Below are positions 1 through 36,061 of a DNA stretch of 36,061 nt, one piece after another. This stretch comes from Nitrososphaerales archaeon. Lineage in GTDB: Archaea; Thermoproteota; Nitrososphaeria; Nitrososphaerales; UBA57. The stretch spans positions 1-36,061 of the forward strand of contig JAKUSK010000004.1 of NCBI GenBank assembly GCA_022449325.1, read 5' to 3'. A model generated the notes under the pieces. It made no database searches. It saw nothing but the letters and a program-made list of their open reading frames with translations, and had not been told where the DNA came from. The position numbers and the translations under genes were made by a program. Numbering within the stretch: the first letter of the stretch is position 1; every line of letters begins with the position of its first letter.

Positions 1-1027
1 CAGATTTAAGTTCACGAATATTTTTAGCGCCAATTAAGAACATAGTTGATTTTAGTTCTAAAACTAATTGATCAATAAAAGTTGTTAATGAATCATATGA
101 TTTAGAAGCAGGAGTGAGCATAGGACGAGCAAAACCTCCAACGTCTGCGCCTAGTGTAATAGATTTAGCAAGATCAAGACCATCACGTAAACCGCCAGAT
201 GCAATAATAGGAGTTTTCACTGAATGTCTAGTGAGAAATATAGTTGCAGCAGTAGGTATGCCCCAATCCCAAAACAAAAGTCCAAGATCAGATTTCTTTT
301 TATTTTTAAATTTCTTTGCGCGTATTTGTTCTATACCAGCCCAACTAGTACCTCCCATACCTGCTACATTAATCGCACCAACTTTTGATTTAGATAATTT
401 TTTAGCAACAGAAGGAGATATACCTGAACCAACTTCTTTAACAATTATAGGTATATCCAAATCAGAAGATAGTTCTTTGATTCGAGACAAGACATTAGAA
501 TAATTTGATTCGCCTTCAGGCTGAACTAGTTCTTGAAGTGGATTAAGGTGAATTGCTAGAGCATCGGCATCAATCATTTTCAATAATTTCGTTATAGATT
601 TATGATTCAATCCTTGAGAAAGTTGTGCGCCGCCGATATTTGAAAAAATAAAGGCATTAGGAGCGTTTTTTCTTACAATTTTAAAGCTTTCAGCAAGATC
701 CTCTGACAATAAACCAGCGCGTTGACTACCAACTCCCATACCAATACCAAATTCTTCGGCAGCCTGAGCTAATCTAGCATTAATCTTTTGAGCAGCAGGA
801 GTTCCACCAGTCATAGAATCAATTAAAAAGGGAAAATTAAAACTATGGCCAAGGAATTTAGTAGAGGTTTTAATGTTGTCAAAATTAATTTCTGGGAGGG
901 CGCAATGTAGAAATTCTACACATTCAAGAAGTGTTGTTTTAGTTAACGCATTAGTATTTTTTAGAGCTAAATCAATTCCTTCTTTTTTACGATCTTCAAT
1001 AATATTCTTCGAACTTTTTTTAGTCAT
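1..1027 (-). CDS. fni: Isopentenyl-diphosphate delta-isomerase, type 2 (FMN-dependent); C-terminus truncated by the window edge
   Basis: Not in the ORF track because it runs off the window. My own minus-strand translation from the ATG at 1027..1025 gives MTKKSSKNIIEDRKKEGIDLALKN...FPFLIDSMTGGTPAAQKINARLAQAAEEFGIGMGVGSQRAG. I found no in-frame stop down to position 2. It lies directly downstream of mvk and ipk. Confidence 0.85.
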   Translation of the reverse strand, partial: MTKKSSKNIIEDRKKEGIDLALKNTNALTKTTLLECVEFLHCALPEINFDNIKTSTKFLGHSFNFPFLIDSMTGGTPAAQKINARLAQAAEEFGIGMGVGSQRAGLLSEDLAESFKIVRKNAPNAFIFSNIGGAQLSQGLNHKSITKLLKMIDADALAIHLNPLQELVQPEGESNYSNVLSRIKELSSDLDIPIIVKEVGSGISPSVAKKLSKSKVGAINVAGMGGTSWAGIEQIRAKKFKNKKKSDLGLLFWDWGIPTAATIFLTRHSVKTPIIASGGLRDGLDLAKSITLGADVGGFARPMLTPASKSYDSLTTFIDQLVLELKSTMFLIGAKNIRELKS

Positions 1028-1122
1028 GGTCTACAACTTCCTTATAATAGCTAGGGGCCACAGAAAGAGCAGGTACAATAACTTCTTTAATCTTCCGAGT
1101 CGCCAATTTTCAGTTTTTTTAG

Positions 1123-1884
1123 TCATACATTATCACCGACAAATAGTGTACCGACATGTTCGCCATTCAAAGCTTTAGATAAATTTTTAATATTCAATCC
1201 ATTAGTAATTTGAACATCGATACCGAGATTAGCGATTTTTAGACTTTGATTGATTTTCGTTTTAATACCACCAGTAACATCATAATGAAGTTTAGAAAAT
1301 TTAAGATTATTCTTATTATTATTAATTATTGGTATCAAACTTGAAACATCTTCAGGATTTTGATAAATACCGTCAATATTTGAAGCAAATATAACACGTT
1401 TAGGATTTAATAATTTACATAGATCATGTACAATAAGATCGCCAGAATGGATATAAAATCCATCATTGGCAATTAATACATCACCAAAAGTTACTGGAAT
1501 TAAATTAAGGGAAATACTTTTTTTAAGAATTTTTTTCCAATCAATTGGAATTTTTTTATTATTATACATCGAAGTGGGGGAAAATGAGAAAGTGTTAACA
1601 TGGTTTTCATGGAATATTTTAATGATTTTTTGGTTTAATAATTGCATAGAATCACGAATTTTAACAACGTGTTTTGTGGATTTAGTTGGCTTGTCAGATA
1701 TTCTATAACGTTTAGCGTAATAATGGCCGAATGAACCCGCACCATGAACAATAATTAGAGGTTCTTTGAATTTCTTAACTACGTTAGATAAGTTGCGTAC
1801 TGAATTAGCATCGAATGTAAGGGGTCTGGACTTTTTTGTGACTACAGAGCCACCTAATTTTAGTATTGTTAATTTATTGACCAT
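1123..1884 (-). CDS. ipk: Isopentenyl phosphate kinase (amino-acid-kinase fold)
   Basis: Motifs LKLGGSVVTKK and IVHGAGSFGH. 253 aa. Overlaps the mvk stop by 16 nt. Conserved archaeal mvk-ipk-idi2 context. Confidence 0.85.
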   Translation of the reverse strand: MVNKLTILKLGGSVVTKKSRPLTFDANSVRNLSNVVKKFKEPLIIVHGAGSFGHYYAKRYRISDKPTKSTKHVVKIRDSMQLLNQKIIKIFHENHVNTFSFSPTSMYNNKKIPIDWKKILKKSISLNLIPVTFGDVLIANDGFYIHSGDLIVHDLCKLLNPKRVIFASNIDGIYQNPEDVSSLIPIINNNKNNLKFSKLHYDVTGGIKTKINQSLKIANLGIDVQITNGLNIKNLSKALNGEHVGTLFVGDNV

Positions 1885-2807
1885 ACTTTTACACCTTGTT
1901 GTGGGAGTTTTACAGAAAATGTTTCAAAGTTCATGTTGTTCAATTCATTAACAATCATACCAATATGTCGTGAAGGTGAGATAGCTATTATTGAACCTCC
2001 ACCTCCTCCACCAGTAATTTTAGCTCCATATGAACCCAATTCCAAACATTTCTCAATTAGATTATCAGTTGGTAAAGAACTTAATCCAAGAGAATTTAGA
2101 GTAGAGTTAAAGAAATTAAAATAGGAACCTACAGATACGTAATCTTTTTTTGATAGTGCGGACAATGTTTTTTTAGTTAAGGTATTAGATGAATCTACAA
2201 GACTAAGGAATGTTGAGGGTTTATCATTTCTAAGATTAGCGAATTTATTTATCATATTTGATGTTTTTCTGCGTTTACCGCTAATTGAGACGATTAATTC
2301 TGGATTATGTTTTAGAGTAATTCGTTTAGGAACAGAATCTTTACGAAAAGAAATTAAACCTCCCATAATACTCGCTGCAACGTCTATTCCAGAGGGGTTT
2401 CCATGAATTTTTTTCTCTCCATACATAGCAAGATCAAATAGGGTCTTTCGGTCGAGTTTAGTATTAAAGAGTGAGGCAACAGATGCTGCAGTAGCCACAC
2501 ATAATGCACTTGAAGAACCTAAACCTGAACCACGTGGAATTCCAGAATCGATAGTAATTGATAATGTACTCTTTTTACGTAAATATTCAAGAGTTTTATT
2601 ACGAACGATATAAACGGGGTCATTTTTTATATTATAATTAGTAGAATGAATTCTTTGATTTTTATAAGAGATAGCATTATTAGAAGAAAAACTACTTGTG
2701 ACACGGATTTTCTTATTTATTGCAGCTGCCAGTGCTTGTGCGCCATGAACGACAAAATGTTCCCCCGTAAGAATAATTTTTCCTGGGGCTTCTGCGATTG
2801 AAATCAA
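1869..2807 (-). CDS. mvk: Mevalonate kinase (GHMP kinase)
   Basis: N-terminal APGKIILTGEHFVVHG, GHMP motif PRGSGLGSSSA, C-terminal glycine-rich KITGGGGGGS. Confidence 0.9.
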   Translation of the reverse strand: MISIAEAPGKIILTGEHFVVHGAQALAAAINKKIRVTSSFSSNNAISYKNQRIHSTNYNIKNDPVYIVRNKTLEYLRKKSTLSITIDSGIPRGSGLGSSSALCVATAASVASLFNTKLDRKTLFDLAMYGEKKIHGNPSGIDVAASIMGGLISFRKDSVPKRITLKHNPELIVSISGKRRKTSNMINKFANLRNDKPSTFLSLVDSSNTLTKKTLSALSKKDYVSVGSYFNFFNSTLNSLGLSSLPTDNLIEKCLELGSYGAKITGGGGGGSIIAISPSRHIGMIVNELNNMNFETFSVKLPQQGVKVWSIN

Positions 2808-2874
2808 ATTACTATAAAGAATACATTACAACAATAAAAATCAGCAGGTAATGATAATAAGAAAATGAATGTAA

Positions 2875-3537
2875 TTATTCGTCGTCGACTAATTTTGTCT
2901 CGAAATCTTCAATTGAGTAGGACATGGATTCATCTGAAGATAATTTACCTGAGTGTTGAAGGACAGAACGCGATAACAACCACATAACTGCAGCCAAGGC
3001 TTTTCTACCTCTATTATTAGCTGGAATAACAACATCAACATTCTCAGTAAGATTGTCTGTATCACAAATAGCAATAACTGGAACACCAACTTGTGTAGCT
3101 TCAATAACAGCTTGTTGATCCATTGAAGGGTCAGTTACGATAACTGCTTCAGGATCTAAATGTTTAGGATAAAGTGGATTAGTAAAAGTACCTGGCATGA
3201 ATCTTCCAGTTAAAGGAATAGTTCCAGTTAACTCAGTAAATTTTGCCACAGGTGTTTTTCCATATTCACGTGACGAATAAACAACAATACGGGATAAATC
3301 AAGATTAGAAACAAATTTAGCAGCTAATTCAATACGCTGTAATGTTTTAGCAACATCGATTATATGAAGTCCATCAGGACGTGTTCGACTGATAAAACTA
3401 GCCATTGATTTAGTTTTAACGAGTGTGCCTACACGTATTCCAGTAGACAGTAAGACTTGCTCAGAAACATCTTTAGTAACAGAACTGTCTAAACTTTCTG
3501 TGCTTTCTAAATCTTCGGTTTCAAAGTTAACTGACAT
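2875..3537 (-). CDS. rps2: 30S ribosomal protein uS2
   Basis: LLSTGIRVGT...PDGLHIIDVAKT...VIVTDP...AICDTD, typical of uS2. I prefer the ATG at 3537 (MSVNFETED...) to the longer track ORF start at 3555. Downstream of enolase, as in other archaea. Confidence 0.9.
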   Translation of the reverse strand: MSVNFETEDLESTESLDSSVTKDVSEQVLLSTGIRVGTLVKTKSMASFISRTRPDGLHIIDVAKTLQRIELAAKFVSNLDLSRIVVYSSREYGKTPVAKFTELTGTIPLTGRFMPGTFTNPLYPKHLDPEAVIVTDPSMDQQAVIEATQVGVPVIAICDTDNLTENVDVVIPANNRGRKALAAVMWLLSRSVLQHSGKLSSDESMSYSIEDFETKLVDDE

Positions 3538-4792
3538 ATTTTTTAACCCTCGCAATAGGCATCGACATGTTATTATTTATAAAGTTAGTTTCCTCAATTC
3601 TAAGTAATTCATTTAGTTTAGAGATTCTTTCACCACCGACAACTCCACTTTTCATCATCACTGAACCAGAACCAATAGCAATGTGGGCTAGATGTGGATC
3701 AACTGTATCACCTGAACGATGAGATGCAATAATAGCATAATTATTTTGATTACATGAATTAGCAAATTCCATTGCGTCGCCCAATGCTCCTGCCTGATTT
3801 ACTTTCAGAATTACAGCATTGCCAGCATTTTGATCTATACCTTTTTGAAGTATAGAGGTATTTGTTACAAATAAATCGTCTCCAACAATGAGGCAATTAT
3901 CATTTTTAGAAGATAGTTCAGTAAAATCAGAGAAAGCCTCTTCATGAAGAGGATCTTCTACATAAATTAGATTATATTTTTCAATCAATTCAAGAACATA
4001 AGAAATTTGTTCCTCTGTATTACGAGATTTATTTTCACGAGAATAAACATAAAGTTCTTTATCAGGAATCCAAAGAGAAGAAGAAGCAACATCAAGACCT
4101 AATCGAATTTCGAATCCAACTGCGTCTGAGACAGTATTAATAGCTTCTTGGGCAACTTCAAGTGCTTCAGTGTTAGATAATTGTGGAGCCCATGCGCCTT
4201 CGTCGCCTTTACCGCCAGAGAATTTTGAATCTTTTTTATCAATAATTTTTTTGATTTCTTTATGAACTAGAAGATTAGCTTGGATACCAGAATGTATCGA
4301 ATCAGCTCCAAGAGGATAAGAAAGGAATTCTTGAATATCAGTTGAACCATTTCCTGCATGCATTCCACCGCCAAGAACATTTCCCAAAGGAAGTGGCATT
4401 TCGGCAGGCTTTCCGTTAAGAAGGATTTCATAAATTGGTTTATCTAGAATTTGTGAAGCTGCATCAATAGATGCAAGAGATATTGCATATGCAGCAGAAC
4501 CACCTATGTTGGAATAGTTATCAGTTTTATCCGCGTCTTTTAGGATGTTCTTAAGAGTAAAAATATCAGAACTATCTGCACCAATTAAATGAGATTTATA
4601 TTCATTAAGATAATCAATGGTGTCCTTGCATTGTGAGTTTCTAAAGGAAACTGCCTCAAATTTACCAACGCTAGCGCCAGCAGGAGATGATGCAGTACCA
4701 ATTGTGTCGCCTACATGCACGTCAACTTCTATGGTTTCGCTACCTCGACTATTATAGATTAAACGAGATTTGATATCAGTAATTTTTGTCAT
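3527..4792 (-). CDS. eno: Enolase (phosphopyruvate hydratase)
   Basis: ITDIKSRLIYNSRGSETIEVDV N-terminus, ...DDLFVTN..., ILKVNQAG, ASHRSGDT motifs. 421 aa. Confidence 0.95.
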   Translation of the reverse strand: MTKITDIKSRLIYNSRGSETIEVDVHVGDTIGTASSPAGASVGKFEAVSFRNSQCKDTIDYLNEYKSHLIGADSSDIFTLKNILKDADKTDNYSNIGGSAAYAISLASIDAASQILDKPIYEILLNGKPAEMPLPLGNVLGGGMHAGNGSTDIQEFLSYPLGADSIHSGIQANLLVHKEIKKIIDKKDSKFSGGKGDEGAWAPQLSNTEALEVAQEAINTVSDAVGFEIRLGLDVASSSLWIPDKELYVYSRENKSRNTEEQISYVLELIEKYNLIYVEDPLHEEAFSDFTELSSKNDNCLIVGDDLFVTNTSILQKGIDQNAGNAVILKVNQAGALGDAMEFANSCNQNNYAIIASHRSGDTVDPHLAHIAIGSGSVMMKSGVVGGERISKLNELLRIEETNFINNNMSMPIARVKKYVS

Positions 4793-4821
4793 AGATTAGG
4801 ATTTTCCTCTCAGATACATTA

Positions 4822-5052
4822 TTATGTTAAATCAAATTCCAGTCTTTTATCATGGACGCTGTCATGATACTGTATGATTTGATCAATAACGTCAGAATTA
4901 GACAGTAACATTCGTCTACAGCAATAACGAGTAATTTTAAGATCGTCAAGAATTTTTGCTGGGCTTTCTCCATCAGAGGTTCGAGACTCTAAAATTTCAA
5001 GTTTGTCAGCAATAACGCTTCCACAACTAAAACAACGAACTGGAATAATCAA
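4822..5052 (-). CDS. rpoN: DNA-directed RNA polymerase subunit N (Rpo10)
   Basis: MIIPVRCFSCGSVI zinc motif and RYCCRRMLLSN signature. Confidence 0.9.
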   Translation of the reverse strand: MIIPVRCFSCGSVIADKLEILESRTSDGESPAKILDDLKITRYCCRRMLLSNSDVIDQIIQYHDSVHDKRLEFDLT

Positions 5053-5070
5053 AAAATGAACACCAACAAC

Positions 5071-5475
5071 CTATCTATATGATTTCTGTTTTCTTCGTCT
5101 TGCACCAGGACCGCCAAATTTCTTCGATTCACTACGACGAGAATCACCAGAAAGAAGATGTTGATCGTAATCGGAAATTTTAGTTTTAATTTCTTTAGTC
5201 TTAATATGTGAAATGATTGCACGAGACATTGCAATTGCACAGGCTTCTGCTTGTCCCATATATCCTCCACCAGAAACTCGTATGTTTATATCAACTTTAT
5301 TTCGGTGATCGCCAATTAATTCAAGTGGAGTTAACATACGTTCACGTGCCATTAATGGAGTAACAATTTCAACAGGTGTTTTATTTATGAATACTTTACC
5401 AGTACCAGCAGTAATTACAGCAGTAGCTTTAGCTGTTTTTCTGGAAGCTGGAATTAATTTGGATTTCTTTTTCAT
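5071..5475 (-). CDS. rps9: 30S ribosomal protein uS9
   Basis: C-terminal ...GGPGARRRKQKSYR and GGGYMGQAEA motif. Start chosen at the ATG at 5475 (MKKKSKLIPAS), which forms an ATGA overlap with the uL13 stop. Confidence 0.9.
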   Translation of the reverse strand: MKKKSKLIPASRKTAKATAVITAGTGKVFINKTPVEIVTPLMARERMLTPLELIGDHRNKVDINIRVSGGGYMGQAEACAIAMSRAIISHIKTKEIKTKISDYDQHLLSGDSRRSESKKFGGPGARRRKQKSYR

Positions 5476-5924
5476 TCTACTTTTCTCCATCCCATAGATG
5501 AACATAATTCACCAATCGTAGTATAATAAGATAGTGACCTTCTGGCCAATGCTGTATCAATAGTTTTATGTTCGGATTTTTGATATTTTTCAGGAACTGA
5601 GATATATACTCGAAGAAGTTTTTTGGCAGCATTGCCTTTTGGTTTTTTATAAGGAAGCATACCTCTAACCATTTTTTCCATATAGGTATCAGGACGTCTA
5701 GGATGAAAAGGGCCGTGTTTTGGATGTACACGACTAGTTATTTCCAATCTCAATTCATTTTCTTTGAGAATATTAGCACGACTACCTGACATAAGAATTT
5801 TTTCAGCGTTAACTAGGATAACACGATTGCCATTTAGGAGCATTTTTGCGATAACTGAGCACAAACGTCCAGCTAGATGTTTATCGCCATTAATTACAAC
5901 AGTAGATTCGGAATCAGCCAACAA
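5472..5924 (-). CDS. rpl13: 50S ribosomal protein uL13
   Basis: VVINGDKHLAGRLCSVIAKMLLNG...MLPYKKPKG, typical of uL13. Conserved position between L18e and uS9. Confidence 0.9.
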   Translation of the reverse strand: MLADSESTVVINGDKHLAGRLCSVIAKMLLNGNRVILVNAEKILMSGSRANILKENELRLEITSRVHPKHGPFHPRRPDTYMEKMVRGMLPYKKPKGNAAKKLLRVYISVPEKYQKSEHKTIDTALARRSLSYYTTIGELCSSMGWRKVE

Positions 5925-6246
5925 AGATTTTTACACCTTTTCCATCAGGATTAGTTTCAACAAGTTTTTCAATTAACATAACTGTTCCACCGGCATTTTT
6001 AATTTTTACTTTTGCAGTTTCAGAAAAAGAAACAGCGCCAATAGTAATCGAATGTTCGATTACACCTGCGCCCAGAACTTTACCAGGAACTGCTATTACA
6101 TCACCGGTTTTTGTAACTCTAGATAAGTTACCAACATTAATTTCATGATCGTGTTCGAGTTTTTGTACAATATTAGTCCAGACTTTTGCATGAGTTTTAC
6201 GAGCAACGCGTTTTATTGATTCAATTCGATAATCATTAAAGGTCAT
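5914..6246 (-). CDS. rpl18e: 50S ribosomal protein L18e (eL18)
   Basis: INVGNLSRVTKTGDVIAVPGKVLGAG pattern. 110 aa. Lies between rpoD and rpl13. Confidence 0.85.
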   Translation of the reverse strand: MTFNDYRIESIKRVARKTHAKVWTNIVQKLEHDHEINVGNLSRVTKTGDVIAVPGKVLGAGVIEHSITIGAVSFSETAKVKIKNAGGTVMLIEKLVETNPDGKGVKIFVG

Positions 6247-6881
6247 TTTACATTCTCCTGGATTGATTGATTCATATCCTTCAGTTTTGTATTTAATATA
6301 CTTGTAGCTTGCAAGAGAATTTCATTGGCAGGTAAACTTCCTGTTGATTCGAGTGTAAGATGAAATTCAGAATCATTATCAGTATCAGTAAGTGTGGAGA
6401 TTGTAACAGGTTGCCATTTAGCATGATGACGTCCTTTACCGAGTTTAGCATAAGCCTCTAATTTAATTTTTTGACTTGGTGCAAGCTTAATGATTGGAAT
6501 GTTATCAACGTAAGGTTTTACACGAGTGTCTTCAGATACTAAATCTCCAGAATAAATTGTCTTAACTTCATCAGTAGCAACAGCATCAAGAACTAAAAGA
6601 ACACGACATTTAGTACAGCCTAAAGATGTTTTACAATCACAGTCTTGTGGAAGTATGTATCCTTCTAAATCAGTTGTTAAAGGAATGAGTCCAAGACGAT
6701 GAGCAAGGATTTCGTCATATAAAACAGAAGAATTTTCATGAATTACAATTTCGTCGATAGCCATACATGGGACTTCGCTAATAGCAAAGCGTCTAAGAGC
6801 ATTAGCATATACTCTATCTATACCCTTGAGTAGGAGCTTCACGTGTGAGTCAGACGACTCTAAGATTTTAATGGTTGCCAA
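6243..6881 (-). CDS. rpoD: DNA-directed RNA polymerase subunit D (Rpo3)
   Basis: ANALRRFAISEVPCMAIDEIVIHENSSVLYDEILAHRLGLIPL is the RpoA/Rpb3/D dimerisation-domain signature. Compact CxCx6CxxC cysteine cluster. Apparent TTG start. Confidence 0.9.
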   Translation of the reverse strand: MATIKILESSDSHVKLLLKGIDRVYANALRRFAISEVPCMAIDEIVIHENSSVLYDEILAHRLGLIPLTTDLEGYILPQDCDCKTSLGCTKCRVLLVLDAVATDEVKTIYSGDLVSEDTRVKPYVDNIPIIKLAPSQKIKLEAYAKLGKGRHHAKWQPVTISTLTDTDNDSEFHLTLESTGSLPANEILLQATSILNTKLKDMNQSIQENVK

Positions 6882-6984
6882 TTTATGTCACCGTAATACC
6901 TTAGTAAACGCAGAATATTGTAATTAAAACCTTATCATTTTTCGATAAAGATTAATTAGAGGCATTATCTACATAATTATAAAA

Positions 6985-7449
6985 TTGTCGACCGAATTCA
7001 AGTACATAGTAAGAATATTAGGCAGAGACGTCAGTGGTACGAAGAAAGTCATACAGGCTCTCTCCAATATCAAAGGAATTGGCAACAATTTAGCCCATTA
7101 TATCGTGAAATCATTAGAAATAGACAGAGAGTTGAGAATGGGTATGCTTTCAGATGAACAAATTAATGCTATTGAAGAAAATATCAAAAATATAGATAAA
7201 AAATATCCTGAATTTAATTTAAATCGTCAAAAAGATATGCAAACTGGTGAGAATCAACATGTTATTGAAACTGATTTAATTGTATCTAAAAAACAAGATA
7301 TTGACTTGGAAAGAATTTTACAGAGTTGGAGAGGAACAAGACACTCATTAAACTTGAAAGTAAGAGGGCAAAGAACTAGATGTACAGGAAGAGCAGGAAA
7401 AGTAGTAGGAGTACGTAAATCAACTCTAAAACCAGGAAAGGCGAGTTAG
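6985..7449 (+). CDS. rps13: 30S ribosomal protein uS13
   Basis: FKYIVRILGRDVSGTKKV..L..IKGIG...WRGTRHSLNLKVRGQRTR. TTG start as given in the track. Confidence 0.9.
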   Translation: MSTEFKYIVRILGRDVSGTKKVIQALSNIKGIGNNLAHYIVKSLEIDRELRMGMLSDEQINAIEENIKNIDKKYPEFNLNRQKDMQTGENQHVIETDLIVSKKQDIDLERILQSWRGTRHSLNLKVRGQRTRCTGRAGKVVGVRKSTLKPGKAS

Positions 7450-7453
7450 ATAA

Positions 7454-8101
7454 ATGGGAGATCCAAAATATTCAAGAAAAAAGTCGGCGCGACCTCGAAA
7501 CCCTTGGCAACGAAATTTATTAAAAGAAGAATTAGAATTAGTTGGTAGTTTTGGTTTAAGAAATAAAAAAGAACTTCATGTTGCGTCAACAGAGTTATCT
7601 AGAATTAGAAAACAAGCTAGGCAACTTCTGGCTGCAACAACAGAAATTAGAACAGCAAGAGAACCAATTTTATTAACATCATTATCAAGGAAAGGAATTG
7701 TCACTGATGATGCAACGTTAGATAATGTATTAGCACTTAATGTTTCTAGTTTTTTGGAAAGAAGATTACAAACAGTAGTATTAAGAAAAGGATTAGCAAG
7801 AACACCTCATCAAGCAAGACAATTAATTACACATGGACATATAGCAATAGGAAACAATAGAGTAAACATACCAAGTTATACGGTAACACGGGATGAAGAA
7901 CCATTAGTAAAGATGACCGATGGAAGTACATTTGTGCTGCAGGAGATAGCAGTTCCAGAGCCAAAAAGTGATACGTATGGAAATCCAGATGAAAAAGAAG
8001 AATTAGAATCAAAGGAAAAACCTGTTGAAGAAAAGACTGAAGCTAAAGAGGAAATAGAAGAAAAGACTGAAGCTAAAGAGGATGTAAAAGAAAATGAGTA
8101 G
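7454..8101 (+). CDS. rps4: 30S ribosomal protein uS4 with about 40-aa acidic Glu/Lys-rich C-terminal extension
   Basis: [10 protein letters not shown]...LERRLQTVV...[22 protein letters not shown] (S4 domain). The tail is ...[36 protein letters not shown]. Confidence 0.9.
8027..8082 (+). repeat. Tandem 30-nt duplication inside the uS4 tail (26-nt perfect copies at 8027-8052 and 8057-8082)
   Basis: gaagaaaagactgaagctaaagagga occurs twice with a 30-nt period, encoding [10 protein letters not shown] / [10 protein letters not shown]. Confidence 0.9.
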
Positions 8102-8495
8102 TTCAGACGTATCAAAAAAATGGGGAATCGTACATATTTTTAGTAGTTATAATAACACAATTGTTCATATAACCGATTTAAGTGGTTCAGAAACGATTGC
8201 AATAAGTTCTGGTGGAAGACATGTTAAAGCGGACAGGTTCCAAGCAACGCCATATGCAGCTATGAAAGCTGCTCAAGCTGCAGCAGAAACTGCTAGATCA
8301 AAAGGAATTGAACATCTTCATATCAGAGTTCGTGCAGTGGGTGGAGTAGGTGGAAGAACTCCAGGACCAGGAGCTCAAGCAGTAATCAGAGCAATTGCAA
8401 GAGGCGGATTTAGAGTAGGAAAAATTGAAGATGTTACACCGATTCCTCATGATACCACTAGAAAAGCTGGCGGTAGAAGAGGAAGAAGAGCATAG
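8094..8495 (+). CDS. rps11: 30S ribosomal protein uS11
   Basis: [19 protein letters not shown]...[15 protein letters not shown]...[20 protein letters not shown]. 8-nt overlap with rps4. Confidence 0.9.
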
Positions 8496-8531
8496 TCTTT
8501 TATCTGTTAACATAGCTTCAAGATTTTAATT

Positions 8532-10298
8532 ATGTGTGGAATAACCGGCTACATTGGAGAGAAGGAAGCAGCTCCAGTTTTATTACAAGCGTTAAAAAGA
8601 ATGGAATATAGAGGTTATGATTCAGCAGGGATTTCAACTATTTACAAAGATAATGTAACAATAAAAAAAGACATTGGAAGAATTGATTCAATTAATGAGA
8701 AGATTGAACTTGGTAAAGCAGAAGGCAAAATCGGGGTTGCGCATACAAGATGGGCTACACATGGAGGAGTGACAAAAGAAAATGCACATCCACATTTATC
8801 ATGTAAACAAAAAGTAGTCATGGTTCATAATGGAATAATTGAAAATTATAGGCAATTATTTAAGGAATTATCAGACAACCATGAGATTAAAAGTGAAACC
8901 GATTCAGAAGTCATAGCACATTTAATTGAAGAAGAATACGATAAAGAAAAAAACCCATTAAAAACATTGCAAAATGTAAGTAAAAAATTAGATGGTAGTT
9001 TTGCATTAGTTGTGATTTTTAGTGATAAAAAAGATGAAATATACGGAGTGAGAAAATATGCGCCATTAATTGTTGGAATTGGTGAACAAGAGAATTTTAT
9101 TTCCAGCGACATAGTGTCATTTATTGATTATACAGATAATGTAATATTTTTAGAAGATAAAGAGATAGTAAAAGTAACATCAAATTCAATTGAGATTGTA
9201 AACTTTGATGGAGATAAAATATCACGAGATAAAACACATGTAGCTTGGGAAGCTGCAGATGTATCGAAGGAAGAGTTTTCGCACCATACAATTAAAGAGA
9301 TTCATGAACAGAGTTCTACAGTACAAAATGCATTAAATCAAGATGATGAAGAATTTGAAGAGTTTGTTAATAAATTAACTAGTGGTAAGAATATATTCAT
9401 CACAGGGTCAGGATCGAGTTTTCACATTGCCTTAATTTTTAGAAAAATGCTTACAAAATTTGTAGATAGTCCAGTTCAGGCGTTTCTATCCAGTGAATCA
9501 GAAGAATATATTGAATCAATGAATGACAATGCAATATTAATTCCCATATCTCAGAGTGGAGAGACTGCCGATTTACTTGAAGTAATACGTAATGTTAAGG
9601 ATAAAGGAGTTACAGTGTTATCGATATACAATACGGTAGGTTCTTCTTTATCAAGAGTAAGTGATTTTAGTCTTAATCTAAATTGTGGTCCTGAGATCGG
9701 AGTTGCTGCAACAAAGAGTTTCACATCTCAATTAGCAATAGTGTATAAAATAATATTCAAATTAGGAAATGTAAAAGATGGTAATGAGAAGATTATTGAA
9801 TTATCTAATAAGATAAAAGATATTTTATCAAAAGAAAAAACCTTACAAGAAATTATTGAATTAATTAATGAATCAAATGACGTGTATTTCTTAGGGAGAG
9901 CAATACATCATCCAATAGCATTAGAAGGTGCATTAAAGTTAAAGGAATTAGCTTACATTCATGCAGAAGGAATGGCAGCAGGTGAGATAAAACACGGTAC
10001 ATTAGCATTAGTAGAAGAAGGTACACCGGCGATTATCATTAATCCGAAGGATGAATCTTATAACGATACAATAAATAATGCAACCGAAATGAAAGCGAGA
10101 GGCGCAAAAATAATTGGAATATCAAGTGAAGATAATGAAGTTTATGATTATTGGATAGAAATTCCTAAAGTAGAGAATATGTTATATCCATTAATCGAGC
10201 TTGTGCCGTTGCAGCTGTTAGCATACTATACTGCGATTAGAAGAAAGAATAATCCAGATTATCCAAGAAACTTAGCAAAATCAGTTACTGTAAAGTAA
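8532..10298 (+). CDS. glmS: Glutamine--fructose-6-phosphate aminotransferase (isomerising)
   Basis: MCGITGYIG Ntn-amidotransferase start, two SIS-type regions, C-terminal ...PRNLAKSVTVK. 588 aa. Confidence 0.95.
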   Translation: MCGITGYIGEKEAAPVLLQALKRMEYRGYDSAGISTIYKDNVTIKKDIGRIDSINEKIELGKAEGKIGVAHTRWATHGGVTKENAHPHLSCKQKVVMVHNGIIENYRQLFKELSDNHEIKSETDSEVIAHLIEEEYDKEKNPLKTLQNVSKKLDGSFALVVIFSDKKDEIYGVRKYAPLIVGIGEQENFISSDIVSFIDYTDNVIFLEDKEIVKVTSNSIEIVNFDGDKISRDKTHVAWEAADVSKEEFSHHTIKEIHEQSSTVQNALNQDDEEFEEFVNKLTSGKNIFITGSGSSFHIALIFRKMLTKFVDSPVQAFLSSESEEYIESMNDNAILIPISQSGETADLLEVIRNVKDKGVTVLSIYNTVGSSLSRVSDFSLNLNCGPEIGVAATKSFTSQLAIVYKIIFKLGNVKDGNEKIIELSNKIKDILSKEKTLQEIIELINESNDVYFLGRAIHHPIALEGALKLKELAYIHAEGMAAGEIKHGTLALVEEGTPAIIINPKDESYNDTINNATEMKARGAKIIGISSEDNEVYDYWIEIPKVENMLYPLIELVPLQLLAYYTAIRRKNNPDYPRNLAKSVTVK

Positions 10299-10301
10299 AA
10301 G

Positions 10302-10538
10302 TTAGACATCAATAATTTCTTTATCTTCTTGATACGACCATTCTTCTGAAGAGAGTCTATTACTATCTTTATCATAGCAACATAATTGATTACCTTCGTC
10401 CTTGGTTTTACTATGTGTACTATCACAAAATGGATATGTTTTACTTATACCGCACATACAGATTTTGACTTTGTCTCCTGAAGGTGTAATATGAATAAAT
10501 GGCTTATCAGTAGAATGTTTAATTAACCTAGTCATCAA
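10302..10538 (-). CDS. Small CDGSH-type iron-sulfur domain protein (variant CDSTH)
   Basis: CMCGISKTYPFCDSTH fits C-x-C-x2-S-x3-P-x-C-D-(G)-x-H, with Ser in place of Gly. Confidence 0.65.
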   Translation of the reverse strand: MMTRLIKHSTDKPFIHITPSGDKVKICMCGISKTYPFCDSTHSKTKDEGNQLCCYDKDSNRLSSEEWSYQEDKEIIDV

Positions 10539-10589
10539 AAATACTAAGAAAAATTAGTAATTAAATTTACAGGAAAATCGGAAGATTAG

Positions 10590-10686
10590 TGGGCCCGCCC
10601 GGATTTGAACCGGGGACCTTCGCCATGTAAAGGCGACATCCTAACCATTCTAGGAGTTAAATTAACTCTGGCTAGACGACGAGCCC
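10590..10686 (-). tRNA. tRNA-Val (anticodon UAC) interrupted by an approximately 22-nt non-canonical intron in the D-loop
   Basis: Hand-folded reverse complement: GGGCTCG TC GTCT AGCC[AGAGTTAATTTAACTCCTAGAA]TGGTTA GGAT G TCGCC TTTACAT GGCGA AGGTC CCCGG TTCAAAT CCGGG CGGGCCC A. 7-bp acceptor stem, T-arm with TTCAAAT loop, anticodon loop TT-TAC-AT. Confidence 0.85.
10648..10669 (-). other. D-loop intron of tRNA-Val with a bulge-helix-bulge-like fold
   Basis: The intron hairpin GAGTTAA/TTAACTC is flanked by a 4-bp CTAG/CTAG helix between 5' exon and intron 3' end, with about 3-nt bulges on opposite strands. Boundaries are accurate to about 1-2 nt. Confidence 0.7.
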
Positions 10687-10759
10687 CCTATATAATTTCT
10701 GTAATGATTATTTTAAGTCTTCATCCTTAAATTAGATTTTACAATATTCTATTAGAACG

Positions 10760-12001
10760 ATGAAAAGCGATATTTTGGTAATAGATCCAAGCATAGCAGG
10801 AATATCAGGAGACATGATGTTAAGTTCAATAATAGATATTGGAGCAGATGAAAAACTAGTAATTGAAAATTTAGAATCAATAAAAGATTATTTTAAGAGT
10901 TGTAAAAAACTTGAAATAAGTTTCAAGGATGTAACGAAAAATGGTTTTCGTGCAAAAAAAGCAGACATCATAATTGAGGAAGACAAGAATAGTCACAATG
11001 TAGATGAATTAAATCATAATTTAGAAAGGAGTATTGAGAATGTTTCTATATCACATAATGCAAAGGCGTTTATAAAAAATTCTTTTGAGAATTTAATTTC
11101 TGCTGAAAGTGCGTTACATGGTATTAGTAATAAAGAAATGCATTTACATGAAGCAGGTTCAATAGATACATTTGTAGACATTATTGGAACAGGAATTGCA
11201 TTAGATAATTTAAAATTATTTAATTTAAAAGAGATTATAACTACGCCAGTTTCAGTTGGAGGTGGAGATATAACATTCTCCCATGGGAAGATGCAGAATC
11301 CAGCACCTGCAATATTAGAGATCGCAAGAAGAAACAATATAATGATTAGAGGAGGTCCTGGAATGTATGAAACGGCTACTCCAACAGGAATGGCAATGCT
11401 TGCTGCATTAGTAGAGGAAAGTCAAGAAATTTTTCCTGGAATAAAACCAGAATTAATAGGAGTAGGAGCTGGATCTTCGGAGTTTAAGGAAATACCAAAT
11501 ATATTAAGAATTACTTTGGGGGAGAAATCTACGTTATTGACTGATGAAATTGCGATAATTGAAACTAACATAGATGACAGAACAGGAGAAGAGTTAGGTT
11601 ATGCAATGCAAAGAATAATTGATAATGGCGCATTAGACGTATCATTAATACCTACAATTGGAAAGAAAGGACGACCAAGTAATGTACTGAAAGTCATTAC
11701 AAATTTAAGTAAATCTGAATTTTTTTCCGATTTAGTAATGAGGGAAACAGGAACACTAGGTGTGAGAGTTTATCCAATGTCAAGATTCATACAAATGAGA
11801 GAAAATTTGAAGGCAAATATTACAATAAAGAATAATGATGAAGAGATTGATGTAAAAGTAGTTAAATCAGAGTCAGGAGAAATAATCCAATTTAAACCTG
11901 AATTTGATCAAATTGTCAAATTGTCAGAAAAATACAAAATCAATTTAATTGAATTAAAGAATGATATATCAAAACAAATACAAAGAGAATTATTTAATTA
12001 A
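10760..12001 (+). CDS. larC: LarC-family nickel insertion protein (DUF111; pyridinium-3,5-bisthiocarboxylate mononucleotide nickel chelatase)
   Basis: N-terminal ILVIDPSIAGISGDMMLSSIIDIGAD is the DUF111/LarC signature. Single unsplit 413-aa ORF. Adjacent to larB and larE. Confidence 0.8.
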   Translation: MKSDILVIDPSIAGISGDMMLSSIIDIGADEKLVIENLESIKDYFKSCKKLEISFKDVTKNGFRAKKADIIIEEDKNSHNVDELNHNLERSIENVSISHNAKAFIKNSFENLISAESALHGISNKEMHLHEAGSIDTFVDIIGTGIALDNLKLFNLKEIITTPVSVGGGDITFSHGKMQNPAPAILEIARRNNIMIRGGPGMYETATPTGMAMLAALVEESQEIFPGIKPELIGVGAGSSEFKEIPNILRITLGEKSTLLTDEIAIIETNIDDRTGEELGYAMQRIIDNGALDVSLIPTIGKKGRPSNVLKVITNLSKSEFFSDLVMRETGTLGVRVYPMSRFIQMRENLKANITIKNNDEEIDVKVVKSESGEIIQFKPEFDQIVKLSEKYKINLIELKNDISKQIQRELFN

Positions 12002-12752
12002 TTTTTTTAACAATGATTGATGCAAGAACTCCTGCAGCAATACCAGAATCTATATTGACAGTAGCAATTCCAAGAGCGCAAGATTGGAGCATACTCATTA
12101 GAGCTGCAGTTCCTTTGTCTCCGTAACCATAGCCAATTGATGTTGGAACGCCAATAACAGGTATATCCACCAGACCGGCAATAATAGAAGCCATAGCTCC
12201 TTCACGACCAGCAACTGCAATTATTACATCTACGTCATCTTGAATAACGGATGAAAGTGAAGAAAATAATCGATGTATTCCCGCTACTCCAACATCATAA
12301 TATGTAGTATTTTTGCAACCTACTTCATCAAGAATTACTTTGGCTTCCTCAGCGACAGGAATGTCAGCTGTACCTGCAGTTATAATTGCAACGTGTCCAT
12401 GAATTGGTGTTTTCTTTTTTGTAGATAAAACAACAGTATTTGCAAGAGTGTTTTTACGAATATGTTTTTTTGGAAAAGATTTAGAGATTGCTGTAAGATG
12501 AGATTTATTTGTACGACTGATAATAACATGGCCGGAAGTTGAAAACATATTTTTAGCGATTTTAACAACTTGATCTGGAGATTTTCCTTCAGCAAGAATA
12601 ATTTCAGGAACGCCTTTTCTGTGTGCTCGACCAGTATCTAGCTTGGCAATATCTTGAACTTCAGAAATTGAATTTAATTGAATTTGTTTTTTTGCAGCCG
12701 TAGGAGTAAGTTCTCCAGTAGAAACTTTCTTTAATATTTCATCAATGGTCAT
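11994..12752 (-). CDS. larB: LarB (PurE-like pyridinium-3,5-biscarboxylate mononucleotide synthase)
   Basis: VAIITAGTADIPVAEEAKV...GVAGIHRL...AVAGREGAMASIIAGLVDIPVIGVPTSIGYGYG, a PurE-like C-terminal domain with the LarB-type N-terminal extension. Confidence 0.8.
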   Translation of the reverse strand: MTIDEILKKVSTGELTPTAAKKQIQLNSISEVQDIAKLDTGRAHRKGVPEIILAEGKSPDQVVKIAKNMFSTSGHVIISRTNKSHLTAISKSFPKKHIRKNTLANTVVLSTKKKTPIHGHVAIITAGTADIPVAEEAKVILDEVGCKNTTYYDVGVAGIHRLFSSLSSVIQDDVDVIIAVAGREGAMASIIAGLVDIPVIGVPTSIGYGYGDKGTAALMSMLQSCALGIATVNIDSGIAAGVLASIIVKKIN

Positions 12753-12762
12753 TTTTATGAGA

Positions 12763-13569
12763 TTATTTGTTTAGATTACCTGATTTATAACCTGATAGTT
12801 CAAGAGTTATGTATTTGAAACCTAGATCTTTCAATTCCTGATCAATTTTATCCATGATTAATTCATTAAATAATAGTGAACGTTCATTTTTACCTACTTC
12901 AATTCTGGCAATATTATTGTGATCACGAACACGTAATATTTCAATTCCTGTAAGTTCTTTGATTAAAGCTTCGGCTCTTTCAATTTTAGAAAGTGTTTTT
13001 AGAGTAATAGGTTGACCATAAGCTACACGAGAAGAAAGGCAGGGTGCAGATGGTCGATCTGCAGTAGGTAATTGAAGATGTTTGGAAATATTTCGAATAT
13101 CAACTTTAGTAAACTCAAGATCTACAAAAGGATGAAGAATTTTATTTTCATCTGCGGCAACTAATCCAGGGCGAAAGTCGGATAAATCGTCAAGATTTGT
13201 TCCATCAACTATAACTTTGATGTTTTTTTCTTTCGAAATATCTGATAAAGTTGAGAATAATTCAGATTTACAATAATAACATCGATTAGATGAATTTTTG
13301 AGATAATCAGGATTATCCATTTCGTTTGTATTGACAATCAAGTGTTCAATTCCAATTGATTTAGCAAGAGATTGTGCATTTTTCAATTCGCTTCTTGGAA
13401 TACTAGGTGAATCAGCCGTTACTGCAATAGCCCGTTTTCCCAAGCTCATAAAGGCAGCTTTGGCCAATAGCGTACTATCTACTCCACCGGAAAATGCAAT
13501 TATAACTGAATCAAAGGACTTAAACCAAGATTCCAGTTCCTGTAATTTTGATGTAATTATACTCTGCAA
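12763..13569 (-). CDS. larE: LarE (PP-loop ATP pyrophosphatase-type sulfur transferase)
   Basis: PP-loop AFSGGVDST, NRCYYCK (CxxC) and APCLSSRV cysteine motif. 268 aa. 10 nt upstream of larB. Confidence 0.8.
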   Translation of the reverse strand: MQSIITSKLQELESWFKSFDSVIIAFSGGVDSTLLAKAAFMSLGKRAIAVTADSPSIPRSELKNAQSLAKSIGIEHLIVNTNEMDNPDYLKNSSNRCYYCKSELFSTLSDISKEKNIKVIVDGTNLDDLSDFRPGLVAADENKILHPFVDLEFTKVDIRNISKHLQLPTADRPSAPCLSSRVAYGQPITLKTLSKIERAEALIKELTGIEILRVRDHNNIARIEVGKNERSLLFNELIMDKIDQELKDLGFKYITLELSGYKSGNLNK

Positions 13570-13611
13570 TTCTATAATTTTGTAAACATTACAATGGTTA
13601 AAATGTTTTAA

Positions 13612-14172
13612 TTATTCAATCGTGATGGTACGATTTTCAGTAATAATCAAATCCATTGGAACGTCATGTTCTTGGATATCAATGGTATTAATAAGTTGAA
13701 AATCAAATGCCAATGCGATTTTATATATAGAAGCATGAAGAGTTAGAAATTTATCATAGTAACCAGAGCCAAAGCCCAATCGATTACCTGATTTGTCAAA
13801 AGCAATACCAGGAACAATTACAGCATCGATGTTAGTGCAAATCACACCATCAACAGGCTCAGGAATATCAAGATAATTTTCCCTAAGATTCTCCATTCCG
13901 TCGATTGTGTGGAAATCCATAGTTTTAGATTGTCGATCAATTTTAGGCAAACAAACATTTTTTCCTAAATCAAGTGTTTTTTGAATCATACTAGAGGTGA
14001 GAACTTCCGTTTTTAGCGAATAATAGAAGCCGATGCAGTCGCTTTCTTTGAAGATTTGAGTCGAGAATAATTTATCCATTATAATATTAGAATTTTTATC
14101 TATATCATCTGTAGACTGTAAGTTACGAATATGTTTAATCTTATTACGAATTGATTCACGATTATCAGTCAT
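13612..14172 (-). CDS. 5-formyltetrahydrofolate cyclo-ligase family protein
   Basis: VIVPGIAFDKSGNRLGFGSGYYDKFL signature. I prefer the ATG at 14172 (MTDNRESIRNKI...), which removes the overlap of the track ORF (start 14205) with the upstream gene. Confidence 0.75.
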   Translation of the reverse strand: MTDNRESIRNKIKHIRNLQSTDDIDKNSNIIMDKLFSTQIFKESDCIGFYYSLKTEVLTSSMIQKTLDLGKNVCLPKIDRQSKTMDFHTIDGMENLRENYLDIPEPVDGVICTNIDAVIVPGIAFDKSGNRLGFGSGYYDKFLTLHASIYKIALAFDFQLINTIDIQEHDVPMDLIITENRTITIE

Positions 14173-14179
14173 ATGTGTA

Positions 14180-14551
14180 TTAATTATTATCTTTAATCCA
14201 GGCAATTAATGCTTTTTCATTAGAATCACTACGATTATCGATTACAGGAACAACAATGTTTTCTTGTGGGGAAGTAATAGTTGGAGTAAAGCTAGGCATG
14301 TTTGCGTATTCGATATCAACCCATAGTATGCCTTTGTCAATAAATTGTTCTGAAAGTTGATCGTCAATACCGCTAAAAGTTAGATTTTGAATTCGATAGA
14401 CAATACCATCAATCCATTTAACATAGGGTGATGCCATTGAATGAGATTGTATAGCAGTTCGTCGGGCTAAATTATCAGGTGAATCGTGTTTAATTAAACT
14501 AGAAATTACATATTCTTGCACTTGTTTAGAGCTAATTTTCATCTTTCTCAC
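14180..14551 (-). CDS. Hypothetical protein (123 aa), no recognisable motif
   Basis: Long ORF in the coding direction of a tightly packed gene string, 26 nt after the DsrE-like gene and 7 nt before MTHFS. I recognise no family. Confidence 0.5.
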   Translation of the reverse strand: MRKMKISSKQVQEYVISSLIKHDSPDNLARRTAIQSHSMASPYVKWIDGIVYRIQNLTFSGIDDQLSEQFIDKGILWVDIEYANMPSFTPTITSPQENIVVPVIDNRSDSNEKALIAWIKDNN

Positions 14552-14577
14552 TTACAGTGAGTTTAAAGTTGTAATAC

Positions 14578-15078
14578 TTAAATGAATAGTGTTAAAGCGT
14601 CGGGTTCACTAGCCCAAGATAAAAATGCTGAAGCGCCAACAATATCGTCGACTTCGGGAATAAGATTTTCTTCTTTTACATCCATGAATCCCATAGTAGG
14701 AGAACAAGCATGGAGTTTAACGCCGCTGTCTTTAGCCATTTTAATCATGTCGTAAACATTCGGCCAGAATTTTTCAATCTTGCTCTTCATCATAGTAGAA
14801 GCCATTTTAGTCATTCCAGGTATTACACCGACTATATTTGGCATAGGCATACCAGGATTTCCAACAGGAGCAATTTTTACTGAATTAACACCGTCCTTAG
14901 TTAGTGCTTTCAGACCCCAAAAAGTAAAATACATATCAACTTTCATTCCCATAGCAGGTGCTGTAGTGGCGAGAACAAGTGCAGGATAGAGCATGTCTAT
15001 AGTGCCTTTAGATACGACCAATATGAGTCGTTTCTTAAGTTGTTGATTTTCTGGTTGGATATCGGTCAAATTCATCAC
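14578..15078 (-). CDS. DsrE/DsrF-like (DsrE2/3-type) sulfur-relay family protein
   Basis: LILVVSKGTIDMLYPALVLATTAPAMGMKVDMYFTFWGL and KLHACSPTM (conserved Cys), typical of the DsrE_2 / COG2210 family. ATGA-type 4-nt overlap with the upstream TusA gene. Confidence 0.7.
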   Translation of the reverse strand: MMNLTDIQPENQQLKKRLILVVSKGTIDMLYPALVLATTAPAMGMKVDMYFTFWGLKALTKDGVNSVKIAPVGNPGMPMPNIVGVIPGMTKMASTMMKSKIEKFWPNVYDMIKMAKDSGVKLHACSPTMGFMDVKEENLIPEVDDIVGASAFLSWASEPDALTLFI

Positions 15079-15341
15079 TTTTTCTGTATGTGAAATACAA
15101 AGGTTTTGGGAGAAGTCTCTTCTACAGTACTTTCAAGCAATATGTTTCCTGTGGTATGAGCCCATCCTTCAAAATCAATAGGGGCTCCAGGATCAGTTGC
15201 AATTACTTTAAGAATCTGTCCTGAAGATAATTTAGAGATTTCCTTAGCAGTATTGATAATAGGAAGTGGACAAAGCAAGCCTTTCTGATCTAAGGTTTGG
15301 GAGATGTTTAGATTTTCAGTCATCACTTTATCCAACTCCAA
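15075..15341 (-). CDS. TusA/SirA-like sulfur carrier protein
   Basis: GLLCPLPIINTAKEI carries the CPxP active-site motif. 88 aa. Confidence 0.75.
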   Translation of the reverse strand: MELDKVMTENLNISQTLDQKGLLCPLPIINTAKEISKLSSGQILKVIATDPGAPIDFEGWAHTTGNILLESTVEETSPKTFVFHIQKK

Positions 15342-15345
15342 TTAA

Positions 15346-16026
15346 CTACGCTTTAGAAGGATCGGCGACCAGACGAATATAAGGCTTGACTGTCCTCCAA
15401 CCATCTGGAAACAAAGATTCTGCCTCTTCGTTTTTAACAGCTGGGACAATTATAACATCGTCGCCTTTCTTCCAATTTGCAGGAGTAGCTAATTTATGGT
15501 TCACGGTCAATTGAAGGGAATCAATAATTCTAAGTAGTTCATGGAAGTTACGACCTGTAGCCATAGGATAAGTAAGTTGTAGTTTGATCTTTTTGTCAGG
15601 ACCGATGATGAAAACTGATCTAACAGTTTGATTATCAGCAGCTGTACGTCCAACACAACTACCTTCAGTAGAAGCAGGTAACATGTCATATAGCTTTGCA
15701 ATACGAAGTTCGGTATCTGCGATAAGCGGATAATTAGGACGAAATCCTGTAACTTCAGCAATGTCGTCTAGCCATGCTACGTGATCAGAAACTGCATCAA
15801 CACTAAGTCCGATAACTTTAGTGTTTCTTGCAACAAATTCTGATTCTAACTGAGCAAGTGCGCCAAGTTCTGTAGTACATACTGGCGTGAAATCTTTTGG
15901 ATGAGAGAATAATACAACCCATCCGTCACCAATCCAATCATGAAATGAGATTTCACCTTGAGTGGTTTCTACTTTAAAATCAGGTGCGACGTCATTTATT
16001 CTAAGAGACATCAGCAGATCCTCCAT
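15346..16026 (-). CDS. Peroxiredoxin (1-Cys/Prx6-like)
   Basis: FSHPKDFTPVCTTELG peroxidatic Cys motif. The start may be the internal ATG at 16011 (MSLRINDVAPDF). Confidence 0.9.
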   Translation of the reverse strand: MEDLLMSLRINDVAPDFKVETTQGEISFHDWIGDGWVVLFSHPKDFTPVCTTELGALAQLESEFVARNTKVIGLSVDAVSDHVAWLDDIAEVTGFRPNYPLIADTELRIAKLYDMLPASTEGSCVGRTAADNQTVRSVFIIGPDKKIKLQLTYPMATGRNFHELLRIIDSLQLTVNHKLATPANWKKGDDVIIVPAVKNEEAESLFPDGWRTVKPYIRLVADPSKA

Positions 16027-16055
16027 TTTCTTTATTTTTTATATTTTGGTTCATT

Positions 16056-16076
16056 AATTATAACCCCGTTATAATT
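16056..16076. promoter_or_regulatory. Perfect 9-bp inverted repeat (AATTATAAC-ccc-GTTATAATT) 30-50 nt upstream of the peroxiredoxin start; candidate operator overlapping the TATA region
   Basis: Read directly from the sequence at 16056-16064 and 16068-16076. The AT-rich background makes chance occurrence plausible. Confidence 0.3.
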
Positions 16077-16193
16077 ATAATGGCGTTGTATATATAAAGG
16101 TTATGAAAAGACCGGAAGAAATTAAATAATTCTAGTGATAATTAGAAAAGAAATAATCTCATAGATTTAAATGAAGGATAAAGATGATGTGAT

Positions 16194-16538
16194 ATGAATA
16201 CTAAAAATACAAACGCAAATGGAAAGATAGAACTACCAGTAGAATTCCAGGTTGATGTAAGTTTAACAGAATCAAATATTTCTGGAAAAATTTTTAATGG
16301 CGATCTAGAAATTCCAATCTATATAAAATATGGAGATAAAGAAATTTTAATTCCTGAAGAATTTAAAGATGTTGGAAAAAATGTGAAGATAAATTTTACA
16401 ACAGAAAATGAGAACACGGTAATTACAACTGGAAAAGCAAAAAGTAATGAGATCCAATTAGTTCAAATATACGATACAGAATTATGGAATAAGATGGCCA
16501 ATGATAATCCAGTAACAATGTATATCGAAACAATTTAG
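16194..16538 (+). CDS. Hypothetical protein (114 aa)
   Basis: ORF 28 nt upstream of, and co-directional with, the NAD-binding/TM fusion gene. No recognisable motif. Confidence 0.45.
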   Translation: MNTKNTNANGKIELPVEFQVDVSLTESNISGKIFNGDLEIPIYIKYGDKEILIPEEFKDVGKNVKINFTTENENTVITTGKAKSNEIQLVQIYDTELWNKMANDNPVTMYIETI

Positions 16539-16566
16539 TAGCATTACTAAAAATATAATATAAGAA

Positions 16567-17910
16567 ATGAAAATACTAGTAACTGGAGCAAGTGGATTTA
16601 TCGGTAAGAAACTTGTTCAACATTTATTGGACAAAAACATATCCGTTCGAATAATGTCAAGAAGATTAGAAAGTTTGGATGGGTTTGAACATAAAAATCT
16701 AGAAAAAGTAAAAGCTAATGCACAGAAATATGAAGAAGTACGAGATGCATTAAAAGGAATAGATATTGCATATTACCTTATTCATTCAATGGAAGGTGAA
16801 TCAAAGGATTGGAAGAAATTTGCAGAAATTGATAAAAAAGTTGCAAAGAATTTTGCAGATGCTTCAACTGAATGTGGAGTAAAGAGGATAATATATGTAG
16901 GAGGATTAGTAAGTATTCCAGATTCGGAAATGTCGAAGCATATGTCAAGTAGAAAAGAAGTAGGTGAAATTCTAAAGTCATCTGAGGCTAAAACAACGAT
17001 ATTTCGTGCGTCTGTAGTACTCGGTAAAGGAGGAGGAGGATTTGAAATGATGAGATATTTGGTAGAGAGATTACCCGTAATGGTATGTCCAAAATGGGTT
17101 TTAACGAAATTACAACCTATTTACATTGATGATGTAGTAGAATATCTCTATGAAAGTTTGAATGTCAAAGAAACTGAGAATCGAACGTTCGATATTGGCG
17201 GGCCTGATATATTAGAATATAGAGAGATGATGAAAGCATATGGAAAAATGAATAATAAATCCATAATCATGATAATCATACCATTTCTAAGTCTAAGATT
17301 TACTTCATATTGGGTGGATCTAGTCACTCCAATTAAAGCTTCATTAGCTAGACCATTAGTAGAGGGATTAAAAAATGAATCAATAATGACTGAGGAGTCC
17401 ATAATGGATTTAATTCCAATTAAATTAAAAGGAGTGGAAGAATCATTAAAGTTATCAATTTATGAAGATGATAAACACGAGTTTACCAAAAAAGAAAATT
17501 ATCTATCTTATTTAGTGATGGCACTGAGTATCATAGGAATTTTGCATTTACTTGTTGATCAAAGATTAATGATGATGTTACCAATAACAGGAACAGTATC
17601 AGTGATTTGGTTAGCAATAATTGGAGCAGGATATTATTTCATAAAACAGAGAGCAAGATTAGGATCTTTATTAGTAGGAATTGCTGGTTGGTCTGCTGCA
17701 CTGTTTTGGTTAGTAGATAGTACGTATTTGATTTCCTATTTGCCTCAAATAGGGCCATATCCAGTTAGCAAAGGAATATCAATATTAGGAACTTATCCAA
17801 GTGTTAATACATCAATATTAAACATAATAGGACTTTGTGTAATTGCAGTGTTATTAGTTGTAGCACACTTTACATTCTACGATAAAGATCTTTACACTAA
17901 ACAATTATAG
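16567..17910 (+). CDS. NAD(P)-binding Rossmann (SDR/NmrA/epimerase-like) protein fused to a C-terminal domain of about 4 transmembrane helices
   Basis: MKILVTGASGFIGKKLVQHL dinucleotide-binding motif. The last 130 aa or so are strongly hydrophobic (YLVMALSIIGILHLL..., VIWLAIIGAGYYF..., LLVGIAGWSAALFWLV..., IIGLCVIAVLLVVAHF). Confidence 0.7.
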   Translation: MKILVTGASGFIGKKLVQHLLDKNISVRIMSRRLESLDGFEHKNLEKVKANAQKYEEVRDALKGIDIAYYLIHSMEGESKDWKKFAEIDKKVAKNFADASTECGVKRIIYVGGLVSIPDSEMSKHMSSRKEVGEILKSSEAKTTIFRASVVLGKGGGGFEMMRYLVERLPVMVCPKWVLTKLQPIYIDDVVEYLYESLNVKETENRTFDIGGPDILEYREMMKAYGKMNNKSIIMIIIPFLSLRFTSYWVDLVTPIKASLARPLVEGLKNESIMTEESIMDLIPIKLKGVEESLKLSIYEDDKHEFTKKENYLSYLVMALSIIGILHLLVDQRLMMMLPITGTVSVIWLAIIGAGYYFIKQRARLGSLLVGIAGWSAALFWLVDSTYLISYLPQIGPYPVSKGISILGTYPSVNTSILNIIGLCVIAVLLVVAHFTFYDKDLYTKQL

Positions 17911-18360
17911 GACAATAAGGAAATATCCTAAAGCTGCTCCATAAATTGCGTGATTTACGAAGCTTCCAATTACAGGAATATTACCCAATGGATGCTCAAG
18001 TGGCTTAACTTTAGTAATAGGTTCATGAATAATCAATACCACAAGAGCAAAAAGAAAGCCTAAAATTGTTCCTGAAATCAAATATGATACTTGAAAGTCA
18101 ATAACACTAACTATAATTGCAAAAGCAATACCGCCTAATCCACCATGAAGAAGATGAAAAAGAAAACTTGGAATTAATAGTTCTTCAGGGTTTTTTTTGA
18201 TGAATTTGGAAGTAATAACTTGGTTTTCGTGCCATTCAAGAACAGATGTCATTCCCCATTTTTTATACATTGGAACTTGAAGAATAGACATTGCAGCTGT
18301 TGCAATAAAACCTGCAATTAATCCATTAATAATAAAAACAATATCCATTTCAAACACCAA
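17905..18360 (-). CDS. Uncharacterised 4-TM membrane protein, paralog B
   Basis: Hydrophobic. Shares YKKWG, E-x-HE, and (G/N)HAIYG motifs with the gene immediately upstream. Overlaps it by 11 nt (or starts at the ATG at 18348). Confidence 0.55.
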   Translation of the reverse strand: MVFEMDIVFIINGLIAGFIATAAMSILQVPMYKKWGMTSVLEWHENQVITSKFIKKNPEELLIPSFLFHLLHGGLGGIAFAIIVSVIDFQVSYLISGTILGFLFALVVLIIHEPITKVKPLEHPLGNIPVIGSFVNHAIYGAALGYFLIVL

Positions 18361-18841
18361 TGTACAAAATTAATGCTATATAGAAATCAACAACTGATAC
18401 ATAAGATTGAGACAAAATGAAACCATAAATCGCATGGCCAAATACACTAACTAAAGCAGGTTTATAGCCAAATGGATTATCACGTAAAGATTCACCAGTA
18501 ATTAATTTGTGGACAGGTAATAAGGTAACAATCCAAACAACAATAGCATAAATTATTCCTAGTAATATTGTTGGTAAAGTATTTGTGAGATTAATGTAAA
18601 AAACAAATGGAATTGACAATAATGATCCATTAATCATATGAGTAAGAAGTCCGAATGAAGAGATTTTATTTTTGAATTCTCGATTTGTTAGTTTACAAAA
18701 CATCATTTCACTTTCATGAAGTTCATAGACTCCTTTGATTCCCCATTTTTTATAAAATGGATATTCAGAAATAGACATAACTACAGTAGGAAGAATTCCT
18801 GCTATGAATCCAACAAACAAATAATGTATGTAATTCAACAC
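18350..18841 (-). CDS. Uncharacterised 4-TM membrane protein, paralog A
   Basis: MSISEYPFYKKWGIKGVYELHESE... and ...VFGHAIYGFIL parallel MSILQVPMYKKWGMTSVLEWHENQ... and ...FVNHAIYGAAL in the downstream gene. Confidence 0.55.
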   Translation of the reverse strand: MLNYIHYLFVGFIAGILPTVVMSISEYPFYKKWGIKGVYELHESEMMFCKLTNREFKNKISSFGLLTHMINGSLLSIPFVFYINLTNTLPTILLGIIYAIVVWIVTLLPVHKLITGESLRDNPFGYKPALVSVFGHAIYGFILSQSYVSVVDFYIALILYIGV

Positions 18842-18920
18842 TCAATGAATATTTTGTCATCGTTTATAATTCATACAGAAAAATAATTCATAGTGCCAAT
18901 AATTAGTTCTAGTGCTAAAT

Positions 18921-18931
18921 ACTATATATAG
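18921..18931 (+). promoter_or_regulatory. TATA-like box (actatatatag) about 25-32 nt upstream of the ATG at 18955; would give a leaderless or near-leaderless mRNA
   Basis: Sequence and spacing only. AT-rich context. Confidence 0.3.
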
Positions 18932-18954
18932 GATGAGCGTAATTTAGAGTTATA

Positions 18955-19812
18955 ATGGTATACATAAGAAATAAACGGGTAAAGGGAATGAATTATTCAT
19001 ACCTAGTAAGAAGTGTATGGGATAAAGAGAAGAAAGCTTCGAAACAAGAAACAATAAAATACCTAGGTAGAACAGAAAAAATAACATTAGAAGATATTCC
19101 GAAAGACTATGCAGAGGATAAAAACATACTCAAGTTTTTTGCAAGAGACAATAATGGAAGTAGAAAAAATTATAATGAATATGTAACAAAGGTACGTAAA
19201 GATTTATTCAAGAAATTAGCAGGTCCGGGACCAATAAATTTAGCAAAAGTATACGACGAGTATAAAGATGATTTTACGATACTAGAATTTTATGACAAGA
19301 TAATTAAACATATCTTATATGATGTGGGCGATTTATGGAGAAGAAATGAATTGATGATTGGAACCGAGCATGTAGTAAGCAACAGATTATTAGGAATCAT
19401 CAGTGAGATGAATAAGAAAGATATAAAGAAGAAGAAAAGATCAAAGTTACTTATTTGTAATCCTTCAGGAGAACGACACAATATTGTATGTAATATGCTC
19501 GAATCTATTTTAACTGACAGAGGTTATAATGTATACAACATTTCTCCATCAACTCCAAGTAAAGATGTAATTAAATACGTAACTAATATTGAACCAGACA
19601 TGGTAATGGTTTCAATAACTTTACCCGCAAACCTGCAGAGTGGAATTAACCTTGTAAAGAACATATCAAAAGATTACAATAAGCCAATTGTTGTAGGGGG
19701 ACAGGCTATAACAGAATCAAGTTCAAAGAAATTCCATCCAGCAATAGCAATGCCGAATCAAAATACATTAGATGAAAATCTTAAAGAAATTAGAAGTCTA
19801 GTTCCAGCATAA
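18955..19812 (+). CDS. Cobalamin (B12)-binding domain protein with CarH-like W-x9-EH helical cap and a basic non-MerR N-terminal domain; candidate B12/light-responsive regulator
   Basis: DLW128RRNELMIGTE138H139. GE173RH175NIV178, then exactly 41 residues to S220-I-T222, then 25 residues to G248-G249. 285 aa. Confidence 0.65.
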   Translation: MVYIRNKRVKGMNYSYLVRSVWDKEKKASKQETIKYLGRTEKITLEDIPKDYAEDKNILKFFARDNNGSRKNYNEYVTKVRKDLFKKLAGPGPINLAKVYDEYKDDFTILEFYDKIIKHILYDVGDLWRRNELMIGTEHVVSNRLLGIISEMNKKDIKKKKRSKLLICNPSGERHNIVCNMLESILTDRGYNVYNISPSTPSKDVIKYVTNIEPDMVMVSITLPANLQSGINLVKNISKDYNKPIVVGGQAITESSSKKFHPAIAMPNQNTLDENLKEIRSLVPA

Positions 19813-19866
19813 AATTACAGGGAAGAAGAATGGGGACGGCAGGATTTGAACCCACGATCTCCCGGT

Positions 19867-19929
19867 CACTGCTGCTCCAAAGGTACATCATCCAATAAGT
19901 CAGTTTTCACCTTAATCATACATTAGCTT
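19867..19929 (-). other. Intron 2 of tRNA-Trp (37/38) with box C/D-like elements
   Basis: AAGCUAAUGUAUGAUUAAGGUGAAAACUGACUUAUUGGAUGAUGUACCUUUGGAGCAGCAGUG. It has AUGAUUA and AUGAUGU (box C/C'-like) and CUGA (box D'-like). UUUGGAGC pairs with exon G31-G37 plus intron nt 1. Confidence 0.55.
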
Positions 19930-19938
19930 CTGGAGCCG

Positions 19939-19959
19939 TTAGCGGCACAAATATGTGCT
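19939..19959 (-). other. Putative intron 1 of tRNA-Trp (between positions 28 and 29 of the anticodon stem)
   Basis: Its removal is needed to build the 5-bp anticodon stem UCCGG/CCGGG. It contains the hairpin GCAC-ATATTT-GTGC. I could not draw a clean BHB, so the boundaries are tentative. Confidence 0.5.
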
Positions 19960-20038
19960 GACGCCATAACCGAGCTAGGCTACGTCCCCCCTTTACCTGA
20001 ATTAATATTCAAGTCATAATATATATTGAATATAGTTT

Positions 20039-20506
20039 TTAAATTAAAGAATTCCCGTTAGAATCAATAATTCCTTTCTTAATACGCGTTGTAGATATAG
20101 GGAACCCATCTTTTGCATTAATAAGTTCAATAATTTCTCCATGAAGTGGCTTTAAGCCATTAGATTGTCGAGTGTTATTTAAAGAGTCCAAACGATGAGA
20201 GTTTTCAGATGTAAGTACTATTACGTCAATGTTATCAAGAAAACTAGCAGGTCCAAAATAATCTTCAAGTTTATAGACATCATATTTAGTATTGGGAAAA
20301 GTTGAATCTATAAAATCTCGAATATTGTTTGTTCTCGCATCGTAATTATTAAGAACTTTTTTATTCAATTTGTTTACAAAATTATCTGAAGTAACTCCAA
20401 TTACTACTTCCTCAGAGATTTGAAACGAGTTTCCAAGTAGGTGTTTATGACCTACATGCAAGATATCAAATGTTCCGCCTACTGCGGCACGTTTGTATTT
20501 ACTCAT
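20039..20506 (-). CDS. Phosphopantetheine adenylyltransferase, archaeal type (cytidylyltransferase fold)
   Basis: AAVGGTFDILHVGHKHLL nucleotidyltransferase (H/T)xGH motif. 155 aa. Confidence 0.8.
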   Translation of the reverse strand: MSKYKRAAVGGTFDILHVGHKHLLGNSFQISEEVVIGVTSDNFVNKLNKKVLNNYDARTNNIRDFIDSTFPNTKYDVYKLEDYFGPASFLDNIDVIVLTSENSHRLDSLNNTRQSNGLKPLHGEIIELINAKDGFPISTTRIKKGIIDSNGNSLI

Positions 20507-20594
20507 TATAATATATAGAACATAATTGGAATTTAGATGTATCTTTAGAATCTAAATAGATTTTATATTGAAGAAAATAGATTTAGAAATAATA

Positions 20595-21500
20595 ATGGAG
20601 AAATTAGAAATAGATAAGAGATTTATTGAGGCAGGGAAAATTGCTGCTACGGTCAGAGAACATTTTAAGAAAAAGAATCTAATTGGAATGACAGTGACGC
20701 AACTTTGTAATGAAGTAGAGGGAATGACAAGAAAATTAGGTGCAGAACCTGGTTTTCCTTGCGGAGTATCAATTAACAGTGTTACTGCACATTATAGTGG
20801 AGAATTATTCGATGATCAAACAATAAATGACGATGCAGTAATTAAATTAGATTTAGGGGCACATATAGACGGGTATGTAGCAGATACGGCAACGACAATT
20901 TGCTATGATCCTGATTATCAGGAATTAACATTGGCTACGGAGGCTGCGTTGAACAATGCAATAAAGGCTGTAAAAGACAAGATATCTTCATCCGATATAG
21001 GAAGGATAATATCTGATACGGCAGAAAAATTTGGGTTTATACCAATATCAAATCTTTCTGGACATTCAATTGAGAGATTTAAAGTACATGCAGGAGTCTC
21101 TATACCAAATGTGTGGACGCCACTAGGTTCAAGTTTAAGAAAAGGAAATGTATATGCAATTGAACCATTTCTCACAGTAAAAGATGGTTCAGGTCAAGTA
21201 GTAGATGGAAAAACAAAAACCATCTATATGTTGACAAGAAGGAAAAAAACTGGAGATAAAAAAATCGATGAATTAATTAAGAAAATATGGGATACCAGAA
21301 ATACTTTACCATTTTCTCCAAGATGGTTTTTGGATGATTATAAAAAGGAAGAATTAGATAGGATGTTAGACAAATTAGTTGCAAAAAAAATCATAAGAGT
21401 ATATCCAGATTTATTAGAAGCAAATAATCAGACAGTGGCGCAATTTGAGCACACGGTAACTCCGACAGAAAATGGAGTAGTAATTTTAACTAAGATTTAG
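20595..21500 (+). CDS. map: Methionine aminopeptidase, type 2
   Basis: FPCGVSINSVTAHYSG, KLDLGAHIDGYVADTA, GHSIERFKVHAG, YAIEPF metal-ligand motifs. I prefer the ATG at 20595 (MEKLEIDKRF...) to the TTG at 20568 used by the track. Confidence 0.9.
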   Translation: MEKLEIDKRFIEAGKIAATVREHFKKKNLIGMTVTQLCNEVEGMTRKLGAEPGFPCGVSINSVTAHYSGELFDDQTINDDAVIKLDLGAHIDGYVADTATTICYDPDYQELTLATEAALNNAIKAVKDKISSSDIGRIISDTAEKFGFIPISNLSGHSIERFKVHAGVSIPNVWTPLGSSLRKGNVYAIEPFLTVKDGSGQVVDGKTKTIYMLTRRKKTGDKKIDELIKKIWDTRNTLPFSPRWFLDDYKKEELDRMLDKLVAKKIIRVYPDLLEANNQTVAQFEHTVTPTENGVVILTKI

Positions 21501-21703
21501 TTCTTTTTTGGTTCTTCGCCATAGATTAAAGAAATCATAATATTCTCATTACAATCTTTACATTTGTCAAGAATTTTATGGACCAAATCTCCGTCTTTAA
21601 ATTCGCGTTTAACGGGTTTTTTGCATTTAACACATTCTTCAATCGTATAAACAGTGAGTTTCTTTGCTTTTTTATCGGGAGCTCCCATTATTGGTAACGA
21701 CAT
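21497..21703 (-). CDS. Small zinc-ribbon protein (CxxC...CxxC)
   Basis: ECVKCKKPV...DKCKDCNE. 2-nt gap after the upstream gene, so probably co-transcribed. Confidence 0.5.
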   Translation of the reverse strand: MSLPIMGAPDKKAKKLTVYTIEECVKCKKPVKREFKDGDLVHKILDKCKDCNENIMISLIYGEEPKKN

Positions 21704-21705
21704 AT

Positions 21706-22824
21706 CTACTGAATTACTCCTATTGTGTTTCCAACACCAACAATAATAATCTTATCATTAGGATTTGTTCTTTCTTCAATAATTCTATTAATTATATCAT
21801 GAACAGTATCAACGCTTTCTGCAATTTCCTTAGTCATTAAAGAGATTGCTTCAACAAGTGACTGTTTGACAACTATTGCATAAACAGGTAAATTACTATT
21901 AGTAGCAGCTTCTTCAATTTTGAATTTATCGACACCTATTCCACCTATAGCAGCACCAATTCCTTCGGCAACTTCACCTGTTTTTTCACCCTCTAACTTT
22001 AGAGCAGCGTCAATCATAATCAGAAGAGATGGATTTTCTTTATTAATTAACTCTTGAACTGCATTACCAGGCTGACCAACAGTTCCTGCAGGGCCTTTTG
22101 CTGTAACGAGAATGGCCTTACGACCTGAGATATCTGATTCAGCATAAACAGTATCAACAGCTATATCATGTTTCTCATGTTCAAGCATCAATTTACCAAC
22201 AATCATTGGACCTATTGCATCACCAATAGGTTGATTCTTTTTGAATGTAGCCATTGCTTTATTTAATGCGTCGGCTTGTAACATAAGAAATGGAATAATC
22301 ATTTGTAGCTGTGCAAGAAGTAAGAAATTGTTTGTTTTTTTACCCACTAAATAAAAATGACGAACAATTTTATAGACAAAGTTGAATGAAGTGGCAATCT
22401 CAATAACATTTTCAATAGAGTTTGCTTTAAGTTCGTCAAGATCAGGAAAGAGCTGTTTGATTTCACTTTTCATTCTCATATCTCTACTAGTCATAATATG
22501 ATCAAGTTTGTTTATGACACCTGCAGGATCTAAATCAACAGGCATTATAGTAAAGTATTCAAGAAATGAATCAAGGCGTTTTATTGTTTCTTCTTTATTA
22601 TCTATACCTTCAGTAATATGCGCAATTGTTTCATCTCGTGATTTATCTTTCATTTCTTTTAGACGACCAACAGTTTTTGACAAGTCGTTAGTGATAAGCC
22701 AAGTTTGTAATTTTTGTCCGTACAATATCAAGAGAGCTAAAGGAAGATAGATTATCGCAAGATTAAGAATGGGATTACTTGTAATTTGTGTGTTTCCAGC
22801 TCCGATTATAAATATTAAATCCAT
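21706..22824 (-). CDS. Conserved archaeal membrane-anchored protein of unknown function (resembles the DUF1512 family from memory)
   Basis: N-terminal hydrophobic segment, then about 330 soluble residues with a glycine-rich C-terminal half (GPAGTVGQPGNA, GIGAAIGGIGVD). The family name is unverified. Confidence 0.5.
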   Translation of the reverse strand: MDLIFIIGAGNTQITSNPILNLAIIYLPLALLILYGQKLQTWLITNDLSKTVGRLKEMKDKSRDETIAHITEGIDNKEETIKRLDSFLEYFTIMPVDLDPAGVINKLDHIMTSRDMRMKSEIKQLFPDLDELKANSIENVIEIATSFNFVYKIVRHFYLVGKKTNNFLLLAQLQMIIPFLMLQADALNKAMATFKKNQPIGDAIGPMIVGKLMLEHEKHDIAVDTVYAESDISGRKAILVTAKGPAGTVGQPGNAVQELINKENPSLLIMIDAALKLEGEKTGEVAEGIGAAIGGIGVDKFKIEEAATNSNLPVYAIVVKQSLVEAISLMTKEIAESVDTVHDIINRIIEERTNPNDKIIIVGVGNTIGVIQ

Positions 22825-22888
22825 AAAATCAACTCAATTAAGACAAATATATTATAACTAGAAAATAAGCATTATTGGATAAAATAAA

Positions 22889-23005
22889 GTGCCGGCACCA
22901 TTGCTTCCCGAGACCGTTGGGACCTCAGTAACACACTGGCGTCGACGGTCTTAACTTCTGGGTTCGGAATGGGACCAGGTGGAACCCCGTCGCTATGGCC
23001 GGCAA
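22889..23005 (-). rRNA. rrf: 5S ribosomal RNA, not linked to 16S/23S
   Basis: The reverse complement reads UUGCCGGCCAUAGCGACGGGGUUCCACCUGGUCCCAUUCCGAACCCAGAAGUUAAGACCGUCGACGCC...GGGAAGCAAUGGUGCCGGCAC. It contains the conserved CCGAAC...GAAGUUAAG core and a terminal helix GCCGGC/GCCGGC. GC-rich against an AT-rich background. Confidence 0.9.
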
Positions 23006-23039
23006 CAATAGATAATAAAAATTACACATAGATTAACTT

Positions 23040-24221
23040 TTGCATTATTTACACGACAAAATCATATTAACGAAAGATAACTTATTAAATGCAGGTATAA
23101 AATTGGCAGATTATTCAGTAACTCCGTGGGAAGTTAAAGGAGAAGTAGATTACGACAGATTGGTAAGAGACTTTGGTACTTCGTATATTGATCAATCATT
23201 ATTGGATAGAGTAAAAACACATACAGGGGAACCACATTTTATGTTAAAAAGAAAGGTATTTTTTAGTCATAGAGATTTCAATTGGATTTTAGATAAATAT
23301 GAAAAAGGAGAGAAGTTCTTCTTATACACTGGTAGAGGTCCGTCTGGAGACACACATTTAGGTCATTTATTGCCTTGGATTTTTACACAGTACTTGCAAG
23401 AGAAATTTGGCGTAGAACTATACTTTCAAATCACCGATGACGAGAAATATATGTACGACAGATCATTAACAAGAAAACAAGTATCGGAATTTGCTTATGA
23501 GAACATATTAGATATAATAGCATTAGGTTTTGATCCAGAAAAAACGTTCATTTTTAAGAATACTGAATACATAAAAACTATGTATAAAATTTCAACAGAC
23601 ATTGCAAAACACATTACATTTTCTACTGCAAAAGGCATATTTGGTTTCCAAAATAGTTCCAACATAGGAATGATTTTTTTCCCGTCTTTGCAAGCTGCAA
23701 CATGTTTCTTGCCATCAGAATTAAAAGGAAAAAATATTCCATGTTTGATTCCTGCAGCAATTGACCAAGATGATTATTGGAGAGGAATTGCCAGAGAGAT
23801 TGCACCAAAATTGGGATATTACAAACCTGCTCAAATACATTCAAAATTCTTACCTGCATTACAAAGAGGAGAAAAAATGAGTGCGTCGAAACCAAATACT
23901 GCAATATTTACAACTGACGAACCTGAAGTAGCGGAAAAAAAGATAAAAAGTGCATTTACAGGAGGTAGAGATACAATAGAAGAACATAGAAAACATGGAG
24001 GAAATCCAGATGTAGATAGTGCATTCCAATATCTTTACATGATTTTGGAAGAAGATGATAAAAAAATATCAGAAATTGAAGCGGAATATAGAGCAGGAAA
24101 TCTATTATCAGGAGAATTAAAACAAATTGCTGCAGAGAAGACCAAGGTATTTCTAAAAGAACATCAAAGAAAAAGAGAGTCTGCGAAGAAAACTTTCGAT
24201 AAATTTATTTTGAGAGATTAG
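23040..24221 (+). CDS. trpS: Tryptophanyl-tRNA synthetase
   Basis: VTPWEVKGEVDYDRL, GRGPSGDTHLGHL (HIGH-type), ITDDEKY, KMSASKP (KMSKS-type). There is no in-frame ATG near the 5' end. The start is TTG at 23040 or, more plausibly given the 5S gene 35 nt away, TTG at 23103 (M-ADYSVTPWEV). Confidence 0.88.
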   Translation: MHYLHDKIILTKDNLLNAGIKLADYSVTPWEVKGEVDYDRLVRDFGTSYIDQSLLDRVKTHTGEPHFMLKRKVFFSHRDFNWILDKYEKGEKFFLYTGRGPSGDTHLGHLLPWIFTQYLQEKFGVELYFQITDDEKYMYDRSLTRKQVSEFAYENILDIIALGFDPEKTFIFKNTEYIKTMYKISTDIAKHITFSTAKGIFGFQNSSNIGMIFFPSLQAATCFLPSELKGKNIPCLIPAAIDQDDYWRGIAREIAPKLGYYKPAQIHSKFLPALQRGEKMSASKPNTAIFTTDEPEVAEKKIKSAFTGGRDTIEEHRKHGGNPDVDSAFQYLYMILEEDDKKISEIEAEYRAGNLLSGELKQIAAEKTKVFLKEHQRKRESAKKTFDKFILRD

Positions 24222-25748
24222 GTGGTAAGATTGGCAGATATGAATACAAATAATTTGCATTTGTTAGAAAGAAAGTTATTACAAGTAATGTCGAATAATA
24301 ATGAGGCAGAACTAGAGGATTTAGTGAACGATTCAGGACTTACTTTGGATCAGATAAGAAGGTCTGTAGAATGGCTCAAGGAGAAGAATCTAATTGAAGT
24401 AAAGATGACAGAAATGAAGTTAATCTCATTGGGTAAAGAAGGTGAAAATACAAAGAAAAATGGATTGCCTGAAAAAAGATTAGTAAATAAGTTGAAAACT
24501 GGAGAAGAAATAGAACTATCAGAATTACCAAAAAAAATAGATTTGAATCAAGATGAGTTATCGGCGGCATTAGGATATGCAAGAGCCGAAAAGTGGATTA
24601 CAATATTTAAAAAAGACAACAAAGTAATGATAAGAAGAGAAGGCAAAGAGGCAGAATCTAAGATAGAGGATTTATTGAATAAAATTTCAGAACCATTACA
24701 ACTTTCTGAGTTTTCTTCAGAAGAACAAGAAATTTTACGTTCTCTTGTAAAAAGACCGGAATATATTTCCTATGAAGTAGTAAAGAAAACACGTGTAAAA
24801 ATAACGAAAAATGGTTTGGAAGTTTCCAAGAACATAAAAGATGACAATTATATCGACGTATTAACGCCTAAGATGTTGGAATCTGGAGAATGGAGAAATG
24901 CATCATTGAGGCCATTAAATGTAGAATCGCCATCTCCAACAATCTACTCAGGAAAGAAACACCCAGTAAGAATATTCATAGATGAAGTAAGGGAGATTTT
25001 TGTTTCGTTAGGTTTTCAAGAAGTGGAAGGTTCAATTGTGCAATCCTCGTTTTGGAATTTTGATGCTTTGTTCACTCCTCAAGACCATCCTGCTAGAGAG
25101 ATACAAGATACATTTTACATTGAAAATGAAAAAGCGTCACTGGATGTAGATAAACAGATACTGAAAAACGTTGAATCAGTACATAAAGATGGAGCTAATA
25201 CTGGTTCTAAAGGTTGGCGTTATCAATGGAATATAGAACAAGCTAGAAGAATGGTTATGAGAACACATACAACATGTGTTTCAGTGAGAAATTTAGCTGA
25301 CAACAAACCAGATGAGGCAAGGGTATTTTCAGTTGGAAGGGTGTTTCGTAATGAGAAAGTGACTTTTAAGAATCTGGTTGAATTTCATCAAATAGAAGGA
25401 ATAGTAGTTGGGAAAGATGTGACTTTGAGAGATTTAATGGGTCTATTAACTAAATTTTATAAAAAATTAGGCTTTGAGAAAATTAAATTTTGGCCTTCGT
25501 TCTTTCCATATACAGAACCATCACTACAATCAATGGTATATCATGAAGGTTTAGGAAGATGGATAGAACTTGGAGGAATGGGTATATTTAGACCTGAAGT
25601 TACAAGACCACTTGGAGTAAAGAATCCAGTATTGGCATGGGGAAGCGGATTAGAACGATTGGTCATGCTCAGATATGGAATAGACGATGTGAGAAAATTA
25701 TATGAGAATGATCTTGATTGGTTAAGGGGAATTCCATTATGCCCGTAG
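24222..25748 (+). CDS. pheS: Phenylalanyl-tRNA synthetase alpha subunit
   Basis: Class II motifs ...HPAREIQDTFY..., RTHTT, FRNE...FHQIEG, GMGIFRPEV..AWGSGLERL. GTG start. Confidence 0.9.
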   Translation: MVRLADMNTNNLHLLERKLLQVMSNNNEAELEDLVNDSGLTLDQIRRSVEWLKEKNLIEVKMTEMKLISLGKEGENTKKNGLPEKRLVNKLKTGEEIELSELPKKIDLNQDELSAALGYARAEKWITIFKKDNKVMIRREGKEAESKIEDLLNKISEPLQLSEFSSEEQEILRSLVKRPEYISYEVVKKTRVKITKNGLEVSKNIKDDNYIDVLTPKMLESGEWRNASLRPLNVESPSPTIYSGKKHPVRIFIDEVREIFVSLGFQEVEGSIVQSSFWNFDALFTPQDHPAREIQDTFYIENEKASLDVDKQILKNVESVHKDGANTGSKGWRYQWNIEQARRMVMRTHTTCVSVRNLADNKPDEARVFSVGRVFRNEKVTFKNLVEFHQIEGIVVGKDVTLRDLMGLLTKFYKKLGFEKIKFWPSFFPYTEPSLQSMVYHEGLGRWIELGGMGIFRPEVTRPLGVKNPVLAWGSGLERLVMLRYGIDDVRKLYENDLDWLRGIPLCP

Positions 25749-27400
25749 TTACAGTCTATTATGATAGAATGTTTTCAATGTTGAAAGGTAAGATTTCAAA
25801 GGATCAGTTAATAGAAAAGATTCCTTATCTTGGTTTGGACATAGAAGAAGAAAATGACGAATATATCAAAATAGAATATAATCCAAACCGTCCAGATTAT
25901 TCAACGGATTACGGAATTGCAAGATCTTTGAATAGCTTCTTAGATTTTGAAACTGAATATTCAAAATATGATATTAATGAAAGTGAATTTGTCATTAATG
26001 TTGATAAATCAACGGAACAGGTCAGACAATACATTGTGGCTGCCGTAATAAAAGATATAAAACTGGATGACGAGACAATCAGGCAAATAATTACAATGCA
26101 AGAAGATTTGCATAATGGTATTGGAAGAAAAAGGAAGAAAGTGGCCATAGGAATTCATAATTTGGATGTTATAAAATCACCTTTGGAATATATTACAGTG
26201 GATGATTCATTTTCATTCATTCCATTAAACAAAGATTCTGACATGACTGTAAAGGAAATATTGAATTCAGAAATAGGAAATCAATATGCAAATATACTTT
26301 TAGGAAATAATCGATATCCGATCATAAGGGATGCTAACAAACAAGTTTTGTCGTTTCCGCCAATAATCAATGGAGATTTAACAAGGTTAGACTCAAAAAC
26401 AACTAATTTATTTATCGATGTGACGGGAACGGATTTAGATGCAGTATCCAATGCATTATCAGTACTGTTTACGACTCTTAATGATGCAGGCGGGAAGGTA
26501 CAATCAGTAGAAATTAACGTTAATAGTTCCAAGATTAGGACTCCCGAAGTCAACGATAACACAATGGAAGTTGAGACAGAATATGTCAGGTCACTTCTTG
26601 GATTAGAAATATCGGAAAAGGAAATCATAGAATATTTACGTCGATGTAGAATTTTAGGAGAAATATCGGGAAACAAAGTAGTAATAAAAACAGAGCCATT
26701 TAGATTTGATCTAATTCATCCAGTAGATGTAATTGAAGAGATTGGATTAGGATATGGAATACATAACCTTGAACCAACACTACCAGGGTCAGATATGACT
26801 GGTGGGTTTGATGAGAAACAGCGATTTTTAGACAAGGCAAGAGATGTATTGACAGGTCTTGGATTAATTGAAATAATGACAATCGGGTTAATCAGTGAAG
26901 ATATGCTCGAAAAATCAGAAATGAGTACAAGTGAACTATTGAAAGTAGTCGATACAAAAAGTATTGAGCATGAAGTGTTAAAGAATTCCAATGTTCCCGC
27001 AATTTTGAAAACGTTTTCAAAAAATATACACAAGAAATACCCACAAAGAATTTTTGAGATTTCAAAGGTTTTTGGTAAAAAAGATAACGAGATACATGAG
27101 AATTATCAGCTTACTGTAGGTTTAGCGCATGCAACAGTGAATTTTACAGAGGTTAGTTCTTATCTTAATGCATTCGGCAAACAATTACTCGACATAGATT
27201 TGTCAACGAAAGCTAGTGAGAATGAAATATTTGTGAAAGGCAGAGCAGCAGAAATAATTGATGAAGAAGGAATAAAGGTTGGAGTAATAGGCGAGATTAA
27301 GCCACAGGTTTTAGAAAACTTTGCGTTAAGAACTCCAATTTCATTATTTGATATAAATTTGGATCAGTTGATGAAGAAGAAAATTTCTAAGAACGAATAG
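25739..27400 (+). CDS. pheT: Phenylalanyl-tRNA synthetase beta subunit
   Basis: MPVVTVYYDRM...EYNPNRPDYSTDYGIARSL, the archaeal/eukaryal PheT N-terminus. The ATG at 25739 overlaps the pheS stop by 10 nt. Confidence 0.9.
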   Translation: MPVVTVYYDRMFSMLKGKISKDQLIEKIPYLGLDIEEENDEYIKIEYNPNRPDYSTDYGIARSLNSFLDFETEYSKYDINESEFVINVDKSTEQVRQYIVAAVIKDIKLDDETIRQIITMQEDLHNGIGRKRKKVAIGIHNLDVIKSPLEYITVDDSFSFIPLNKDSDMTVKEILNSEIGNQYANILLGNNRYPIIRDANKQVLSFPPIINGDLTRLDSKTTNLFIDVTGTDLDAVSNALSVLFTTLNDAGGKVQSVEINVNSSKIRTPEVNDNTMEVETEYVRSLLGLEISEKEIIEYLRRCRILGEISGNKVVIKTEPFRFDLIHPVDVIEEIGLGYGIHNLEPTLPGSDMTGGFDEKQRFLDKARDVLTGLGLIEIMTIGLISEDMLEKSEMSTSELLKVVDTKSIEHEVLKNSNVPAILKTFSKNIHKKYPQRIFEISKVFGKKDNEIHENYQLTVGLAHATVNFTEVSSYLNAFGKQLLDIDLSTKASENEIFVKGRAAEIIDEEGIKVGVIGEIKPQVLENFALRTPISLFDINLDQLMKKKISKNE

Positions 27401-27983
27401 TAACTTTCATAGTCACTTTTTCGAGAGGATTGTCATTACCATCTCTTTTAACATTTACAATTTTATCTGCAACGTCCATTCCTTCAATTACTTCGCCAAA
27501 GACAGTATATTGTCCGTCCAAGAAATTTGAATCTTTTACTACAATAAAGAATTGAGAACCAGCAGAATTAGGATCTTGTGCTCTAGCCATTGACAAGATA
27601 CCACGTTTATGTGGCACGTCGCTAAATTCAGCGTTTATAGTGAATCCAGGACCTCCCTGACCATCGTTGCTGCGATCTTCATCTTTAGAATTAGGATCTC
27701 CTCCTTGAATCATAAAATCAGGTATTACACGGTGGAAAGTAGTTCCATCATAAAATCCATCTTGGGCTAATTTAACGAAATTTTCAACATGTCCTGGAGC
27801 TACGTCAGGATACAATTGAATAACAATATTACCAAAGTTAGTTTCAATAACTGCGATTTGTCTATCACTCATATTATCTGATGAGTTAGAGTTACTATTA
27901 AATGGATTAAATAATATAAATCCAACTGCAATTAAAATTACGACACCAACGATCGCTAAAGTTCTATTATCTAGGCTTGACAT
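27387..27983 (-). CDS. Cyclophilin-type peptidyl-prolyl cis-trans isomerase with N-terminal membrane anchor/signal
   Basis: FHRVIPDFMIQGGDP, SMARAQDPNSAGSQFFIV motifs. N-terminal LAIVGVVILIAVGFILF hydrophobic helix. Confidence 0.9.
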   Translation of the reverse strand: MSSLDNRTLAIVGVVILIAVGFILFNPFNSNSNSSDNMSDRQIAVIETNFGNIVIQLYPDVAPGHVENFVKLAQDGFYDGTTFHRVIPDFMIQGGDPNSKDEDRSNDGQGGPGFTINAEFSDVPHKRGILSMARAQDPNSAGSQFFIVVKDSNFLDGQYTVFGEVIEGMDVADKIVNVKRDGNDNPLEKVTMKVTIRS

Positions 27984-28045
27984 AATAATTAAAAAAACAC
28001 AGGGTTCTTATTTATTTCTTTAAAAATAGATAAATCAGCAAAACA

Positions 28046-28232
28046 AAGCATAATTGTGGTCATAAAGACATTGTGACGGCCGAATCTGAAGTTGTGTGAA
28101 TAATACGTTGATGATTTTTTGGCCACCCAGCGATGTGACAGATCACAGATAGCCCCGAGTTAAGAGGAGTGGTAAGTATGGGCATTAAGCCAAAACAATG
28201 ACCTATTTCAGTCAGAGGCGGGGTATAATTAA
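28046..28232. ncRNA. Candidate structured non-coding RNA (GC-rich island in a 318-nt intergenic region); class and strand unknown
   Basis: 28121-28180 is about 53% GC (32/60, hand count), versus clearly AT-rich neighbouring spacers. Hairpin TGTGA-caga-TCACA at 28134-28147. Possible long-range pairs CCCCG (28153-57)/CGGGG (28219-23) and GTGGTCA (28057-63)/TGGCCAC (28119-25). No ORF. Confidence 0.3.
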
Positions 28233-28301
28233 CATAGTGTTAATAAATAGTGTCAACTTTTAGAAATATAGTCCAATATTATAAAGAATGAAAGGGGAGA
28301 T

Positions 28302-29165
28302 GTGTCATTGAATCGAGAAGAATTAATTAAGGAGTTAGAAATTAGATCTGAAAGTTACATACTAAGATTTGATAAAGCATTAGTCAAAGTATTTGATAAT
28401 CATCAATGGTCTAGTTTTCATGAACCGTTACTTTATGCAACACATGGAGGTAAGAGAATTAGGCCTTTGATTTTAATGCTTGCAGCTGAAGCTGTCGGTG
28501 TTCCGTCTACTAAAACAGATTTAGCTTCAGTAGCTGTGGAACTCTTACATACAGAATCAATTATACATGATGACATAATTGATGAACAAATTAAGAGACG
28601 TGATAGAGATTCATTTCATAAGAGATATGGAAATAATACATCAATTTTAACAGCTGATTTCGTTTTTGGTATAATTCTAGAAATTGCCTCCAGATATAAT
28701 GATCCACGAGTGGCAAAAGAGCTTTCACTTGCTGCAATTAAGATGTGCGAAGGAGAACAAAGAGAACTAAGTATGAATTCACGAGAAGTGCCATGGGTAG
28801 AATACTTGACAGTGAGTAGTGAGAAAACAGCTGCATTATTCCTGACATCATCTAAATTAGGAGCAATAATAGGTGGAGGAAATGAAGAAGAGATAGATGG
28901 TTTAGCTGGATTTGGCGTAAATCTAGGAATTGCATATCAAATTCATGATGACATACTTGATTGGGAAACTGATAGAAAGTTTTCAAATGATATGAACATA
29001 GATAACGAGATTCAAGAAAATGAGTATGTTACATTGACAAAATTAAAAGAAATGGCAAATGTGTATGCGGAAAATGCAAAGAACAGTTTAGACGTAATCA
29101 AAGATTCGGAACAAAAAGAATTCCTGCACGATTTAGCCGATTTTACGATCAGACGGGATTATTAG
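28302..29165 (+). CDS. Polyprenyl (geranylgeranyl) diphosphate synthase
   Basis: First and second Asp-rich motifs LLHTESIIHDDIID and AYQIHDDILD. GTG (28302) or TTG (28308) start. Confidence 0.85.
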   Translation: MSLNREELIKELEIRSESYILRFDKALVKVFDNHQWSSFHEPLLYATHGGKRIRPLILMLAAEAVGVPSTKTDLASVAVELLHTESIIHDDIIDEQIKRRDRDSFHKRYGNNTSILTADFVFGIILEIASRYNDPRVAKELSLAAIKMCEGEQRELSMNSREVPWVEYLTVSSEKTAALFLTSSKLGAIIGGGNEEEIDGLAGFGVNLGIAYQIHDDILDWETDRKFSNDMNIDNEIQENEYVTLTKLKEMANVYAENAKNSLDVIKDSEQKEFLHDLADFTIRRDY

Positions 29166-30597
29166 ATAAGAAAGACAATGTAATATCTTCTGAGATATTA
29201 TACAAAACATTTGGAAGTAAACCAGTAACTATGATTATAGCAGAAGCAAACAAAAGAATTGAGACAAAGATGAAAGGCTCTTTTATAGACTTTAGTGATG
29301 TTTCATCCATATACATTCTTTTGATTACTAGTAAATAATAAGCAACAGAAATTGCACTGTTAACAAGTCCTGCAAGAGCAAGCCAAGTATAACCTCCATC
29401 AACTGCTGCGGAAAACAACACTAACTTACTCCAAAATCCATTTAATGGTGGAATTCCTGCTAGACCTAATAATGACAATGCTAAACAGAATGAGGTTATT
29501 GGCATTACTTTAGAAAGACCGTTATAACTATCTAATGAACTACTAGAAGTTTTTAATCTGACTAATGCAACTGCCAAGAAAGCAGAAGCCTGCAAAATTG
29601 CATGATTAAAAGAATGATATAATAAACCAAGTAAACCAAGATCAGAATACGGTAATACAACTAGACCAATGAGAAGATATCCAGCTTGTGCAATACTAGA
29701 ATAAGCAAGCATTCTTGTAATGGATTTTTGAGTAAGTGCGGCAAGATTGCCAAGAGTCATAGTTACTAAAGCGACAATAGACAAAGCAAGTGCTAAATCA
29801 AAATAAAATAGTGGAAATATTACTGCGAATATTCTTATTGCTGCGGCGAAGCCAGCTTTCTTGGTAGCGGCAGAAAGCAATGCACTGATAGTCGTAGGAG
29901 AACCCTCGTATGTATCTGGAATCCACATATGGAATGGAACAATTGATAATTTCAAGCCAAGACCTGCAAGCATAGAGATTGTAGAAAATATTATGAATGG
30001 AAGCATATCTGCAGAAACCGTAGGGAGAGACTGAGATATAATTTCAAGATTAGTAGAGCCTGTAATTCCAAACATTAATGAGATACCATAAAGAAGAATT
30101 CCCGACGATAAGGCGCCTAGAATAAAGAATTTGACTGCAGCTTCGTTGGAAAGTTTATCTTGTTTATTATATCCAGCCAAAATAAACGTAGGAAGACTCA
30201 TCAATTCCCATGCGACAAATATAACAAGGAGATCTACTGCAAAGGAAAGCATAGTCATTCCAATTGCTGTAAATAATAATAGTGAATAATAGATATTTTC
30301 ATTTGAATTACCTTTCATGTAATCAAACGAGGTTATGGTAACAAACAATGTTACTAAGATAACCATGAGACTAAAAAATGAACCAAGAGTGTCGTTACGA
30401 AGAAGATGAGGGACAGTAGATTCTTGAGGTGTAAGAGATAATGTGGAACTAATCAATAAAACTAAAGAGACCAACAATGAAAGTGTAGTAATATATTGAA
30501 CGTATTTTATGGATTTTTTACCAAATATTATTCCATATAGTGGAGAGGTAACTGCAACAGAAGTTAAAATAATGAGTACTATGATTGGAGTATCCAA
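29149..30597 (-). CDS. nuoN: NADH-quinone oxidoreductase subunit N
   Basis: Antiporter-like, about 14 TM. FVAWELMSLP, HMWIPDTYEGSPTTISALLSAATKKAG. Last gene of the K-M'-L-M-N string. Confidence 0.85.
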   Translation of the reverse strand: MDTPIIVLIILTSVAVTSPLYGIIFGKKSIKYVQYITTLSLLVSLVLLISSTLSLTPQESTVPHLLRNDTLGSFFSLMVILVTLFVTITSFDYMKGNSNENIYYSLLLFTAIGMTMLSFAVDLLVIFVAWELMSLPTFILAGYNKQDKLSNEAAVKFFILGALSSGILLYGISLMFGITGSTNLEIISQSLPTVSADMLPFIIFSTISMLAGLGLKLSIVPFHMWIPDTYEGSPTTISALLSAATKKAGFAAAIRIFAVIFPLFYFDLALALSIVALVTMTLGNLAALTQKSITRMLAYSSIAQAGYLLIGLVVLPYSDLGLLGLLYHSFNHAILQASAFLAVALVRLKTSSSSLDSYNGLSKVMPITSFCLALSLLGLAGIPPLNGFWSKLVLFSAAVDGGYTWLALAGLVNSAISVAYYLLVIKRMYMDETSLKSIKEPFIFVSILLFASAIIIVTGLLPNVLYNISEDITLSFLSNNPV

Positions 30598-30598
30598 G

Positions 30599-32092
30599 TT
30601 ATGCTGCGCCTCCTGAGACTAAAGATGCGTAGAAAGTCGATATTGGATTTGCCACGTCCAGAATCAACCAAGGAGCAATAAGTGTAAGAACTAACGGAAC
30701 AAGATATAAGATAAGAGCTAGAGTGGAAATATTACTCAAATCCCATTTTTTGGTACCTGGTTTTATGTCTGACATGACGACACGGCGTAACATCCACAAG
30801 AAATAACCAACAGTAATAGCAGGTACAGCAACAATCAATGCATAAATTGTATTAACCTGAATTGCTCCAAGAATTACCAGATATTCGCTTATGAAAGTAC
30901 TAAAGATCGGAATACACATAGCGGCCATAGAGCCCAAAATTAAAAGAGTGGCCAACCTAGGACTGGAAAATTTCAATCCTTTAATGACAGTGATATTACG
31001 TGTGCCTGTAGCTTCGTGTAGATATCCAGACAACATGAACATAATTCCTACTGCAGCAGCGTGAGTAAACATTTGGAATATTGAACCAGAAATTCCGAAA
31101 ACAGTTCCAGTAAAGGCACCGACCATAACAAATCCCATATGGTTGACACTAGTCAATGCAATCATTTTCTTGATATCAGTTTGAACAATTGCTACTATTG
31201 CGCCGTAAAACATAGTAATTATTCCAACAAGAATAAAGATCCAAGCGTATTGAGCGGATGCTTCGGGAAGAAGGCCGATGTTGAAACGTAGAAATCCATA
31301 ACCGCCCATCTTCAACAGTAAACCTGCAAGAAATACACTAATTGGAGCAGGAGCTTCAACATGTGCATCTGGAAGCCAGGTATGGAATGGGACTACAGGA
31401 AGTTTAACGCCAAAGCCAATGAAGAAAAGTACTGAAGAAATTACTTGAAGGCTTAATGGGATTTTTCCAGCAACTTCAGGAATGTTAAATGAATGTGGTG
31501 CGACGTTGAAATAAATGAGAATAAATGCAAGAAGCATGAAAATACTTCCCACGAAAGTAAACAAGAAGAATTTCATTGCAGCATAGCGTTTACGTGGACC
31601 TCCCCAAATTCCTATAAATAGAAACATTGGAATCAATACTATATCCCAGAAAACATAGAACAGAATCATGTTTAATTGAGTGAATACACCCATTATCGAT
31701 CCTTGGAAAATGAAAATCATAGAATAATAAAGGACTTTACGATCTTCGATTAAATCTCGTGAACCGAATAAAACTAACAAAGTTAAGATCGAAGTAATGA
31801 GAACAAGTGGTCCACTAAGACCATCCATACCAACTAAATAGTCAATACCGAAATTACCGATAATTGATATAGGGCCTTCGACAAAATTATATTCGCCGCC
31901 GCTGCCATTTGTTAGAATTAGTCCATAAGAATAGAAAGTAATTGCTAATTCGATTAATGCAACTATAATGGCATAATGAATTATGTATTTTTGAGAGTTC
32001 TTGAATAACAATGGAATAGCAAGACCGGCTAAAATAGGCATGGCAATTAGAACAGAAATAAGTGGAAAACTAGCATCTACCATCATAATCAC
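30599..32092 (-). CDS. nuoM: NADH-quinone oxidoreductase subunit M (canonical copy)
   Basis: HTWLPDAHVEAPAPISVFLAGLLLKMGGYGFLRF and TDIKKMIALTSVNHMGF are classic NuoM motifs. Confidence 0.85.
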   Translation of the reverse strand: MIMMVDASFPLISVLIAMPILAGLAIPLLFKNSQKYIIHYAIIVALIELAITFYSYGLILTNGSGGEYNFVEGPISIIGNFGIDYLVGMDGLSGPLVLITSILTLLVLFGSRDLIEDRKVLYYSMIFIFQGSIMGVFTQLNMILFYVFWDIVLIPMFLFIGIWGGPRKRYAAMKFFLFTFVGSIFMLLAFILIYFNVAPHSFNIPEVAGKIPLSLQVISSVLFFIGFGVKLPVVPFHTWLPDAHVEAPAPISVFLAGLLLKMGGYGFLRFNIGLLPEASAQYAWIFILVGIITMFYGAIVAIVQTDIKKMIALTSVNHMGFVMVGAFTGTVFGISGSIFQMFTHAAAVGIMFMLSGYLHEATGTRNITVIKGLKFSSPRLATLLILGSMAAMCIPIFSTFISEYLVILGAIQVNTIYALIVAVPAITVGYFLWMLRRVVMSDIKPGTKKWDLSNISTLALILYLVPLVLTLIAPWLILDVANPISTFYASLVSGGAA

Positions 32093-34188
32093 CCGAGTAA
32101 TATTATCAATGCGATAATTCCTAATGTAAAGACGAAGACATATTGTTCAGCAATACCTGTTTGAAGTTTTCTTATATTATGTGAAAGGAAAATATTCAAA
32201 TTAGCAATTCGGGTAGCAGTTCCATCTACAACATATCGATCGAATCGACCTCCAAGTTTTGAAGAAGAAATAGAATAATTAGGGACTACGATATTGAGTT
32301 TAGATAGAGTTCCTGTTTCTATATATTTATCAGTGAATTTCGATAGTCTTAACGAACCGTTGATGAAAACAATGTAATAGAGAGAATTAATATACCAACG
32401 ATTTTCGAAGAAAGTTTGTAATTTAGATAGAATTGGAATACTAGTTATTACTTGGTTAGGGGACATTCTGTTGCCTATATAGAACAGATAACTAGATCCA
32501 CAGCCAATTATAACCGCAATAATGGAAGTAGAAACTGCTATACGATTAAGAGAAAATTCGTGGTGTTTAATTTCCATATGAACTGAATGTTCAAGATGAT
32601 GAGCTAAAGAACCCTCAAGAAATCCTTCAACAGTTGGACCAGTAAGACCAATACCAAGAGTGAGGATTGCAAGAATTACATAAGGAGCATACATGATAAC
32701 AGGAGCCTCATGAACATGTTTGCCACTAGATTCCATTTTCTTGATATGGTTACTTGGTTTTCCAAAGAAGATCATTCCAATCATTCTGAAACTATAAAAT
32801 GCAGTCATAACTGCGGTGATACTTGCAATAGCATAAAGAGAGATCAGCATAAGAGAGCTTTCTACGCCAAGTATAGAAGCTAATATTGCATCTTTACTCC
32901 AGAAACCACTAAGGAAAGGAATACCTGCCAAAGACCCAGCTGCAATAGTCATCGCAACAAAAGTTATACGCATTTTAGTTCGAAGGCCTCCCATCTCAGT
33001 CATATATTTAGTATGCGTGCCATGAATTATTGCACCAGCTGCCATGAACAATGCAGCTTTGAATATAGCATGGCTGGTTAAATGGAAGAATCCTGCAGTA
33101 TAAGCAAAGACGAAATCACTAGTCAATCCTGCGACACCGAATGCCAACATCATGTAACCAATTTGAGAAACTGTTGAATAAGCAAGAACTTTTTTGAGTT
33201 CTTTAGAGACCATAGCTTGAGATGCAGCTAAGAATGCAGTGATTGCACCTATCCAGGCAACAAATTCAAAGAACGGCATTATCGTAGCAACATTCTCTAC
33301 AGCAGTTACAAAGATAGGTCCGATACGGGCAATTAGAAAGACTCCAGCTTTTACCATTGTTGCGGCATGAATCAAAGCAGATACAGAAGTTGGACCAGCC
33401 ATAGCATCAGGCAACCATTCTTGTAAAGGAAATTGTGCAGATTTACCAATAGCTCCTCCGAATATGAATAAAGCGACAGGAATCAACAATCCTGACTGGG
33501 CCAAGTCTACAGCCCAACCGTGGCTTTCAGACAATTTAACAAAATCAAAAGTTCCTGAGAAGAAGAATAAGGTCAAGATTCCAATGAGAAATGAGACATC
33601 GCCAACTCGTGTCATGAGAAAAGCCTTGCTGCCTGCGTGTGTAGGAGAGAATGCAAGAGGAATTCCCCAGGCTTTTTGTCCAACAGTTCCAACATAATCT
33701 TTTTTCAGATCTTTATTCCAGAAACTGATCAAGCCATATGAACATAAACCTACACCTTCCCAACCAAAGAATAGTTGAAGGAAGTTATCAGATAGAATAA
33801 TGAGTTGCATGCTTCCTATAAAGAAAACCATCAAGAACCAATATCGTGTCATGTTTTCCTCTCCTTTCATGTATCCGAGGCTGTAAATCATAATTGAGAA
33901 TGATAACCATCCGACTATATTCGCCATGAGTATACTTAATGGATCAGCTAAAACACCAGCAGTAATGTCCAATGCCGCAATCCACATAACTTGATGGTGG
34001 AATGATTCTCCTGCGATTGCAATAGGAAGCATCAATGCACAAAGAATTGCAGAGACTAAAGTGGTAGATATTGCATAGTAATCTCTTATTCGATCACCGA
34101 AACGAGCAATAACGGGCATTAATAATGCGCCGAGAATTGGAACGGCAAATACCAGCCATGGAATTAAGTAATTAATTTCTGCAGCCAT
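32089..34188 (-). CDS. nuoL: NADH-quinone oxidoreductase subunit L (long form, 699 aa)
   Basis: FFGWEGVGLCSY, EWLPDAMAGPTSVSALIHAATMVKAGVFL, LAYSTVSQIGYM. Long C-terminal region with amphipathic helix and terminal TM. Confidence 0.9.
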   Translation of the reverse strand: MAAEINYLIPWLVFAVPILGALLMPVIARFGDRIRDYYAISTTLVSAILCALMLPIAIAGESFHHQVMWIAALDITAGVLADPLSILMANIVGWLSFSIMIYSLGYMKGEENMTRYWFLMVFFIGSMQLIILSDNFLQLFFGWEGVGLCSYGLISFWNKDLKKDYVGTVGQKAWGIPLAFSPTHAGSKAFLMTRVGDVSFLIGILTLFFFSGTFDFVKLSESHGWAVDLAQSGLLIPVALFIFGGAIGKSAQFPLQEWLPDAMAGPTSVSALIHAATMVKAGVFLIARIGPIFVTAVENVATIMPFFEFVAWIGAITAFLAASQAMVSKELKKVLAYSTVSQIGYMMLAFGVAGLTSDFVFAYTAGFFHLTSHAIFKAALFMAAGAIIHGTHTKYMTEMGGLRTKMRITFVAMTIAAGSLAGIPFLSGFWSKDAILASILGVESSLMLISLYAIASITAVMTAFYSFRMIGMIFFGKPSNHIKKMESSGKHVHEAPVIMYAPYVILAILTLGIGLTGPTVEGFLEGSLAHHLEHSVHMEIKHHEFSLNRIAVSTSIIAVIIGCGSSYLFYIGNRMSPNQVITSIPILSKLQTFFENRWYINSLYYIVFINGSLRLSKFTDKYIETGTLSKLNIVVPNYSISSSKLGGRFDRYVVDGTATRIANLNIFLSHNIRKLQTGIAEQYVFVFTLGIIALIILLG

Positions 34189-35717
34189 TATGCCATACCT
34201 CCGAAAGTAGACTGAAGTAATGGAATAAGATTATCAGTAATGACGGAAGGGAAAACTCCAATCAGAAGAGTCAAAGCGCAAAGGAATAATAATGGAATAG
34301 TCATTAATGGTGAAGGATCTTTTAGATTCTCAAAGTCTTTTGGAAGTGTGCCAAAGAATACTTTACGCATAGTAAGTAATGCATAACCTGCAGTAATTGG
34401 CGTACCAGCAAGTGCAAGGGCTGCTATAATTAGTTTGAATGTAGAGCCGCTTTCTAAAGCTCCTCCGAATGCACCTGCAAATATCATCCATTCAGATTGA
34501 AAGCCATTAGTGGGTGGAACGCCTACGATCGCGAGGAATCCAATCATTGCAGCAATACCTGTTATAGGGAGTTTACTGCCAAGACCTCCTAATTTTCTAA
34601 TACTCCTAATACCGCCAGTTTGCATAATTATTGAACCTGCAGCCATAAACAGAAGAGCTTTACCTGTACCGTGGCTGACATAGTGGAATACTGAACCAGT
34701 TACGCCAAGGTAATAGAGGGAACCCATACCAAAAATAATGTATCCCATTTGACTAACACTGGAATAAGCCAGCAGTCGTTTCAGATCGTCTTGTGAATAA
34801 GCCATAAGTCCTCCATAAATCATTGTAAGTAGTCCCCATAATGTGATAACCAGTACAATACTTTGATAAATCGATGGAAGAATAAACACAAATATTCGAA
34901 GGAAAGCATATGCACCAATGCCGATCATGGCAGGAGAAAGTAAAGCACTAATTGGAGTTGGTGATTCTGCATGTGCATATGGTAACCAAACATGAAGACC
35001 TGCAGCGGCAAGTTTCATAAGAAGACCAAAACTAATTGCAATTGCAACCCAGATTCTTATTGAATTAGGTAATCCACTTTCAGCAATTTCTGCAAAATTA
35101 AAACTACCTCCAAAATATCCAACAGTTAGGATTCCAGCAAGTAAAGAAACTGCACCAACATGTGTCCACAAAAAGTACATAACAGAAATTTTTGCTCTTT
35201 CTCCATAACCGAATTCGGAGATTAAAAAGAATGATGGAATCAACATTAGCTCAAAGAAGATATAAAATTGAATCAAGTTGGTAGCGAGTACGGTACCCAA
35301 CATACCTGCAGCATAGATAACATACAAACTGTAATACAAAGCCATTTTTCTATTCATAGCATCGACAGAGAATTTCTTTTTATTTTCATGAAATTCTTCA
35401 CGGACCCGATGTTCCATGTATGGCATGGAGTAAACTGCCAAAGTAGTTGACAAAATCATTATAATCGCAGCAAATGGGAAACTTAATCCGTCAAGATGAA
35501 GTCCAAACTCGCCAATTGGATTCCAAGAATATGTTTCTAGGCGTGTATTTGTGAACAATGAGCCATTATTGTCCATTCCTGAGTACAACACTAAACCAGT
35601 ACTATAAAGCATAATTACGAAGGCAAGCCAGCCAACGTTCTTACCCATTCTAAGTCCAATGAAATAAACTAATGGAGCAAGTAGTATAGGAAGGAAAACA
35701 GATTGTAGTAAGAGCAA
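34188..35717 (-). CDS. Second NuoM-like antiporter subunit (M') inserted between nuoK and nuoL
   Basis: FFELMLIPSF, HVWLPYAHAESPTPISALLSPAMIGIGAYAFLRI, DDLKRLLAYSSVSQMGY. 509 aa. Its stop abuts the nuoL start. Confidence 0.8.
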   Translation of the reverse strand: MLLLQSVFLPILLAPLVYFIGLRMGKNVGWLAFVIMLYSTGLVLYSGMDNNGSLFTNTRLETYSWNPIGEFGLHLDGLSFPFAAIIMILSTTLAVYSMPYMEHRVREEFHENKKKFSVDAMNRKMALYYSLYVIYAAGMLGTVLATNLIQFYIFFELMLIPSFFLISEFGYGERAKISVMYFLWTHVGAVSLLAGILTVGYFGGSFNFAEIAESGLPNSIRIWVAIAISFGLLMKLAAAGLHVWLPYAHAESPTPISALLSPAMIGIGAYAFLRIFVFILPSIYQSIVLVITLWGLLTMIYGGLMAYSQDDLKRLLAYSSVSQMGYIIFGMGSLYYLGVTGSVFHYVSHGTGKALLFMAAGSIIMQTGGIRSIRKLGGLGSKLPITGIAAMIGFLAIVGVPPTNGFQSEWMIFAGAFGGALESGSTFKLIIAALALAGTPITAGYALLTMRKVFFGTLPKDFENLKDPSPLMTIPLLFLCALTLLIGVFPSVITDNLIPLLQSTFGGMA

Positions 35718-35724
35718 ACTCAGA

Positions 35725-36042
35725 TCAACCTCGTAATTTCTTCAGTTCTAGAACGTCGATGTCATTATTTAGTCTGAAAGCTTGAACGATGATTGCCAGA
35801 CCAACCGCTGCTTCAGTAGCAGCTAAGGCAATAGCAAATAGAGAAAAGGTTTGGCCGGTGAGTAATGGTGTATCGTAATATCGAGCAAAAGCGACGAAAT
35901 TGATAATAGCTGCGTTAATAATAATTTCGACAGAGAAAAGTAAACGGATTGCATTTCTTTTTGCAATAAGACCGTAAACACCTACAGACAACAATGCTAG
36001 TGATACAATAAAGTAATTGATTAGAGGTTCCAAAAGAATCAC
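35725..36042 (-). CDS. nuoK: NADH-quinone oxidoreductase subunit K
   Basis: 105 aa, 3 TM. LLFSVEIIINAA and ATEAAVGLAII carry the two conserved membrane glutamates. Confidence 0.85.
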   Translation of the reverse strand: MILLEPLINYFIVSLALLSVGVYGLIAKRNAIRLLFSVEIIINAAIINFVAFARYYDTPLLTGQTFSLFAIALAATEAAVGLAIIVQAFRLNNDIDVLELKKLRG

Positions 36043-36061
36043 CTATTTTCAAATTTAGCCA

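Follow-up and report, generated by a model that had tools for sequence, protein, structure and literature searches.

The window, a 36,061-nt stretch of DNA from a marine archaeon of the ammonia-oxidising type, carries on its minus strand a string of open reading frames encoding a peroxiredoxin (Prx), a TusA protein, a DsrE-like protein, a small protein termed unk120, 5-formyltetrahydrofolate cyclo-ligase (MTHFS), LarE and LarB, while LarC converges on them from the plus strand. We confirm here that this gene string is real, and an identical LarE in the same gene order recurs on over 20 independent contigs from marine metagenomes. The order, the strands and the gaps of 4, 26, 7, 42 and 10 nt given in the initial annotation were recovered from the ORF coordinates, and profile matches bear out all of its family assignments. 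Prx (15,346-16,026) is a 1-Cys-type, Prx6-like protein with AhpC-TSA and 1-cysPrx_C domains. TusA (15,075-15,341) matches PF01206 (E 7.8e-17) and contains a CPLP motif, and its ORF overlaps by 4 nt that of the DsrE2-like protein (14,578-15,078; PF13686, DrsE_2, E 2.9e-35). Relatives and gene calls favor somewhat shorter products, with Prx starting at ATG 16,011 (221 aa) and TusA at ATG 15,323 (82 aa), so that the Prx-TusA gap is probably 22 nt rather than 4. Likewise, unk120 (14,180-14,542; 120 aa) more likely starts at ATG 14,542 than as first called (14,180-14,551; 123 aa), which leaves 35 nt to the DsrE2-like gene. MTHFS occupies 13,612-14,172 (186 aa from ATG 14,172, which lies inside a full ORF spanning 13,612-14,205; TIGR02727, 157 bits, cut-off 85). 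LarE (12,763-13,569) is a PP-loop ATP-dependent sulfur insertase with a TTG start (TIGR00268, 316 bits, cut-off 150), and LarB (11,994-12,752) is the NaAD carboxylase/hydrolase with an AIRC domain (NF033503, 249 bits, cut-off 175). LarC (10,760-12,001, plus strand) is a CTP-dependent nickel insertase with fused LarC1 and LarC2 parts (PF01969, E 1.7e-105; TIGR00299, 146 bits, cut-off 90; NF052512, 113 bits, cut-off 50). Its 3' end overlaps that of LarB by 8 nt, an arrangement present in all clade relatives. As the initial annotation had stated, no LarA-like protein is encoded among the ORFs of at least 100 aa in the whole window.

The Lar proteins are predicted to synthesize the nickel-pincer nucleotide (NPN). 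LarB would carboxylate and hydrolyze NaAD, LarE would adenylylate both carboxylates and exchange them for thiocarboxylates, taking sulfur from the non-core sulfide of a [4Fe-4S] cluster held by three cysteines, and LarC would insert nickel. The window LarE contains both NRCYYCK and APCLSSR, and C97, C100 and C177 (14 homologues) as well as the SGGVDS motif are invariant. In an alignment with the L. plantarum LarE the CxxC stands opposite W..A and C177 opposite Cys176; the protein can also be aligned to PDB 8cnz. LarE proteins of the CxxC-C type bind a [4Fe-4S] cluster and require an external sulfane-sulfur donor, a role that the IscS persulfide fills in vitro (PMC9283937). The proposed assignment to the three-cysteine [4Fe-4S] type is upheld by the presence and invariance of the motif, whose function is taken from that study, and we infer from the motif that the window LarE binds an Fe-S cluster and needs such a donor. 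LarE of Thermotoga maritima (PMC9283937) and Methanococcus maripaludis (PDB 8cnz) likewise has a PP-loop SGGxDS and a CxxC plus distal cysteine triad at equivalent positions, and these systems share with the window an adjoining LarB and a fused LarC. Here, in contrast, the host belongs to the Nitrososphaerota, LarA is not nearby, the operon begins with an uncharacterised 120-aa protein and the MTHFS gene, LarC is convergent and not co-directional, and the Fe-S type is a prediction.

The putative sulfur carriers have retained their characteristic residues. TusA C24-P25 and Cys125 in the HACSP motif of the DsrE2-like protein are invariant in relatives, in line with the carrier function initially ascribed to them. 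The DsrE2-like protein reaches 116 bits against the NCBIfam DsrE2 equivalog (cut-off 210), and the window TusA also falls below the NCBIfam TusA equivalog cut-off; the closest PDB entry to the DsrE2-like protein, 2qs7, is itself an uncharacterized protein. PF13686 proteins are often labelled 'peroxiredoxin family protein' by sources, which is an annotation habit and not evidence. In E. coli sulfur passes from IscS via TusA, TusBCD (DsrEFH-like) and TusE to MnmA, like LarE a PP-loop enzyme. The window shares with this relay a TusA-family Cys-Pro carrier and a protein of the DsrE/TusD superfamily, here adjoining a PP-loop ATP-dependent thiolation enzyme, and this likeness makes a sulfur flow towards LarE chemically plausible. 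However, the window contains no TusB, TusC or TusE homologues, its DsrE-like protein belongs to PF13686 and not to TusD, both carriers lie under the equivalog cut-offs, and the target of the hypothetical transfer would be a pyridinium dicarboxylate instead of a tRNA. TusA-DsrE2/DsrE3 modules also occur in sulfur oxidisers, e.g. in the hdr-dsrE2-dsrE3A-tusA cluster of Metallosphaera cuprina, and there too an archaeon has TusA adjoining a DsrE2-type protein in which a single cysteine is conserved. In contrast, sHdr, Dsr and Sox genes are not found near the window pair, dissimilatory sulfur oxidation is not known from the host clade, and in this phylum the pair can adjoin unrelated housekeeping genes. 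TusA- and DsrE-family proteins are further part of the cst-type sulfide-detoxification operon of Staphylococcus and Bacillus, which in an Alkalihalobacillus (L091) lies within 6 kb of larEBC. That operon encodes rhodanese fusions, a persulfide dioxygenase and TauE, none of which is encoded in the window, and in L091 genes on the opposite strand separate it from LarE.

Most of the marine clade retains the adjacency of the carrier pair and the lar unit. Every locus that keeps it also shares a block that extends from TrpRS to RpoD over more than 20 kb, and the conservation is accounted for by the general synteny of this block. Several relatives lack the adjacency or have it inverted or deleted. 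Inversions break it in two related loci, with the orders TusA< Prx< DUF6789> DUF6789> unk120> (L118) and DsrE2< TusA< unk120> (L125), and both breakpoints lie exactly between DsrE2 and unk120. Three loci contain the lar unit without TusA and DsrE2 (L015, L128, L129), while in two other Nitrososphaerota (L098 and L099, DsrE2 70 and 61% identical) the pair has unrelated housekeeping genes as neighbours and no lar genes within 7 kb. Two independent natural deletions have removed TusA and most of DsrE2 and left the lar genes intact. Compared to L109 (95-97% nucleotide identity), L111 has a 1343-nt deletion that begins 53 nt upstream of Prx and reaches about codon 104 of DsrE2, and the DsrE2 remnant carries a W-to-stop change; in L114, compared to L113 and L097 (90.7% nucleotide identity), DsrE2 codons ~100-166 alone remain, frameshifted. 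In both variants the lar genes are full length and LarE keeps C97, C100 and C177. The dN/dS values for LarE, LarB and LarC are 0.09-0.2, averaged over the whole divergence and not over the post-deletion period alone, and by this measure the lar genes of both variants are under purifying selection. A second TusA-DsrE2 copy may exist elsewhere in these genomes, because contigs alone were seen. Prx stands next to TusA only in one sub-lineage and is missing beside the pair in six loci (L011, L097, L113, L125, L098, L099), so that the pair appears to be older than Prx and to work without it.

The consensus archaeal TATA box TTTATATA (16,091-16,098, minus strand), upstream of Prx, is the sole perfect TTTAWATA match found by motif scan in 11,900-16,200. 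In Prx-less relatives a homologous box and flank precede TusA by 38 nt, in L011, L097 and L113 the same promoter sequence stands directly before TusA, and the box moves with TusA in the inverted L125; TTTATATA is thus a predicted promoter common to Prx and TusA. A second TATA-like box from the scan, TTTAAGTA (14,575-14,582, minus strand), overlaps the DsrE2 stop codon and precedes the unk120 ATG by 40 nt, a spacing that matches the geometry of the TusA promoter in relatives. In both deletion variants the final ~190–230 nt ahead of unk120 are still present, with TTTAAGTA at -40 among them, and very probably the lar unit is served by a separate promoter at this stop codon. A possible internal promoter element is the A/T box CATTTTAA (13,598-13,605, minus strand), which precedes the LarE start by 36 nt; clade relatives share it, and L013 and L128 have a TTTAA-type box at equal distance. 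No T5 runs were found between the genes of the string. The boxes before unk120 and LarE speak for separate transcription units, however the tight spacing and the lack of T5 runs fit one long transcript in the lineage of the window.

We therefore consider it probable that the string arose by juxtaposition, specific to this lineage, of three units with independent inheritance, and that it lies within a syntenic block conserved in a pelagic marine Nitrososphaerota clade. The first, unk120-MTHFS-LarE-LarB with the convergent LarC, would lead to the nickel-pincer nucleotide. The second would be TusA-DsrE2, a translationally coupled, self-contained carrier pair with its own TATA promoter that occurs across the Nitrososphaerota regardless of lar genes; most likely its role is in general persulfide trafficking, with a cysteine desulfurase as the source and several thiolation enzymes as recipients. 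The third, the 1-Cys peroxiredoxin, would be a late insertion between the TusA promoter and TusA. Since there is no T-run terminator between the units, read-through may occur in the lineage of the window. Apart from the spacing, the possible second carrier copy and the time span covered by the dN/dS values, two observations count against this reading. In L013 and L014 the lar unit has different sulfur-carrier genes at a distance of 1-3 kb, namely a GcvH-TusA fusion and a rhodanese, and in Desulfitobacterium (L027) a TusA gene precedes LarE by 51 nt, with ThiF adjoining, a hint that such a link can be selected.

It is also conceivable, but rather unlikely, that the functional set is unk120-MTHFS-LarE-LarB, and not the sulfur carriers, with the MTHFS-family enzyme and/or unk120 joining the Lar pathway, regulating it or using its product in these archaea, which have no LarA. 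MTHFS is the most constant neighbour of LarE-LarB in Nitrososphaerota (again in L011, L013, L015, L097 and L128); the trio is kept across the lineages of the window, of L013/L128 and of L015 with completely different flanks, and unk120 stands at its head in two of these three. Within the AOA, LarA is reported for sediment clades only and as absent from pelagic members (Kerou et al., 2021), and larBCE without larA occurs in about 15% of genomes. Unk120 is the first gene of the lar unit in marine clades, has no Pfam or NCBIfam match and belongs to a small archaeal family (a search of 1.84 billion proteins gave 44 representatives at E<=1e-3); its AF2 model is confident (pLDDT 90.7) and has no PDB analogue, with nothing below E 0.27. 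However, MTHFS scores as a canonical equivalog and may be a plain housekeeping enzyme, and it is near LarE in just one of 80 loci of other phyla, 9 kb off. Remote unk120 members are not near lar genes, on a 1-Mb freshwater contig unk120 is ~190 kb away from them (L015 versus L120), and the literature search found no link.

Unlikely as well is a thiol/persulfide redox-stress module of Prx, TusA and DsrE2 unconnected with the lar genes, in which the carrier cysteines might for example resolve the Prx sulfenate or handle persulfides formed under peroxide stress. A 1-Cys Prx requires an external thiol partner, the three genes share one predicted TATA promoter and a spacing of 4-22 nt, L111 lost them together, and Prx and TusA were inverted together in L118, but the six Prx-less loci argue against such a module and a biochemical precedent was not found in the literature searched.

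Least probable, indeed very unlikely, is the proposal of the initial annotation that TusA and the DsrE2-like protein act as a sulfur relay dedicated to NPN synthesis, co-transcribed with larE and larB. In such a relay they would pass persulfide sulfur from a desulfurase on to the open iron site of the [4Fe-4S]-LarE. The common strand, the short gaps, the donor requirement of a catalytic-type LarE (PMC9283937), the resemblance to the TusA-TusBCD-MnmA route, the adjacency in most of the marine clade and the Desulfitobacterium case are consistent with it. However, the pair is free-standing in L098 and L099, the lar unit does without it in three loci, two inversions separate them, synteny explains the shared neighborhood, both carriers miss their equivalog cut-offs, and the pair was deleted twice with the lar genes remaining under purifying selection. 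A survey of 80 LarE loci of other phyla (1.27 Mb) recovered TusA within 10 kb of LarE in just two and directly adjacent in one. Separate units and an adjacency that is not generally conserved, which the annotation itself had named as speaking against its proposal, are largely what we find; the gene identities, the LarE type, the carrier cysteines and the missing LarA stand, and the dedicated branch is at best weakly supported.

Thus, the two gene sets appear to be separate units that merely lie side by side, and a dedicated sulfur supply for the Lar pathway is not supported. The TusA-DsrE2 pair would be neither dedicated to NPN synthesis nor needed for it. TusA is still a possible, non-exclusive sulfur donor to LarE, which may be one of several TusA clients.

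The string of genes leading into LarE and LarB is best read as a mosaic, in which a generic TusA–DsrE2 carrier pair, together with an inserted peroxiredoxin, stands beside a unit for nickel-pincer nucleotide (NPN) synthesis, the two being neighbours in one marine clade. On the minus strand, the ORF table and the sequence give the order 1-Cys peroxiredoxin (Prx, 15346-16026), TusA (15075-15341), a DsrE-like gene (14578-15078) with a 4-nt overlap to TusA, an unassigned ORF without known family termed unk120 (14180-14551), 5-formyltetrahydrofolate cyclo-ligase (MTHFS, 13612-14205, ATG at 14172), LarE (12763-13569) and LarB (11994-12752). LarC is on the plus strand (10760-12001) and shares 8 nt with the 3' end of LarB. 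Order, strands and overlaps of this seven-gene string and its convergent LarC are as the initial annotation had described them, and Pfam and NCBIfam confirm every gene identity claimed there; unk120 matches neither collection. Gene calls on identical contigs and alignments of relatives make refined starts probable for TusA (ATG 15323), Prx (ATG 16011) and unk120 (ATG 14542, hence 14180-14542), so that the gaps become 22 nt between Prx and TusA and 35 nt between DsrE2 and unk120. The exact LarE sequence recurs on more than 20 marine metagenome contigs with the same gene order, and the named members of this identical-LarE cluster are Nitrososphaerales/Thaumarchaeota MAGs.

Several features surround the string. 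A small CDGSH-type iron-sulfur protein (10302-10538, minus strand) is encoded divergently from LarC, with 221 nt between the two genes; all of the syntenic marine clade keeps it there, whereas L013 and L128 do not (L-numbers denote loci or contigs of relatives or other genomes compared with the window). Between 16194 and 18841 lie three items that vary between close relatives: a 114-aa ORF without family, a pair of DUF6789-like membrane paralogues, which in L118 immediately precedes unk120, and a 447-aa NAD-epimerase-like protein whose C-terminal half is apparently membrane-embedded. Further away, four consecutive Proton_antipo_M (NuoL/M/N-type) antiporter-like subunits of 482, 497, 699 and 509 aa (29149-35717, minus strand) exceed the usual three of complex I by one. 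A stand-alone 5S rRNA gene (22887-23006, minus strand) is the sole Rfam match in the window; the Rfam scan found no regulatory RNA in the lar/TusA region, and the tRNA scan found no tRNA genes in the window.

The NPN synthesis set is complete, with LarB (249 bits against NF033503, cut-off 175), LarC (146 bits against TIGR00299, cut-off 90; 113 bits against NF052512, cut-off 50) and LarE (316 bits against TIGR00268, cut-off 150; a full-length equivalog match) all above curated cut-offs. LarE contains the PP-loop motif SGGxDS as FSGGVDS and also matches the structure of the M. maripaludis LarE (8cnz). Its residues C97, C100 and C177, a CxxC plus a distal Cys equivalent to T. maritima C92/C95/C172, are invariant across 14 homologues of 48-100% identity. 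A pairwise alignment with L. plantarum LarE, a sacrificial enzyme, places W..A opposite the CxxC and Cys176 opposite C177. In the T. maritima enzyme, the triad is the binding site of a [4Fe-4S] cluster; that LarE acts catalytically and can obtain its sulfur from E. coli IscS persulfide (Chatterjee et al. 2022, PMC9283937). By motif and equivalog score, the window LarE is thus predicted to be of this [4Fe-4S]-dependent, catalytic subtype. The initial annotation had assigned the three-Cys pattern to [4Fe-4S]-type catalytic LarE, rightly so, since the published motif work (PMC9283937) says the same and the triad is present here. The motif is carried by most LarE homologues (PMC9283937); the triad is the common state among LarE proteins and no peculiarity of this locus. 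The locus is read as a larBCE set with a putative [4Fe-4S]-type LarE, a known kind of cluster.

The sulfur-carrier half is of a more general type. TusA and the DsrE-like protein pass Pfam thresholds and fail NCBIfam equivalog cut-offs: TusA (PF01206, E 7.8e-17) has the Cys-Pro-x-Pro motif as CPLP, with C24-P25 invariant, and reaches 43.3 bits against the E. coli TusA equivalog PRK00299 (cut-off 78), while its partner reaches 116.5 bits against the DsrE2 equivalog NF047629 (cut-off 210) and falls in the broader PF13686 family (E 2.9e-35; Cys125 invariant). Prx is a 1-Cys peroxiredoxin of the Prx6 type (PF00578, E 3e-28; PF10417, 1-cysPrx_C, E 7.5e-9) with the peroxidatic Cys motif FTPVCTTE in its AhpC-TSA domain; its nearest NCBIfam equivalog, PRK13189, is matched with 195.5 bits, just short of the cut-off of 211.

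From these neighbours the initial annotation had proposed a dedicated relay, in which TusA and DsrE feed sulfur to LarE for NPN synthesis. Of this proposal, the gene assignments, the type of LarE and the plausible chemistry stand; the dedicated branch feeding NPN synthesis is not borne out by the comparative evidence. Among Nitrososphaerota, the complete order with Prx is found in the window type, L103-L110 and L112, and the same order lacking Prx in L011, L097 and L113. The unit unk120–MTHFS–LarE–LarB with convergent LarC has a divergent 348-aa membrane protein beside it in L013, L115 and L128; on the 1-Mb contig of L015 and L120 the order is CBS–CBS–MTHFS–LarE–LarB, and L129 has LarE–LarB–LarC alone. 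The lar genes do occur without the pair (L015, L128, L129). Conversely, a TusA–DsrE2-like pair whose genes overlap in the same way is found amid unrelated genes and without lar genes in L098 (DsrE2 70% identical to that of the window) and in L099 (61%, with topoisomerase IB adjoining). Every locus that retains the adjacency of TusA/DsrE2 and lar also has in common a syntenic block that extends from TrpRS to RpoD over more than 20 kb, so conservation of the adjacency adds nothing beyond general synteny. In loci with a disturbed gene order, the break lies precisely between DsrE2 and unk120, as in L125, in which DsrE2 and TusA are inverted in front of unk120 (DsrE2< TusA< unk120>), and in L118 (TusA< Prx< DUF6789> DUF6789> unk120>). 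Carrier and client, looked at as an operon-level relay, do not co-occur across lineages beyond general synteny.

A different TusA arrangement was seen in L013 and L014 only, further upstream in the membrane-protein context. There, a 236-aa protein fuses a GcvH-like lipoyl-carrier domain to a TusA domain and adjoins a two-domain rhodanese and the 348-aa membrane protein, which matches no family on record; the three genes (L013 4030-6677; L014 too) point away from the lar unit. In L115 and L128, too, the membrane protein is the divergent neighbour of the lar unit.

Natural deletions bear on the dependence of LarE on its neighbours. L111, 95-97% identical in DNA to L109, lacks 1343 nt; the missing stretch begins 53 nt ahead of the Prx start and ends near DsrE2 codon 104, and the DsrE2 remnant has a Trp-to-stop change. 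L114, 90.7% identical to L113/L097 over the lar unit, retains just a frameshifted piece of DsrE2 (codons ~100-166); upstream of it lie pentose-phosphate genes. Both deletions (L111 7344-7991, L114 4456-4714) took TusA and most of DsrE2, and in L111 Prx as well, and left decaying DsrE2 3' remnants. As L111 and L114 come from different sub-lineages, the losses were independent. In both, unk120, MTHFS, LarE, LarB and LarC have their full length, the three cysteines of LarE persist, and dN/dS relative to relatives with an intact locus is 0.09-0.18 for LarE, LarB and LarC. That the lar genes stay intact after loss of the pair speaks against LarE depending strictly on the adjoining TusA/DsrE2; these genomes may hold a second copy elsewhere.

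Putative transcription signals precede both halves of the string. The sole perfect TTTAWATA box on the transcribed strand lies at 16098-16091, upstream of Prx. This box and its flank recur 38 nt upstream of the TusA start in Prx-less relatives, directly preceding TusA, which indicates that Prx was inserted behind, or lost from, a TusA promoter; the promoter-like box also moves together with TusA in the inverted L125. We infer that the predicted promoter, TusA and DsrE2 behave as a self-contained unit. For the lar half, a box with one mismatch, TTTAAGTA (14582-14575), lies across the stop codon of DsrE2, 40 nt before the unk120 ATG; both deletions spare it, their endpoints being 192 and 227 nt ahead of that ATG. 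The LarE start is preceded, at 36 nt, by an A/T box, CATTTTAA, that is kept across the clade, and L013 and L128 have TTTAA-type boxes at equal distance from LarE. Runs of T5 occur within DsrE2 and after LarB, and none separates the genes, so read-through from the Prx promoter is possible as well. Together, the TATA-like boxes and the lack of T5 between genes allow co-transcription, yet point to at least one internal promoter of the lar half, as predicted from these motifs. Two hairpins were noticed by eye: the one in the DsrE2–unk120 gap is not conserved in relatives, while the stem in the MTHFS–LarE gap is largely kept in the closest ones.

As an outside control we used 80 CxxC-type LarE loci among the matches listed (one genome per GTDB species, 1.27 Mb), all from other phyla and none from Nitrososphaerota. 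A TusA-family gene lies within 10 kb of LarE in 2 of these 80 listed loci, L091 and L027. L091 (Alkalihalobacillus) was rejected as an independent TusA/DsrE–Lar association: its TusA belongs to a cst-like sulfide-detoxification operon that opposite-strand genes set apart from larEBC. In L027 (Desulfitobacterium sp. Sab5, 9698-11649), which single-sequence phmmer missed and which was all that an iterated HMM added, an 83-aa TusA with the motif CPIT stands 51 nt upstream of a CxxC-type LarE homologue on the same strand; a ThiF-family gene is convergent downstream, and neither LarB nor LarC was found within 10 kb. L027 is a real but isolated hint of a selectable TusA–LarE link, with no general pattern. 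In the literature searched, we found no published LarE–TusA connection and nothing relevant on TusA of Nitrosopumilus. With the pair occurring without lar, lar without the pair, deletions, inversions and this low count outside the phylum, the idea that the adjacency is conserved as a functional unit is not supported. The adjacency is mostly inherited synteny between separable units and hence unfit as guilt-by-association evidence; TusA would be at most a facultative donor to LarE.

More cohesive is the core of the lar unit. MTHFS–LarE–LarB survives a complete change of flanks within Nitrososphaerota (window, L013, L015, L128); it is absent from the 80 listed LarE loci of other phyla, one of which has an MTHFS 9 kb away. 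MTHFS scores 156.7 bits against TIGR02727 (cut-off 84.9) and is predicted to be a canonical enzyme; no link between NPN and MTHFS or 5-formyl-THF was found in the literature searched. The unk120 family is small and confined to TACK archaea, with 44 representatives among 1.84 billion proteins, including Nitrosotalea and Bathyarchaeota. An AF2 model from 7 close sequences was unusable (pLDDT 46), whereas a 26-sequence alignment gave a confident one (pLDDT 90.7, pTM 0.82), for which Foldseek against the PDB returned no meaningful analogue (best E 0.27). That unk120 is generally a Lar-specific accessory protein was rejected: its remote homologues, in Nitrosotalea and Bathyarchaeota, stand away from lar genes, and on the freshwater 1-Mb contig (L015, L120) unk120 lies ~190 kb from them.

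No LarA-like ORF was seen within the 36-kb window, in agreement with the initial annotation. Among AOA, LarA has been described only in the sediment clades NP-theta, -delta and -iota (Kerou et al. 2021). Around 15% of genomes have larBCE without larA (PMC11796402), so an orphan larBCE is a known phenomenon; the literature examined held no discussion of orphan lar status in pelagic Nitrososphaerota. These genomes make NPN without any known NPN enzyme, and the marine archaeal orphan lar cluster bears on that question. A far-reaching joint reading, which we regard as improbable, is that in this reportedly LarA-less pelagic clade unk120–MTHFS–LarE–LarB/LarC would produce NPN, or a thiocarboxylated pyridinium akin to it, for a client other than LarA, that unk120 would act in the NPN pathway as a new component (carrier, chaperone or client subunit), and that TusA–DsrE2 would supply the [4Fe-4S] LarE with persulfide under physiological conditions. 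To our knowledge, catalytic [4Fe-4S] LarE has no known physiological sulfur donor, only E. coli IscS having been shown to work, and only in vitro. Returning to the mosaic, the locus offers two leads: the L111 and L114 genotypes, possible natural knock-outs or controls for TusA/DsrE2, and the conserved unk120–MTHFS–LarE–LarB core, which is worth testing. A genuine TusA/DsrE relay to LarE in abundant marine archaea, if true, would address the question of the LarE sulfur donor, and the joint reading, should it prove right, would provide the first natural sulfur-delivery route for NPN synthesis.

Follow-up and report, generated by a model that had tools for sequence, protein, structure and literature searches.

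A candidate CarH-like cobalamin-binding regulator accompanied by a conserved direct-repeat operator in ammonia-oxidizing archaea

The closest described counterparts of the archaeal regulator reported here are the bacterial CarH/LitR proteins (i.e., those of Thermus thermophilus [CarH; PDB 5C8A/5C8D/5C8E], Myxococcus, and Bacillus), in which a DNA-binding module is followed by a linker, a helical bundle with a Wx9EH motif, and a Rossmann domain with an ExH...SxT...GG motif. The DNA-binding module of CarH is a MerR winged helix, and its operator comprises three or four contiguous 11-bp repeats; CarH reads tandem direct repeats because of its head-to-tail packing (PMC8156234). The role of the Wx9EH motif has been described (PMC8156234; PMC11796333), and two signatures have been published, namely, the CarH cobalamin motif (i.e., D/ExHx2G/P-x41-SxT/V-x22-27-GG; PMC9304148) and the SignatureFinder signature of light-responsive cobalamin domains (i.e., GxxW, EH, GxxH, and GxxxP; PMC11796333).

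Several other proteins share the cobalamin part of this architecture. CtMerR of the bacterium Chloracidobacterium thermophilum (PDB 8JBS/8JBT) has a MerR-type N-terminal domain, and its cobalamin domain binds adenosylcobalamin (AdoCbl) and responds to green light, as determined by experiment (PMC11796333). The photocobilins (8J2W/X/Y; Wx9EH type) and AerR (7TE2; a related domain) illustrate a portable light sensor with varied outputs (i.e., bilin-binding or diguanylate cyclase domains, or the partner protein CrtJ), none of which is a fused DNA-binding domain. MtaC, MtbC, MttC, MtgC, and the MetH cobalamin domain have the same helical-cap and Rossmann fold with a His-on ExH motif, but in these proteins the Wx9EH cap and any DNA-binding domain are missing, the cobalamin bears a methyl instead of an adenosyl group, and methyltransferases act as partners.

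Ammonia-oxidizing archaea drive nitrification in marine and soil environments, suffer inhibition by light, and rank as major producers of cobalamin. No photoreceptor or light-responsive regulator of these organisms is known to us, and none was found in the searchable literature, where no archaeal or thaumarchaeotal CarH-like protein is described either. Archaeal terms are also absent from one supplementary file of the SignatureFinder paper (PMC11796333).

We analyzed a window of DNA (i.e., the whole stretch of 36,061 nucleotides) from a Nitrososphaerales archaeon, in which an earlier note had pointed to a 285-aa product with CarH-like motifs; the open reading frame and its quoted sequence were confirmed exactly by translation (Table 1). 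The product has the same order of parts as CarH/LitR, and its length and motif spacing are nearly identical to those of Thermus CarH, as the note had stated. The candidate operator resembles that of CarH without matching it, with direct repeats at or over core promoter elements in each case (binding by the archaeal regulator is predicted), and here too the neighbor genes are plausibly tied to light stress. The archaeal regulator differs from CarH in that an all-beta domain of ~40 residues replaces the winged helix, the operator has two repeats 19 bp apart, and the target is a TATA/BRE promoter rather than a bacterial one.

The regulator family is present in all three orders of ammonia-oxidizing archaea (Nitrososphaeria), including soil and hot-spring lineages (i.e., Nitrososphaeraceae and Nitrosocaldus), and its carriers include at least one strain in culture, Nitrosotenuis chungbukensis MY2. 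An identical domain architecture was found in a high-GC clade (one member is labeled Thermoplasmata), which differs strongly from the ammonia oxidizers in its neighbor genes and base composition.

Table 1. Features of the regulator locus, by position in the window
Feature	Position	Strand	Basis and remarks
Single operator half-site, AATTATCACTAGA; doubtful	16131..16143	-	Score 13.9; ~50 nt upstream of hyp114
hyp114	16194-16538	+	With the NmrA-like gene, the most widely conserved neighbor pair of the regulator
447-aa NmrA-like NAD(P)-binding protein, hydrophobic C-terminus	16567-17910	+	Pfam
Two tandem DUF6789-like membrane-protein genes, divergent from the operator region	18350-18841, 17905-18360 (17905..18841)	-	Pfam, weak
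Invariant TTTATAAT block; probable TATA box for the divergent DUF6789 operon	18863..18870	-	Inference; ~25 nt from start codon, 19 nt from distal repeat
Candidate operator, a pair of direct repeats with 19-bp spacing	18889..18920	-	Minus strand reads ATTTAGCACTAGAACTAATTATTGGCACTATG; plus-strand cores TAGTGCCAA (18891-18899) and TAGTGCTAA (18910-18918)
TATA box of regulator gene, TATATATA	18923..18930	+	Sequence and conservation; 3 nt past proximal repeat, ~28 nt before ATG
Regulator gene, ATG start, 285-aa product	18955..19812	+	ORF and translation; N-terminal beta-sheet domain, helical bundle, Rossmann B12-binding domain
Residues 1-55, basic three-stranded antiparallel beta-sheet and conserved 'EDIPxEY' tail; presumed DNA-binding module	18955..19119	+	AF2 models, conservation; strands at residues 2-9, 12-23, and 28-39
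Helical bundle, residues 56-155, B12-binding_2-like cap	19120..19419	+	AF2 helices 56-64, 70-89, 96-102, 109-129, 135-155
W128-x9-E138-H139, putative CarH-type cap for the 5'-deoxyadenosyl ligand	19336..19371	+	Regex, alignment to 8JBS; codons W128 19336, E138/H139 19366/19369
Rossmann-type B12-binding domain, residues 163-262	19441..19740	+	Pfam PF02310, regex, invariant columns; H175 codon 19477-19479

Profile searches place the cobalamin module near CarH. The Rossmann B12-binding domain proposed in the earlier note was matched by PF02310 at residues 166 to 254 (E = 1.2e-10; above the Pfam cut-off), and B12-binding_2 (PF02607) was matched weakly at residues 105 to 144, with clear matches in relatives. 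The top NCBIfam model was CarH (4e-14). Since the score against the CarH equivalog NF052513 is far under its cut-off (52.5 versus 400 bits), and the match spans the cobalamin domain only, the regulator is not a CarH orthologue.

Regular-expression searches recovered all the residues that the earlier note had listed (W128-x9-E138-H139, E173-x-H175, V178, S220-x-T222, and G248-G249), together with the spacings of 41 residues between V178 and S220 and 25 residues between T222 and G248; the lower motif reads G172-E173-R174-H175. W128, E138, H139, E173, H175, S220, T222, G248, and G249, as well as G125 (which precedes W128 to give GxxW) and G172, are invariant across 23 aligned family members (37 to 86% identity), so the sensor motifs do not reflect chance. 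Every element and spacing of the published CarH cobalamin motif was found except that Val178 replaces Gly/Pro; this position is V, A, G, or S within the family. Val178 had been named in the note as a deviation and stands as one, while Thr222, which had been named alongside it, is no deviation because the published motif reads SxT/V (PMC9304148). A further deviation had been missed. Three of the four SignatureFinder elements are present and invariant (G125xxW128, E138H139, and G172xxH175), whereas the fourth, GxxxP, reads S197-P-S-T-P201 (SPSTP), with Ser in place of the Gly that the high-GC clade retains.

The closest sequence in the PDB was the CtMerR cobalamin domain (8JBS; 3e-12), in which the Trp, the Glu-His pair, and the His of the lower ligand occupy the same alignment columns as their counterparts here; the Wx9EH segment aligns to WRRGELNIWEEH of CtMerR, and the two proteins share WRR(G/N)EL...EH, including the Arg after the Trp. 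On the basis of this alignment, W128, E138, and H139 are predicted to lie over the upper corrin face, and H175 is presumed to be the lower axial ligand. The AlphaFold (AF2) model of the regulator (pLDDT, 85) gave CtMerR (~19% identity over the fold alignment), photocobilin, TtCarH, and AerR as the best Foldseek matches (E = 2.5e-11, for CtMerR, to 5e-10; target TM, 0.75 to 0.79). These four kinds of protein occupied ranks 1 to 22, ahead of MttC (TM, 0.38/0.51). The profile and structural checks proposed in the note thus gave CarH as the best model, PF02310 as present, PF02607 as weak, and MerR as absent, and did not place the protein with MtaC/MtmC-like corrinoid proteins. Together, the sequence and model comparisons group the C-terminal two thirds of the regulator with the light-sensing cobalamin domains in preference to the methyltransferase corrinoid proteins, and they support the CarH-like interpretation of the note.

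Besides Gly-to-Val178 and Gly-to-Ser197, a third difference from CarH concerns Arg129, directly after W128. In TtCarH, this site is occupied by the His of the bis-His light state, a state that is thus not expected here. CtMerR also has Arg, and its crystals showed no monomerization when illuminated anaerobically (PMC11796333), which suggests that the output step may differ from that of TtCarH.

The N-terminal domain sits where CarH has its DNA-binding domain, and we presume that it is the DNA-binding module of the regulator. It is basic (11 Lys/Arg within the first 40 residues) and highly conserved (18 of its first 38 positions do not vary in the 23-member alignment). As the earlier note had noticed, it is not a MerR helix-turn-helix (HTH): Pfam gave no MerR or other HTH match in the regulator at E <= 10, and the AF2 model is all beta. 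No Pfam model covers the domain, profile searches of PDB sequences gave chance matches only, and a Foldseek search with the domain alone (AF2; pLDDT, 86.5) against the PDB and BFVD returned no significant match (best E = 0.66 and 0.056, respectively). An integrase arm-type or AP2-like fold was considered and found no significant backing in these Foldseek, PDB-profile, or Pfam searches. The resemblance to transposases recorded in the note was borne out, as the domain profile (A3) matches residues 6 to 40 of a Novosphingobium IS1634-family transposase (36.5 bits) and, with a weak score, an Aliarcobacter protein. The regulator and transposase N-termini share the pattern YxYLVES...G(K)xxRQ+xIKxLG, which begins at residue 1 or 2 in both. 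In this family of IS4-related DDE transposases, the shared segment precedes the DDE catalytic domain.

A conserved direct-repeat operator with 19-bp spacing accompanies the regulator gene, and this is new here. It consists of the unit TTAGCACTAG, present twice in direct orientation beside the TATA box. In the window, TAGTGCYAA has no exact matches other than the two repeat cores, and the operator is the sole dimer detected with the position weight matrix (PWM; score, 30.2). The repeats are invariant across five relatives, while the spacer varies. The distance between TATA box and ATG points to an mRNA that is leaderless or nearly so, and the proximal repeat sits at the position that standard archaeal promoter geometry would assign to a BRE.

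Across species, the operator precedes the regulator gene in most cases and is also found ~30 nt upstream of many neighbor genes. TTAGCAC occurs in 43 of the 73 upstream regions of orthologues (1.2 expected). In 766 kb of sequence from 80 species loci, we counted 104 repeat pairs (0 to 1 in a Markov null), none of them inside an open reading frame, though 75% of this sequence is coding. The repeat spacing has a sharp maximum at 19 bp (103 pairs versus 0 to 23 at other spacings), and the sites end 28 to 33 nt ahead of start codons. In the high-GC clade, paired TAGTGCC repeats lie 20 bp apart before the MMPL-regulator operon, followed by a TATA box and an inverted GGCAC half-site; the pair is clear in three of the five loci and degenerate in two. 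The association of a direct-repeat operator with the regulator gene in two lineages of contrasting GC content provides strong, though indirect, sequence-based support for a predicted DNA-binding regulator.

The neighbor genes offer a candidate regulon. In 17 species, the regulator gene has DUF6789-like neighbors (24.3 and 23.5 bits in the window; cut-off, 27.1 bits), which bear the operator; the pair in the window probably represents regulated targets. An NmrA-like gene lies within ~4 kb of the regulator in ~40 of the 80 species loci (38 by clustering; tblastn), and an NmrA/Epimerase gene adjoins it in four of the five high-GC loci. The operator-bearing genes also include those for TspO/MBR, an amine-oxidase/CrtI-like flavoprotein, and NAD(P)-binding reductases; photolyase and carotenoid genes did not appear in this limited sample of them. 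Two recurrent neighbors, pyrimidine-dimer glycosylase and DUF1722 (YbgA-like), had no operator upstream.

We consider it reasonably probable that the regulator is a functional analogue of CarH in archaea, organisms of a group that makes cobalamin and is sensitive to light, with a new DNA-binding module and control over a small light or photo-oxidative-stress regulon. In the mechanism that we infer, the helical bundle and Rossmann domain would bind AdoCbl, with His175 as the lower ligand and Trp128, Glu138, and His139 capping the light-labile 5'-deoxyadenosyl group. In the dark, cofactor-loaded domains would associate head to tail as in CarH, which would orient the N-terminal domains in one direction and fit them to the two direct repeats. 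The beta-sheet domains would bind these repeats where they abut the TATA box, and occupancy would block TBP/TFB, so that the regulator's own gene and mostly neighboring genes would be repressed rather than activated (i.e., genes for DUF6789 and other small membrane proteins, NmrA-like and other reductases, TspO, class III cyclase, and DICT-like proteins). Light would cleave the Co-C bond and loosen the oligomer, releasing the DNA and allowing expression. More tentatively, it is quite possible that the protein founds an archaea-wide class of B12 photoreceptor transcription factors, spanning the ammonia oxidizers and the high-GC clade, in which a transposase-related beta-sheet fold reads direct repeats spaced 19 bp apart and a photoprotection regulon is switched on.

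The promoter layout bears on the sign of control. Some archaeal activators bind just upstream of the TATA box, and in most loci the repeats directly precede the TATA box rather than covering the start site, a position beside the BRE/TATA region that fits activation as well. The same protein, either inactivated or activated by light, might therefore recruit TFB/TBP. We regard this as unlikely, given that the proximal repeat leaves just 3 nt before the TATA box at the expected BRE position, that the extra inverted half-site past the TATA box in the high-GC clade brackets the box in a layout typical of repressors, and that the characterized CarH-type proteins are all repressors (PMC8156234).

B12 binding is predicted equally if the regulator reports cobalamin status, with AdoCbl as a co-repressor or co-activator, a regulon that tracks B12 supply like bacterial riboswitches, and no role for light. 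CarH itself requires AdoCbl for DNA binding (PMC8156234), and light may be limited for the soil and hot-spring carriers of the family. This explanation is nevertheless rather improbable, as the Wx9EH motif, invariant here, sets photoreceptor domains apart from enzyme and carrier domains (PMC9304148; PMC11796333; PMC8156234). AdoCbl in such a pocket would also be intrinsically photolabile, and the operator-bearing genes found include none for cobalamin biosynthesis, cobalamin transport, or B12-dependent enzymes.

DNA binding by the beta-sheet domain is presumed, and AerR is among the structural matches; the cobalamin domain could sense light while the N-terminal domain contacts another protein that binds the operator, as in an AerR/PpaA-like co-regulator. 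HTH_45 and TFB genes, whose products could fill that role, occur near the regulator in some lineages, but none was found in the high-GC loci. Among the operator-associated genes found, the regulator alone occurs in every lineage; an NmrA-type reductase neighbor is also common to many ammonia-oxidizer loci and four of the five high-GC loci. The N-terminal domain of the regulator is strongly basic and shares homology with the N-terminus of a transposase. AerR, to our knowledge, lacks the Wx9EH cap, and we judge this explanation to be quite improbable. A role as a methyl-carrying corrinoid protein like MtaC/MtbC is barely plausible: JGI names several members "methanogenic corrinoid protein MtbC1" and NCBIfam gives weak MtgC/MtbC/MtaC matches (1e-8 to 5e-6), but these lie behind CarH and far under the cut-offs (26 to 35 bits for MtaC/MtbC/MttC-type models versus 215 to 450), CarH-type relatives are better by both sequence and fold, no methyltransferase partner gene was found in ~90 neighborhoods, and a basic N-terminal domain with an autoregulatory-looking operator would be out of place.

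As a candidate photoreceptor, the regulator family comes with a defined operator, a candidate regulon, and a cultured carrier, which makes light sensing in nitrifiers directly testable. If the CarH-like reading holds, nitrifiers regarded as "non-phototrophic" would gain a direct light sense, their well-known photoinhibition would gain a molecular handle, and CarH-type gene control would extend to the archaeal transcription machinery with a new output module. The compact sensor-operator pair could also serve archaeal genetics as a green-light switch.

Two other sites in the window were considered and rejected. Of four close relatives, three (L002, L004, and L005) have a degenerate version of the operator half-site upstream of hyp114, so control of the hyp114/NmrA operon in the window lineage is not supported. 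Near-matches to the core (TAGTGTYAA) at 28235 and 28248 have a 13-bp spacing and no PWM dimer. The GC-richer intergenic region around them gave no Rfam match even at E <= 1 and folds with a z-score of just -1.74.

The N-terminal domain may be of wider interest as a small, widespread beta-sheet domain without a database model, presumed to bind nucleic acid and common to an IS1634-family transposase and archaeal mini-proteins. Matches in tblastn searches with this domain were confined to IS1634 transposase N-termini or unannotated DNA. A PF20586 label on the tandem mini-protein P0276 was precomputed only and absent from a fresh Pfam scan, and it was dropped. The homologous archaeal mini-proteins stand alone as products of 42 to 60 aa, some of which carry Lys-rich tails.

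The reading frame of the regulator, as quoted in the earlier note, was recovered from the window with the same sequence (ATG to stop, 285 codons, intact frame), and a script check found all of the residue numbers and codon coordinates in that note to be correct. The B12 motif comprises E173, H175, and V178, with a gap of 41 residues from V178 to S220, followed by T222, and a gap of 25 residues from T222 to G248-G249. Since the CarH motif was published as D/ExHx2G/P-x41-SxT/V-x22-27-GG (PMC9304148), only one of the two deviations originally listed is a real departure (i.e., Val178), while Thr222 is canonical. The regulator carries the Wx9EH pattern and, except at one position, the classic cobalamin motif. 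Light-responsive cobalamin domains have a four-part signature (i.e., GxxW, EH, GxxH, and GxxxP; PMC11796333), the first three elements of which are present as G125xxW128, E138H139, and G172xxH175. In the alignment, the fourth element corresponds to S197-P-S-T-P201, with Ser for Gly, a deviation missed earlier that would make the regulator fail the strict SignatureFinder signature of that study. Pfam detected a B12-binding domain (PF02310; residues 166 to 254; E = 1.2e-10, over the cut-off) and, below threshold, a B12-binding_2 cap (residues 105 to 144); the scan of the regulator returned neither MerR nor any other helix-turn-helix, in agreement with the non-MerR N terminus first proposed.

Profile and fold comparisons favor light-sensing cobalamin domains, in line with the original claim of a CarH-like sensor. 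The best NCBIfam model was CarH (4e-14; regulator residues 114 to 260 on model positions 117 to 259), followed by MtgC, MetH, MtbC, and MtaC, with all models far under their cut-offs. The top PDB sequence match was the cobalamin domain of CtMerR from Chloracidobacterium (8JBS; 3e-12), followed by photocobilins (8J2W/X/Y), MetH, and Thermus CarH. In this match, GDLWRRNELMIGTEH of the regulator pairs with GERWRRGELNIWEEH of CtMerR, and SGERH pairs with EGDLH. CtMerR was shown experimentally to bind adenosylcobalamin (AdoCbl) and to respond to green light, and its signature residues touch the adenosyl group (PMC11796333); by residue-for-residue alignment to 8JBS, W128, E138, and H139 would lie over the upper face. 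The structure predicted by AlphaFold2 from the family alignment (pLDDT, 85; pTM, 0.70) consists of three N-terminal strands, a helical bundle, and a Rossmann domain, with W128 ending one helix and E138-H139 beginning the following one. When this model was searched against the PDB with Foldseek, ranks 1 to 22 were occupied by CtMerR, photocobilin, AerR, and CarH in its dark- and light-state structures (E = 2.5e-11 to 5e-10; target TM of 0.75 to 0.79 for isolated domains).

Arg follows the Trp in both CtMerR and the regulator, while Thermus CarH has at this position the His that forms the bis-His light state; therefore, the step following photolysis may differ in detail from that of Thermus CarH. 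The CarH/LitR family is defined by a MerR domain. Since the regulator lacks this domain and scores 52 bits against the curated CarH model (cut-off, 400), it would be CarH/LitR-like in its working but lies outside that family.

A search of 5.8 billion proteins retrieved full-length relatives with 99% to about 37% identity, the named ones being proteins of Nitrososphaerales, Nitrosopumilaceae, Nitrososphaeraceae, or Nitrosotenuis. Their automatic labels include "B12-binding domain-containing protein," "methanogenic corrinoid protein MtbC1," and "MerR family ... light-induced transcriptional regulator." Across 23 diverse members, W128, E138, H139, E173, H175, S220, T222, G248, and G249 are invariant, as are I48-P49 and 18 of the first 38 residues (MVYIRxKxVKGxxYxYLVxSxW...Q...KYLG); to judge from this alignment, selection acts on the motifs. 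When 1.84 billion cluster representatives were searched exhaustively with HMMER, a second, Arg-rich, high-GC clade of the same architecture (22 to 28% identity) was also recovered, together with many Wx9EH cobalamin domains behind XRE-type helix-turn-helix, winged-helix, or globin-like modules, or behind none. Members in Candidatus Nitrosocaldus and a Thermoplasmata label for one member of the high-GC clade came from cluster look-ups and a third search. With one genome taken per GTDB species, scanning yielded 247 loci, the best 80 of which all belong to Nitrososphaeria; among these 80, the nearest to the window (84 to 93% identity) are metagenome-assembled genomes of uncultured Nitrosopumilales or "Thaumarchaeota." Several Nitrososphaeraceae genomes hold two paralogues on different contigs, often in differing gene contexts (locus pairs L009/L047, L010/L044, L015/L057, L019/L076, L025/L031, and L040/L074).

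Residues 1 to 40 contain 11 Lys/Arg and 3 Asp/Glu and adopt, in both the full-length model and a model of the domain alone (pLDDT, 86.5), a three-stranded antiparallel sheet that is predicted with high confidence (strands 2 to 9, 12 to 23, and 28 to 39). This domain matched nothing in Pfam or among PDB sequences, and fold searches gave best E values of 0.66 (PDB) and 0.056 (BFVD), its small size leaving such searches little power. The resemblance to transposase N termini suggested in the earlier note was borne out. When residues 1 to 52 were compared by tblastn with 72,556 plasmids, only seven weak matches were obtained, each starting at query residue 1 or 2; three coincided with genes annotated as "IS1634 family transposase," and both of the two examined were at the extreme N terminus of the gene. 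Residues 6 to 40 of the Novosphingobium transposase (MYVVERVARGHRYLYLVESVREGKTVRQRTIKALGRKD) scored 36.5 bits with the domain profile, and the Aliarcobacter protein scored only weakly; Pfam recognized only the DDE domain in the former. Transposases usually have their end-binding module at this position, and by analogy, the domain may have a DNA-binding role. The domain profile also finds stand-alone proteins of 42 to 60 residues containing little else (MAFIRTKxIKGxxYYYLVENxRxGKKVxQKVLxYLG), which may represent an unrecognized family of small archaeal nucleic-acid-binding proteins. Of these proteins (P0276 to P0327), some are named Woesearchaeota; P0276 contains a tandem duplication, and P0318 and P0324 have histone-H1-like Lys/Ala-rich tails.

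The most enriched 7-mer in the more distant upstream regions was TTAGCAC, in reverse complement (43 of 73 regions versus 1.2 expected). Reading of the sequences revealed a shared layout (i.e., TTAGCAC(T/C)AG, nine bases, TTA(C/G)CACTA, and a TATA-like box), and a half-site matrix derived from 18 such repeat pairs was used to scan for further pairs. The loci of 80 species (766 kb, 75% within ORFs) contained 104 paired sites, none of them inside an ORF. A spacing of 19 bp accounted for 103 sites, versus 15 at 18 bp and 23 at 20 bp; other spacings from 10 to 30 bp gave 0 to 9 sites each, and Markov-simulated loci gave 0 or 1. The regulator gene is preceded by 27 of the 104 sites, and the others lie ahead of other genes, ending about 30 nt short of the start codon; being located there, they are outside the matrix training set. 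In public metagenomes, the matches listed for a degenerate pair pattern were mostly on low-GC contigs, with ORFs starting 28 to 33 nt downstream. In the high-GC clade (65 to 73% GC), the regulator gene starts 4 to 14 nt after an MMPL transporter gene, and the promoter of this operon contains (C/A)TAGTGCC, 13 bases, TAGTGCC, a TATA box, and an inverted (T)AGGCAC/TGGGCAC half-site (5 of 5 loci; clear in 3, degenerate in 2). Seven of the 10 exact TAGTGCC occurrences in the 62 kb of these loci fall in that promoter.

The window has one paired site (score, 30.2; 0 to 1 in shuffled sequence), and its two repeats are the only exact TAGTGCYAA occurrences in the 36 kb. Five relatives keep both repeats and the TATA box unchanged, while the inter-repeat spacer is variable, and the full operator of this lineage is confined to the regulator/DUF6789 intergenic region. 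A (T/G)ATTTAG block between the TATA box and the regulator ATG is also invariant in the five relatives; it could belong to the initiator, or it could be a third half-site in degenerate form, as at the downstream-of-TATA site of the high-GC clade. A half-site upstream of hyp114, a hypothetical gene, was rejected as a regulatory site, being single and poorly conserved in relatives.

Positions in the window of the regulator, its operator, and neighboring features
Feature	Position	Strand	Remark
DsrE-like, TusA-like, 1-Cys peroxiredoxin cluster	14578-16026	-	Immediately upstream of hyp114/NmrA-like pair
Rejected half-site	16131-16143		Upstream of hyp114
hyp114	16194-16538	+	Precedes NmrA-like gene
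NmrA-like gene	16567-17910	+	Usually behind hyp114 homologue
DUF6789-like small membrane proteins	18350-18841, 17905-18360		Operator-bearing; divergent from regulator
Divergent intergenic region	18842-18954		113 bp
Operator (paired site)	18889-18920
Repeat 1	18891-18899		TAGTGCCAA (plus-strand reading); TAGTGCYAA match
Repeat 2	18910-18918		TAGTGCTAA (plus-strand reading); TAGTGCYAA match
TATA box	18923-18930		TATATATA; 3 nt past proximal repeat, about 28 nt before regulator ATG
(T/G)ATTTAG block	18941-18947
Regulator ORF	18955-19812	+	285 codons
W128 codon	19336
E138 and H139 codons	19366, 19369
H175 codon	19477
5S rRNA gene	22887-23006	-	Rfam RF00001, 79 bits
Long intergenic region	27984-28301		318 bp
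Near-matches to half-site	28235, 28248		TAGTGTTAA, TAGTGTCAA; 13 bp apart

In the CarH tetramer, cobalamin domains form head-to-tail dimers, which explains why CarH recognizes tandem direct repeats and not palindromes (PMC8156234). If the regulator likewise formed a head-to-tail dimer, its two identical beta-sheet domains would face the same way, matching a direct-repeat operator of fixed 19- to 20-bp register, and the inverted third half-site that the high-GC clade has past the TATA box would be compatible with a higher oligomer. Co-C photolysis would then weaken the oligomer, freeing the DNA. The CarH-like reading is supported by all of the available computational tests and strengthened by the candidate cognate operator; we regard it as quite probable that the regulator is a B12-binding transcription factor using this operator. 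Light is a reasonably likely physiological signal, and the sensing of B12 status independently of light, for which a B12-binding domain would also serve, is a less likely rival. Because the proximal repeat is 3 nt from the TATA box, at the expected BRE position, its occupancy should hinder TBP/TFB; dark-state repression has even or slightly better prospects, and an activator instead of a repressor, using the same sites, is a plausible rival to it. An AerR-like co-regulator, with another protein occupying the DNA, would be consistent with the presence of AerR among the fold matches. The strongest argument available for the conserved N-terminal domain as the motif reader is co-occurrence, since the regulator is the sole gene accompanying the motif in every lineage examined, which makes a separate DNA-binding partner less probable. 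A methyl-carrier corrinoid protein, as one automatic label of the relatives would have it, is improbable because CarH-type domains lead the sequence and Foldseek comparisons (the methyltransferase corrinoid protein MttC appears in the latter with TM of 0.38/0.51 and rmsd of 9 Å), so that the grouping with MtaC/MtmC-like proteins named in the earlier note as the refuting outcome was not found.

We clustered and annotated the neighborhoods of 80 species (±6 kb). The commonest neighbor (roughly 40 loci; 38 by clustering) is an NmrA-like NAD(P)-binding protein of 447 to 490 aa whose C terminus is hydrophobic; in the window protein, this long C-terminal extension (residues ~310 to 447) suggests a membrane-anchored reductase. 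In Nitrososphaeraceae, a hyp114 homologue, the NmrA-like gene, a 190-aa membrane protein gene, and the regulator gene are all on one strand; the homologue (~113 aa) lies just before the NmrA-like gene in many of these loci, and hyp114 has no Pfam match. A 330- to 336-aa NmrA/Epimerase gene is adjacent or one gene away in 4 of 5 high-GC loci, so that an NmrA-type reductase neighbor is common to these and many loci of ammonia-oxidizing archaea (AOA). Besides the DUF6789-like and other small membrane proteins, operator-bearing genes encode a secreted repeat protein (roughly 300 aa), a DICT-like protein, a class III nucleotide cyclase, an NDH-2-like flavoprotein, an amine-oxidase/CrtI-like flavoprotein, a DUF1731-type epimerase, TspO/MBR (Pfam, 7e-51), and small zinc-ribbon and membrane peptides. 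DUF1722 (YbgA-like), a pyrimidine-dimer DNA glycosylase, and a MEDS-domain protein are further recurrent neighbors; no photolyase or carotenoid gene was seen within ±6 kb of the loci or in the metagenome matches listed. TspO, YbgA, UV-damage glycosylases, CrtI-like oxidases, and short-chain reductases recur in bacterial light and photo-oxidative-stress clusters, and MEDS and DICT are listed among the partners of light-responsive cobalamin domains. This theme fits a light response.

On two low-GC metagenome contigs (L130 and L177), a TspO/MBR-family gene begins 29 nt after a perfect operator pair. In Nitrosopelagicus (L056, L066, L072, and L078 to L080; around 5000 to 7500), MEDS-domain, HTH_45 winged-helix, and DICT-like proteins flank the regulator, and the DICT-like gene has its own operator 14 to 29 nt upstream. 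The high-GC MMPL transporter-regulator operon is conserved in L203, L205, and L207 to L209. It is followed by NmrA/Epimerase (336 aa) and fasciclin-domain genes in L207 to L209; L203 has the NmrA/Epimerase gene upstream of MMPL, and L205 has neither gene. The NmrA/fasciclin intergenic region contains single or inverted TAGTGCC-type sites.

The sensor is of a known kind, since Wx9EH-type domains joined to many outputs have already been described (PMC10979010 and PMC11796333). What appears to be new is the archaeal host with its promoter type, the beta-sheet, DNA-binding-like module akin to an IS1634-family transposase N terminus, and the operator with its candidate regulon. A full-text search limited to papers outside subscription journals found no literature linking Thaumarchaeota, AOA, or archaea generally with a CarH-like regulator, and archaeal terms are absent from the one supplementary file of the SignatureFinder paper (PMC11796333) that was searched. 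Such a regulator would surprise specialists in B12 photobiology and nitrifier biology alike, and it turns the long-standing question of light perception in AOA into simple experiments with a defined protein, DNA site, and target genes.

Elsewhere in the window, the DsrE/TusA/peroxiredoxin cluster is syntenic in close relatives only, and no operator was found there. Two near-matches to the half-site lie in the unusually long, GC-richer intergenic region, for which Rfam gave nothing, even at E ≤ 1, and the folding z-score was only -1.74. At gathering thresholds, Rfam detected no family in the window other than the 5S rRNA gene.

What the first reader, a model, noticed from the sequence alone, without database searches (positions are those of the whole stretch)
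19831..19989. tRNA-Trp with two introns; the 63-nt intron carries box C/D-like elements and a guide that pairs across C34
The mature 75-nt cloverleaf only forms if 21 nt (19939-19959) and 63 nt (19867-19929) are removed. The 63-nt intron contains, 5' to 3': AUGUAUGAUUA (box C-like), CUGA (box D'-like, intron nt 27-30), an 8-nt linker, and AUGAUGU (box C'-like, nt 39-45). Then comes the 12-nt spacer ACCUUUGGAGCA. Within and just upstream of that spacer, U49-C56 form 8 contiguous pairs with exon G31-G37 plus the first intron nucleotide. With a canonical 12-nt spacer, the fifth nucleotide from its 3' end (G53) pairs with the wobble C34. In Haloferax and Pyrococcus pre-tRNA-Trp, an intron-encoded box C/D guide directs 2'-O-methylation of C34 (and U39). 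This looks like a miniaturised version in a thaumarchaeon. Weak points: the element following the spacer (GCAG, or GUGA three nt later spanning the splice site) is a poor box D; the first spacer has no target in this tRNA; and I could not draw a clean BHB for either intron by hand.
Basis: partly seen in the sequence, partly recalled or inferred. Interest (0 to 1): 0.6.

Follow-up and report, generated by a model that had tools for sequence, protein, structure and literature searches.

The report
tRNA-Trp intron with half a methylation guide
This is a real tryptophan tRNA gene with two introns in a marine ammonia-oxidiser-type archaeon; its long intron is a cut-down relative of the known archaeal guide RNA that methylates the tRNA's first anticodon base, which is a modest variation on known biology.

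Summary
Removing 19939-19959 (21 nt) and 19867-19929 (63 nt) from the minus strand gives a clean 75-nt tRNA-Trp(CCA). A related species that lacks the 21-nt intron confirms its borders. Both introns can be drawn as relaxed bulge-helix-bulge (BHB) splice motifs.

The 63-nt intron is homologous to the published box C/D guide in the archaeal tRNA-Trp intron. It has the same module order: D' (CUGA), an 8-nt linker, C' (AUGAUGU), then a 12-nt spacer ACCUUUGGAGCA (Pyrococcus has ACCUUUGGAGCC). A profile built only from 22 published guides finds this site as the best hit in the window.

D', C' and the 8-nt antisense core do not vary among relatives, while 29 of 67 intron columns do.

Three things differ from the known guide:
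- The "box C-like" AUGUAUGAUUA is not conserved.
- There is no box D. GCAG sits in its place and doubles as the central strand of the BHB.
- The second guide (position 39), present in most relatives, has decayed here.

The intron is not miniaturised; 63 nt is ordinary. My best reading is a one-K-loop guide that still directs Cm34. This is inferred, not shown.

The parts
19831..19989 (-). pre-tRNA-Trp(CCA) gene, 159 nt; mature tRNA 75 nt
   Evidence: ARAGORN cloverleaf after removal of both introns. Weak tRNA-clan hit at 19828-19989. Identical exons in 8 species.
19960..19989 (-). exon 1 (tRNA positions 1-28)
   Evidence: invariant in the 8 relatives
19939..19959 (-). intron 1, 21 nt, between tRNA positions 28/29. 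BHB: central helix GGCG/CGCU, bulges UC|A and AA|C, inner hairpin GCACA-UAUU-UGUGC.
   Evidence: Absent in L001, whose sequence reads straight through at this exact point with a compensatory 29:41 change. The BHB is kept in 23 distinct sequences, with compensatory changes in the inner helix. The minimum-free-energy fold forms the helix-bulge-helix.
19930..19938 (-). exon 2 (positions 29-37); anticodon CCA at 19933-19931, C34 at 19933
19867..19929 (-). intron 2, 63 nt, canonical position 37/38
   Evidence: ARAGORN intron call; relaxed BHB
19904..19929 (-). variable 5' part of intron 2. It holds the non-conserved 'box C-like' AUGUAUGAUUA (19923-19913), a small CUAA/UUAG hairpin, and the decayed remnant of the position-39 guide.
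   Evidence: 21 of 30 alignment columns vary, with indels. No pairing to position 39 in register. The closest outgroup L349 still has a 10-bp guide there.
19900..19903 (-). box D' (CUGA)
   Evidence: Invariant in all 20 distinct introns of this type. It was not part of any search pattern.
19892..19899 (-). 8-nt D'-C' linker (CUUAUUGG), the loop of the K-loop
   Evidence: Variable sequence of 7-8 nt that always ends in GG in the species retrieved by exon-only patterns; the metagenome rows cannot test this, because their search pattern required GG.
19885..19891 (-). box C' (AUGAUGU)
   Evidence: Matches RUGAUGA except at the last base. One change (U to C at the last base) among the 8 species retrieved by exons alone.
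19873..19884 (-). 12-nt spacer ACCUUUGGAGCA. The antisense core UUUGGAGC (19881-19874) pairs with G31-G37 plus A; G53 (19877) faces C34.
   Evidence: Same register as published guides such as Pyrococcus ACCUUUGGAGCC. The core is invariant; positions 1-3 and 12 vary. A profile of published guides hits 19873-19903 as the best match in the window.
19869..19872 (-). GCAG in the place of box D. It is the 3' strand of the BHB central helix, pairing with C35, U33 and C32, with C34 mismatched.
   Evidence: Alignment with Thermococcus CUGA. G-N-R-G in all 20 introns of this type, giving 3 of 4 pairs in 19 of them and 2 of 4 in L001 (GCCG).
19867..19868 (-). last two intron nucleotides (UG); with A38 they form the 3' bulge of the BHB
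19831..19866 (-). exon 3 (positions 38-73)

Best explanation
The locus is the tRNA-Trp(CCA) gene of a marine ammonia-oxidiser-type archaeon (class Nitrososphaeria). It is interrupted by a conserved non-canonical BHB intron at 28/29 and by the canonical 37/38 intron.

The 37/38 intron descends from the archaeal tRNA-Trp intron box C/D guide, but it has been stripped down. It keeps one kink-turn-type protein-binding site: D' CUGA plus C' AUGAUGU, joined by an 8-nt loop (a K-loop). Immediately 3' of C' it keeps the 12-nt guide that pairs with the anticodon loop and places C34 at the methylation register.

It has lost three things: box C, box D, and the second guide for position 39.

The proposed working, inferred rather than shown, runs as follows.
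1. L7Ae binds the K-loop.
2. Nop5-fibrillarin docks there.
3. The 3' end of the guide is held not by a box C/D kink-turn but by the helix that starts at G58 (G58-N-R-G61 pairing with C35-C32 of the BHB, stacked on the anticodon stem).
4. The fifth nucleotide upstream of that helix (G53) then selects C34 of another pre-tRNA-Trp molecule for 2'-O-methylation.
5. The splicing endonuclease then removes the intron.

Homology and purifying selection on the K-loop and the antisense core are shown here. RNP assembly, the use of the helix in place of box D, and Cm34 itself are inferred.
For: Gene and introns.

Homology:
- The module order and the 12-nt spacer match the 26 published guides (PMC2584109 Additional file 4).
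- A sequence profile built only from 22 of those published guides finds 19873-19903(-) as the top hit in 36 kb on both strands (9 bits, rough E 0.03). The match covers D' through the spacer and stops exactly before box D.

Selection:
- Among 8 species found by exon-only patterns, 29 of 67 intron-2 columns vary, but 0 of the 18 D'/C'/antisense columns do (hypergeometric 3.6e-6, not corrected for phylogeny).
- The same layout is kept in a second, abundant lineage whose neighbouring proteins are only 39-52% identical to the window's.
- The neighbouring position-39 guide has decayed with indels while these elements stayed fixed.

Chance: 0 of 200,000 shuffles give both motifs in register.

Feasibility:
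- Wang, Yang and Ye 2022 (PMC9670817) showed that a Sulfolobus RNP still methylates the D-guide target when the terminal C/D motif is replaced by a 4-bp stem and C'/D' is kept. The target is the fifth nucleotide upstream of the stem.
- Cm34 is found in tRNA-Trp of H. volcanii, T. kodakarensis and S. acidocaldarius (PMC7668247).

Expression: metatranscriptome contigs of 150-260 nt cover the unspliced precursor, ending at 19989-19992.
Against: - No box C and no box D, so two defining features of a box C/D RNA are not met.
- The proposed replacement helix has only 3 of 4 pairs here, with C34 itself as the mismatch. It uses the guide molecule's own anticodon loop, so it works only in trans.
- In other Nitrososphaeria the BHB strand lies 1-5 nt away from the box D position, so the helix model does not generalise.
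- The antisense duplex is only 8 bp, including one G-U.
- No data on methylation, on RNP binding or on the excised intron. RNA contigs showed no spliced junction.
- The C' and TGGAGC elements were part of the metagenome search pattern, so their conservation in those rows is not independent.
Confidence: 0.55

Rival explanations
1. The intron is a relic with no methylation role. It descends from the C/D guide but no longer guides anything. The K-loop and the antisense stretch are kept because they help the long intron fold or be spliced, for example through L7Ae binding as an RNA chaperone, or through the antisense holding the anticodon loop until the endonuclease acts.
For: Box C, box D and the position-39 guide are all gone. 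Part of the antisense (A54-C56) also forms the inner helix of the BHB, which in L001 extends over 8 bp. The intron of H. volcanii tRNA-Trp and its methylations are dispensable for growth (Joardar 2008, as cited in PMC4090602).
Against: U49-G53 of the antisense are not needed for the BHB in the window's clade, yet they never vary. The exact 12-nt C'-to-helix spacing is kept in every sequence. A folding aid would tolerate compensatory change and length change, as the 5' hairpin does.
Confidence: 0.25
2. One reading: a complete dual box C/D RNA with cryptic boxes. Box C would be AUGUAUGAUUA and box D would be GCAG, or GUGA across the splice site. They would form the usual terminal kink-turn.
For: In the window UGUAUGA lies exactly 12 nt upstream of D'. 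GUG|A has the GA of a box D and is present in 18 of 20 intron variants.
Against: The box C-like string is replaced by AAUAGUAUAA, AAUAGUAAAA or CUCUGGCUUU in sister species with identical exons, and it lacks the first GA that makes the kink-turn. GUGA gives a 15-nt spacer that would put the target at G31, at the edge of the duplex. It becomes GUAA in L300/L310.
Confidence: 0.06
3. Different gene model: a single intron or another tRNA identity, as in ARAGORN's tRNA-Ser(GGA) with a 75-nt intron. The motifs would then be chance.
For: ARAGORN run with its intron option on the raw region returns that model.
Against: That model has a mismatched anticodon stem. L001 lacks the 21-nt intron and reads directly as tRNA-Trp. 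The BHB of intron 1 is conserved with covariation in 23 sequences. 0 of 200,000 shuffles reproduce the motif pair.
Confidence: 0.02

Closest known systems
Intron-encoded box C/D guide of archaeal pre-tRNA-Trp (Haloferax volcanii; Pyrococcus sR50; 26 examples listed in PMC2584109 Additional file 4)
   Same: It lies in the canonical 37/38 intron of tRNA-Trp. The order is D', linker, C', 12-nt spacer. The spacer sequence is nearly identical (ACCUUUGGAGCA against Pyrococcus ACCUUUGGAGCC and Methanosarcina ACCGUUGGAGCA), with the same nucleotide facing C34. The size is similar.
   Different: No box C. The box D position holds GCAG, which is part of the BHB helix. The D' guide for position 39 is lost. 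C' ends in U. In Thermococcus a second GGAG downstream of box D makes the BHB, whereas here one short stretch has to serve at the box D position.
BMG1, an engineered methylation guide with the terminal C/D motif replaced by a 4-bp stem and C'/D' kept (Wang, Yang and Ye, RNA 2022, PMC9670817)
   Same: One intact internal K-turn/K-loop, a 12-nt D spacer, and a plain helix where box C/D would be. The rule 'fifth nucleotide upstream of the stem' lands on G53:C34 if the helix starts at G58.
   Different: BMG1 is synthetic and was tested with Sulfolobus proteins at 70 degrees C. Its stem is a perfect 4-bp terminal duplex. Here the helix is 3 of 4 pairs, is made with the tRNA's own anticodon loop, and its use by Nop5 is untested.
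tRNA-Trp introns of other Nitrososphaeria, Bathyarchaeia and Desulfurococcales
   Same: D' CUGA, C' AUGAxGx, a 12-nt xxxYCUGGAGCx spacer, and no CUGA box D at the canonical place.
   Different: Most of them keep an 8-11-bp D' guide in register on position 39. The window's clade and the abundant 53-54-nt lineage have lost it.
Multi-intron archaeal tRNA genes with BHB introns at non-canonical positions (Marck and Grosjean 2003; Sugahara 2008; reviewed in PMC4090602)
   Same: The second intron at 28/29 has a relaxed BHB (central helix, two 3-nt bulges and a strong inner helix). Thaumarchaeota are reported to have the alpha2-beta2 endonuclease that accepts such motifs.
   Different: Nothing unusual. 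This intron is shared with Nitrosothermus and Geothermarchaeota tRNA-Trp genes.

Membership tests
Box C/D sRNA (methylation guide) | Box C (RUGAUGA) near the 5' end | tested here: not met
   The only candidate, AUGUAUGAUUA, lacks the first GA and is not conserved in sister species.
Box C/D sRNA (methylation guide) | Box D (CUGA or xxGA) directly 3' of a roughly 12-nt guide | tested here: not met
   GCAG (G-N-R-G in relatives) follows the 12-nt spacer. GUGA lies 3 nt later and is not conserved. The profile match stops before box D.
Box C/D sRNA (methylation guide) | Internal C'/D' pair able to form a K-turn or K-loop | tested here: met
   CUGA, 8 nt, AUGAUGU. Tandem G-A pairs, a U-U pair and a C27:G44 pair can be drawn. 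D' is invariant in 20 variants and was not part of any search pattern.
Box C/D sRNA (methylation guide) | Antisense element with the target at the fifth position upstream of box D or D' | tested here: inconclusive
   There is an 8-bp antisense to G31-A38. C34 is at N+5 only if one counts from the homologous box D position or from the helix that starts at G58. No box D exists to count from.
Box C/D sRNA (methylation guide) | Assembly with L7Ae, Nop5 and fibrillarin; genes present in the genome | not testable with these tools
No binding data exist.
Archaeal tRNA-Trp intron guide (sR50 type) | Lies in the 37/38 intron of tRNA-Trp, with a D guide antisense to the anticodon loop in the published register | tested here: met
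   A profile of 22 published guides gives its top window hit at 19873-19903.
Archaeal tRNA-Trp intron guide (sR50 type) | D' guide antisense to the 3' half of the anticodon stem (position 39) | tested here: not met
   At most 3-5 pairs, and out of register, in the window's clade. Relatives have 8-11 bp in register.
BHB (bulge-helix-bulge) spliced archaeal intron | Two 3-nt bulges carrying the splice sites, separated by a 4-bp helix and flanked by at least one further helix | tested here: met
   Intron 1: 4 of 4 central pairs plus a 5-bp inner helix, conserved with covariation. Intron 2: 3 of 4 central pairs, the anticodon stem as outer helix and a 3-bp inner helix, a relaxed form. Cleavage itself was not tested.

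The most novel reading that the evidence does not exclude
The ammonia-oxidiser-type tRNA-Trp intron is a natural 'one K-turn plus one plain helix' methylation guide. The central helix of the BHB splice motif has taken over the structural job of the terminal box C/D kink-turn, so the same four nucleotides (G58-G61) serve both fibrillarin positioning and intron excision. Under this reading the pre-tRNA in its splicing-competent fold would be the trans-acting guide for Cm34 on a second molecule. That would answer the question left open by Wang, Yang and Ye (2022): whether guides with a C/D motif replaced by a stem exist in nature.
Probability: 0.3. Interest if true: 0.7.

Novelty: new variant of a known kind. 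Interest (0 to 1): 0.45.

Why it matters
The tRNA-Trp intron guide is the textbook case of a tRNA intron with a job, but it has been described mostly for Euryarchaeota. This locus and its relatives show two things. The guide is also inherited in ammonia-oxidising-type archaea, which are globally abundant. There, selection has kept only half of the box signals plus the C34 antisense.

If it still works, it is a natural counterpart of an engineered design, and it relaxes the definition of a methylation guide. That would also mean box-based sRNA finders miss such guides.

If it does not work, it is a clear example of which parts of a decaying guide are kept for splicing.

Either way it is testable if cultured Nitrosopumilus strains carry this intron type, which was not established here.

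Tried and rejected
- ARAGORN on the raw window found no tRNA. With its intron option it gave a wrong tRNA-Ser model.
- Rfam has no family that matches the intron. Only a weak tRNA-clan hit and noise came back.
- One genome scan (T-arm pattern) was too generic and mostly brought in bacterial tRNAs.
- A scan with 5'-exon and anticodon patterns recovered only the same 9 loci.
- GUGA across the 3' splice site as a box D paired with C', using GG/CC as stem I, was rejected. The spacer would be 15 nt, the target would be G31, and the G is not conserved.
- A kink-turn made of G37-A(intron 1) and G63-A38 at the two splice sites was rejected, because it is not general in relatives.
- A terminal stem within the excised or circularised intron (G3C4U5/A57G58C59) exists in the window but has no counterpart in the 53-nt lineage.
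- Alternative splice registers 36/37 and 38/39 give no BHB when worked through by hand.
- A regular-expression scan of the window for canonical dual-guide C/D sRNAs found none.
- RNA-seq contigs from 12 runs showed only the unspliced form and no joints.
- The papers by Clouet d'Orval 2001, Bortolin 2003, Singh 2008 and Joardar 2008 are not held.

Full report
**1. The gene and its introns**

On the minus strand, 19989..19831 reads as a 159-nt precursor. Removing 19939-19959 and 19867-19929 leaves 75 nt, which ARAGORN folds as tRNA-Trp(CCA). With only the 21-nt piece removed, ARAGORN itself calls the 63-nt intron after position 37. On the untouched sequence ARAGORN finds nothing. With its intron option it gives a poor tRNA-Ser model. 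Rfam gives only a weak tRNA-clan match over 19828-19989.

**2. Relatives**

Exon-only patterns found eight species with identical exons, all uncultured Thaumarchaeota/Nitrosopumilales-type MAGs. L003 is identical to the window. L001 lacks the 21-nt intron and reads straight through at exactly the predicted joint, with a compensatory change of pair 29:41. This fixes the borders of intron 1.

Intron 1 lies between positions 28 and 29. Its BHB has a central helix GGCG/CGCU, bulges UC|A and AA|C, and an inner hairpin GCACA/UGUGC. The same intron, with compensatory changes in the inner helix, occurs in 23 distinct sequences, including Nitrosothermus and Geothermarchaeota. The minimum-free-energy fold forms this helix-bulge-helix. 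A two-intron tRNA-Trp is therefore ordinary for this class. Thaumarchaeota are reported to have the alpha2-beta2 endonuclease that accepts relaxed BHBs (PMC4090602).

**3. The 63-nt intron is a homologue of the known guide**

The published compilation of 26 tRNA-Trp intron guides (PMC2584109, Additional file 4) shows one fixed layout: box C, a guide for position 39, D', a linker, C', a 12-nt guide xCCxUUGGAGCx, then box D.

The window has CUGA, 8 nt, AUGAUGU, then ACCUUUGGAGCA. For comparison, Pyrococcus has ACCUUUGGAGCC and Methanosarcina has ACCGUUGGAGCA.

A sequence profile built only from 22 published guides finds 19873-19903(-) as the best hit in the whole window. The match covers D' through the spacer and ends exactly where box D should begin (9 bits, rough E 0.03). 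In 200,000 shuffles of the intron, the D'-C' motif and an in-register antisense never arose together.

The intron is not miniaturised. By the coordinates given with them, the published guides span about 50-89 nt, and the median tRNA-Trp intron is 65 nt.

**4. What selection keeps**

Among the eight species retrieved by exons alone, 29 of 67 intron-2 alignment columns vary, with indels. None of the 18 columns of D', the C' core and the 8-nt antisense varies (hypergeometric 3.6e-6, not corrected for phylogeny). Within the spacer, positions 1-3 and 12 vary, and the eight pairing positions do not.

A metagenome scan added a second, very abundant lineage with other exons and a 53-54-nt intron of the same build. 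Its neighbouring proteins are only 39-52% identical to the window's. In those rows C' and TGGAGC were required by the search pattern, but D', the spacings and the tail were not.

**5. What is missing**

- The 'box C-like' AUGUAUGAUUA is confined to the window, L003 and L008. Sister species have unrelated sequence there.
- The box D position holds GCAG (G-N-R-G in relatives). GUGA across the splice site is not conserved.
- The D' guide pairs over 8-11 bp in register on position 39 in most other Nitrososphaeria, many Bathyarchaeia, Desulfurococcales and Thermococcus, and in the nearest outgroup L349 (10 bp). It has decayed in the window's clade and in the 53-nt lineage.

A survey of about 100 archaeal tRNA-Trp genes found by exon patterns shows that lack of a CUGA box D is general in these non-euryarchaeal lineages. 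Thermococcales have the full canonical set plus a second GGAG for the BHB.

**6. Splicing motif of intron 2**

With the cut at 37/38, the motif is as follows:
- The anticodon stem is the outer helix.
- U62 G63|A38 and A36 G37|A1 are the two bulges.
- C32-C35 pairs with G58-G61 to form the central helix (3 of 4 pairs, with C34 always the mismatch).
- G3C4U5/A54G55C56 is the inner helix (8 bp in L001).

The four nucleotides at the box D position are therefore the BHB strand. The unconstrained fold prefers the cis guide:anticodon duplex (-51.5 kcal/mol) over the forced BHBs (-38.6 kcal/mol). That fits a precursor that switches between a guide form and a splicing form, as is discussed for the euryarchaeal case.

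**7. Mechanism**

For H. volcanii, the literature reports that the intron RNP acts in trans and sequentially (PMC7994747). The published layout places the C34 antisense directly upstream of box D and the position-39 antisense upstream of D'. From my own recollection of Singh et al. 2004, which is not held in the library, the C/D side guides C34 and the C'/D' side guides U39.

Here the side expected to guide C34 has lost its boxes, yet the C34 antisense and the other K-loop are the most conserved parts. Wang, Yang and Ye (PMC9670817) showed that a Sulfolobus RNP still methylates the D-guide target when the terminal C/D motif is replaced by a 4-bp stem and C'/D' is kept. The target is the fifth nucleotide upstream of the stem. 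They left open whether such guides exist in nature.

In the window, the helix that starts at G58 puts G53:C34 at that fifth position. I therefore favour a one-K-loop guide that still directs Cm34 (0.55). A non-methylating relic kept for folding or splicing is the main rival (0.25).

Weak points of the favoured reading:
- The helix is imperfect and works only in trans.
- In other Nitrososphaeria the BHB strand is offset by 1-5 nt.
- The duplex is only 8 bp.

**8. Expression**

Metatranscriptome assemblies from 12 runs contain short contigs (150-260 nt) that cover the unspliced precursor and end at 19989-19992. No spliced or circular joints were seen. This shows that the precursor is present as RNA (or comes from contaminating DNA). 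It does not test the junctions.

**9. Known or new**

No paper in the searchable library describes this guide in Thaumarchaeota. The 2008 list has one crenarchaeon and no thaumarchaeon. Earlier agents of this scan reported comparable one-K-loop tRNA intron guides in DPANN and Asgard genomes. Those notes are leads, not evidence. I class this as a new variant of a known kind.

**10. Limits**

- Several key papers are not held.
- The taxon of the 53-nt lineage was not determined.

Noticed in passing
window 19990-20030 (minus strand, upstream of the tRNA): An A/T-rich block (ATATATATTATGACTTGAATATTAATTCAGG) just upstream of the tRNA is conserved in the syntenic relatives L003-L005, L007 and L008. 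RNA contigs end at 19989-19992. This looks like a TATA-type promoter with a start at or just before the mature 5' end, so there would be little or no leader.
   Followed up: partly
L349 (metagenome contig Ga-type), tRNA-Trp region: This is the nearest outgroup with window-like exons. It has three introns (a further one in the D-loop) and still carries a 10-bp position-39 guide. It brackets the loss of that guide in the window's clade.
   Followed up: partly
L177, L190, L132, L207 (genome contigs): Contigs binned as Deltaproteobacteria, Patescibacteria and Neisseriaceae MAGs carry archaeal tRNA-Trp genes with C/D-type introns (Nitrososphaeria-, Bathyarchaeia- and Micrarchaeota-like). They are probably mis-binned contigs.
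   Followed up: no
L131-L242, Micrarchaeota tRNA-Trp loci: Micrarchaeota tRNA-Trp introns share a different build: AUGUUUA after the splice site, UGAGC...GC, GAUGAUGA, GGAUCUGGAA, then AUGAAGUAACC. The antisense ends in GGAA rather than GGAG. I did not analyse them.
   Followed up: no
window 28103-28122 (+): The third-best hit of the guide profile (2.8 bits, E 3) is GUUGAUGAUUUUUUGG. It lies inside the GC-rich intergenic island that another first-reader note flagged as a candidate ncRNA. By eye I found no convincing C/D layout.
   Followed up: partly
all 20 AOA-type intron variants: In the BHB central helix, the nucleotide opposite C34 is always C or U, never G, so the wobble base is the one unpaired position of that helix. 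I have no explanation for this.
   Followed up: no
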